A DNA stretch of 64,000 bases. It comes from Eledone cirrhosa. Lineage: Eukaryota. The notes beneath the pieces were generated by a model. It was not told the DNA's origin and ran no database searches. It saw only the letters and a list, made by a program, of their open reading frames with translations. Positions 1 through 64,000 of this stretch are shown piece by piece; position 1 is the stretch's first letter, and every line of letters starts with the position of its first letter. A program made the position numbers and the translations under genes. Where the stretch lies: assembly GCA_964016885.1 (NCBI GenBank), contig OZ024740.1, forward strand, positions 348,626,001-348,690,000. Reading direction: 5' to 3'.

Positions 1-286
1 ATATATATATATAAATCTCAAAATATAAGGTAGTTTTGTCATATAAGAGATGTTTTCATGAATGGACCTGTTATTTTTATATAAAGAAATTATTTCCTAA
101 AGTATCTGCCTGTCCCCTCAATCTATCTTATTTCTCAGTCTTTCAGATGAAGGACTAGCGTCCTAAACGCTATATCACTATATCTTCCTGCTATATCAAG
201 CGTTAACCTAATATATCCCTTCCATGTACTGTACCGATTGTGTTGTTATTTTTGTTTACCTTTTACACAAACACACACACACACAA

Positions 287-317
<31 letters not shown>

Positions 318-401
318 ATAAAGGAAGGAGTGCGAGACAGTGTCTTGAATATATTTTTTTTTATCCCGTTAGTAAAATAAGTTGGATTACTTTGAATAAA
401 T

Positions 402-580
402 AATTGTTTCTACTTTTGGCACAAGGCCAGCAATTACCCAGTGCATTACTGGTAATTTATTTTATCGACCCCGTAAGGATGAAAGGCAAAGTGAACCTCG
501 GCGGGATTTGAACTCAGAATGGCAAGGGGCGTAACTCTATGCATCAAAGCATGGCGTGCGACCCTCTACCGATACTGTCA
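402..580 (-). mobile_element. tRNA-derived SINE (octopus-type)
   Basis: Reverse strand reads A-box-like TGACAGTATCGG, B-box GAGTTCAAATCC, then gccgaggttcactttgcctttcatccttacggggtcgataaaataaa. The same family recurs more than 15 times (about 1858-2030, 6140-6295, 13230-13430, 21345-21505, 28238-28425, 28880-29060, 31060-31250, 35568-35752, 40835-41035, 42208-42400, 43320-43425, 48098-48290, 50009-50118). Confidence 0.85.
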
Positions 581-1204
581 TTTGAATAAATAATGAATGA
601 ATATTATATAATTTATCTACTAAATTTTTAAACATAAATAATCTAATGTATTGCTTATTTCAAGATTGACTTCTTTTAAAAGTTTCAAATTTCAACTTCC
701 GTTATATCACCACCACCACTACTACTTCAACTACTATATATAGAGAGAGACAGAGCAAGAAAGAAAGAAAGAAAGAGAAAGTGTGTGAAGAGAGAGATAC
801 AGACAGAAAGTGTGACTATGTGACAGATATTTATATATATACATATATATATATATGAGAGTATTGAAGTTTGCTTGAAGCATTGTGGAATAATAAGATT
901 TATTTTCTTTTGGTCGTTTTGGAAGCCTCAACAATGCAGATGGGTAATTCTCCGGGTAACCGGATCCGGTGGTGAACAGAGAGATGTAAAGGAATGTAGA
1001 ATGAGATGTATAGTGTGTAGAGGAACGTAGCAAAGAGCGTAAAAAATAAAAATAATAACACGAGATAGAGTTACCTTGGGAGAGATTTAATTGTCCCTAT
1101 AGTTCGGATTCCCATCCATCAACTGGGGGGTTTTCCGGGGGGAAAGGTTATCTGTCGGACCATCTGCATTGTTGAGGCTTCCAAAACGCCCAAAAGGAGA
1201 TAAA

Positions 1205-1244
<40 letters not shown>

Positions 1245-1313
1245 CATTATAAAGAAAGAAGAAACATTAGATATAATTAATAAGATATACCATATCCAAA
1301 TTTCCTCACTACT

Positions 1314-1367
1314 CCTCGACTACGTAGTTTCGTAGCTTATTATGCAAAAACACTACATCACAGAGAT
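1314..1367 (-). ncRNA. Degenerate minimal hammerhead-ribozyme-like motif (Penelope pLTR type)
   Basis: Minus strand: ctc-TGTGA-tGTAG...CTAC-GAAAC-TACGTA-GTC-gag. It has a core lacking one A, a stem II, a palindromic stem III and a GUC cleavage triplet, and is flanked by inverted repeats at about 1225-1300 and 1530-1595. Confidence 0.5.
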
Positions 1368-1755
1368 GCAGTATTTTTGTGAGGTTTGCCGACTTATCAA
1401 GAGGATACTTCATTTAGAGTTTCAAAACACGTCCGCAGGACGCGAGATAGAATCCGGAAAGGCGGAGGGGGAGTCAACCACGTGATACAGCGGTCAAGAA
1501 ACAGAGCTAAGCCTCTTACAACCAAGAAAAATTTGGTTATGGTATATCTTATTAATTATATCTAATGTTTCTTCTTTCTTTATAATGTATTATATAGCTC
1601 TGATACTGAATCAATCTAATCCATTCGGATTATTTTGTCCCAGTTATTCATAGAGCAACAACGGTTAAGGTTGGCACCGCAAAAATTCAGAGATATATGT
1701 GGATATATTCATGTATATGTATGTGTTCGCAGCATGTGTCTGTGTATTTCTTTAT

Positions 1756-1838
<83 letters not shown>

Positions 1839-2135
1839 AAAGAGAAAGATGATAGTAATAATTGTTTCTATTTTTGGCACACGGCCTGCAATTATTCCAG
1901 TGAATTACTGGTACTTTATTTTATCGACACCGTAAGGGGGGAAAGGCAAAGATAACCTCAGCACGATTTGAAATCATACCGTAAAGGGCCGTAACTCTAA
2001 GCTACAAAGTCCGACCCTCTACTGATACTGCCAAATATAATAATATAATGCTTACAGAATAAAATCACAAACAAATATTATACAAAGGAAAGGGAAAGGA
2101 AGAAAAACACTCACACAAGCATGTAATACACACAT

Positions 2136-2580
2136 CTAGGACCACATACAACAAAAGGCAGGCAAAAGGGGTGGAAAAGATAGCAATATCGCTAGGACCA
2201 CTGGGAAACCTGTCAAATAATTTTTGAGGCAAGCTAGCACACTCGCAGCGTTACATAGGGTGATGTCGAGGCTGAGGTTCTGGAACAACCAAGCGTCTTC
2301 ACGAGCATCACCAGTTACCTCGGTTAGGCGAGCGGCCACTGAAGATTAGAACCTCGCAGTCAATAGCCCGACTCCCCTAAACGTCTCGAACGCCACTGCT
2401 GGAAAATGCAGTTGGCCGACAGATCACAGTATTTTAGGATTTTATTCTGTTCGGCTGCCAATGCAGTAACTTTCCCTCTTACCGCTACATCTAGGATATG
2501 AGAAGATGCAAAAAAGTCCCTAACTGTGACTTCCCAGATAAGGCACCTGCCTTGACCAGAGGCACAGCATAAGACCCTCA
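2136..2580 (-). mobile_element. 3' fragment of an RLE-type (CRE-like) non-LTR retrotransposon
   Basis: Translations LIWEVTVRDFFA...ALAAEQNKILKYCDL and RLTEVTGDAREDAWLFQNLSLDITLCNAASVL match the C-terminal restriction-like endonuclease region of CRE-type LINEs. Frameshifted. Confidence 0.7.
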
Positions 2581-3317
2581 ATGCTAGACAACCTAGACGG
2601 TTCCAAAATTAAGTGGTAATAGGACAGTGTGTGTATATGCGCGCGCGTGAGTTTGTCGGCATTCTTAAATTAGAGACGTGTGTGGGTGTGTGATACCGTT
2701 TTTAATTTAGAGACATATATATGTGTGTATCGTCTTCCTTCCTTTTACACACACATTGTGTGACGGATGGATCGACAGAAGTCGCTCAAATTTATAGACA
2801 TGTGAATGGAGTTCCGCTGAAGCAGGTAGAGAAGTTCAAGTATCTCGGGGCCGTATTCACAGGGTCATGAAGCTTGGGTAATGACCCCAATAATACGATT
2901 GCAAATACAAGCGGCCGAAGAAGATATTGTCAATTTATTTTTCAATTTACATATATTTATATGCATATATATTTGCGTATAATAAACCAATATGCACACT
3001 ACATATGCTAGCAGAAAACCGCCTGAAGGGTGATTTTTCTGCTACTATATATAAATCTAAAAATAGAAGATAGTTTTGTAATTTTAAATATTTCCCAGAT
3101 AGTAGGCTGCTTGATTTCTAATGTTAATCTAGGTAACCTCGTTGACTCGTGAGCCATAGCAAAATAGAACAATTCACCTTTGATAATCCTCTAAATATTA
3201 AATAAAGTTAATAATAGACTTGTAAAATTACCTGTTTCAAAAGTGAATTGATTTTCTTCTAGACAAGGTGTGGAGGTGTGGTGCACAATTGTGTATATTA
3301 CCTTTGTATTATTAACA

Positions 3318-3945
3318 GGGCGGTGGATTGGCAGTATCGGTGGAGGGTCGGACGCCATGCTTTCCAGCATAGTTACGTCCCTTTACGATCTGAGTTCAAA
3401 TCCCGCCGAGGTTGACTTTGCCTTTCATCCTTACGGGGTCGATAAAATAAAGTACCAGTAATGCACTGGGTAATTGCTGGCCTTGTGCCAAAAGTAGAAA
3501 CAATTATTAACAGGGCGGTGAATTGGTAGTACCGGTAGAGGGTTGGACGCCATGCTTTCTAGCATAGTTACGTCCCTTTACATTCTGAGTTCAAATGCCG
3601 CCGAGGTTAACTTTGCCTTTCATCCTTACGAGGTCGATAAAATAAAGTACCAGTAATGTACTGGATAATTGCTGGCCTGGTGCCTAAAGTAGAAACAATT
3701 ATTAACAGGGATTTTTTATAGGGTGGTGGATTGACCGTATCGGAAGAGAGCCGGACGCCATGATTTGCAGCATAGAGTTACGGCCCTTTATTATCTGAGT
3801 TCAAATCCCGCCGAGGTTAACTTTGCCTTTCATCCATACGGGGTCGATAAAATAAAGTACCAGTCACGCACTGGGGTCGATTTAATCGACTTTCCCCCTC
3901 ACCAAACATCGTTGGCCTTGTGCTTATATAAGAAACCATTATTAA
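3318..3945 (+). mobile_element. Three SINE copies in head-to-tail tandem
   Basis: Units start near 3318, 3511 and 3720. Each has ggcggtggattggcagtatcgg...gagttcaaatcccgccgagg...gtcgataaaataaagtaccag, and they are joined through attattaacaggg. Confidence 0.85.
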
Positions 3946-4019
3946 CTGGGACTTTATAAATTTGTTTGAGGGGCATGCGTAGGCAACTGAATAAGTTTCA
4001 ATATTTGCCTAGTTCTCAC

Positions 4020-5620
4020 AACACCAGATTAAATTCATTTATTGTTTCGTATTATAATTAATCTGGGATAAGGCAATGGCAATCTAAAGTGATAATCCCA
4101 GTTTTCAAAAAGGGGGATTTCCTATTTCCACATCGTTATATTTGGATAATTTGTCATTTCTTTGAGATACATTATTATCTTTTCGGATTGATACGTCAAT
4201 TGCGAAGCGTTTCTTTTCCTGGTTTATTGACCTTGGACTCTTTCCGTGTGCTTGGATACCCTGGAGATTGTTTGATTCTTCATTATTTGATATATTTTTT
4301 CAGCTGTATGTTTAACTGTACAGGTTTAACTTTTTTCTGTATCGGCCAAATTGCTTTTTATTTACTGATGGCATCCTTCATGTATCTTATTATTACTGCT
4401 ACCTTACTCATACCTATTCTTTCTAGGATGTACGCGTGAGGAATACTGTCAAAAGCCTTCTGCTAGTTAATCAGTTCCATGTTTAAACCATTCCTTCTCC
4501 TTCTAGAGACATCACGTTTGGCCTTTTGTTCTGTAATTGCATCTTTCCAGCCACTAGATGTTTTTGCGTCTCCTATACGCTTCTGGCAACTGGTATTTTT
4601 GTAAATATTTTATTTAGTCTTCTCAATATTGCAATTAAGGCCTGGTAGACTGTCGGAAAACAAAGTGTACTTATGTAGATTTGGTTGTCGTTGTCTCTTT
4701 AGTATTGCATATTTAAATGGTTTTCTCCTCAGTAATGCAATCAGATGTCTTTGGCTCCACCGATGTCCCAGTAAACTTCAATGTTCACCACTTATATGCC
4801 CCTATTAAATATTTCAACAAGATACTTGGAATCTTATTATACTCTTACAGTTGTATTTGCTTTTGCAGTTTCTGGTTTACTTTTCCTATGAAACTTGGCC
4901 TTCAACAGTTGTTCAGATTTTTGGTACACTATTTTGACCAACTATATATGTAGTATTTCATTCGCTATCCATCCTCAAAAAAATCTTCCGTTTATGTTGC
5001 CGTTTGAGATGCTTTTATTTCCGTTTTATATTTTTGAAGTTCTTGCTAAGATAATTTTGATATGGAGTCGAACTGTTTCTGTTGATCCAAGATTTGTTTG
5101 TGCCTTTCATACCGTCGGATTCATTGAGGTTGAGAGAGGATCTTTTTTTTTAGACGTTCTTTGACTACAAGTAATTCTTTTCTCTTTCGTTTTGTTTATG
5201 GTATATTTGTGTACTTTTTATCTCTCCTACACAGTCTTGTTTTTTTCTGTTTTCTTTAAGGATGAGGTATCTCCCTCATTATTTATTTCACATATGATTT
5301 GAGGACTTCTCAGGATTCGAAAAATGTCTAATATTGCCGTCTTCCTACGTTCGATATGGATCTAAATTTCAAAATGTGCAGTTATTATTTTAATTGTTAC
5401 TATTCCTAATAGGATGATTTCAAACGTTTTCATGCCATTCAGGTTTGACACTGACAAATCTTTCCTCCTCACTTTCTTTAGTATCCCCATGGAGAAGGTA
5501 ATTCAATTGTGAAACATAATATTTGCTCTCTTTCAACTGTAACAATAGTAGGTCCCTTTTTATATAGTTTGTGATCACAATGAATCTACGCTTCTTTTTA
5601 TTCTACCCCTGGATCATTCC
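4020..5620 (-). mobile_element. Heavily decayed non-LTR retrotransposon RT fragment (R4/Dong-like)
   Basis: The minus strand near 4420-4490 translates to GLNMELIN*QKAFDSIPHAYIL, resembling the RT motif xLxMAWIDYxKAFDSVPH. Many stops; boundaries approximate. Confidence 0.55.
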
Positions 5621-6289
5621 TGTGCCCATACTACGTTTTCGTTCAGCTCGTTATGCAGTGTTTGCTGCTTTGTTTTATTTATTTATTATTTTACTTTTGC
5701 TTGTAATGGTTTACTACAAATACTTATTAATTGGTTGACAGTTTCACATTTCATTTCACATACACTACATAATTGTAACTACTCTTTTGTCAATGTTATA
5801 TTTTACATAATTAATTCTTAGGAATTGGTTTTGTACTGAATATGGAGATTCGGTTTCGATATGATTGTCTGTTCATTGATGCTTACGTTTCTACTTCAAT
5901 CTCGCCTATGAAGTGGTTAAGCATCAATTTATATATCCAATTTTTCTCTCTTCTGCCATTCTTTTTAATATTTATTCATTTCAATGGAGCCTTCAGTCTG
6001 CAAAGTGTCATATGTTTTTACTCTTATCAGCCATACTTCAATACTTAATTTCAAACTTATTTTCCTAACTTTTTATATACTTTTTGCACCTTACTCCTCT
6101 GGTTCTGAGGAAATATATTACATGGTGCATATTTATAGTCATTGGCAATATGGGTAGAGGGTTGGACGCCATGCTTTCTAGCATAGTTACGTCCCTTTAC
6201 GGTCTGAGTTCAAATCCCGTCGAGGGATTCATCCTTATGGGGTCGATAAAATAAAGTACCAGTAAGGCTTTGTGCCAAAAGTAGAAACA

Positions 6290-7260
6290 CTTATTTGGAT
6301 GGGGGGTCCCATTATATAGGGAATAAACACCGTTGAATTAGATTAAATAAAGTACAATATGAACTGTGTCGTTGCGAATCATTCACTTGGGAAACATTTA
6401 GGTGTCTCTTTACATATAGAAAATTAAAATTTAAAAAAGGAACACTAGTGGGGCGTGGTTTGATTCTAGATATTCGTCCAGACCTTTGACAGCTTAACAT
6501 AACTGGTCTCCACTTTAAAGATAGCAATTTAGTAATTGATGCCGAAAAGAGAATGAGCAAATCAGTGGCTGTCTTGCTACGCTTGAAGCCTATATGGTCC
6601 AGCTTCCCCTTAATCGAAGTGCCAACGGCAACATTCGCTTCAGTGACATGTAAAACGATCATCCCTACATCATGAATGAAGATGACATATAAGGGCCCGG
6701 CTGAGTAATCCGCAGGCTACTATAAGTGTACGACGGCAGATGACTATAGGACACATGGAACGCATAGCCGAGAGGTGAACAATGAGTGCCTCTGTCGAAT
6801 GGCAGAGTATGGCACCATAGGATCCAGGTTAGACATATCAAGAATTGGATGATTTCTGTAGAGTAAGACACAACATATATACACCGGTCTTGAGAGCAGG
6901 CCGTGTCACCCGGAAATCCCATTGGCACTTCATTCCTTAAATTCTTTACCCAGATCAGAAAGATTAAAACAGAAAATAACAAAGAAAAATGTTTGCTTCT
7001 AATATATTTATTTTCATTAAAATCAATTTTTGATATAATTTCAATTATTACATAGTACATATTAATAATTACATATTGATTATCTTAATATGAAGAATCA
7101 AATACGTAAGGATTACGGTACAGATTATATATAAAATATATATAAATGATATTCTAAGAGATATTGGATATCGAAAAAAAGATATACAACTATTGTTAAT
7201 GAGGTTAATTTATAAATAAAAGGAATAGAAGGTATCCTTGATTGAATCTGATATAAGTAT
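6290..7260. repeat. Locally duplicated module X (unidentified)
   Basis: Near-identical sequence occurs at 18690-19450 (direct), 20880-21350 (inverted, partial) and 39010-39485 (inverted, partial). The ORF track shows the same peptides at each copy. Confidence 0.85.
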
Positions 7261-7417
7261 ATGTGTGTGTATGTATATAGTTACATACAGTGTGTATAGT
7301 TGGCATGCCTTGTTTGTTTCGAAGATTTATTAGCCACATGGTGGATACTTATTCATTCAAAATGTTATGAAAAACTTCTGCGTTTCACGCTGTTCACTCT
7401 TTGCAAGCTCGATATCG

Positions 7418-10213
7418 TTACGACTCATAGTCATTGGAATCTCCGTCTGTTATATCATCAACCTTCTTTGCACATGTACAAGCTGTAGCTACATCAGTCA
7501 CATTTGGACTATACACATACAGTCCATCAGTTATATCATCAACCTTCTTTGCACATGTACAAGCTGTAGCTACATCAGTCACATTTGGACTATACACATA
7601 CAGTCCATCAGTTATATCATCAACCTTCTTTGCACATGTACAAGCTGTAGCTACACCAGTCACATTTGGACTATACACATACAGTCCATCAGTTATATCA
7701 TCAACCTTCTTTGCACATGTACAAGCTGTAGCTACATCAGTCACATTTGGACTATACACATACAGTCCATCAGTTATATCATCAACCTTCTTTGCACATG
7801 TACAAGCTGTAGCTACACCAGTCACATTTGGACTATACACATACAGTCCATCAGTTATATCATCAACCTTCTTTGCACATGTACAAGCTGTAGCTACATC
7901 AGTCACATTTGGACTATACACATACAGTCCATCAGTTATATCATCAACCTTCTTTGCACATGTACAAGCTGTAGCTACACCAGTCACATTTGGACTATAC
8001 ACATACAGTCCATCAGTTATATCATCAGCCTTCTTTGCACATGTACAAGCTGTAGCTACACCAGTCACATTTGGACTATACACATACAGTCCATCAGTTA
8101 TATCATCAACCTTCTTTGCACATGTACAAGCTGTAGCTACATCAGTCACATTTGGACTATACACATACAGTCCATCAGTTATATCATCAGCCTTCTTTGC
8201 ACATGTACAAGCTGTAGCTACATCAGTCACATTTGGACTATACACATACAGTCCATCAGTTATATCATCAACCTTCTTTGCACATGTACAAGCTGTAGCT
8301 ACACCAGTCACATTTGGACTATACACATACAGTCCATCAGTTATATCATCAACCTTCTTTGCACATGTACAAGCTGTAGCTACATCAGTCACATTTGGAC
8401 TATACACATACAGTCCATCAGTTATATCATCAACCTTCTTTGCACATGTACAAGCTGTAGCTACATCAGTCACATTTGGACTATACACATACAGTCCATC
8501 AGTTATATCATCAACCTTCTTTGCACATGTACAAGCTGTAGCTACACCAGTCACATTTGGACTATACACATACAGTCCATCAGTTATATCATCAACCTTC
8601 TTTGCACATGTACAAGCTGTAGCTACATCAGTCACATTTGGACTATACACATACAGTCCATCAGTTATATCATCAGCCTTCTTTGCACATGTACAAGCTG
8701 TAGCTACATCAGTCACATTTGGACTATACACATACAGTCCATCAGTTATATCATCAACCTTCTTTGCACATGTACAAGCTGTAGCTACACCAGTCACATT
8801 TGGACTATACACATACAGTCCATCAGTTATATCATCAACCTTCTTTGCACATGTACAAGCTGTAGCTACATCAGTCACATTTGGACTATACACATACAGT
8901 CCATCAGTTATATCATCAGCCTTCTTTGCACATGTACAAGCTGTAGCTACATCAGTCACATTTGGACTATACACATACAGTCCATCAGTTATATCATCAA
9001 CCTTCTTTGCACATGTACAAGCTGTAGCTACACCAGTCACATTTGGACTATACACATACAGTCCATCAGTTATATCATCAGCCTTCTTTGCACATGTACA
9101 AGCTGTAGCTACACCAGTCACATTTGGACTATACACATACAGTCCATCAGTTATATCATCAACCTTCTTTGCACATGTACAAGCTGTAGCTACATCAGTC
9201 ACATTTGGACTATACACATACAGTCCATCAGTTATATCATCAACCTTCTTTGCACATGTACAAGCTGTAGCTACACCAGTCACATTTGGACTATACACAT
9301 ACAGTCCATCAGTTATATCATCAACCTTCTTTGCACATGTACAAGCTGTAGCTACATCAGTCACATTTGGACTATACACATACAGTCCATCAGTTATATC
9401 ATCAACCTTCTTTGCACATGTACAAGCTATAGCTACATCAGTCACATTTGGACTATACACATACAGTCCATCAGTTATATCATCAACCTTCTTTGCACAT
9501 GTACAAGCTGTAGCTACATCAGTCACATTTGGACTATACACATACAGTCCATCAGTTATATCATCAACCTTCTTTGCACATGTACAAGCTGTAGCTACAT
9601 CAGTCACATTTGGACTATACACATACAGTCCATCAGTTATATCATCAACCTTCTTTGCACATGTACAAGCTGTAGCTACATCAGTCACATTTGGACTATA
9701 CACATACAGTCCATCAGTTATATCATCAACCTTCTTTGCACATGTACAAGCTGTAGCTACATCAGTCACATTTGGACTATACACATACAGTCCATCAATA
9801 CATTTATCTGTACGTTTTAGGACTGTCATTTTAGTATCAACTGCAGCACATTGATGATTGTTGTCAGAGCCTATACAGTCTGGACAGCGACACACTACTT
9901 ATGTACGTGATGGCGGGAATAATGTAGAATCATGGGTAATCTTCAGATACCAAGGGCAAGTTGAATGTTCCTGAATTATATCAGTAGATATAATAGATGT
10001 TGGACAAGTTTTATCTCCATCTGTCAATGTTAGTTGTTTGTTTCCTCCTGGGGCCATTTCAGCTGGTAAAAAAAAATTATTGCCAATAGATGCACTGGAG
10101 AGACTCTCGTATTGGACTTTCAAGTCGCTTGGTATTTTACATTGTTTTGTAATTGGTGCAGAGTTGCCAATGAAGATGTAGTTGAAGAGAAGGATGAGAA
10201 TCTGGCTGTGAAT
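7418..10213 (-). pseudogene. IL17: IL-17-like gene copy A, main exon, with an in-frame TAA at 9899-9901 and a 29-fold amplified C-terminal knot strand
   Basis: Acceptor ttctttgccatag precedes 10213. One frame then reads IHSQILILLFNYIFIGNSAP...KTCPT...EHSTCPWYLKITHDSTLFPPSRT*VVCRCPDCIGSDNNHQC...VLKRTDKCID[27 aa]x29-GDSNDYES*. It aligns along its length with the intact paralogue at 54348-54872, which has GAA where this copy has TAA. Confidence 0.88.
7442..9797 (-). repeat. 81-bp coding tandem array, 29 units
   Basis: The period is 81 bp (e.g. tatatcatcaacc at 7451 and 7532). The 825-aa ORF equals 34 + 29x27 + 8 aa. I see only three variant sites (GAT/GGT, GTT/GCT and one ACA/ATA). Confidence 0.97.
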
Positions 10214-10301
10214 CTATGGCAAAGAATATATATTTGTTAAATTGTGTATCATATTTATATAATTTATTGTAATTACAAGTTATAATAACAATTCTAATTC
10301 A

Positions 10302-10392
<91 letters not shown>

Positions 10393-10574
10393 GATACACT
10401 TGGGGAGGGTCATATTGTTGTAATAATATTGCCAGAAATAACAACAGAACACACTCACTGTTTGATTGGTTTTTCACTTCTGTATCTTTTATATCTCCAT
10501 AGTTAATTTATTTGGCAATCGACGTTTATCATTGATTGACCAACGGTTAAAAATACAGATATAAATATATATAT

Positions 10575-10630
10575 ATAGTCTATCAAAGTTCTTTCGTTGC
10601 ATATCTGCAACATCATCAGTGGTACTATTA
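10575..10630 (-). ncRNA. Hammerhead-ribozyme-like core between inverted repeats
   Basis: Minus strand CTGATGA-t-GTTGCA-gata-TGCAAC-GAAA: an intact core with a perfect 6-bp stem II, but weak stems I and III. Flanked by inverted repeats at about 10385-10575 and 10700-10885. Confidence 0.5.
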
Positions 10631-11091
10631 TTATGTTCCCTCCGATTGTATTTTATTGTATTTTATTGTAACTTCTACGCCATCTTTCTGGCGTAGACTA
10701 TATATATATATTTATATCTGTATTTTTAACCGTTCGGTCAATCAATGATAAACGTTGATTGCCATATCAATTAACTATGGAGATATAAAGATACAGAAGC
10801 GAAAACCAACTAAACAGTGAGTGTGTTCTGCTATTATTTCTGGCAATGTTACTACAACAATATGAACCTCCCAAATTATAACAATATTTGTTTCGACACA
10901 CGATTTCATATAAAAAAAACCTTGCAAAAAAAAAAATATATATATATATATATTGGAAAGACCAACGGAAACATTGTTTCCTCGGTCCGATTTGACGAAA
11001 GTCGATCGCTAGAAAAAATATATATATATATATACTATAAATTATGTCCATAGAATCATTTTATAAGAGTAGAAAACAGATTTACAGAGGG

Positions 11092-11164
<73 letters not shown>

Positions 11165-11172
<8 letters not shown>

Positions 11173-11362
11173 CGAAGGAAATGTGGTAAGGAACCAGTTG
11201 GACCATAACGCACCAAAGTACTCAATACTTGGGGTAGTAGAGTGGGTAATAGGAACCAGTAAGACCCCGACGGCTGAGCTCAAGCCCTTTCGACGGCTAA
11301 TTTGAGTCCAGAATTAGCCGTCGAAACGGCTTGAGCTCAGCCGTCGGGGTCTTACTGGTTCC

Positions 11363-11365
<3 letters not shown>
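11165..11365. repeat. Palindromic element embedded in (TA)n, probably a Penelope terminal relic
   Basis: About 11248-11365 is a near-perfect hairpin (ggaaccagtaagaccccgacggctgagctcaagcc...ggcttgagctcagccgtcggggtcttactggttcc). A related copy lies in the opposite orientation at 41250-41410. Confidence 0.7.
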
Positions 11366-11393
<28 letters not shown>

Positions 11394-11733
11394 ATTTACA
11401 TATATATATAAAGTCATAGATATATATATGTTTCACAACCGGTCACGTTGTGGCTCAATGAGAAATTAATAAATTAAATTAAATAATCAGAGCTATATAT
11501 CATAAAATATGTCTTTAGAATCACTAGATATAATATATGCTGTCAAAATGTTAGATAAATAATCTATTGTAGCCACCGCGAAGGGGCTGCTTTCGGTTAT
11601 TTGTCGAAGTTTTCATCATAGGAGCCTTTATTCTTATAGCTTGGTCTAATTGATTTTTTATATGGTTAATTATACTAATTGGGAGAGGAAATGGTATATA
11701 TTATATCTAGTGATTCTAAAGACATATTTTATG

Positions 11734-11820
<87 letters not shown>

Positions 11821-12124
11821 CCCTCTGTAAATCTGTTTTCTACTCACTTACGGTTGAGCAATCAATTTGCTTGCTTTTTCTAGTAGCACTGACCAGCTAA
11901 TAGTCCACGTTTATCTCCCCTTATTGATGACCATAAACTATGTCATATGTTTCCATTTTGGATATCGCACTGAAACCAATCAGTTCACAGAATATTTTCT
12001 TTGTTTCATTGGTGTCTTGAGAAGCCGTTGCCTCTGAGTTTGAGGTGTCCTAAAGTATCCGAGACTGTAGTCGAGACAATTAAGTAAAATTAGGTAATGC
12101 TTTATGTTATTTATTCTTCCCACT

Positions 12125-12167
<43 letters not shown>

Positions 12168-12367
12168 TATGAATAATTCCTAGAGCATACTTTTGCAACG
12201 TGATCGTGATGAAATGATCAAAATTCTCAAATTAATAAAATATGTAGTCATATAAATGTATTCATCAATTAGTTATATCAAATTTCCGGCTGGATAAGGT
12301 TTGTCGATAATTTTGATACAGATTTAAACGAAATCAAACATAAAAATTGTAGATTCAACTAATATAA

Positions 12368-12756
12368 TCTATATATATAAAAGTGTGTATGTCTGTGAGT
12401 TTTAATCCCTAAAACTAGAGAAGTACCCAACCGATTTTTTTCAAACTTTACATGTGTATTACTTATTAGGTGAATCAACTTTTTGATCGCATTAGATGAA
12501 AAACTTCATTTTTCAGCTGTTTAGAGCTTTTTGAGGCGTTACGTCTAACCGATTTCCTGAAATTTCAAGGCATATTATGCACATAAAAAAATTAATTTTC
12601 TTGATCCCTAGGGCCCGCATTAAGTGAAAACCTGCATTTTTCCTGCTTCATCGAGGAAAATCTTAAAGATTATCGAGGAAAGTCTTAAAGATTAGTCTGT
12701 TGGCGGCCCGCGTTCCAAAATAGCTTATCCCGTGCAACGCCGGGTACCACTGCTAG
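12368..12756 (+). mobile_element. Non-autonomous Helitron (389 bp)
   Basis: 5' end A|TCTATATATATAAAA. 3' end has hairpin cccgtgcaacgccggg followed by CTAG|T. No TSD; inserted between A and T. Confidence 0.85.
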
Positions 12757-13068
12757 TATTTTATAAGTTTCCACACTGATCAACAAAGGAAGGTTACACG
12801 TACATGAAATATAGTTGTTGTAAAAGTGTAACCAATATTACGTAAAAATAATGAAAGGCCTACATTTTAAAACAAATATGTACCCAGAAGGAACAAACAA
12901 AATTGCGGAATATGTTATGTCCGCTGATATAACGTATGATGGAATTTTGTATTACTTATCGAAAATGTAAATAAAACCTGTGACATATATATATGTGCTA
13001 TCATGTGCATCAGATGACGTTTTGAATTAACTACAACGGCTAGTGCAAGTCGTGTTTATTTTTAATTT

Positions 13069-13123
13069 ACTCACCATTCACCACTTATGTAGGTGGTATA
13101 TGTAATTGTGGATGTAATTTATA
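13069..13123 (-). promoter_or_regulatory. Candidate TATA box and ATG-only first coding exon for IL-17 copy A
   Basis: Minus strand TATAAA (13123-13118), then ATG (13077-13075) directly followed by donor GTGAGT. A phase-0 splice to 10213 gives the signal-peptide-like MIHSQILILLFNYIFIGNSA-P. Mirrored in the right arm. Not verified by transcripts. Confidence 0.45.
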
Positions 13124-14578
13124 CGTAGGTCTGACAAACTTAATACGTTCACTTCCATATATTTTACTTCTTTGTTTAATACCTTTGTAGATTTCATATC
13201 ATCGACACTTGTATATCCTATAATGATTGATTCTACATTTGACACAAAGCCAGCAATTATTCCAATGCATTACTGGTAATTTATTTTATCGACCCCGTAA
13301 GGATGGAAGGCAAAGTTGACCTCGGCAGGATTTGAACTCAGACCATAAAGGGACGTAACTCTATGTCGGAAAGCATGGCGCTCCACCCTCTACCGATACT
13401 GCTAATCCACCGCCGATTTGAACTCTGACCATAAATAAGGGACAAACAATCCGAAAGGTAGTGTAAATTGAAGTAGAATTATGACCTTGTTATTCAAGGG
13501 GACTCGTTTACACTCAAATTGCCTTCAGGACTCCCAAGTTCGATGGATTTTGTGGCTTTTAAATGAGACCAAGATAGTGAGTAAGAGAGGTTTGCACCTT
13601 TCAAATCTAAAAAGGGAACTGTCGAGCGAGGTGGAATTCCTCACATTTATATTCTTAAAAGTTTGGAGATGGTAGTAGTACCTTGATTAGATACTAAAGT
13701 GTGGGAAGGTGCTTATGTTTATGTATTTTTACACGATTAGGTTTGTTTTAACCCTATTATTTGTAACCCTATTTATATATTTCAATTCAATCACACTTTT
13801 AGTGTTCAACTAAATTAATGGTTTTTTGGCATCTATTAATGAATCATATAGTAAGTATCTTATCAGGATACTTGTATCCTGAATGTGATCATCATACCCT
13901 GAGGTACTGATTATGTCCCAAATATGAATCTGGTGTTGTGTAGTCATTGTATATATCTATATTCGTATATATTTATAATTTATACTCGTTTATTTTTCTG
14001 TCATACACTTCTGTTTTTAAGTGAGAATATCTATATGTACGTGTTTATGCACACTCTTATTAGTGGACATGTATATCTATACATGTATAGTGTCTCACAT
14101 ACGACTTCATATAGAAATTAAATGGTAGCTACACTTTATATATATTAGTATACTTTGGACTTATTAATGAGTGCACCTACGTATTGAATGTGTTGCTTAC
14201 ATTTTTATTGAGGTTATATCATTTCCTGCACCCAATATGTTGTGTTTATGCACATATATGCGCGCATGTACTTATATAATAATTGTTCCAGACTTTCGCG
14301 TTTCTGAGTCTTTTCTCTTAAAGAAATCTTTTAAAATGCTAATTAACATGGTCTATCTCCGTTCACTTTAGTTAGATTTATTCTCATTTTTCTTCGGTTA
14401 TGGCTTCATTAATTATGTTATATTGCTTTTGCTTATGTTGAATTGATAATTTATACATTTTACTTTGTAAATTGTTAATATAACTTACTTCAACGTAAAT
14501 TGTTTGTCCTGTCAGTAAATATGTTCACTAAAATAAAACTTTATTGAACATCTTTCAAATAAAAACAAGCTAAATGTT

Positions 14579-14675
<97 letters not shown>

Positions 14676-14789
14676 ACACACATACACACTTACACACACA
14701 CACGTACTGGAAATATAAATTCTTTCATAATATACAGAAATTTTCCCATCTTACATTACCAGCAATGTAATTTTTTAATACAATATTCT

Positions 14790-15480
14790 GACACCGATAT
14801 AGGCATGAGAGTCCTCAATCACTTGTTCCAGCGAGTCATGTGACAAGCAACACTCTCCAAGTGATCCGGTCGGATCCGGTCGGATCGTTACCAGCAAAGC
14901 TCATGAATGTTATTCAACCATCATGCTCGAGGTCCATCCCTCGGCCTCCTGTCGGCTGGTTTTATCCATAAAATCTGTTCATTGACTCTTTCCAGAGACA
15001 TTCTACCAACATACCCATACTGTTTGTGCTGTGATCTCTCAATTTCGAGAAGTAGCGGCTCTAGCTTGAGAGACTGTACGATCTCCGAGCTACGCACTTT
15101 ATCGAGTAATATTACTCCAAAGACCCTACCATGCAGCCCTCTGCACCAAACCTATAGAGTGCAAGTCGGAGTTCACCTTCTGTTGAGTTAAGTAACAAAT
15201 TCCAACCGACTGATTTTACACCCGTTAGTCATAATACCATTTCCAATCCGTTTGCACATATCAATCCTGTTCATGTAATAAACAGGAGATGTGTGAGTAG
15301 TCCCCTTGGTGGAGTCTGACTGCCACTTTGAATGGTTTCAATTTAACAACATTTATCTGACCACAAATACATGGGCATTCGTATAGACATCAGGGCAGAA
15401 AGAAGCTGATCATCGACCCTATACTTCTACAGAACCTGGAGTCATATGACTATTCAAGGTCAACACAACAAAAATATCCT
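14790..15480 (-). mobile_element. Decayed RTE-like LINE 3' fragment
   Basis: Shares sequence with 47550-48050 (ctgtgat.tctcaatt..g.aagtagcg...atctccgagctacgc) and, inverted, with 29450-29700, which translates to FFDLEKPYDR...GLRQWYVLPHLLFIIYMNRI (RT-like). Confidence 0.6.
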
Positions 15481-15518
15481 CTTTGCACAAAAATCTGTTA
15501 AGAGAGACAGAAAGAGAT

Positions 15519-15597
<79 letters not shown>

Positions 15598-16833
15598 GAG
15601 AGAGAATGTGTGTGTGTGTGTGTGTTAAAGTGGTAAAAACCAAGAAAACCACAGATCACAGAAATAATGATACATGACCAGCGGCAGAATACGTGTGTTG
15701 AAAGAGGTAGAATCCTCTAGCGAAACTATGAAGAGAATGTCAGCGATGATTCAAATTAATTGGAACATTTTTTATATGAGTTCGTATCTGATCCAGCATC
15801 GTTCACACCGCAACGAAACAAACATAATTTTGTAGGTTGTTTGTAAGAACAAAAGAAAATTATAGAGGTTCTATTATCTTTATCGGGATTTGAAAGCAGA
15901 ACCTAAGAGGCCGTAAGTCTGTATCTTGAAGCATGTTTTCCGGCGCTCTACCGGTGCTGCCAATCCACCGATCCATGTTTAAGTTCCATAATACTAAGTA
16001 GAAATGATTGTAAAATGTAATCGTTTCCAGTCTTTTGACTAGAGTTATTCCAAGATCAGAATGCCTCAGCAGTTGAAGGAATTATATCTATGTTATAGTG
16101 TAAATCTTGACTTCTATGATTTGTCATGGATGTACAAATATAGCTAATGAGAAAATTGAACATGAATTGAACAAATAAATGAAAGGAAGATAAAGATTTA
16201 CCATTTACATGCTGGCGTATAAATTACAAACTCATCAGGATAATCCGCACACTTAATTTGATATAATATTGAAAGAGAGTGAAGGAAAGACCAAATAATT
16301 GAGATGGAGAGAGAAAAAAAAAAGTATTGTGCGGGAAAGAGAAAAGAATGTTGAAAAAGAGGGAGAAAGATTAGTGAGAGGGAGGGAGAAGAATTGTTCT
16401 TTTCTTCACTCTCTCTCAATATTATATCTTTTCTCTTTTTCTTCTATGTCTCTCTTTCTCTTTCTATTCTCTTTATCTATTTTTTTTTATCTCTCTCCCT
16501 CTCAATGTTTTGTCTCTCTCCTTTTTACATCTATCTCGTCTCTCTCCCTTTTACATCTATTTTCTTCCAACAGTTTCATTTAAATAAACCGTTGTTTTTT
16601 TCAATTTTTCCGACACCCATTTGCATACTCACTCACAAATTTGTATCACCCTCAAGTATCTCCACTATCCAGCGAATTTCAACCGTTGAGGTTGTCTTTT
16701 TTCCGGGCATGTCAATATTTATTTATAAAACAATCTGTATTTTATCTGATGAAAGCACTAAATTGTTGAGTGCTTTATATCAGTTATAACATTTTTTAAG
16801 CTTGTTGAATCTCAACAAATTAAATATAACCTC

Positions 16834-16923
<90 letters not shown>

Positions 16924-17199
16924 TGTAACCTATACGTACGTTTATATGTATATATGTGTGAGTACGTATATATATATATATATATACGTACTCACACATA
17001 TACATATATGTGTACGTATAGTTTACACCAATAATAATGCTCGATACTTTTGTAAACAAACGGCGCGATTTGAAGCTGTGACAGTGATTGATCGTCAACT
17101 GTTTGTTCAACACTGGCTTTGAGTAGCAATCAATAAGTTTCTGGGTCATTACCCTTCATCAGGAATGTATACCTCAGCCAGTCTGCTGAAAAGTTGATC

Positions 17200-17760
<561 letters not shown>

Positions 17761-17889
17761 AGTACCAAAATCATGTTAGGGATGTCATGTCAGAATATCA
17801 GAATCATGCGCCATATATAACCTAGGTTATATAAGTTGATGACACAACTGTATAGGCATTCATAGCTCTAATCTAGTTATATAGCTCTA

Positions 17890-18660
17890 ATCTAGTTAAA
17901 TCTAATTCGTATATTATACAAATTAACCAAGCATATATAAATGAAACAATAATAATCACGAAGCTTCAATTCATTAATAAATTATTTAATTGATATATTT
18001 TTCATTCATTTACAAAAGCAGTCAGCATTTTATTCCCTTGTAGGCAAATCATCAGAATCACTAGATAATATAAAAACGATATATATTCACCGAGACCACC
18101 CTGGAGTTAATGTTGGTAGAGGCTGTGTTTTCTGACCAGCAGGACGTGTCATTTCCGTAAAAGTTAGAAGGGTGTTAGAAGTGTATGCGCTCTAATCCGT
18201 TAAGTTGTCTTGGCTGGATGTCACGAAGGACAGGTGGTATTATTCAACCGAAGCATTGTAGGCGTTTGCCCTCTCTAACCGACCTTTAAGGGACCCAAGG
18301 GCCTCTATCCATTTCTGGATTTGGTTTGCTAACTTTTCTGAGTCGTCTTCTCAGTTCATCTCTACCTAAAGATCAGGTCCAAAACAGACCACAAGCACTC
18401 TGAACGGACTGTCATTTCAGCGGAGGAGATCTCCGCTCTTCGCGTTGTGTCAGGCATTTAGTTAAGAGAAAGTAATAATTCATTTTCAAAAACGAAGATG
18501 AACATATTTGTATTTCCTAGTACATTTTATTGTGTATTGCATGCGAAAATCACCAGTACAAAATTCAAGTTACAAGACAACAAATCAATCGTATCCCAGA
18601 TACATTAGTTGTTACATAATATGATTACAATCAGGAAGTTGAGAAACAAAAAAAGAAATG
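17890..18660. repeat. Locally duplicated module Y (unidentified, possibly a coding relic)
   Basis: Reverse-complement match to about 39960-40790. The central part is GC-richer and more diverged than the flanks. Confidence 0.8.
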
Positions 18661-20688
18661 GAGATTTTTTTCAATAGTAAACATAGTTTGACAGCTTAAC
18701 ATAACTGGTCTCCACTTTAAAGATAGCAATTTAGTAATTGTTGCCGGAAAGAGAATGAAAAAAATCAGTGGCTGTCTTGCTACGCTTGAAGCCTATATGG
18801 TCCAGCTTTCCCTTAATCGAAGTGCCAACAGCAACATACACTTCAGTGACATGTAAAACGATCATCCCTACATCATGAATGACGATGACATATAAGGACC
18901 CGGCTGAGTAATCCGCAGGCTACTATAAGTGTACGACGGCAGATGACTATAGGACACATGGAACGCATGGCCGAGAGGTGAACAATGAGTGCTTCTCTCG
19001 AATGGCACCATAGGATCCAGGTTAGACATATCAAGAATTGGATGATTTCTGTAGAGAAAGACACAACAGATATACACCGGTCTCGAGAGCAGGCCGTGCC
19101 ACCCGGAAATCCCATTGGCACTTCATTCCTTAAATTTTTCCCCAGATCAGGAAAACTTAAACAGAAAATAACAAAGAAAAATGTTTAGTTCTAATATATT
19201 TATTTCATTAAAAAACAATTTTTGATATAATTTCAATTATTACATAGTACAGATTAATAATTACATATTGATTATCTTAATATGAAGAATTAAATACGTA
19301 AGGATTACGGTACAGATTATATATAAAATATATATAAATGATATTCTAAGAGATATTGGATATCGAAAAAAAGATATACAACTATTGTGAATGAGGTTAA
19401 TTTATAAATAAAAGGAATTTTAATGTATCATTGAATTGAATCTAATATAAGTATATATGTGTATATATGTGTTTGTATCAGTGTATACCACTGTATATAA
19501 ATGAATGTATGAATGAATATTTTATATGTGCATATATATATTTATACATATGTATATGTATATATATATATATATATAAAAATTATGAAATCGAAAATGC
19601 AACTGGAGTCTTATCTTTAAAAAGATATATATATTTATTTGGTTCCTTTACCGGTTTCGCAGTTTTTCTGCTTTTCAAAAGTAGAGTTGAGATGGAGGGT
19701 CTGTGGTTTTTCTCACATCTGGTTGGTCTTTGAATGTTACTTGTTTTATATGGAAAAAAGTGGCTCGAAATGCCAGGTTTTTAGAGAAGTAATTTGATTG
19801 GTTGGTCAATAAGTATAATAAATTTCGCACCAGTTCGCGTTACAAAGTTCTTCAAACAATGGGGGGTGGGGGGTGCTCAGGTTGTTTTTTTCATATATGA
19901 GTGTTTGAAGGACTTTTTACTTAAAAAAAGGGGCTCACGAAGGCTTTTTTTTAAAAATGTAATCTGATTGTTTATAAATGAAATTATTGCTATCACGTGA
20001 ACAATTTCATTAAATTTCGCGCCCGTATTTCGGAATTTGTTTTGTAGCCTTTTAGAGAATTTTATGACAATAAAAAAAGTGGCTCACGAAGGCTTTTTTT
20101 TAAAAATGTAATTTGATTGGTTATAAATGAAATTATGGTTGTCACGTGAATAAGTTCATTAAAATTTCACGACCGTATTTGTGAATTTATTTTGTAGCCT
20201 TTTACAGAATTTTATGACAATAAAAAAGTGGCTCCGAAGGCTTTTTTTTTAAAATGCAATTTGATTGGTTATAAATTAAATTATGACTGTCACGTGAACA
20301 AGTTTCGCGGCCCGTATTATTTATTTTGTAGCCATTTAGAGAATTTTATGACAAGCAAAAGAATGGTCAAGAGAAATGGGATGGGACATGTGTTCTGGTT
20401 CAGTGAATATGGCTAGTTCGCTGGGGTGTCAGAGTTCAGATTTTCTATTGAAATAAAGAAAGTAGACATATGGATATTTATTATGTAGATGCGTGTTATG
20501 TGTGTGTGTGTGTGGGAGTATGTTAAGATGGAGAGAATATATATATTTTGTGAGTGTGTGTAGGAAAGTGATTCTATTAGTAGAAATGAGGGAGGGAGTT
20601 GTGTGTGGGGGGTGTTATGTGTGTGTGTATGGGTTTTATGTGTGTGTGGGAGCATGGTTAGCATGTTAAGATGAAGAGAATATATATT

Positions 20689-20723
<35 letters not shown>

Positions 20724-22637
20724 AGGAAAATGATTCCGTTAGTAGTAATATTTTTGAATGAACATATTTTCCTTACTTATTCATATTTGTTCTGTTGTAT
20801 TGTCAGCGCAAACGTATGTTAAGGTTTATTTAGTTCGGGTTTTTATTTTCTAAAGTAGAAGGTGTTATGTGTTTTTTTCATGTGACCTATAGTCATCTGC
20901 CGTCGTACACTTATAGTTACCTGAGGATTACTCAGCCGGGCCCTTACATGTCATCTTCATTCATGATGTAGTGATGATCGTTTTACATGTCACTGAAGTG
21001 TATGTTGCCGTTGGCACTTCGGTTAAGGAGGAAAGCTGGACCATATAGGCTTCAAGCTTAGCAAGACAGCCACTGATTTGCTCATTCTCTTTTCAACAAT
21101 TACTAAGTTGCTATCTTTAAAGTGGAGACCAGTTATGTTAAGCTGTCAAAGGTCTGGACAAATATCTAGAATCAAACCACGCCCCACAAATCTTCCTTGT
21201 TTACAATTTAACTTTCTATATGTAAAGAGAAACCTAAATTTTTCACCAGTGAATGATTCGCACCGGCACAGACCGTATTGTACTTTATTTAATCTAATTC
21301 CACGGCGTTTATTCCCTGTATAATGGGACCCCCATCCAAATAAGTGCTTCTACCCTAGTGCATTACTGGTACTTGATTTTATCAACCCCATATGGATGAA
21401 AGGCAAAGTTAACCCTGGCGGGATTTGAACTCAGAACGTAAAGAGTCATAACTCTATGCTGCAAAGCATGGTGACTGAGGCTCTACCGATACTGCCAATC
21501 CACCCCCATCTAAATAACGAAGCTAAAATGAAATATGAACAAGTAATAAGCAGACATAATTAAAACAGTCCAGTTCATCACTTTCAAAGAATTGCAAAGC
21601 CCTACAGATTTTTGGAATAGAGAAAATATTAGCGACTTAAGGATTTACAACAGCCTCTTCTCTACATGAGCAATATATAGTGGATCACTTACATATAAAA
21701 GTGAAAGATCTTTCGTGATGTTAGAACGATACGAACTCGTAACGACACTTTTGAGTTAGCGCTTAATAATTTACTACTTAAGACGATAGTTGTATTTGGG
21801 GTTATTGTTTTCGGTGTAAGTACATTATTTGTGTCTGGTGTGTGTAAGTGTGTTTCAGCGATGGCGTTATCTCGTTTTTTTTTGTTTTTTTTTTTTTATT
21901 TTGGAGGTCAAGACTAGGTAGATGTATTTATGCTTTCAATTTACGAGGCCAAGTCTGAATGCAGTGACTATCGTGGTACAAATCTGCTTGAATCTCTAGG
22001 AAGTGTCTTATCTGAAGTGCTGAATCGTCTGATAAAATGGATCTACCCTGGCACCATCCCTGAGACCCATTTGGGAATCGAGCTGGGAGGGATAGCAATC
22101 AATATGTATGTATACATGTATGTATGTATGTCGGGTCACTCTTGAGTGCTAATGGTAACATGTCACATGGCCGGCTTGTCGCCGACAAAACCGGCAACCC
22201 CACCAGGTTTACTTAGTGAGGAGGGTGATTTTGGACACCCTGCAGGACAAAAGACAAAAGCCGAAGAACGCATGAGTCAACGGCCATCCAAAAATGTGTA
22301 AATATGTAAATACACATGTACATATATATGTATATGTATATGCATGTGTGCATGTGTATGTATGTGCGCGGTGACATAGAAATAGTTGGGCTGGATACCC
22401 GATCGCGTGGTTAAACCACTGGGAGTGAAGGACCCCTAATCTTTATCAGGCAACTTAGGAAACTGGGATAACTCCGTCATAAAACATGCGGCTCATTAGT
22501 TACTGATGATGTTGATCTTTTCTTCTTTTCGAGTTACTGTCACTCAGAGTGTGGGGTTGGCTCGGTACATAGTCTTTCCTCACTTAAAAAAAAATGTTCA
22601 CGCACAGGCATTGTATGATAGAATTAATTAATACTTA

Positions 22638-25600
22638 TTAATAATGGTATGTCGGGCAATGGCCATACTCGATAAGTAGTGCTATGCCTCCCATTGGAGC
22701 CGGAGAGTCTTTGATGTCTCTCAGAGTTCTATCGAGCGCCTCAAGAGCACCTCTGTGGGCCATCGTGCATTCGTCCCAAACGATAAGCTTGCATCGTCTG
22801 AACACTTCTGCCTGATCGGAGCTCTTACTGATGTTGCAAGTGGGTGTCTCAGTCTTCGCTAAGTCAAGCGGGAGCTTGAAATAGGAGTGAGCTGTCCTGC
22901 CGCCCGGCAACAAAGTAGCCGCAATTCCAGATGATGCCACAGCTAAGGCAATGCCTTCTGTTCGCCTAATCTCAGCTAATATGAATTTGGTGACAAAAGT
23001 TTTCCCAGTCCCCCCAGGAGCGTCCAGGAAATAAATCCCCCCAGCTTTGCCCCGGACAGAATTAACAACGGAGTTGTAAGCGAGTTTCTGTTCTGGAAGG
23101 AGCTTTGACTCATTCTCCGCTATGTACTGGGTAAGCTCGTCAACATTATAAGATGTCTCACGCAGCAAATCCGAAGACAGAGTGTTTGCGCCTTCCCGGT
23201 TTGTTGAAGGTAGGCCATACACAGCTAACGCACTACCGCCCATATCGAGAACAGTATCTTCGATTTCAAGCAGCGGCCTGTTGTAAATGAGGTCACTGTA
23301 CCCGACCAATGGGTTTAGCAACTGAGCGTGACGCAGGAAATCTTCAGACATGTAATCTTTGTAGCTAAGCCATAAAGAGGCCGGATCACCCAAGTCACAC
23401 CATAGGAGTAGAATAGCGAAAAGCGAGCTTAGTCTTTTAGGAGATTTCAACAAAACGCCCTCTGCCATAGTGGCGCCCCATTGTGAATCATCCTCCAAAA
23501 GGCCACGTCTAAAGCAGGCTTCCCGGAAAGTATCACATAATTCACCATCAACAGTTCTTATGTCTCGAAAGCTTTGTGGGCCAAAAACCTCATGGAGAAG
23601 AAGGCGTAGGTGAAAACACTCATGCTGGTTGGGAGGTACAGTGTACACTCTTCCTAGACAACTGTCAAACTTGACACCAGGATGTCCTTCAACATCCTGA
23701 CCTGACTTCCTACGCACCCAAGTGTTATTTGACCACACGTAGTAGGACGGGAGCTGAGGATATGAAAGTGTTTTTGCAAATGTGTCAAGTTGGCAAAGCG
23801 TAAAAAAACCAGTCAAAGTTGTTTCTTTTGGATTGGCCGCCAAATGAGCAGCAGTCTGTTCAGTAAAGTAAGCCCGCTGGCCGTTTTCCAAATGAACCGC
23901 TAGTTGTATGATGGCGGGGTGCCTTTGGTGAAGTGGAAACCCGAATATCCGCCAAAAAGCTTCACCATTGCTGATATATCGACCTGCCAAGTACTCCGAG
24001 ACCTCGTCCCTGCTATTGTCGTTTTGAAGGCCGAACATGGCAGCGTCGGAACCCTTGTTAACATATTTACATATGTACTTTATCGACTTCACTGAATGAC
24101 AGAACTCCACATTTATATGAGCGTTGAAAGTTTTCATCAGAAATGAACAGTACGGGACCACCCACCTATTATCAACTTGATGACCCCATAACGTCATAGT
24201 GAATCCACCGTTCTCAGGCCGTCTTCGACTGTACAGTGGGTATCCGTCGCCGCCGGTCTGGGTCTCCTCAACAAACCTCTTTGGGTATCGTTTAGTGCAC
24301 ACATGGTCCTTGTGGCATGAGGGAACTCTTGAAAACCGGGACCGCACTGACCGTGCACCATGTGTGCCTTCACAATATCGTACAGCTGCCGGTCAACAAC
24401 GGGGTCCGGTATTTCCGCTGCGATGACATCATCTAGAACTGTAGGGTCTATTTTGGTGACCAACCAAACGAAAATGTGCGCGTGTGGCAACCCTCTCTTC
24501 TGCCACTCAACAGTATACATGTGACACCTAACAGGCCCGAAAACCTTCCCTTTTTTATTAGATCAATTAGCTTAGCCAGCTTCTGCCTGAAAACCCTGGC
24601 AATAATATCATGCCTATGGCAGTACCTCTGCCCTGGGATAAGTTCCCGCGTAACCTCAACCCACTTGGGGTTACACGTAAAAGTGATGAATAAATCGGGG
24701 CGCCCATAATGCTGAACGAACGTCATAGCGTCCTGTGTTCGCTCGTGCATGTACCCCCCCCCCCCCCGTATAGGTTGAGGGGAGGATGCACATTTTGCCG
24801 ATGTTCCGGGGGTCAGTGTCATTCTTATGCCGTCACGCAAATGGATGTAGGAGTCTGAGCGCAGCTGCTTCTGATTCAGTTCCCGTGACCTGTGCAGGGT
24901 GCTGAAATCGTTAGGTCTCGTCATGAAGCGGTATGAGTATAAAGCCATGCATGAAACAGTTTTAGATGTTGCAGCAGTGGGCTCATTTGGTTTGCGCTGA
25001 GGAATGCCGAAATGGTACCCGTCTTCTCCGTATGCAAAGAGAAGGGGATACTGCAGGACGTCGTATGAACGATGCGTCTCATTAATACGTCGAAGACCAC
25101 TGTCACGACTTTGAATAACTATGTCTCGCTTATTGTGCTGTTCACCATGGATAACTACGGCCACTTCATTGCACGAAGGAGCGTTATAACGGCGTGCGTG
25201 CTCCCCAGAAGGTCTTTTGTCAGCATCGATGACAATGGTGAAGTTTGGTGAAGGATGTGTTTCCAATGCGTATTTGAAACTGCGAATATAACTGTTGTGC
25301 TCATGAAGCATGTTTCGAAGACCGAGCAGCACGACCCTTTCAAAAGTGTCAGCGTCACTGTTTGCATGTGTTGGAATAACGCCGAACCGCGCATCAACTT
25401 GCCTACTGTAGTTAGAAATGAAGTAAATTTGAAGGAACGAAGGCTTGCAATTTTGTAGTGGCTGGAGCGACCCAATATGATGGTACACCTGCCCCTGGAC
25501 CTTGAAAGTAGGCATCCAACTACTTTCTCTGACAACATTAGCCTCGAAAGAAGTCATTTGAAACGCACAATTGTACTTCCTGATGAGTTGAAGGAATTTG

Positions 25601-27416
25601 GATGACCTTGAGGTAGAACCAGTAAGTAGTTCCTTCAAAGGCTCTGGTGGTTCCCAAAGAGGGGGCAAGTTGACCTTACCGTTTAAGCAGCACTTGCAGG
25701 TGGCTCCCCAGCCCACTTTTTAGCATTGCAGAATTTGCAATTGAAGCGCATTTCCCCTATATTTATGTCGGCTCGCATCGAGTAGTTAACGTTGGGCTAA
25801 TACTTGAAAGCCCGTAGGTGCCAGTATGGGCTGTCTGGGCTCGTCACACCGCGGGAAGCTTCTTGTCGTCGACTGTTCCGCTCCAACGTAGAATGTTGCT
25901 CCTGTGGGTCGTGGGAAGCTCTCGCAGCAGTAGCAGAAGCCACCTTTGCAATCCTAGTGGAGCGCCCGTTTGCATCTTCAGAAGCCATGGAATCAGTCAT
26001 AGACGCAGCGTTCCTAGCAAGGCGATTCGTCCGCCGTTCCAAACTTTCCAAAGCCCTGGAAGCAGCAGTAGCCGCAGCTTTTCTATTCAGTCGAGCCGCC
26101 CTTTGTTCCGGGCCCTCTGAAGCCCTGGAAGCAGCAGTAGCAGCAGCATTTCTATTCAGGCGAGTCGACCTTTGTTCCGGGCCCTCTGAAGCCCTGGAAG
26201 TAGCAGTAGAAGCGTTTTTGGGGGAATGACGTATCGCCCGCTCTGAATCGCACATCGCAGCACGTCTCGAGGCGTCGTATGAAGCCATCTTGGCTAGGCG
26301 TGCGGTGCGTTGTTGAAAACTTTCAGCAGCTCTGCATTCCGCTGAACGTAAGGCGTTCTGTGAAAGTTTTAAAGCAGTTTCCTCGGGGAGCTCGTTTTCT
26401 GTAATCGCCCTCTGCGCCGCCGCTGACGCAGTATGGCGACCGAGGCGACTTCTCTTTTTAGGTGGCATTTTATGGGAAAAAGAAAGGGTGAAAGTTACTT
26501 CTACAGCAAAATTGCCTTTGAAAGTATAAGGCTGAAAACTGTCTGTGTTCCGCAGGGGAAAAATGGGAGAACGAACGGCAAATAAATAACTCACAGTTTG
26601 TTGAAAGCGCGCTTCTGTCAGCAATTTGAAGTTGTTTTGTCAAAAATCCCTATTTGTTTTTATTTTCACTCAATAAACGTGTAAATATGTTATAGACAAA
26701 ATGTAATTGTGTGTGAGCATGTATTTTATTTTTTTTTATTTTTATGTTGAGTAGCGAGAGGAAATTATTTCCGTAATTGTGGGTGATTTTGAAATAAATA
26801 AATAGTCATTGACCTAAGTTAGACCATTTACAACATTCTTACAGAGGCAAATAAATAACTCACAGTTTGTTTAAAGCGCACTTCTGTCAGCCATGTGAAG
26901 TTGTTTGGCCAAAAATTCCTATGTGGTTTTTTTTTCACTCAATAAATGTGTGAATATTTTATACACAAAATTTAATTGTGTGAAATTATTAAGGAGTGGG
27001 TTTATAAACGTATATAAGAGATGTAAGCGTCATGTATTTAACGTTTGTCTTTGTCTCTCTGGTTAACTCCTTTATTTTTTTCTCTCTCTCTAAAGGAAAT
27101 TATTAAGGAGTGGGTTTGTAAGCGTATATAAGAGAAGGTTGCAGTATGTATGGGAGGTAGGTAGAGTTACTCAGATTCTATTAGGGGTGTGTGTGTGTGT
27201 GGGGGGGGGGGGGGGTAAAGCGTCATGTATTTAGTTTTATCGATTATTTCCATAATTGTGGGTGAGGTTGAAAGAAAGAAATAATCGGTGACCTAAGTTA
27301 GACCATATACAACATTCTTACAGACTTTGAGCCGAATCGGTTTGAAATTGTGCAAATGTATAAACATGGAACATGTGCACACACACACAACAACAATAAC
27401 AATCTGCTTTTATAGA
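22638..27416 (-). mobile_element. Decayed autonomous Helitron (RepHel), 3'-truncated
   Basis: The start MPPKKRSRLGR is at 26468, followed by Arg/Ala-rich repeats. Rep motifs DLFITFTCNPKW, VEWQKRGLPHAHI (HUH) and KYICKYVNKG are present, as are Pif1 Walker A FLDAPGGTGKTF and Walker B IVWDECTM. The ORF is split by stops and frameshifts and ends at about 22670 before the later helicase motifs. Candidate 5' end A|TCTATAAAAG at 27416. Confidence 0.93.
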
Positions 27417-29348
27417 TAATGATTAAGAATAGAAAATAGCTACATTTATTCATATGAGATGATATCTTTAACGTAAGTATACTTACTCCACCTATCTTCA
27501 TTATAAAGTTTGTTAATTCTAAAATGTCACAGAATAATGTAAGCATTGCAGTTGGTACGTTTTCAACTAAGACCTTACCGTGATCTGTTCTACTTTATAT
27601 GAAATCAGTTGCTTTGTCTATAGGTACATATAATCTTTGGCACAGTTTATTGCAAAATCCATATGAAATAACTGCAATAAAATGTCTGATTTAAAGATCA
27701 AAATGAAAAGGGGTCGATAAAATAAAATACCAGTAATACACTGGAATATTTGCTGGCTTTGTGCCAAAAGTAGAAACAATTATGACGGAACCTTTTATTT
27801 CCGGTGACATACTGTACCCGGACATAATGTACTGCTTATCTAACACGTAACAAATTCCTGTGACCTATATATTTACTATCATGTAGATGATAGGATGTTT
27901 TAAAATAACAACCACATATATTCCAAGATGTATTTGTTGCTTATTTACCTGCTTTCCTCAAATTATGTGTGCGGAATATCCCGATGAGTTTGTAATTTAG
28001 ACGAAAGCATGAAAAAGATAAAACTTTATCTTACTTAACTTTCATTTATTTGTTCAATACATGTTCAATATTCTCATTAGAGTCAAGATTTCTTTTGAAT
28101 TAAAAGCTCTCATTACCATAGCATAGATAAGTTTCCCTTTAATGCAGACGCATTCTGATGTTGGAATAACTCTTGTCAAAAGACTGGAAACGATTACATT
28201 TTGCAAACATTTCTAATTAGCATTATGGAACATAAAGAGCGGTGGATTGGCAGTATCGGTAGAGAGTCGGACGCCATGCTTTCCAGCATAGTTACGTCCC
28301 TTTACGGACTGAGTTCAAATCCCGCTGAGGTTAACTTTGCCTTTCCTACTTTCGGGGTCGATAAAATAAAGTACCAGTAATGTACTGGGTAATTGCTGGC
28401 CTTGTGCCAAAAGTAGAAGCAATTAAGGAACATAAATGTAGATCGGTGGATTGACAGTAGCGGTAGAGCGCTGGAAAACATGGTGCAAGGTATAGAGTTA
28501 CGGCCTCGTACGTTCTGCTTCCAAGTCCCGCCAAGGTTAGGTTTGCATTTCCTCTTTACGGGGTCGGTAAAATAAAGTACCCATAACGCACAGTTAATCG
28601 TCATTTCACTCACCCAAATTGTTGGCCTTGAGCCTATATCAGAAGCGATTACGAAACATAGATATGTCAAATGAAGTTGACCATACGAAGTATACAGAAT
28701 AAATTAAATCTCTTTATATCTGCTGTGCTACTTATAATTCTTTCATAAACATTTACCAAATATTCATTACCAGGAGATTTGTTTCGTCCATAAAAACTAG
28801 TTAACTATAACTGGAGGAAACACAACTAGCGTGTAACAGTCAATTGTATTATGTAAAGATTATAATCATTCATAGTTATAATTGTTTCTACTTTTGGTAC
28901 AAGGCCAGCAATTATTCCAGTGTATTACTGGTAATTTATGTTATCGACGCCGTAAGGATGAAAGGCAAAGAAAGTTAACGTCGACGAGATTTGAACTCAG
29001 ACCGTAAATGGACGTAACTATGCATGTCGTCCAACCCTCTACCGATACTGCCAATTCACCGCCATTCATAGTTATAATAATATTAAATACATATATTTGT
29101 GAAGTATTTCTCAACGTTAGAAAAACGTTATTACTCAGAAATCTCAAGATAATAGAACCCCTATACCGTACTATAATTTTTCTTTGTGGTGTGAACAATG
29201 CTGGATCAGATACGAACACATTCTCTTGATTGTTTCCCTAGAGGATTCTACCTCTTTCAACACACGTATTCTGTGTCTCATCAGGTATCAATATTTCTCT
29301 GATTTATGGTTTTCTTGGTTTTCACCACTTAAACACACACACACTTTA

Positions 29349-29448
<100 letters not shown>

Positions 29449-29839
29449 TATGTTTGTGCAAAGAGGTATACTTTTCTTTTTTTGACCTTGAAAAGCCATA
29501 CGACCGCAGGCTCTACAGGAGTATAGGGTCGAAGATCAGCTTCTTGTTTCCCTGTTGTCTATACGAATACCCATGTATTTGTGTTCGGATAAATGTTGTT
29601 AAATTGAAACCATTCAATGTGGGATTCGGACTCCGTCAATGGTACGTACTGCCACATCTCCTGTTTATTATTTACATGAACAGGATTGATATTTGTTTAA
29701 GATTATTGTATCCAAAAATATTACATTGCGTATAATGTAAAATAGGAGAATTTCTGTAGATTAGGAATGAATCTATATTTCCAGTATGTGTGTGTGAGTG
29801 TATATGTGTGTGCGTGCGTGTGTGCGTGCGTGCGTGCGT

Positions 29840-29942
<103 letters not shown>

Positions 29943-31351
29943 TGTGTGTCAATAATTATTTATTCTAGTGAACATATTTACTGACAGGACAAACAATTTA
30001 CTCACATTGAAGTAATTTATATTAGCAATTTACAAAGTAAAATGTATAAATTATCAATTCAGCGTTAGCAAAAGCAATATAACATCACTAATCCAGCCGT
30101 AACCGAAGCAAAACGAGAATAAATCTAACTAAAGTCACCGGAGATGGACCATGTCAATTAGCTTTTTAAAAGATTTCTTTAAGAGAAAAGACTCAGAAAC
30201 GCGAAAGTCTGGAACAATTATTATATAAGTACATGCGCGCATATATGTGCATAAACACAACATATTGGGTGCAGGAAATGATATAACCTCAATAGGAATG
30301 TAAGCATCACATGCAATACGTAGGTGCACTCATTAATAAGTCCAAAGTATACTAATATATATAAAGTGTTCATATATGAGTAGTTACCCTTTTATTTTTA
30401 TATGAAGTCGTATATACATGCCCACTAATGAGAGTGTACATATAGATAGTCTCACTTAAAAACAGAAGTGTATGATAGAAAAGTAAACGAGTATAAATTA
30501 TAAATATATACGAATATAGATATATACAATGATTACACAACACCAGATTCATATTTGGGACATAATCAGTACCTCAGGGTATGATGATCACATTCAGGAT
30601 ACAAGTATCCTGATAAGATACTTACTATATGATTCATTAATAGATGCCAAAAACCATTAATTTAGTTGAACACTAAAAGTGTGATTGAATTGAAATATAT
30701 AAATAGGGTTACAAATAATAGGGTTAAAACAAACCTAATCGTGTAAAAATACATAAACATAAGCACCTTCCCACACTTTAGTATCTAATCAAGGTACTAC
30801 TACCATCTCCAAACTTTTAAGAATATAAATGTGAGGAATTCCACCTCGCTCGACAGTTCCCTTTTTAGATTTGAAAGGTGCAAACCTCTCTTACTCACTA
30901 TCTTGGTCTCATTTAAAAGCCACAAAATCCATCGAACTTGGGAGTCCTGAAGGCAATTTGAGTGTAAACGAGTCCCCTTGAATAACAAGGTCATAATTCT
31001 ACTTCAATTTACACTACCTTTCGGATTGTTTGTCCCTTATTTATGGTCAGAGTTCAAATCGGCGGTGGATTAGCAGTATCGGTAGAGGGTGGAGCGCCAT
31101 GCTTTCCGACATAGAGTTACGTCTCTTTATGGTCTGAGTTCAAATCCTGCCGAGGTCAACTTTGCCTTTCATCCTTACGGGGGTCGATAAAATAAATTAC
31201 CAGTAATGCACTGGAATAATTGCTGGCCTTGTGCCAAATGTAGAATCAATTATCATTGATATACAAATGTAGATGATATGAAATCTCCAAAGGTATTAAA
31301 CAAAGAAGTAAAATATATGGAAGTGAACGTATTAAGTTTGGCAGACCTACG

Positions 31352-31430
31352 TATAAATTACATCCACAATTACATAGACCACCTACATAAGTTGTGAATA
31401 TACCACATACATAAGTTGTGAATGGTGGGT
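31352..31430 (+). promoter_or_regulatory. Candidate TATA box and ATG-only first coding exon for IL-17 copy B
   Basis: TATAAA at 31352-31357, ATG at 31422-31424, then GTGGGT, a weaker donor than in copy A. A short tandem duplication lies between the TATA box and the ATG. Confidence 0.4.
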
Positions 31431-31827
31431 AAATAAAAAATAAACACGACTTGCTCTACCTGTTGTACATGATATATATATGTCACATTTTTTATTTACA
31501 TTTTCGATTAGTAATACGTTATATCACCGGACATAAAATATTCCGCATTTTTGTTTTCTTTGTTTTGTTTTCTTTGTTTTGTGCCTCTCCTTTGTTCTGT
31601 CCTACGCCATCTTGTTTTTGTATGTGTTGTGTGCTTAGTTTGCGCATGTGTTACATCCGGGTGTCTGTGTGCGTTTTTATTTGTTTATTTATTTGTTTAT
31701 TTACATGTTACTGGTTGATTGTTTGTTCTATGTGTGTGTATGTGTTTTCATTTTGTCCTTAATTGTAAGTTGTGATGTTGCTATTCCATTCATGTTTTCT
31801 ATTTAATTTTGGTTGGAGTTCATTTGT

Positions 31828-32629
31828 TTATCGCCTCTGTGATTTGTCTAAATATAGCGTCTTTTCTGTGTGTAGATTTTTATTTCTGTTCTCTAATTTG
31901 CCCTTATGTTCTATTTTAGCATGTTGGTGGAGTACAGATGATTCTTTTCTATCTTGAAGCTCTCGCCAGTGTTCATTTAACCGTTCTCCTATACTACGAA
32001 CTGTCTCACCTATGTACACTATATTCTTATTTTTACATTGTCCTTCAGTACATCTTATGCTATATACTACATTTCTAGTTTTACAGTTAATATGGGGGCT
32101 TAGTTTACAGATTATGCATTTCTTATCTATACAGGGAGGTCTTTGAAAAGTGTATGTATTACTAATAAGTGTTTTTATGGAGGTACCTGGTCTTTCTACT
32201 ATCTTAATATTAAGTTTAAGTTTATCTAGGGCCCTTCTAAATTTGTAAGCTAATTCACCTCTAGGGGTTGTATTGATGAACATTACACTCTGGTATTTAT
32301 TGCTATCATACCATGAGTTTATTCTATTAACCTTATTGCTAGTTCTTTCTATTCTATTCCAAAATTTGCTCGTATACAAGGGGCAGGTCCCATTTGTATC
32401 ATTATTTACCATATTTTCGGTGGATTAGATATTTGGAAGTCATGGGTTTGGCATAATGGGAATGGAGGATTTGTTTTTTGTTATTAATGGTTTCTATCCA
32501 GAGCTCTGTGTCTAGTACAGATAATCGATGGTTGGGGTGTTTGCTTGGGTAGTCTGTAGTAACTCTAATACTCTGGTGGATGAAGTTAGCTATTTGCTGG
32601 ATGCTTTCCATGGTGTTTTTATGATTCAA
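31828..32629 (-). mobile_element. Penelope-like element 3' fragment (RT thumb plus GIY-YIG endonuclease)
   Basis: LSVLDTELW...HYAKPM, then CKTRNVVYSIRC...IVYIGETVRSIGERLNEH...SSVLHQH. Frameshift near 32405. Absent from the left arm. Confidence 0.85.
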
Positions 32630-34071
32630 GAAGTTTGATTTGTATATTTATAGTATATATGTCTTACATGATCCTAGTTGACTTATTTTTCTACTTAACT
32701 TGATGTAAAACTTTATTAACAGTAATTATATTTATTATATTATATATAACTGACTAATATCGTCTTAAACTTTAAACAATATACTCTTTGTATAAATTTG
32801 GACAAATACGTATATCTAGTTTAATAATATATTTTTAAGTATATTTATATGGCTTTGGGATACTCAAGAGCATTCTAATTTTAACTTTATAATTGTAATT
32901 ATTTTCTAAATTATATAATGATTATTTTTTAATATAAGTTTTTAATATAATTTTTTAATATAATTTAATTTGGATTATCTTCGGGTTGATGAAAATCTTA
33001 AGTCTTTTCTTTCTCATGTTTGCAAACACTTTAAATATGATATTATACTATAATATAAATCCTTATAAATTTTATAGTCAGAAATCTTTTGCCATTAGAT
33101 TAATTGACTATTTCTAACTAACATAAGAATTCGAAATTTAACGGTCATCCGGATGCGCCGGGATATATATATTTGATTAATTGACTATTTCTAATTAAAT
33201 TAAGGATTAGAAAATAAACCGTCATATAACTACACCCAGATATATATTTGTTGTTTTGATTAATTGACTATTTCTAATTAAATTAAGGATTAGAAAATAA
33301 ACCGTCATATAACTACACCCAGATATATATTTGTTGTTTTGATTAATTGACTATTTCTAAATAATTTAAGGATTCGAAAATAATCATTCACCAAGCTATG
33401 ACCAAATATATATTTATATATACATTTTTACCTCATCTAATTATACGCTGTTTATCCATGACAATACAAGTCTCCCTCCCTGTGTTTTATACTATAAAAC
33501 TTATTTTTTTCTCCTTTCTCTCTATCCTTAATCAATTTTCTTTTGCTTTTGTGCATATGATAATTCTATATTTTTAGTCATTCTCTCTTTCCTCATCTGT
33601 TTCTCTCTCCGTCTTCCTGATGTGTTATCCATATATTACTTTATTTAAATTATTTAAATTTTTAACAGTTATGTAGGTTTATATTATATTAGTAGTTATT
33701 TATTATTATGTATCTTTATAAGCTTTCTCACACGCACACTCTGTATTATATGTAATTTTTTCATGTCTCAATCTTAAGGTATATAAATATTGAGTTTTGT
33801 CATAACTAATTCACTGCCATGACTGAATTTTAACCATCAACATAGTCAAGGTATGTCAAGCATCAACTTATTTTATCTGATGAGGACGTACTGTTGAAAA
33901 TAGCTCGGTACCTCTGAAATATGTATAATAAAATATACTTGATCACATGAATGTCTATATTTGTTAATATTTTGAATTAATATTAATAACTCGGGAAAAC
34001 CAAACTGTGGAGTGCTTCTAATCTATTGTGAAACTTTATTCATTGATTTATTCATTGAACCTTGTTTAACC

Positions 34072-34121
<50 letters not shown>

Positions 34122-35949
34122 AAAGAATAGAGGTGTAACACACAAGTTATTATATATTGGTAAACGGAATAGAAAATGCTGACAAATTGTTCACAGTTGA
34201 AAAATGGTTTAATTAGGAATAAAAGAGTATTAGTGATTGTATGGGTTAGTATTCAGTTGTGGTTTTAAGTTTTTAAGTTTTTACCGGTTGCGCATTTCTA
34301 AATGCTTTTCAAAAATAATTTTGAGATAGAGTGTCCGTGCCAAAGGTTATATTTAATTTGTTGGAATTCAACAAACTTAAAGTTTTATAACTGATAAAGC
34401 ACTCAACAAATTAGTGGAGTAAATATTCATTATATTATATTAATAAATGGAAACTATATTTATAAAACCATAATTATTTTATTATATATATTTCAAGGGC
34501 AACCAAGGCAAATTTTGGTGCGCTTTCTTTATATTTCGAATAATTTAGGTTTTAATTATAATTTACGAATAGGTTTTAAACATTTTAAATGATTTTTATG
34601 TATCTTATGGGTTTTCTGAGATTTCTAAAACATTTTCTAAAAATCTCATAACACTTCTTTATGGGTTTTATAATCTTAATTTTGATAGTCAGAATTTCTA
34701 AATGGTGTATACCTTTAATTAAGTAATTTTTCGTAACCTTGGTAATTTTTCCTAAGTACGTAAGATTTGATTTACAACCGGTAATAAATTCTGGCTCAAT
34801 ATATATTTTTGTCAAACTCATCTCATAATAACTAGTAAATAAACAAATCTTGTTTCTCAATATTTTTTCGATGTAAAACATTATACATTTAAATAATTTA
34901 TCATCTATAACATGACATATAATTTTAAATACATCTTTAATGTAATATTCCTTATTTTTTAATTTAACACTATTTTTAATTTATCATTATCATTAATTTA
35001 TCATTATTTTTATCTTATCATTATTTTTTAATATAAACATAACAAAAAAATGTATTTACGAGATATGGATTCATCCCAAGATAAGCTTATTTCTTCGCTC
35101 GTTCTTCTTTAACTTTTTTCATCATTACTCTGCATATGATTCTTATTTTTCTCTCTTTCTTTCTTCGCTCTTTTTCTTTTCTTTTTCTTTCTCTTTTCTC
35201 TCTATCTCTCTCCCTTTTTTTATCTATCTCTCTCCTTTCTTCTTTTCTTCTCTCTCTCCCTCTCTTCTTCCAACAATATAATTTAAATAAACCGTTGTTT
35301 TTTCAATTTTTTCGGACATTCATTTGCATACATTAATCACCCTCAATAAAAAAATGTTTCCACTATCCAGCGAACCTCCAACCGTCAAGGTTGTTCTTCT
35401 GCGGGTATGTCAATATTTATAAAACGAATTTTGTATTTTATCTGATGAAAGCACACCAAAATGTGCCTTGGTTGCCCTTGAAATATATATAATAAAATAA
35501 TTATGGTTTTATAAATATAGTTTCTATTTATTAATATAATATAATATATTAATATAATATAATGAGGGTGGTGGATTGGCAGTATCGGTAGAGAGTCGGA
35601 CACCATGCTTTCCAGCATAGTTACGTCCCTTTACGATCTGAGTTCAAATCCCGCCGAGGTTGACTTTGCCTTTCATCCTTACGGGGTCGATAAAATAAAG
35701 TACCAGTAATGCACTGGGTAATTGCTGGCCTTGTGCCTAAAGTAGAAACAATTAATATAATATAATGTATATGTGTATATATATATATATATATAAACAC
35801 ATATATAGTGTTTATATATATATATATATATATATATAAACACACATATATATATATATCTTGAATTAGAATTGTTATTATAACTTGTAATTACAATAAA
35901 TTATATAAATATGATACACAATTTAACAAATATATATTCTTTGCCATAG

Positions 35950-36774
35950 ATTCACAGCCAGATTCTCATCCTTCTCTTCAACTACATCTTCATTGGCAAC
36001 CCTGCACCAATTACAAAACAATGTAAAATACCAAGCGACTTGAAAGTCCAATACGAGAGTCTCTCCAGTGCAGCTATTGGCAATAATTTTTTTTTACCAG
36101 CTGAAATGGCCCCATGAGGAAACAAACAGCTAACATTGACAGATGGAGATAAAACTTGGCCAACATCTATTATATCTACTGATATAATTCAGGAACGTTC
36201 AACTGTGACTGGTGTAGCTACAGCTTGTACATGTGCAAAGAAGGTTGATGATATAACTGATGGACTGTATGTGTATAGTCCAAATGTGACTGATGTAGCT
36301 ACAGCTTGTACATGTGCAAAGAAGGTTGATGATATAACTGATGGACTGTATGTGTATAGTCCAAATGTGACTGGTGTAGCTACAGCTTGTACATGTGCAA
36401 AGAAGGTTGATGATATAACTGATGGACTGTATGTGTATAGTCCAAATGTGACTGGTGTAGCTACAGCTTGTACATGTGCAAAGAAGGTTGATGATATAAC
36501 TGATGGACTGTATGTGTATAGTCCAAATGTGACTGGTGTAGCTACAGCTTGTACATGTGCAAAGAAGGTTGATGATATAACTGATGGACTGTATGTGTAT
36601 AGTCCAAATGTGACTGGTGTAGCTACAGCTTGTACATGTGCAAAGAAGATTGATGATATAACTGACGGACTGTATGTGTATAGTCCAAATGTGACTGGTG
36701 TAGCTACAGCTTGTACATGTGCAAAGAAGATTGATGATATAACTGACGGAGATTCCAATGACTATGAGTCGTAA
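35950..36774 (+). pseudogene. IL17: IL-17-like gene copy B, main exon: TGA at 36115-36117, in-frame deletion of the knot core, about 6.7 C-terminal repeats
   Basis: Acceptor ttctttgccatag ends at 35949 and the exon is nearly identical to copy A. GGA>TGA at codon 56 and KTCP>KTWP. ERST is joined directly to VTGVATACTC, a loss of at least 189 bp (63 codons) relative to copy A. Ends GDSNDYES*. Confidence 0.88.
36205..36750 (+). repeat. 81-bp coding tandem array, 6 full units plus 1 partial
   Basis: The 212-aa ORF equals 23 + 19 + 6x27 + 8 aa. Same unit as the 7442-9797 array; the last two units have KKIDD. Confidence 0.95.
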
Positions 36775-37425
36775 CGATATCGAGCTTGCAAAGAGTTAAC
36801 AGCGTGAAACGCAGAAGTTTTTCATAACATTTTGAATGAATAAGTATCCACCATGTGGCTAATAAATCTTCGAAACAAACAAAACATACGGCATATATAC
36901 ATTGTATGTAACTATATATTTTCGATATATATGTATATATATGTATATATATATATGTGTGTATATATATACGCACCTTCCCCCTCACCACACACACACA
37001 CTACACTCACCATCACACATACACTCACCTACACCCACGTACACACCGATACACCACCTACTCCACACCCACACTACCAGAACTAATCCCCACTCACACA
37101 CCCGCATTCAACCCCCCCCCCCCACCACCACCACCAATAATACTAACACCCACTCTACCACACACACACTCATATCCAAACACACACACACACCAGTACA
37201 TTACACTCCCTTCCTGTTGCACGCGCACCCCACAACCTTCTACTTCCTCAATACTATACCAAGAATTTATACCTCCGGTCCACCGTTCCAGGCATCCACC
37301 CTGCTATGCTCGGAATTTTCAACATCCGTTCCTACACTCCGCGGGAATATATCCAGGAACACACGCACACGCACAAACACTTACACTATTTTCGCACCAC
37401 GCAATCATACATTCACACCACACAG

Positions 37426-37515
<90 letters not shown>

Positions 37516-37868
37516 ATCCTCCTGACTCCACACCCGTCTGACCCCTCTCCATCCACACGCACACACAAACTGACTTACACCACACCCCATATATATATAT
37601 ATATATATATACTTATATTTTTTTTTCTTTTATTACTAAATTATCCTTAGTTAGTTTAGTTATACATAATTTCTAATACCCACTATATTTTGGAAAATTG
37701 TTTAAACATATTTTATGTAAGTTTTATTACAAGTTGTTCTGTAATATTTTAATTAGACCTTGTACAAGTTTTGGGATACATAAGGAAACTTTAGTAATAC
37801 TATTTAATATTTGAACGCTACCATAACGCTCTCTTCATTGTACGTTACATTAACGATTATATAAAGTC

Positions 37869-37912
<44 letters not shown>

Positions 37913-37969
37913 CCAAAGATCAATATGGTTCATTGATTACTCAATGAATACAGTTTTACAATTTTCATT

Positions 37970-38025
<56 letters not shown>

Positions 38026-38028
<3 letters not shown>

Positions 38029-38803
38029 GTATATATATATATGTATATATAAAGACGAAGTTTTCTGTATGTGTGTGTGGACAATTCTTAATGAAGGCTC
38101 ATATATTCTAAACCATTCATGCGATTTCTTTGAATTTTTTTTACAGAGCTTCTCCTTGCACAAAACCTGTACATGATCTACAAAGGCTTTCAAAAATCGA
38201 TATTGGGGCCTTTGGAGACATTAAAAAATGTTCGGTTATTTATGTGAATTTTCGTGATTAAGAGTTATTTTCGTGACAAGAGTTATCTTTAAGTAAGACA
38301 AGAGTTATCTTTCGTAATTCGGCTCATTCGGATTTTAATTTACTCTTTGTACTTGAAACAAAAGGTACGCTTTCTTGAGATTAACAATATCATTTTGTAT
38401 ATTTCACAACCAGCAATTTCTAACAGATTACTAAGTTAAGTTATAGATTTGACATTGTATAATTTATCGTTTCAAGCTTGATGTTCATACATTAAGCGAT
38501 GTCATAACTTTTACAATATTATGCTTTGTACATAATAGTCTCTATTATTCACTTCACTTCTCTATTTCATGATGCGCTTTTACTGTTGTCGAAAACATTT
38601 ATACCTAGACTGGATTTCTGTTGTTACATGGTATAACGGATGACACCGAGGTCACATATTAATTGTTTCGCTGGAATAGTGCCTAAGGTTTTCATGTTTA
38701 CATAAAGTACGTTTTTCTTCTATGTAATCAAATTTACTTTGTTTAGTTTAATGAGCTACATCCAAAGCTACTTGAACCGTCCCAAGGACGGGTAGTTTAG
38801 CTA

Positions 38804-38804
<1 letters not shown>
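38026..38804 (+). mobile_element. Non-autonomous Helitron inserted in (TA)n
   Basis: 5' end A|TCTGTATATA...ATAAAG. 3' end has hairpin ccgtcc-caa-ggacgg followed by CTAG|T at 38801-38804. Confidence 0.8.
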
Positions 38805-38842
<38 letters not shown>

Positions 38843-38909
38843 TATGTAAGAAGATTTGCTGAGTACGACCTGGAATTCCTTGGCCTCAGTTTTTCATCGT
38901 CTGTGCTCT

Positions 38910-38967
<58 letters not shown>

Positions 38968-41039
38968 CATATATATATATATATGTGTATATATATATGT
39001 ATGCATACATAAAATATTCATTCATCATTTTTTCCATATCCAATATCTCTTATAATATCATTTATATATATTTTATATATAATCTGTACCGTAATACTTA
39101 CATATTTGATTTTTCATATTAAGATAATCAATATGTAATTATTAATCTGTAATATGTAATAATTGAAATTATATCAAAAACTGTTTTTTAATGAAAATAA
39201 ATATATTAGAAGCAAGCATTTTTCTTTGTTATTTTCTGTTTTTATTTTCCTGATCTGGATAAATAATTTAAGGAATGAAGTGCCAATGGGATTTCCGGAT
39301 GACACGGCCTGCTCCCAAGACCGGTGTATATCTGTTGTGTTTTCCTCTACAGAAATCATCCAATTCTTGATATGTCTAACCTGGATCCTATGGTGCGATT
39401 CTCTGCCATTCGAGAGAGGCACTCATTGTTCACCTCTCGGCCATGCGTTCCATGTGTCCTATAGTCATCTGCCGTCGTACACTTTTGAATAAGTACATTA
39501 TTTGTGTGTGCTTGTATGTGGGGGGGGGGGGGGGTATGTGTGTGTGTATGTTTGCGTGTGTATGTAAGCGATGGCGTTATCTCGTTTTTTCGTGTTTTTT
39601 GAAGGTCGAGCCTGAGTAAATTTACATATGCTTTGAATTTACGAAGCCAAGTCTGATGCAGTGACTATCGTGGTATAACTCTGCTTGAAACTCTACTCTA
39701 GGTAGAATATTATCCGAAGTCCTTCTGAATTGTGTGATAAAAGGGATCTGCCCTGGTACCATCCCTGAGACCCAGCTGGGAATTTGAGCAGGGCGAGATA
39801 GCAATCATGTATATATGTATGTATGTATGTGTACATGTATGTATGTATGTATACATGTATGTATGTATGTGTATGTATGTAAGTATGTATGTACTGTTTA
39901 TGAATGTATGTATGCATGTGTATGCGTTTCCTGAGCTAAAAGCATATTGCTATATTTACTATTGAAAAAAATCTACATTTCTTATTTTGTATCTCAGCTT
40001 CCTGATTGTAATCCCATTATGTAACAACTAATGTATTAGAGATACGATTTATTTGTTGTTCTGTAATTTGAATTTTGTACTGGTGCTTTTCGAAGGCAAT
40101 ACACTATAAAATTCACTCAAAAATTTCAGATATAGAAGTAGTCGGTATCATACAGGAAGAATATCAACAGGTTACAAGAGCCTGGATTACACGGAACAAA
40201 TCAATAGGATTGAATCTCGGTGTGTGGAAAGTCAAGACGACGGCTAACAGCGGAGATCTCTACCACTGAAATGACAGACCGGTCAGAATGCTTGTGGTCT
40301 GTTTTCGACGTGATCGTTAGGTAGACATGAACTGAAAAGTGGTCACAAACAGTTAACACATCAAACCCAGAAATGGGTAGAGAAAATTCTGTCCCTCAAA
40401 GGAAGTGTAGAGATGTTAAACATCTACATTGCTAAGGTTGAATACTACCACCTGTCCGTCGTGACATTCAACCAAGACAACTGACCGGATTAGAGCGCAT
40501 ACACTTCTAGTACTGCTCTAACTTTTACGGAAATGATTCTTCCCGCTGGTCAGAAAATTCATTCGCTACCAACATTAACTCCAGGGTGGTCTCAGTGAAT
40601 ATATATCGTTTTTCTATTATCTAGTGATTCTGATTTCCCTACAAAGGAATAAAATGCTACCTGCTTTTGTAGATGAATGAAATATATATTAATTAAATAA
40701 TGTATTTATGAATTGAAGCTTCGTGATTATTATTGTTTCATTTATATATGCTTGGTTAATTTGTATAATATACGAATTGGATTTAACTAAAAACTGAGTT
40801 TCGTCAATTTTGATGTGGATAAACTACATTATATTTGCCTTTCATCCTTATGGAGTCGATAAAATAAATTACCAGTAATGTACTGGGTAATTGCTGGCCT
40901 TGTGCCAAAAGTAGAAACAATTATATATATAAATCCCGCCGAGGTTAACTTTGCCGTTCATCCTTACGGCGTCGATAAAATAAAGTACCAGTAATACAGT
41001 GGGATAATTGCTGGCCTTGTGCCAAAAGTAGAAAAAAAT

Positions 41040-41087
<48 letters not shown>

Positions 41088-41095
41088 TAAAGTTT

Positions 41096-41150
<55 letters not shown>

Positions 41151-41556
41151 GTGTGTGTGTGTGTGTGTTCAACAGCTCAACAGACTGGCAGAGGTATACA
41201 TTCCTGAAGGGTAATTACCCAGAAAGATGGTAAAATATATATATATATAAGAACAAGTATGACCCCGACGGCAGAGCTCAAGCCGTTTCGAAACGGCTTG
41301 AGCTCTGCCGTCGGGGTCATACTTGTTCCTATTACCCACTCTACTACCCAAAGTATTGAGTACTTTGGTGCGTTATGGTCGTTCTGGTTCCTTACCACAA
41401 TTCCTTCGTTATATATATATATAGTTGACGTATGTTTCTATCGAGAATATATTATATTAACGATATGGTGGGTAGCTATGATTTCACTATGAATACTTTC
41501 ACGCTATGAATACTTTCAACGTTACACTCTGCTTACTATTTGGTATTTGAAAATTG

Positions 41557-41920
41557 TTACGCCTCATTCCGTGCACATATACATCCGGTGATTGCATCAA
41601 TCACACTTGCACTATACACATACAGTCCATCAACACATTTATCTGTAAGCTTGTGGATCATCATTTTAGTATAAGATGCCACACACTGGTGATTTTGGTC
41701 AGAGTTCAAACAGTTTTACAGAAACAGACTACTTCTGTGCGGGTTGAAGGGAAGCATTCATGGATAATCTTCAGGTACCAAGGGCATGTTGAAAGTTCAT
41801 GAATGATATTAGAGAAAACAGCAGATGCTGAACAAATTTTATCTCCATCTGTCAATGGTGGTTGGTTATTTCCTGCTAGGTCCATTTCAGCTGGTAGTAA
41901 AATTATGGACAATCTCTGCA
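41557..41920 (-). pseudogene. IL17: IL-17-like relic (copy D), 5'-truncated and frameshifted, single C-terminal strand
   Basis: LPAEMDLAGNNQPPLTDGDKIC...ELSTCPWYLKIIHECFPSTRTEVVCFCK, then a 1-nt frameshift near 41715, then CLNSDQNHQCVASYTKMMIHKLTDKCVDGLYVYSASVIDAITGCICARNEA*. A second indel lies near 41900 and upstream sequence is replaced by microsatellite. Confidence 0.88.
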
Positions 41921-43040
41921 CATATATATATAAACCTTTATATGTATATATATATGTATACATTGTGTTTACACACACACACGCACATACACACATACAT
42001 ACATATATATATATATAATATAGGTCATATGAGTTGATGACAACTGTATAGGCTTTCAGATATTTAAAGTTCAGAGTTGAATAAGTGCAATAGTTATATA
42101 TTGATCGTTTGCATTTTGTTTGTCACGGACATATAATGATATTATTTTCGTTGACTGGTTAGGTGTTGGAATGTATTATCTTTCCTTCTTTTGTATTAGC
42201 CAAATAATAATTGTTTCTACTTATGGCACAAGGCCAGCAATTACCTCAGTGAATTACTGGTACTTTATTTTACCGACCTCGTGAGGATGAAAGGCAAAGT
42301 TAACCTCGGCGGGATTTGAACTCAGATCATAAAGGGCCGTAACTCTATGCTGCAAAGCATGGCGTCCGACCCTCTACCGATACTGCCAATCTACCGCCAA
42401 ATAATAATGGTTTCTGATTTAGGCAGATCAACAATTTTTTCTGTGGAGAAAGTCGATAAAATCGACTCCAGTTCGTAAATAGTTCTTTATTTTATCGACC
42501 CCGTAAGAACAGAAAGGAAAGTTCACTACGGCGTTATTTGAACAGAGTGTAAAGGGCCGTAACTATGTATAACATATAGTTGCGTTCATTTACGTTCTGA
42601 GTTCAAATCTCACCGAGCTTTGTTTTACCTTTCATCCTTACGGGGTCGATAAAATAACTTACCGGTAACCAAATGGGGGTCTATTAATCGAAATATACCT
42701 TCCCAAAAAAATGTTTGGCTTTGTGCCTATGTTAAAAACCATTATGATTTAGCGCCCAAAAGCTATGGATTGGTCCTCAACTGATATTGCCAATCCATCG
42801 CTCTTGGATGCTAAAGAATAATTGTTTCTGATTTAAGTCCATTACAAACAATTTTAGGGGGAGAGTCATTGACACAGTAGTTAAGATACATTTAATAACA
42901 TACACACATGCACAAGCATACACATCGAGATTCATTTTGTTCGTTTACAAATAAGTATATATTTTTGGCATTACATGTCTATATACCCCATATTGAAATA
43001 TTTATTTATATAAACGCAATAACAGCTTCATTATAATGTT

Positions 43041-43080
<40 letters not shown>

Positions 43081-44249
43081 TCGACTTTGCTTACCCACAA
43101 CCAAAGCTTCGATTTTACTAAGCTTCCTCTTGTATATATGTGTGTGGGGGGGATATGTGTGTGTGTGGGGGGGGGGGCGTTTTGTTATACTTTGGGAGAG
43201 TCATGCTGCCAATAAAGCACATGCACTTGTTGGTTTTCACTTCAATTTATTATAAGTTTCCGGATAGTTGGTTGGTTCGATAAGTGGATGGTTGTTTATA
43301 TATTGTCAAAGCTATATATATAATTGTTTCTACTTTAGGCACCAGGCCAGTAAATACTCAGTGCATTACTGGTACTTTATTTTATCGACCCCGTAAGGAT
43401 GAAAGGCAAAGTCAATCTTGGCGCGATGAAATACCAATGATGGTTGGAAAATCACTGACGAAGGACTATTTTTATCATATGTAACCCATTTGCAGCCACG
43501 CAGTATTCTTCTTTCTTCTCATGTTTTATATATATATATATAGGATAAAAGAGAAAACACAGGTAAGCATTAAAAAAAGGATTTTATCCAGGTATTTACG
43601 ACCGTTTCATTGGTAAGTGCAACCTTTTATTGCTATACTGCAAATAGCAGCCACTCAATAATAATTGTTGTACACGTCCAAATTTTCAAAATAGTGAATA
43701 AGTTACTCTTAACAAGTTCTTAATATATAGAGAAAAACATTTTTTGGAATTGTATTTGCTAGTATAGAGAGAGAGGAAGAGGAATTGGAAAGTGGAGGGA
43801 CAAAGGAAGTAGTATAGAGAGAGAGAGGAAGGGGGAGAAGAATTAGGAAGTAGGGTGACAAACTGAGATAGAGGGAGGGGTATAGGTGGAAGCAATCTTT
43901 GATCAGTTTTGATATATGTAGACATGATGTCGTTGATTTAGAGTGTAGTGAGTTAAAGAGAATTACATTGTTTATAGTGGGAGGGATGGAGAGAGAGAGA
44001 GAAAGAGAGAGAGGGAGAGAGATAGAGAGATAAATATATATATATAAAAAAAAAATAATAATAATAAATAAAGAAATAAATAAAGAAATAAAATAAAGAA
44101 GGGGGGAGAAAGAAGAAAAGAAAAGACAAAAAAAAAGAAGAGAGAAGAAAGGAAGAAAACGAAAAGAAATAGAAAAGGAATGAAGGAGAAGGGAGGGATG
44201 TAGGTATTCGTTTTTGTGGGTAATTAAAGGGGTTGTATACAATAAAAGC

Positions 44250-45480
44250 GTAGAAAGTCTAAGTATATGCAGTTTGTCAGGTGGTAGTAAGAGATTAAGG
44301 GTTCGATTTGCACTTGTGCGAAAATTTTCTTTGAGTTTATGGTTACAATAAATCGATCTTTCGATTTTATTGTTGAGTAACTTATTCTTCGAACTCAAAA
44401 TGTGGAACAGCTCAAGGTTACATAATCGACAGCTTCTCATACCACTCCGATATGGGGGCGCGTTCGATAATTGTTTCCACTTCAGGGTCTATTGATGGTT
44501 ATTTTCCCTCAGTTGCCAGGTCTTGTTCGCAAGGGTAGTTACATAACGATGCTGGGATGCTTCATTGCGTAACGGTGTGTATACCAACGGGCTTTAAATG
44601 TATTCCCAGTCGCTCCGATGTAATGCCATTTCTGGTTGTCTGATTCTACTGTGCATTGGTAAACCAGGTTAGACTGCATACATTGGTTATGTAATGGACA
44701 GGTTTCAGGTAGGTGGCAATTACAATTCTTGTCATGGGCAACCTTGGCATTATTAGTGGGCTACGATGCCTGTACAAGTGTGTTACCTCTTGTTTGCCTA
44801 TTAGTGGGTGGTTGTGTATTAGATATTCTGTTGTGTTCAATGGTAATTGTATTGTTATTGTTATAAATTTGTGTTCTGGTGTGGTTACGTATCTTTTTAG
44901 CGTTAAGAATCTTAATGTGTGCCTCTATGTTTAGTGCCGTGGAGTAAGATAGTCTAATAGATTTAGTGTTAAGGATTTTGCTGTATCTATGTGAATCTGG
45001 AAAGTGTTTATTTATTATTCTAAAGTAGGTAGAGGGTAGGTTAGTACTAATAGAGGTGTTAAATATGGGGTTATACCAAATATATTTTCTACTGCGTGAC
45101 CTGCTTGATTTCGATGTTGTATTTCTATTTTTATTATAATTTTATTAGTTCTATGGGTAAATGTGTGTGTGCGTGTGTTTCTGGAGTTTGTGTTATGCGT
45201 GTTCGTGTGTGCTTTGCGGAGGCTTTCATCTACTCTATCTAAGTGGCCTGCCTTGTCTAGTGCGGTATTGTAGTACTCTGCATGTTCCTCGAAGATTTGT
45301 TGGTTAGACGAGAGGCGGGAGATCGTAAGGGATAGGCTGCGCGGAACGGATTTAATTATGGATAGTGGGTGGTTCGAATTACAGTTGATGTATGCTAAGT
45401 TTTCATTAATCTTGTGTAAAAGTCTTATAAGTCCCGTATTTAGGTTAAGCGTCGCGTCTAGAAAGTTAACTATTATTGTT
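44250..45480 (-). mobile_element. Decayed Penelope-like element fragment
   Basis: VNFLDATLNLNTG...YINCNSNHPLSIIKS...ISRLSSNQQIFEE...YYNTALDKAG is typical of the Penelope RT C-terminus. A degenerate endonuclease region follows. Confidence 0.75.
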
Positions 45481-45702
45481 AATACTTGAAGAGACACGGA
45501 CACATTAATAAATACATATCTGAAATAATGTATGCACTACACACAAAAATCATACCTGTGTCTCAATTCATGGTCTTGGATAAGTTTTCCTACGTAATAT
45601 TAACAGATGTGTACATTGTCGCCGGTTGCTTTCGCCGCTACTATGTGATCGAGTGATTAACAGATAATATGATCGATATTATCGTGCATTGATCAAAATA
45701 TT

Positions 45703-45740
<38 letters not shown>

Positions 45741-45835
45741 GAACACATACATATATACATACACATAAAACCAAACATATATACATACCTGCACAGACAT
45801 ACAAATAGATATATACACAAATATATATACCAATC

Positions 45836-47545
45836 AGGAGTGGAGACTTTGAGTCGGACCAGTGTCTTGCAAACACTGTTTCGGCAGCTCCTGCAGCCAA
45901 GTTAATGCCAAATGTCATGCTCCGCATTCCTTTCGATCCCACTAGTAAGGTCGAGAGTGAACCCTGACGATTGGGAAACCTAGGATCTCCAAACGTTATG
46001 CCCAGGTTTGCGCCCTGGACATGCGACTCCTGTCTCGCTCACATGCGAGGAAACGAAGCTGGCAGCTTACGACTTTCAAGTCACAACCCCGATTGGTGCA
46101 GGGAATGGAACGTCACGAGTGAGCTTTGATGGTGCGACAATTATTGCATCCCAATGGATGACGACTGCCCTCCTCAATCCCGGCGGCCCCTGGTCAGTAT
46201 TATGTCATCCCAGCAACGTCTGCCTAGTTCAGCGGGTGCCTGGAGCTCAGTATATTGATATGAACAACAAACAGGCGGGAACCTTTTACCAAACAAAATT
46301 AAACTTACACAAGAAAAATTAAAGAAGACTCCAGAAGACTTGCAAGCTGGAAGGTGCGCATCATATGCACAGGCATCCCCGATGAGCTGAGAGATATGGA
46401 CAACACAAGAAAGACAGTCATCATTGACTGAGAGCTCTCCAGGCTCAGCTTTAGTATAGCTGCCCCTCAGGAAACTAAGCTTACCTCCGGTGGCTCTCTC
46501 ACAGAGATGAACTACACATTTTTTGGAAGCGGAAAGAACCCGAGGTGCCCCGCCAGCACAGAGTTGGCTTTGCCATCAAACACACTCTCCTGGCTGCTGC
46601 AGAGGCTCCGTCAGGGGGCAGATAACGGCTACTTTCCATCTGTCATAATACTGCTACAGGTCGTCAACATCATTAGTGTCTATGCTCTCACACACCTGCC
46701 CGAAAGACACAAAGGACCAGTGCTACAGGTAACAAAATGAAATTGTTCAGGGATGTCCAGATGATGAGCCTCTATTCCTGCTGAGCAACTGCAATGCTAG
46801 ATTTGGTTGATCACATGTCATGGCATATATGCCTTGAACACCAAGGCACTACAAAAATCAAACAGAAAGGTAAGATACTACTGGAACTGTGACCTCTGCG
46901 TCCCAATCACATTCTTTGTGATTAAACCACAACACAACGTGTCATAGAGTCACCCCAGATTTCCTCGCTGGCACCAACTTGAACTTATCATCACCAGACG
47001 TTCAGATCTCAGCAGGTCCTTGTCACCCGAAGAGACCACAGCGCATCTGTATCACCGACCATACCCTTATCAGCTGCAAAGTTCGCCTACAACCCCGCAC
47101 ATTACATCGCTCCAAGCAAAAGGTTTGCCCTCGTTTCAACCCTGCACAGATGTCTGTTCCCGTCAGGGTGGAAGAATATATCTCCCCTAAACCAAACTGT
47201 CTAGGACCTGCCAGATAATGATGCCTCATCAAAATGGGACGCCAGAAATGATGCCATTTACAGTTTAGCCATGTCCACATGCGGCAAGAAGGAACGCCAC
47301 AGTCAAGATTCGTTCAGTGCACACCTACCAAGGATGTAACCAGCAATAGTGACGAAACGTAGAGCTTTCTTGGCACACAAATCATGCCCAAATGTATAGA
47401 GGCCGGTAGCCCTTAGAGATGCCCTGAGCAGCACTCAACGCATCTATAGATGGTGCGGCATTACTGGAGGCATCTCTGCGAGAAAATCGAACGTAGTGCC
47501 AAGACTCGAAACATCCGCAGGTAGTACAACGGCATAAACAAGGTC
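45836..47545 (+). mobile_element. Old RTE (BovB-like) LINE, 5' UTR plus endonuclease region
   Basis: About 46400-46540 translates to RKTVIID*ELSRLSFSIAAPQETKL..GSLTEMNYTFFGSGK, the APE N-terminus of RTE elements. A HPR...WHQLELIITR motif lies near 46950-47000. Many stops. Confidence 0.75.
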
Positions 47546-48291
47546 CTGTGAAGGGACGGCCCTCTTGGGATGTGTGTATTTTGTCAGTTGGTTTTGATCG
47601 TAAAATCTATCCAGCGATTCTTTCCCGAGATATTCTAACCACATGCCCATAATATCGGAGCTGTGATTTCTCAATTCGGAGAAGTAGCGTCTTTAACTAG
47701 AGTGACTATCTGATCTCCGAGCTACGCCCTTTATCTCTGAGGAACCCCATTTCGGCCGCTATTATTCGCGATCGTATTCTTTCGGTCACTACCCAAGATT
47801 CATCAGCGTAGTTAAGGGTGTACACCTTCCTCCATTCTTCAGGTTACCGACTGCTGAAGCTGGCGCATTACTGCACCAACTCCTGCAATTATTGCACTAA
47901 ATTCAAACTCCAGTCTTTCATCACTCGTGAACACAGCCCCGAGATACTTGAACTTTTCCACCATCTTCAGTGGAACTCCATTTACATGTTGAGTTCACTG
48001 CGCAGGGTTCCTTGCAATGGACTCTATCATGAACACCGTCTTCCAGCACAAAGATAATATCTTGAAAATACGATTACGTACGTTTGTTATCATCATCATA
48101 ATTGTTTCTACTTTTGGCACTAGACCAGCAATTATCCCAGTGTATAACTGGTGCTTTATTTTATCGACACCGTAAGGATGAAAGGCAAAGGTAACCTCGG
48201 CTGGATTTTAACTCACACCATAAAGGGACGTAACTCTTTGTTGCAAAGCATGGCGTCTGTGTATTACTGGTGCTTTATTTTATCGACCCCG

Positions 48292-50010
48292 CCAAGAAAA
48301 TCACCGCCAGCTCTAGAGCTAACTCAGGCCCGGTGAAAGCGAAATATGGTACGCTGCTTTCCAAGGGGGAAGAAAAGTTAGTCAGATGGGCTGAACATTT
48401 CAAGGAAGTCCTCAACCGACCTGAACCACGTGTGCCTACAGACACTAAGGAACCTACTAGTTTGTTGCCTATCAATACTGATGACTTCACCGAGAAGGAA
48501 GTCCGCATGGCCATCAAAACCCTTAAGAATAACAAGTCACCAGGTATGGATGGCATTTCAGCTGAAATGCTGAAGTCAGGAGCCGAAAGCATGGTCAAGT
48601 GGGTGGGCTACTTATGTAATCTTGTGTGGAACACGGGTGAAGTCCCAGAAGATTGGAGAAACGGAGAGGTTGTCTGTATCCCCAAGAAGGGCAACCTTGC
48701 CGATTGTGACAACTGGAGGGGAGTGACACTTCTCTCCATACCAGGGAAGGTCTATTGTCTGATGATCCTGAACCGCATACGTGGCATGGTAGACCGGGAA
48801 CTGCGAGAACAACAGGCAGGGTTCCGACCAAAACGTTCTGTGCACAGCAGATCTTTACGTTACGCCGCATCATTGAGGGGTACAACGAATTCCAGAGGCC
48901 CCTCGCCGTCAGCTTCATCGATTTCTACAAAGCATTCGATAGCATTCATCGACCGTCACTCTGGAGCATCATGCATGAGTATGGTCCGCCACAGAAAGTC
49001 ATTTCAGCAATCAAACAGGTTTACACAAACTCCAAGTGCTGCATACGGACAGAGGATGGTTACAGTGACTGGTTTGAGGTGATTACTGGTGTGCGTCAGG
49101 GCTGCTCGCTCTCTCCAATTCTCTTTGCCATAGCCATTGACTGGGTACTAAGAAGAGCGTCTAAAGACCAGGGTATATCTTGGGTGGGAGAGCAAAAGTT
49201 GTCTGACCTGGACTTTGCGGACGATATTGTTGCACTTGCAGAGAGCACAGCTGACCTGCAAATCATTATGAACAATATCAGTGTCGAAGCAGGAAGCTTA
49301 GGTCTCAATATCAGTGCTAAGAAGACCAAAAGCATGTTATCTGGGACACACCCATCACCAACTAGTGTTTTCATTGAATAAGGGGAGGTGGAGATAGTGG
49401 ACAACTTCACCTACCTAGGAAGCTCCATTGACAATGGGGGCGCCATGGACAGTGAATTGCAATGTAGAATGGGAAAGGCTTCAGCAGCATTTAATCAGCT
49501 TGTCAAGATCTGGAAGAGCAGGAAGTTCACCCTCAAAACAAAGATGAGATTCTACAACAGCAACGTGTTGTCCACACTTTTGTACGGAAGTGAAACATGG
49601 CACCTTAAGACCAGCCAAGAGAAGAAGTTGGACGCATTCGATTCCAGGTGTCTGCGAAAGATCCTGGGGATTAAATGGAGTGACCATGTAACAAACCAGG
49701 AAGTCAGGAACCGCACCAACCAGCAGCTAGTCTCTTCTGCCATCTGCAAGCGACGCCTGGGCTGGTTTGGGCACGCTTTGAGACTTCCCCCGGAGAGACT
49801 GGCGAACCAAGTACTTAAATGGAACCCACAGGGAAGCCGACGGAGAGGGCGACCCAAAATGAACTGGCGCCAGACAGTTGAGAGGGACCTGCGAGCGACA
49901 AACAGACAATGGCGGGACGCTGTACAACTGACTGCTGACCGAACGCGGTGGAACACTATGATTGCCTCATGCGTCGCAAGACGCGGGAGCTTCTGAGTCT
50001 TAGTCTGAGT
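48292..50010 (+). mobile_element. Young 5'-truncated RTE-clade LINE (RT domain to 3' tail)
   Basis: RWAEHFKEVLN, KSPGMDGI, PKKGNLADCDNWRGVTLLS, QQAGFR, FIDFYKAFDS, GVRQGCSLSPILF, DLDFADDI, FTYLGS, LLYGSETW and RRRGRPKMNW. Only one frameshift (about 48840) and one stop (49379-49381). Short (CTGAGT)-like tail. Confidence 0.93.
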
Positions 50011-50336
50011 AAGGATGAAAGGCAAAGTTAACCTCAGCGGTATTTGAACTCGGACCATAAAGGACCGTAACTCTTTGCTGCAAAGCATGGCGTCCGACCC
50101 TCTACCGATACTGCCAAATCATCATCATAATGCTTATTCGGTTGGATGTAGCAAAACAATGGAAGCCGCACAGTGTGGTACGTTTTTAGTGTGATATCAG
50201 TTGCCCTATTTTCAAGTATATATACTTTTAAAATCTGGTGTTGGGAATTTACCATGCCGAAAATAGAATGAATGTACTGAATTGAAACCTAAAAGCAGAA
50301 GGAACTAACAATATCCTGTGATGTAACATATCCTGT

Positions 50337-50580
50337 AGTATATAACGTTGAAAGAAATAGAAGGCTAAACAAGGCAAAATGACCTCTAAGATGAGATAAT
50401 GAAACGTAAGTTACCTGGTTATCTTTGTTTTGCTTTTTATCGTTGTTGTTCTTTTTTTATGTCCAACAAAAATAAAACAAAAAAATGAAATAAAGATTAC
50501 TAGGTAACTTACGTTTCGTTACCTCACCTTACAGTCCATTTTGCATTGTTTGGCCTTCTATCTCTTTCAACGTTATATAT
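50337..50580. mobile_element. About 240-bp fold-back (MITE-like) palindrome
   Basis: tataacgttgaaaga.atagaagg...gaaacgtaagttacct pairs with aggtaacttacgtttc...ccttctat.tctttcaacgttata, with mismatches. Confidence 0.65.
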
Positions 50581-51293
50581 TATATACAATCCTTCAAGCA
50601 AACTACATTTTGCGGTAAAAAAATATTACTTATTGAAAAGTATACAGTAAGCACATGGCTTATATAATTATTATAAAACATATTATGGCTCGTTTCATAG
50701 TAATCAGAGCATATATTCTGAATTGTTTATTTACTACTTATTTCCGTGGAATTCCCGACACGTGGGCGTGATAAATGTCAATGTGATTTTTGCTTACATG
50801 CTGGTATGAAACATACACTAGTTTTCTACAGTACCTTTTAATATTTGTTTAACACATTTCGATTTTTTAAATAATCTACTTTTCTTTGTTATTTAATAAC
50901 TAAATATTATTCGAAAACTGGGCTAAATTTCAGTTGAATTATGACTTATCGTAATTATAATGTAGAAAATAGATTAGTAATGACACAAAGATTTACATAT
51001 CGAAATAGGTTTTGTGTAATACTTTCAAAGGATAATATTTTACAATCTTTTTGATTTATAGAACATAACAAAAGATCAAGAAGTATAAAATAGTGAATAA
51101 ATTAAATTTCATAATTTCTGCTCTGGTAAAAATTTTTGGCGAGCATTTACCAAATATAAATCACCGAATGATTCATAAACTTAGATAATAAAATTCTAAT
51201 TGCACCATAATCGAGGGAAAAGTATTAATGTGTATTTCTTAATGGAAATTATTCTACTAAGGAAATTTAATAATTGTACAAATCATTTAAAGC

Positions 51294-51366
<73 letters not shown>

Positions 51367-51851
51367 AGTAAAAGAAATGGAAAATGCAACTAGAATCTTT
51401 TTAAGAATATATATCTATTTCTTTTACCGGTTTCACTGTCCTTATGCTTATCAAAAGTAGAATTGAGATGGAGGGTTTGTGGTTTGTCTTACATCTGGTT
51501 CGTTTTCGAAAGTTCTTTCTGTTTTATGTGGAAAGAGTGGGTAACCGTGACCATCCCCACTGAAAGTTTCGTGAAATAGTATTTTCAAGACTATACAGAG
51601 CATTTATAATTTTTCCAAATTGAAGGATGAGTATTTTAAACATTATTTTATCATGAGTTAAGGCTCTATTGATTTTTCAATGAATTTCACTAAATTCTGT
51701 TGGATGAATCTATATCCTGATTCTTTTTGAGTGGAGTTTGAATTATTTTTCCCACATCTTACGTTAATTATTTTCCCATTTTGACGCTATAGTCACTTAT
51801 ATATTATGAAATACTGTGTGCTTCTTGCTCATAATAATTTCTCTACTTTAC

Positions 51852-51921
<70 letters not shown>

Positions 51922-52749
51922 AAAGAAGTCAAGTGACACACGAGTTGATATATATAAACAAATAGTAAAAAGGAAAGAAATACAGTAGAAAATGCTGAAA
52001 AGATTCTTTCAATATAATATCAAAACATTACGAATTTAATCGTGTAACGGTTTCAGAATTATATGCTTTTTCAACGACGGAAGTGTAAAGTGCAGTTAAA
52101 TTGCATATTTATACGAATAATAATAAAATGGAGAAAATAATTATTAGTTTTTACATACATATTTAGAGAAGAAAGCTCATATTTCTGTCCGAAGCTCTCT
52201 TTCGCTCTCTGCTAGTGTTGACCAACAGAGGTGGAGCAGTTTAAATTGTTGGCTTCGACTGTCGAAACCAACAGGAAAGCAGTAAAATGGAGGCAGAAAA
52301 AGTAAGAAAGAAAAGAAGTAACAAGAGGGAGGCGACTCTCGTTTCAAAACTCGATATTCGAGTTAATTTTGTTTATATTAATGATGGTTTTATTAGTGGC
52401 TTCCCCGTGGATATGCAAAGAAATTACCCAGTTGGTTGAATAATAAATGTCATTGTTGTTGACCGTTTTGTGTAGAAATACAGCATATATCTATAGCCCA
52501 AAGGCAAAACCGTATATAGCGGACTGAACTAAACATTATGTATATCTATAAAATATCCCCGGGGGTAGAAAAGGGAAGGATCAGTCGGACAAGTATCCAT
52601 TCCATCTTAAAATTTCATCAGCTTTTTTCCCCTCGTCACCTCCGCCTTCTTCAAACTCACCGACTCCCACTCCTACCCCGAATTCACCTCCTCCCACCCT
52701 ACATACACCAAACACTCCATTCCCTACTCCAAACTCCACCGGATCCGAC

Positions 52750-53065
52750 GCCTCTGTAGCCGAGATTCTGACTTCGTCTACGGACTCCGCTGCACGGAGT
52801 GCAGCTCAACCTACGTCGGACAGACCGGACGTCGCCTAACGGATCGGTTCACGGAGCACCTCCGAGATATTCATCTCGGCATGAGTTCCCCCATGGCACG
52901 CCACTTTGGTTTCCCTGGACATTACGCCCACCACCTCACCGTCTGTTGCCTGATCCAATGCCATGGGACACCCACCACCCCCCTTACGGTCGAGAAACAC
53001 ACCATCTTCCCCCTACAGACCGACACACCCTGCGGTCTGAACTCCCCATCCCTCTTCCTTTAGCC
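52750..53065 (+). mobile_element. Penelope GIY-YIG endonuclease fragment
   Basis: FVYGLRCTECSSTYVGQTGRRLTDRFTEHLRDI...PMARHF...EKHTIFPLQTDTPCGLN*. Confidence 0.8.
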
Positions 53066-54347
53066 TTCGACCGTCCCCCTCCCCTACACACACCCTACTA
53101 ACACCACTAAAACACTCCCAAGTTTCACCGTCCCCTCCACTTTCAGTCATCCCCCCACCCTTTGGGCCACCCCACAACTATTAATTCTAACACGACCCCC
53201 ACCCACCCCTGGCCCACCCCACGATAATAATACCACCCCTCCTCCTACCACAGGCACACGCACACCCTCAACACGGACATACCCACCAATACATATATAC
53301 ACACACCCACAGCCGCGTACACACCGATACACTACCCACACACCGATACACCACCCACACTACCATCACTAACCCCCACTAACACACCCGCATTCAACCC
53401 CACCACGAACCAATAATACTAACACCCACTCTACCAGACGCACATTACACTCACTCGCTCTACTTTTTCCCACGCCTACCTTCAATACTGTTATCTACTG
53501 TAATCTCTCCACACGAAACAAAGTATTATGAAAATTGAAGCACCTCAGAGATAGACCGCATGACAAGCCTTAACTATTTGGGTCGACGAGAAAAGCACAT
53601 ACTCTATTCTTTCCAACGCCGCCGTGAGCGCTATATTATTCGCATGGGGTGGAAAATATTCCATCAGCATTGCTGACATCATCTTTAAAGTAATCTAAGG
53701 CTTGGGCCCCCTGCTATCTGGCCACAACAAAAATCAAACTCACATCTCATAGCAACACTACGGTACATTTATTTTACCTCAACTGGTCCTTCTTCCTTTA
53801 TCATAACAACAAAACACATTAAAAATGAAACAGATCCCATTACAATTTTACAGTCAATTTCATACACTGAAATAGATGAAATTCTTTTGAAAATTTTATT
53901 TATTCATTATAAAAATTTAATGTGAGCATTGTAGTTGTGGGTGCAAATCCCTTGTATTCTGGCAACCAATATTGTTAGACCCAGTACACTACTGGCTTTG
54001 TGTAGACATAGGTTAGTCTGTCATCTTTCTTCAATAAAGATTATATCATTGGTCTAGTACATATTGAGAAGTCCCTGTCACCTCTATACGAAACATGCAG
54101 CTAGAATTAATTCATATATATGTGAGTCAGTGTGTGTGTGTGTGTTACTGACAAAGTTGGAGGAAAAGAGACAATGAGGAAAAGTTACATTGTGATAGAC
54201 TTTCATTTTGATTCTATCACCTTCTCATTTTTACCTAGGTGTAAGATCGTTCCTTCTGTGTTACGTGAAACATGAATGCAAATCGGAAAATAATATAACA
54301 TTGAAATTTTGCATTTCCAGCTGTTTAAAACTTAGTTGTTGGGTTTT

Positions 54348-54872
54348 TTATGACTCATATATTTTGCCATCGTTAATATTGCTATCAATCGTTCGTGCAC
54401 ATACGCAAGCTGTGGCTACATACATCAAACGTGGTCTGTACACATACAGTCCATTAACACATTTACCTGTACGCTTGAGGAAAGACATTTTTGTATATAC
54501 TGTCACACACTGGTGATTCGTATCAGAGTCTAAACAGTCTTTGCATCGACATACTACTTCTGGACGAGATGAGGGGAAAACCTTTGAATCATGTATAATA
54601 TTTAGGTACCAAGGGCAGGTTGAACGTTCACGGATAACATCCGGTGAAAAAACAAGTTTTGGGCAAATTTTATCTCTATCTGTGAGTAGAGACATGTTTC
54701 TTTCGTCTGGAGTCATTTCAGCCGGTAGGAAAAAGCTATTGTCTCTGGCGGCTTTGAAGAATCTAGTGTAACGAACTTTCAGGTTTGTTGGTATATTACA
54801 TTGGATCCGAATTGGCGCCGGCGTTACAATGAAGATGCAGTTGAAGAGAACGTTTAAAATCGTTGGAAGAAT
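54348..54872 (-). CDS. IL17: Interleukin-17-like cytokine (copy C), intact main coding exon of 174 aa; first exon not located
   Basis: Acceptor ttttctttctcgcag ends at 54873, followed by a hydrophobic signal remainder ILPTILNVLFNCIFIVTPAP. IL-17 motifs ERSTCPWYL, EVVCRCKDC, HQC, LKRTGKC and the terminal VATACVC are all present with no stops. Confidence 0.9.
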   Translation of the reverse strand: MLPTILNVLFNCIFIVTPAPIRIQCNIPTNLKVRYTRFFKAARDNSFFLPAEMTPDERNMSLLTDRDKICPKLVFSPDVIRERSTCPWYLNIIHDSKVFPSSRPEVVCRCKDCLDSDTNHQCVTVYTKMSFLKRTGKCVNGLYVYRPRLMYVATACVCARTIDSNINDGKIYES

Positions 54873-55030
54873 CTGCGAGAAAGAAAATAATTCAAGGGGT
54901 GAAGCCATCGGTTAATATTATGCACATATATTACGATATGTAATCTTTTATAATAAAACCCAAGAGCGACATGACAACGACTCTGTACAAGATTTGTTTG
55001 GGAAATTGGAATTTCATACCTTCCTCCCTA

Positions 55031-55072
<42 letters not shown>

Positions 55073-55579
55073 CCCCCCCCCAACAGTGTTCACAAGATCT
55101 TCAGCAGATAATTACACAGCTATGTGCAGCTACCTACCTATTTATGTATCTATTTTCGAACAACCAATATTATACCTATGTCTCTATCTATCTAATAAAC
55201 CATCTATCTATCTACCTTCCTCTTTATCTCTCAATATATCTATATGTATATGTTTTCCTATCTAGGTTTATTTATTTCTATCTATCTCTCTTTGTATGTA
55301 AGTATGTAGGTATGTATGTATGTTCTTCTGGCTTTATAATTTCACAAATGTTTACCAATAGAGAGAGAGAGTCAGATTCTAACATAGATACAAGACTCTC
55401 ATTGGAATTTACACATCAACTAGGTACATATGTATGCATGCCTACAGGCATGCATGTGTGTGCAGGTATGGATGTTATTGTATATGTAGATGTGGATGTT
55501 TTGAGTTATTTGCGTGCTTTGTATCGGTACTTGTGTACATGGAGTTATTAAATGCAGCATTTGGGGAATGTTTTACATA

Positions 55580-55915
55580 TTCTTACTGTTCCATTAATGG
55601 ATTGTACTTGTAATTTTCTAACTAGTTGTGTTCTTTCTGTTCCTGTGAAGCCCAGGTTCTCAAGATTTGTACTGGGGCAGTTAGTGCCCTAATAATCACA
55701 GGTATAAATCTGAAGGTATAGTCAGGGTGAGTATCTGCAGATTTCACCTTAGTTCTGCATAGATATTCTCTTTTCGCTAATCTTTAATAATATTGGCCTC
55801 TGCTGGGCAGCTAACTTCCACTACTGTGCTAGCCTTCTTTTCCCTGTCCCATTATATCTAGTCTGCTATGCTTGCATTTTATTGGGGTTTTGACCGGAAC
55901 ATTCCACCAGTACTC
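55580..55915 (-). mobile_element. Decayed RLE-domain LINE fragment
   Basis: The minus strand gives LVECSG/WNVPVKT...RLDI...TVVEVSCPAEANI...FRFIPVIIRAL, resembling the PD..E restriction-like endonuclease of R4/Dong-type LINEs. Confidence 0.5.
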
Positions 55916-56782
55916 TTTCATATTATGTATATGTATGTCTTCCACATGTTATTGTTTTATAGTTCAAATGTAAAGAAACACGGTATGTTTATAAATAAAC
56001 ATTTAGAAAGCCGTAGCTATACACATACCGTATTTCTCTATAAATAGGAAATTCGTTACATATCTGTATACAGCTATGCTCGAAGCTAAACTCTAATTCT
56101 ATTCTGTCTTATTGTTTTCGTCAAATTCAACCGGCGTACGTGATTTTATTGGCAACATGACCTCAAAGTATAACAATAGAAACACATTTTATTACATTGC
56201 ATAACATGTTTCCGCTCACTTTTCTTTCCTTCCTTATACTTCTTTTTAAATGTTCTCACATTCTTTCTATCAGACCGGTAACACATATATCGACTGCTGT
56301 TTTATATGTTGTCAATGAAAAATATACTCTGCTTTTTATTTTGGTATTTACATTATAGTTCTTTATCAGTTACATAAGATTTAAGAATAAACTTATTTGT
56401 ATGAGGTATAGTTTCTCATTTATTGATATAAATTGTCATAAAATTACTAGAATAGTACCCGTCAAAAATGGCAAGGTTTATAGAAAAATATTCAATTTAA
56501 TTATACTTTCATTACAACATTTTATATATCGAAGCTTGAATCTTCGATTTCCCCACTTTTCACTCCAATCATCATTGTATTCCATTTAACATTCAATTGA
56601 ATCTATTACAATAATTTTCTTGGATATTTTCTTTATTCATTATCAAACATATATCTATCTGCCTAATGTTAAAGTTTACACAAATTGTTTGTTTAACCAG
56701 CGCCGTCACGTCTTGTAATGTTCCATTTCTTGTGCACCCTTGTGGCAAATCAAGAAACATATCTATCTATCTATCTAACCAT

Positions 56783-56952
<170 letters not shown>

Positions 56953-57509
56953 CAATTGTATTTTATTTACTTTATTCTTAACTCAGAAGCGGAGAATCAT
57001 TAGGTTTCCTAGTTAGAATTTTAGTCTACGACTTCAGTTATACCATTTATGTGGTTTTGTCTTTGCGTGCAATTGTTCTCCACGCACAACATATGACGTA
57101 TTATCTTCGTTTTTTCCGTTCATTGCCAGAGAACGTCTCTATGAACCACCTAAGAGAACATTAGTCTACGACTTCTTTTATACCATAAACGTGGTTCTGT
57201 CTTTGCTCCTATTAATGACGTATTATATTCGTTTTTTTCCCGTTCTTTGCCAGGGAACGTTTCCACGAACCAAAGTATCGTCTCCCTGTCTTCCTCCGGT
57301 TGCAACATTTTTTGAAATATCCACTTCTGCGTTTACAGATTGACTTTGTTCGTTTCAGAAGATCCCGTTAAGGGTGAAAGCAGCGATTCTTTGCTTAAAC
57401 TTTAATCTGTTATTTTAATAAATATTTGCTCTACGGTTCTTATATATTTGATATATATTTATCCTTATCGAGCCCTCTTTGAATTTTTTTTCTTCAAATT
57501 TATTATTAT

Positions 57510-57654
<145 letters not shown>

Positions 57655-58357
57655 CGACGTGCGCTGTACTGAATGGCTGTATTGTACTAAGCTAAACTCT
57701 GAATCTACTAAATTGTCATTCGTCGTCCGAGAATATATATAGAATTCTTACGATAGTTGTTAATAACATTAATGTGCAAGTATTTCGATAAATTTAGAAA
57801 ATTTATACGTGAATAAATATACTTAGGGTACGAAATACAATTATGATTTTGTTTTGAGGGTAGGGAACAGATTTCGACATGTGTTTCACCCAGGATTTGT
57901 CTCATTAATATCGTAGCGTGATACTCGATCAGGCATAGGAAATTATTTAACATCCACAGAAAAAACGTTATGTATACTTTTTCATTCAGAGTAATTTATA
58001 TAATTCAAATTAAATTGCAGACCAAATGAAAATATATGAAAGAAGCCATCATTAACCAAAACAATGTGCTCGTGATTTCATTGAATGTCATATATATTAC
58101 AAATATTTAATCTATTAAGTTTTCCTCGTGAATATAGCATGAGAGATAACTTCACACATTTCTGTACAGTAACATAAAATATATGAAATTTGCACGTGGA
58201 GATTTTCATGCTTTGACCACAATTACAATGGAATGGAAATACTTCCTTTTTCTATAAAGTTAAAGTTAATATACGTATAGTCTGAGTTTGTCTCTACTTT
58301 ACTTGCTTGTGTGTACTTTTCTGCCTTGATATAGACACACACACGCACACACGCACG

Positions 58358-58480
<123 letters not shown>

Positions 58481-58482
58481 TT

Positions 58483-58612
58483 TAATTAAAATAACAGATT
58501 CAAGTTTCAGCAAAGAATCGCTGCTTTCACCCTTAACAGGATCTTCAGAAGATCCCGTTAAGGGTGAAAGCAGCGTTTCTTTGCTTAAAATTTAATCTGT
58601 TATTTTAATAAA
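58483..58612. repeat. Palindrome centred on a hammerhead-like core; right half duplicated at 57355-57515
   Basis: aaaataacagatt...cgctgctttcacccttaac.ggatcttc|agaagatcccgttaagggtgaaagcagcg...aatctgttatttt. The minus strand reads CTGAAGA-tcct-gtta-aggg-t-GAAA. Confidence 0.7.
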
Positions 58613-58698
58613 TATTTGCTCTACGGTTCTTATATATTTGATACATATTAATCCTTATCGAGCCCTCTTTGGATTTTAGTCTTCAAATGTATTATTAT

Positions 58699-58736
<38 letters not shown>

Positions 58737-60907
58737 CCAAAGATTAGTATGGTTCGTTGATTACTCAGTGAATACAATTTTACAATAGATTAGAAGGACT
58801 CAACGAGAAGTTTTCCTGGAGTTTTTAATATTATTCAAAATATTAACAAATGAAAAATATTCTCATAATCAAAATATTTACTTTATTATATATATTTCAA
58901 AGGTACTGTGTTGTTTTTTCAGTACGTCCTCATCAGACAAAATATATGATTTGATATATGAAATACCAATTCCAGTATTGGCAGTGATTTATTTCATCAA
59001 ATCTCAACGTTTATATACCATAAATAATATGATAAACTTAAAGAAGAAAAGGACGTAGAGCAAATTTGAGATATAAGAGAGGGTGTAAAGAAGAGGAAAG
59101 GTAAGAAAAATAAATAAATACATACATAAATAGATAAATGAATAAAAAACAAATGGATGAATGAATAAAATAAATATATAAAAAATATATGATATATACA
59201 ATCGATGATTTATGGTTTTCGAAATTTCGCTGAACGTGAGAGTAGAGATATGTTTTAAATGTTTGTAAATGGTGAATGAGTTATCTTCCTTTTGTTTTAC
59301 AATGTCCGTAAAAAATCTTTTTTTTTTTACTAGCTTGCTAAATTACATTAGATATGAAATATGTAGATTAATAATATAGTAGATTAATAATATATAGACT
59401 ATCATTAAAAGGAAACTATATATCAAAATAAGTAAATACAGAAGTAAATATAACCTTTCATTAAATTAATGAAATAAAACTTTTGAGAGCAAATATAACT
59501 GCAGTTTAATCCTAGGAATTAAATGAAAATTAAAGAATAGTAAAGAATTTATAAATAGAATATCATAATTAAATAAAATAATTTGGATAATAAATGATCT
59601 AAATATATTATATGTATTGATGGTGATATATGCATGGTATTAGATTTTAATACATATTTAATAATTATTTAAATATGCTTTAAAGATTAATTCTTTTAAT
59701 GTTGTAACAAAATATTTATAGAATATCTTACCTTAAAATTAAAAATAATAATCTATAATGAGTTAAATTAAATTATATAAATTTTTAATTAAACTAAATA
59801 TGTGATTGCCATAAAAAGTAATCTATTCTGATTAATTTTGATATAATATATAAGTATAATTAGCTAAAGCATAATCAAATACAAAAGATATTCAATTGAT
59901 TATGTGAATTGATTAGATGTCCTATTTGATCTAGCATTTGAAAACAACGGTTTTTTCTCTATCCCCTTCTATTTGATGTTCCTTAATTTTCTTTATTTTT
60001 CTTTACCCCGCTCTGTTCCCTTTACCTAATCTGTACCTTTTCTCACTGTTGCCTAACATAGAAACAATTATTACACAATACAATATATTCTTACTTTATA
60101 TCACCTTGAAAAAATCCTTCGTAAACATAAACATTTTTTTTGACGTTAGATTATTCATCCTCTATTCATTATTTTTTTCTCACTTTCATCTAACTTATTC
60201 ATGCTCATCTCACAATATATCCTTACTTACATTACTTTTGTTTTTTTAATAATACATATCAACATTTTCTTTCCATAGCACATATTATTAAACCCTTAAA
60301 TATTATTCTTAATACATATTAACATTTTCTTTCCATCGCACATATTATTAAACCCTTAAATATTATTCTTAATACATATTAACAATTTCTTTTCATCGCA
60401 CATATTATTAAACCCTTCAATATACAAACCTTAACTTTACATTATTTTTCTCTTCGTTAATTTTCAAATTCTTTTAATTTATACATTACCTTCCAACAGT
60501 TTTTCAACCTCTCTATGTAAAACAATATATTTTTCTCAGTTATAAAAGCTATCTCTCTCTCTTTATCACCCATCTCTCCTCCTATCTCATCCTTCCTCAT
60601 TATACTCCCCCCCCCCCTCCACTTTTTACTCTCATCTCCTCCTCTTTTTCATCCTTTCCAACCTCGCCCCCCTCCCCCCTCAAAATGTTTTTCTTTTTTC
60701 TTCCCCAATATCACACATCAATCTAAAACTACTTTTCATATGTTGATTTAAAACTGCACTATCCACAAGTGTTTTTAACCTTCATATCATGTCTTCCTAT
60801 TTTATCTGATGAAAACACAAATGTTATTGCATGATGATATTTGTTTTTGAAATGCGCATAATAAAATACATGGAACTCTTTTAACCATCTTTTGATCTTA
60901 TATATAT

Positions 60908-61011
<104 letters not shown>

Positions 61012-61552
61012 CGGATGGGAATAAAAGAAATATATCAGATAATGTTATTACCTTAAGTTTGATTACTTTAGTATCCATTATAGTTATTGATGTCATGGAA
61101 ATGGAATATAGTAGATAATAACATGTATGTTATTTTTCGAATATGATCTCTGTATCTACTTCTATCAATGTGATAGTTCTTCGTAATAACATCAACTCTC
61201 AATCTTGATACGATTATTTATATTTAATCAGGTTGAGAACTTCACATAAAATATGGCGCAATGTTATTTGAATATATAAATGTATGCATCAATAGTTATA
61301 CAAATAAATGAATGAATGAATACATGTTTATCAAAATGGCCGGAAGTAACAGTAGTAATGCTTTCTTTAAAAGTAAAAATAATAATACGGAAACATATAC
61401 ATCCGGCGTTGATATAATAATATCTACAGCGATACATTAAGGTAAAGAAAGTTACCACTTGTTGTTTTCCTGTTAGTGTTAGGAATTGATTATTTACCTG
61501 TTGATCAACAAAATGTGATTTCCTAACGTAACATTGTGGTTATTATTCTTTA

Positions 61553-62645
61553 CTAGCTGACGTACCCAGCTTTGCCCGGGTAAACAGATGATAAAAGAAG
61601 ACAGGTAAAAGAGAAAATGATTGTATTGGATGTTTGTCTGGTTACAGTATGAGGCGAGTCCGTGGTGTCTGCGTGATACAGAAAACAGTAAAAGAAAATC
61701 TTCCAGATATACCAGATTCTTCGTTGTACCGTTTGTGCATAGAATAGTGACCTCTAGGAGATGGTTCATCTTCTGCCTGACTGTAAAACGTGTATCATTG
61801 CATAGATGTGGTTGTTCCACATTTCTCAAAAGGATTATGGAAGTTCCAATCTTTTATATTATATGTAGATATAGATATAGATAATTAATATAAAAGATGA
61901 TGCTCAGTCAGTTCGTCTTCAACCATCGCTGCTTGGCTCCAGTGTTTCGTTGGCGTTGTTCAGCCGGCTCCTCTTCATTCATAGCGGCATGGCTTCGCCT
62001 CTGACGTTCGGCGTTCCGATGGCGCTGTTCGGCCCGTTTTTCTTCATTCCTGGCTGCACGCCGTCGCTGCTGTAGTTCACTGTTTGATAAAGTCGAATTG
62101 CTTTTATTATCAGTATTCATTTCGAGCAATTGTCAAAAAATTACACAATAATAAATATAAAAGATGTCCGTCAATGTAAAAAAAAGGCCCCTATTTACTC
62201 CCTTCACAACTCTGTGTATGTTAGACTGACAGACAGGCACACAGAGAGATAAACTGCGTGGCGATTGTGGACGCCCCTCGTACACACACATACACGCATG
62301 GAAACGCGCACACGCACGCAAACTTACACACGCACCCGTGCACTTACACAAACTTACACACCCACACATGTTGATAGTTTTTACTTTCTGTGGAACGCTG
62401 CACGCACACACACATAAACATACGCGCACGTACATACACACGCACACATCGCATGGTAATAGTTACAGCGTTCACTTTGCCTCTCTATTTCTTACTCTCC
62501 CCTCTAACTCCCTTATTGCCATTACGCGTATTAATTTACGTTTGGCGTCGTTGAGGTGGGCGGAGTCGTTTGAAACCTATGAACGAAATGATAATCGAGA
62601 ATTATGACACACGGAATACTAACGTTGTTGAAATTAATATATAGA
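61553..62645 (-). mobile_element. Internally deleted Helitron (about 1.1 kb)
   Basis: 5' TCTATATATT at 62645 and a 3' hairpin cccgggcaaagctggg plus CTAG|T at 61553. Retains a RepHel N-terminal fragment (QQRRRAARNEEKRAEQRHRNAERQRR) and a Pif1 fragment (LRNVEQPHLCNDTRFTV). Confidence 0.85.
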
Positions 62646-63050
62646 CTAGCTGACGTACCCAGCTTCGCCCGGGTAAATAGATGATAAGAGAAGACAGGTA
62701 AAAGAGAAAATGACTGTATTGGATGTTTATCTGGTTACAGTATGAGGCGAGTCTGTGGTGTCTGTGTGATCCCCAAAACAGTAAAACAAATCTTCCAGAT
62801 ATACCACATTCTTCGTTGTACCGTTTGTGCATAGTATAAGAAGCAATTCTAGGTGGTCCCACCTAGAATAGTGACCTCTAGGAGATGGTTAATCTTCTAC
62901 CTGACTGTAAAACGTGTATCATTGCATAGACGTGGTTGTTCCACGTTTCTTAAAAGGATGATGGAAGTTCCAATCTTTTATATTATATGTAGATATAGAT
63001 ATAGTTAATTAATACAAAATATATCCATCAATGTAAAAAAGGTCCCTAAT
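62646..63050 (-). mobile_element. 3' part of a second copy of the same Helitron, abutting the first
   Basis: About 400-bp near-copy of 61553-61900 ending in a hairpin plus CTAG at 62646. Its 5' end was not found. Confidence 0.8.
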
Positions 63051-63759
63051 TACTTGAAATGGTTTATACAAATGCTAAATTAATATGGATATGGATAACA
63101 TGCTTATCTATAAGTGGTCGGCTATAATAATAAAACAACAAATTATATGAGACAAAAATTTATTCAGTAATTTCCAGGCTCTTAGCCACTGAGTAATAGA
63201 CAGTCAATATTGCCCAGAGTTCAACTCAGGGAGGTGGCCTGGTTTGAACTCCAAATTGCGGATCCTTCTACTTCGAAAATAGAATCGTTTTTCAATATTA
63301 CTCTAGCTCTTGCCGGCCATAGGCACCAAACATTTTGCCAGCCTCAGCATATGATGAGGTTTTATTACCACCGCTATCAGAAGCGATAAATTTGAAGGCA
63401 ATTTCTACCAATACTTGTTGGTTTTTATTGCTCATTATCGACAATAAATGACATTGAACAGAAATGATAACTGTCAAAGCTCACAATACTGATTAAAGGA
63501 CACCAATATCTGAATCATATACGTCGAATATTCATAGCAGTTAAGGCAATTTCTACCAATGATTGTTGGTATTTATTGCGCAACATAGCAGTGAGAGCAA
63601 TTTTTACCAATACTTGTTTGTCTTTATTGCTCATAACGACATTAAATGACATTGAACAGAAATGATAACTCTGTCAAAGCTCACAATACTGATCAAAGGA
63701 CACCAATATCCGAATCATTTACGTCGCTTATTGATGATAGCATTAAAGATATGCATACA

Positions 63760-64000
63760 TCAGCTCAAAGCTTCATTATAGACAATATTTAGGGTTGTTC
63801 CTCTGTTAGTGGTATCAATTGCAAATATTATACCATCAGGATCGCACACTCGAGATGCAGCAACATACAGTTGCCCATGGCTGAGTGCTGGATCATTCAA
63901 GTAGACACCGACTCGCCTTAAAGTCTGTCCCTGTGCATTGTTCACAGTCATATGGAGAAGGCCAAATTGACGGGAAGCTGTCTCCTTTGCCAAATGAATG
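63760..64000 (-). mobile_element. Helitron Pif1 helicase C-terminal fragment, running off the window
   Basis: MTVNNAQGQTLRRVGVYL...SHGQLYVAASRV...TLNIVYNEALS* matches Pif1 motifs V and VI. An approximately 200-bp tandem duplication lies 3' of it (63395-63730). Confidence 0.85.

Follow-up and report, generated by a model that had tools for sequence, protein, structure and literature searches.

Does the 826-residue open frame on the minus strand of this 64,000-nucleotide stretch of Eledone cirrhosa DNA (the window) encode an IL-17 cytokine with a greatly extended tail, or is it what is left of a dead gene? The frame runs from stop to stop between positions 7418 and 9898 and is occupied for most of its length by an 81-bp minisatellite (7442-9797, minus strand; 29.1 copies of period 81 with 98% matches in Tandem Repeats Finder), in which the last IL-17 strand and the tail behind it are repeated in frame. 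The native C-terminus GDSNDYES and its stop codon (7418-7441, minus strand) follow the array, so that the translation ends in DSNDYES, and an AATAAA signal lies beyond them at 7331-7326. The first-pass annotation had recognized the unit as IL-17 coding sequence and had described the frame and the native C-terminus as kept. The former is borne out by a Pfam match, by alignment and by a structural model, and the latter by the open 7418-9898 frame.

The unit has the consensus GLYVYSPNVT(D/G)VATACTCAKK(V/A)DDITD and exhibits only three variable sites. Gly replaces Asp in 10 of the 29 units, Ala replaces Val in 5 of 29, and a single unit carries a Thr to Ile change; the earlier consensus captured the D/G and V/A alternatives and overlooked the Ile-containing unit. 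All four internal variants of the array alter a residue, one of them the conserved Thr, and the order of unit variants along the array is irregular. From unit 1 onward the tail comprises 791 aa with 58 Cys residues and 29 NVT sequons, which agrees with the ~780 aa, 58 Cys and one NVT per unit that had been claimed. Within the genome the 81-bp repeat is confined to this copy, referred to as copy A, and to a second one, copy B (36.2-36.75 kb). Three of the six reading frames of the unit are open, only 9 of 243 point changes create a stop codon, and four random changes would spare the unit's open frame 86% of the time. Thus, with a unit length that is a multiple of three, half of the frames open and few variants, the open frame of the array is no sign of selection.

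Alignment of the DNA upstream of the paralogues was used to find the first exon that they share, which consists of a TATA-like box, an ATG with about four further codons and a GTAAGT donor. A profile of this exon matches 27578-27452 with an E-value of 1.4e-7, in phase with the acceptor of copy A. The corresponding family-type first exon (27487-27602, minus strand) has a TATA-like box at 27602, an ATG at 27501, the five codons MKIGG and a GTAAGT donor in phase 0. From strand, position and frame, rather than from a joining read, we infer that it belongs to copy A. The putative intron (10214-27486, minus strand) would span 17.3 kb and holds the remains of a Helitron (22638-26639, minus strand), frameshifted and comprising PIF1, Helitron_like_N and STPRs/STPR repeats. 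Exon 2 opens with a head of 104 codons (9902-10213, minus strand) that covers the remainder of a signal-like stretch and the N-terminal half of IL-17. By inspection only, a hydrophobic stretch follows MKIGG, and in the paralogue alignment copy A carries His where the RSTCPW motif has a nearly invariant Arg.

The head is terminated by a premature TAA (9899-9901, minus strand) at a conserved Glu site, upstream of all four knot cysteines. Glu occupies this site in 31/31 intact paralogues, and among 36 outside homologues pattern matching recovered Glu from 26 and Asp from 2, and failed to match in the other 8. Behind the stop lies the rest of a single IL-17 domain (CRCPDC ... DKC; 9798-9898, minus strand) with its cysteines intact and an in-frame ATG at 9829. 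Four conserved cysteines form the basis of the IL-17 knot, according to an excerpt of PMC4517768. The invariant cysteines C89, C94, C137 and C139 are all present in the DNA of copy A, and all of them are located behind the stop. The model built from the native exons ends after residue 109. Since the TAA precedes the knot cysteines, the encoded product would be devoid of a knot and the array would fall into the 3' UTR; the upstream stop, noted in the first-pass annotation, is therefore not incidental. As a functional IL-17, then, copy A fails twice, as its frame is not open to the knot and its product is without the knot cysteines, and the repeat lies outside the translated frame of the native model, where a coding variable-number tandem repeat (VNTR) would lie within it. 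What copy A does combine is a disabling lesion with a kept intron structure among intact paralogues, as expected of a duplicated pseudogene.

Two checks that the first-pass annotation proposed, a Pfam search of the translation bridged across the stop by X and a model of the head with three units, both returned an IL-17 domain. The PF06083 search yielded one match (residues 84-159, E-value 5e-11, 43.2 bits compared with a cut-off of 24) that ends in unit 1, and PF06083 found no match in the 104 codons before the stop. Among the 47 PF06083 matches in the genome, copy A is the sole one with a stop inside the match. Urea-transporter and other Pfam matches on the repeat, none with a stretch that passed, were taken to be artefacts of repetition. 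In the AlphaFold model the head and unit 1 are folded (pLDDT 68-95 by blocks as far as residue 140); the last long strand (residues 123-141) is contributed by unit 1. The extra units of the read-through model have pLDDT values mostly of 38-49, obtained for a monomer with no alignment depth in that region. The top PDB matches of the X-bridged model are IL-17A/F chains, with E-values of about 5e-5 to 2e-4. At the level of a predicted model, this cystine-knot fold match shows ancestry and not a real product. Judged by its sequence, copy A is a descendant of IL-17. Apart from the stop it is well preserved, as the first exon, the splice sites, all cysteines and the AATAAA are retained.

Pairwise dN/dS values between copy A and eight intact paralogues are 0.28-0.40 (dS 0.44-0.74), within or below the range of 0.30-0.79 among those eight. 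Such values indicate that the lineage of copy A experienced prolonged purifying selection and was functional for most of its history, and that the loss is recent. The recent changes in copy A comprise an Ala to Ser replacement in addition to the Arg to His replacement at the nearly invariant site.

Copy B offers a second view of the same event. Its exon 2 (35950-36774, plus strand) is an inverted duplicate of exon 2 of copy A and contains 6.8 units; including short flanks, the duplication extends over 35776-36918 and is 96-97% alike to copy A. Copy B is disabled by a TGA at codon 56, a Cys to Trp replacement and an in-frame core deletion that starts after 36204 (equivalent to position 9958 of copy A) and reaches into the array. 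The TGA is not in copy A, and the stop site of copy A is deleted from copy B; for this reason the array and the stop cannot be ordered in time. The D and G unit types are common to both arrays, which implies that the array is older than the duplication or that it was converted. Over 81 codons the two copies differ by 3 residue changes, 1 silent change and 1 nonsense change, and among the recent changes two silent ones separate copy A from copy B. The changes since their split, like the array variants, do not suffice to test for selection. The deletion and the inversion of copy B indicate that the region is unstable. Additional inverted duplicated blocks are located between the two copies (12895-16261 versus 27958-31556, 77-87% alike) and suggest an older inversion.

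Short reads were consulted on the length of the array. The unit assembles into a contig of 111 letters with a depth of 260, 141 and 178 in runs X1, X2 and X3, and a contig common to copies A and B has a depth of 15.8, 8.1 and 10 in the same runs, so that the unit contig is 33-36 times as deep as half of the shared one. The assembly predicts a ratio between 26 (exact words) and ~36 (all units), a rough comparison as contig depth is not copy number. The sample of runs X1-X3 may be the source of the assembly itself. A head-to-tail loop contig of the unit was found in 4/4 runs examined (X1-X4), with a depth of 54 in X4. Depth in the short reads agrees with an array close to the assembled size and speaks against an inflated one. 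The units are 98% alike and no record listed spans the array, as might be the case if the 29 copies were an artefact of assembly; given the depth ratio in three runs, the irregular order of unit variants and the loop contig, the probability of such an artefact is close to negligible.

Run X4, which was obtained from sample S2 (88 million letters, run type unrecorded; S2 may be the same animal), provides transcript-like evidence. One X4 contig (457 letters, depth 4.1) covers 9882-10217 and departs from the genome at the acceptor of copy A, unlike the X1-X3 contigs, which continue past the acceptor into the intron. Its loose end maps to 52163-52192, adjoining a GT donor, and the 30-letter word of this end has a single occurrence in the genome. 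The contig has one mismatch, which falls on the junction, where a GT..AG splice would place it. Compared with the exon alone, the contig shows 0 other letters across 9882-10213, and so the TAA is read in X4, at a distance of 17 letters from the contig end, which is under the 31-letter bridging rule; contigs carry no information on strand or level. We infer from these features that X4 is RNA. The X4 contigs listed skip 9781-9881 and the 3' junction of the array, and these gaps are uninformative. Three RAD-seq runs of other samples contributed 1-2 reads each, which leave the stop site uncovered.

The junction defines a candidate alternative first exon derived from a repeat (52159-52282, minus strand), which a predicted GT..AG splice over 41.9 kb would connect to the acceptor of copy A; its 5' limit is set by the extent of the X4 contig only. 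The exon lies within a dispersed repeat (52100-52261; 831 candidates in the genome) and contains only an out-of-frame five-codon uORF and no in-frame start for copy A. A dispersed repeat with a usable GT donor likely acts as first exon, and the X4 transcript of copy A is likely low and non-coding.

Of the 47 PF06083 matches, 45 fall within the interval 348.60-349.39 Mb of C1, and the window lies near one end of this cluster. Forty stretches were taken from part of the cluster; once broken copies had been set aside, along with those lacking an in-frame acceptor, 31 intact exon-2 frames remained. Within the window, the intact paralogue C has its exon 2 at 54351-54872 (minus strand) and a candidate first exon near 61025-61200. 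The first-pass annotation had chosen this 54.3-kb paralogue as the counterpart of the unit; it is intact, but it is among the most distant copies, as copy A is 57.5% identical to it versus 75-79% to copies further along the chromosome.

Several other features of the cluster were observed. A third broken IL-17 copy, D (41569-41930, minus strand), has its 5' part replaced by simple repeats and a frameshift after the EVVC motif, and further copies broken by frameshifts or stops, missed by the PF06083 search, are found at L012:4799-5265, L026:3919-4110 and L027:8135-8613. Seven near-identical IL-17 genes at C1:348855178-348912926, spaced by ~9.55 kb, represent a very recent tandem burst. A tandem array with a period of ~422 bp (L014:7900-10000 and L015:1-6700), which switches orientation near L015:4300, is located upstream of an intact IL-17, and a first-exon match is present at L015:9485-9359. 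A subfamily of ~15 IL-17 copies in alternating orientation (C1:349244000-349395000, L040-L047) has kept open frames although several of its cysteines are gone (CRGDNVEF, TSCVY), among them one from the terminal CxC; it is possibly more interesting than the array finding itself. The window also contains a GIY-YIG fragment (31828-32424, minus strand; Penelope-like, below cut-off) and a LINE-like reverse-transcriptase fragment (48234-49996, plus strand).

The first-pass annotation had envisaged a translated product acting as a multivalent scaffold, decoy or disulfide polymer. This proposal finds no support, as the TAA, which is also read in S2, halts translation ahead of both knot and array, the only spliced-looking form is without an in-frame start, and the open frame needs no selection. 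Alternatively, the assembled allele may be a null, and stop-free alleles or a recent ancestor would make a secreted IL-17 with a functional tail rich in Cys and sequons. A single lesion blocks the frame of copy A, whose first exon and splice sites show no damage, the array would predate the split of copies A and B with the stop of B being its own, and the array is also present in X4, where it is 13 times as deep as the head contig. This alternative is nevertheless unlikely: the TAA recurs in sample S2, the candidates of three protein searches include no such protein (weak blanks), the extra units appear unstructured in the read-through model, and the ancestor may already have carried the stop, since copy B has lost the site. 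Slightly more doubtful still is the fuller version, in which the array was born in an intact gene and some animals still secrete an IL-17 whose last knot strand is present in 28 spare copies, every one with its own free CxC and site for an N-glycan; this protein would cross-link or trap the other IL-17s of the cluster, with the stops of copies A and B as independent shut-offs. Were a stop-free allele real, it would represent a new cytokine architecture, relevant to cystine-knot folding and to invertebrate IL-17 control.

Two further possibilities concern the RNA. The locus may act as RNA if the 52.2-kb transcript contains copy B antisense in its intron together with copy A sense, forming a duplex of ~1 kb that would be a source of small RNAs or a substrate for editing and would thereby tune the IL-17 cluster. 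The arms are 96-97% alike, inverted and inside the putative 41.9-kb transcript, but they are ~25 kb apart, the contig depth is 4.1, the X4 contig shows no edits and DNA similarity of the intact paralogues is only 73-83%, all of which renders such a role very improbable. An even smaller chance is attached to bypass of the stop, for which two A-to-I edits would have to turn UAA into a Trp codon, or ribosomes would have to read through it or initiate anew at the ATG at 9829. A UAA with a single A-to-I edit remains a stop, and UAA-G is a tight termination context. Furthermore, the X4 contig has no changed letter over 9882-10213 (contigs drop rare variants), six ATGs lie upstream of 9829 in the spliced form, and copy B is unable to pair with the stop region, having deleted it. 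On the other side, an 803-aa frame exists, which re-initiation at 9829 would turn into a repeat protein without a signal peptide, and coleoids recode heavily by A-to-I editing, as stated in an excerpt of PMC8382921.

Copy A is very probably a recently dead duplicated IL-17 gene that carries a neutral, coding-derived 29-copy minisatellite. This conservative reading, which the first-pass annotation had also entertained, is favoured by the TAA, the lesions of the sister copy and an open frame that needs no selection, and it is supported by the other broken IL-17 copies nearby (copy D and those in L012, L026 and L027). Counting against a dead gene, the array of copy A and the deletion of copy B are both frame-keeping, each with a chance of ~1 in 3. 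The first 81-bp duplication may have occurred between two near-matching words that flank the last strand. The array end words, ATTGATGGA and, in copy B, ACTGACGGA, share 7/9 letters and are 81 bp apart; a weaker word match with the same spacing is found in the six paralogues examined. Misalignment at these words would give two in-frame units, and unequal exchange or slippage would expand them. A local inverted duplication would have generated copies A and B, each of which decayed separately. An mRNA from the native first exon would encode a knotless stub of 109 aa and carry the array in its 3' UTR, and the observed transcript likely starts in the transposon-derived exon and is likely non-coding. 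Read as a pseudogene, the locus provides a snapshot of the birth and death of a cytokine cluster in a cephalopod, comprising the conversion of a coding strand into a minisatellite, inverted duplication, separate decay and the likely acquisition of an exon from a transposon. Annotators are also cautioned against taking this 826-aa open frame for a gene, and the array provides a marker that likely varies in length.

Coding VNTRs, such as mucin repeats, are in-frame, homogeneous units of variable number with glycosylation sites, located in translated frames. The array of copy A resembles those of the mucin type in its in-frame, homogeneous unit with glycosylation sites; in contrast, it lies behind a nonsense codon and is derived from a strand of a folded domain. 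The best outside homologues of copy A are octopod IL-17-like proteins (O. bimaculoides, O. sinensis and A. fangsiao), with 50-74% identity for 35/36, so that homology points to an octopod host. The octopod cluster has the same cysteine pattern and the same tandem arrangement on one chromosome, and copy A departs from its homologues in the stop and the 29-fold last strand. All 36 homologues are single-domain, with query coverage of at most 68%; none of them reaches over the repeats or carries a second ACxC-type motif. A quick protein tree of the homologues contains no one-to-one orthologue of copy A, which it groups with this genome's own copies at an SH-aLRT of only 83. A repeat-tailed protein was not found among 656 longer IL-17 candidates of 318-2000 aa, nor was a relative of the 826-aa frame among 8000 scored candidates of 454-1446 aa; both are weak negatives. 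An IL-17 with a repeated last strand is not described in the open literature searched. The earlier remark that no such IL-17 architecture is known therefore stands, as neither the 36 homologues nor the wider protein searches, weak blanks as they are, contain one.

Tandem expansion of IL-17 has been described in O. bimaculoides (PMC8353272, in excerpt). In S. purpuratus, 5/35 IL17 sequences are pseudogenes or truncated in the assembly, and the portion of PMC5457136 that reports this makes no mention of an internal minisatellite in them. The sea urchin pseudogenes, like copy A, sit in an expanded invertebrate cluster, and copy A differs from what that portion describes in having such a minisatellite. 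Repetition is reported for two S. purpuratus gene models excerpted from PMC4517768, SPU_019350.1 with three IL-17 domains and SPU_022838.1 with two. These models and copy A both repeat IL-17 sequence within one predicted protein. As far as that excerpt describes them, the sea urchin models repeat whole domains two to three times, whereas copy A repeats one strand and its tail 29 times, behind a stop.
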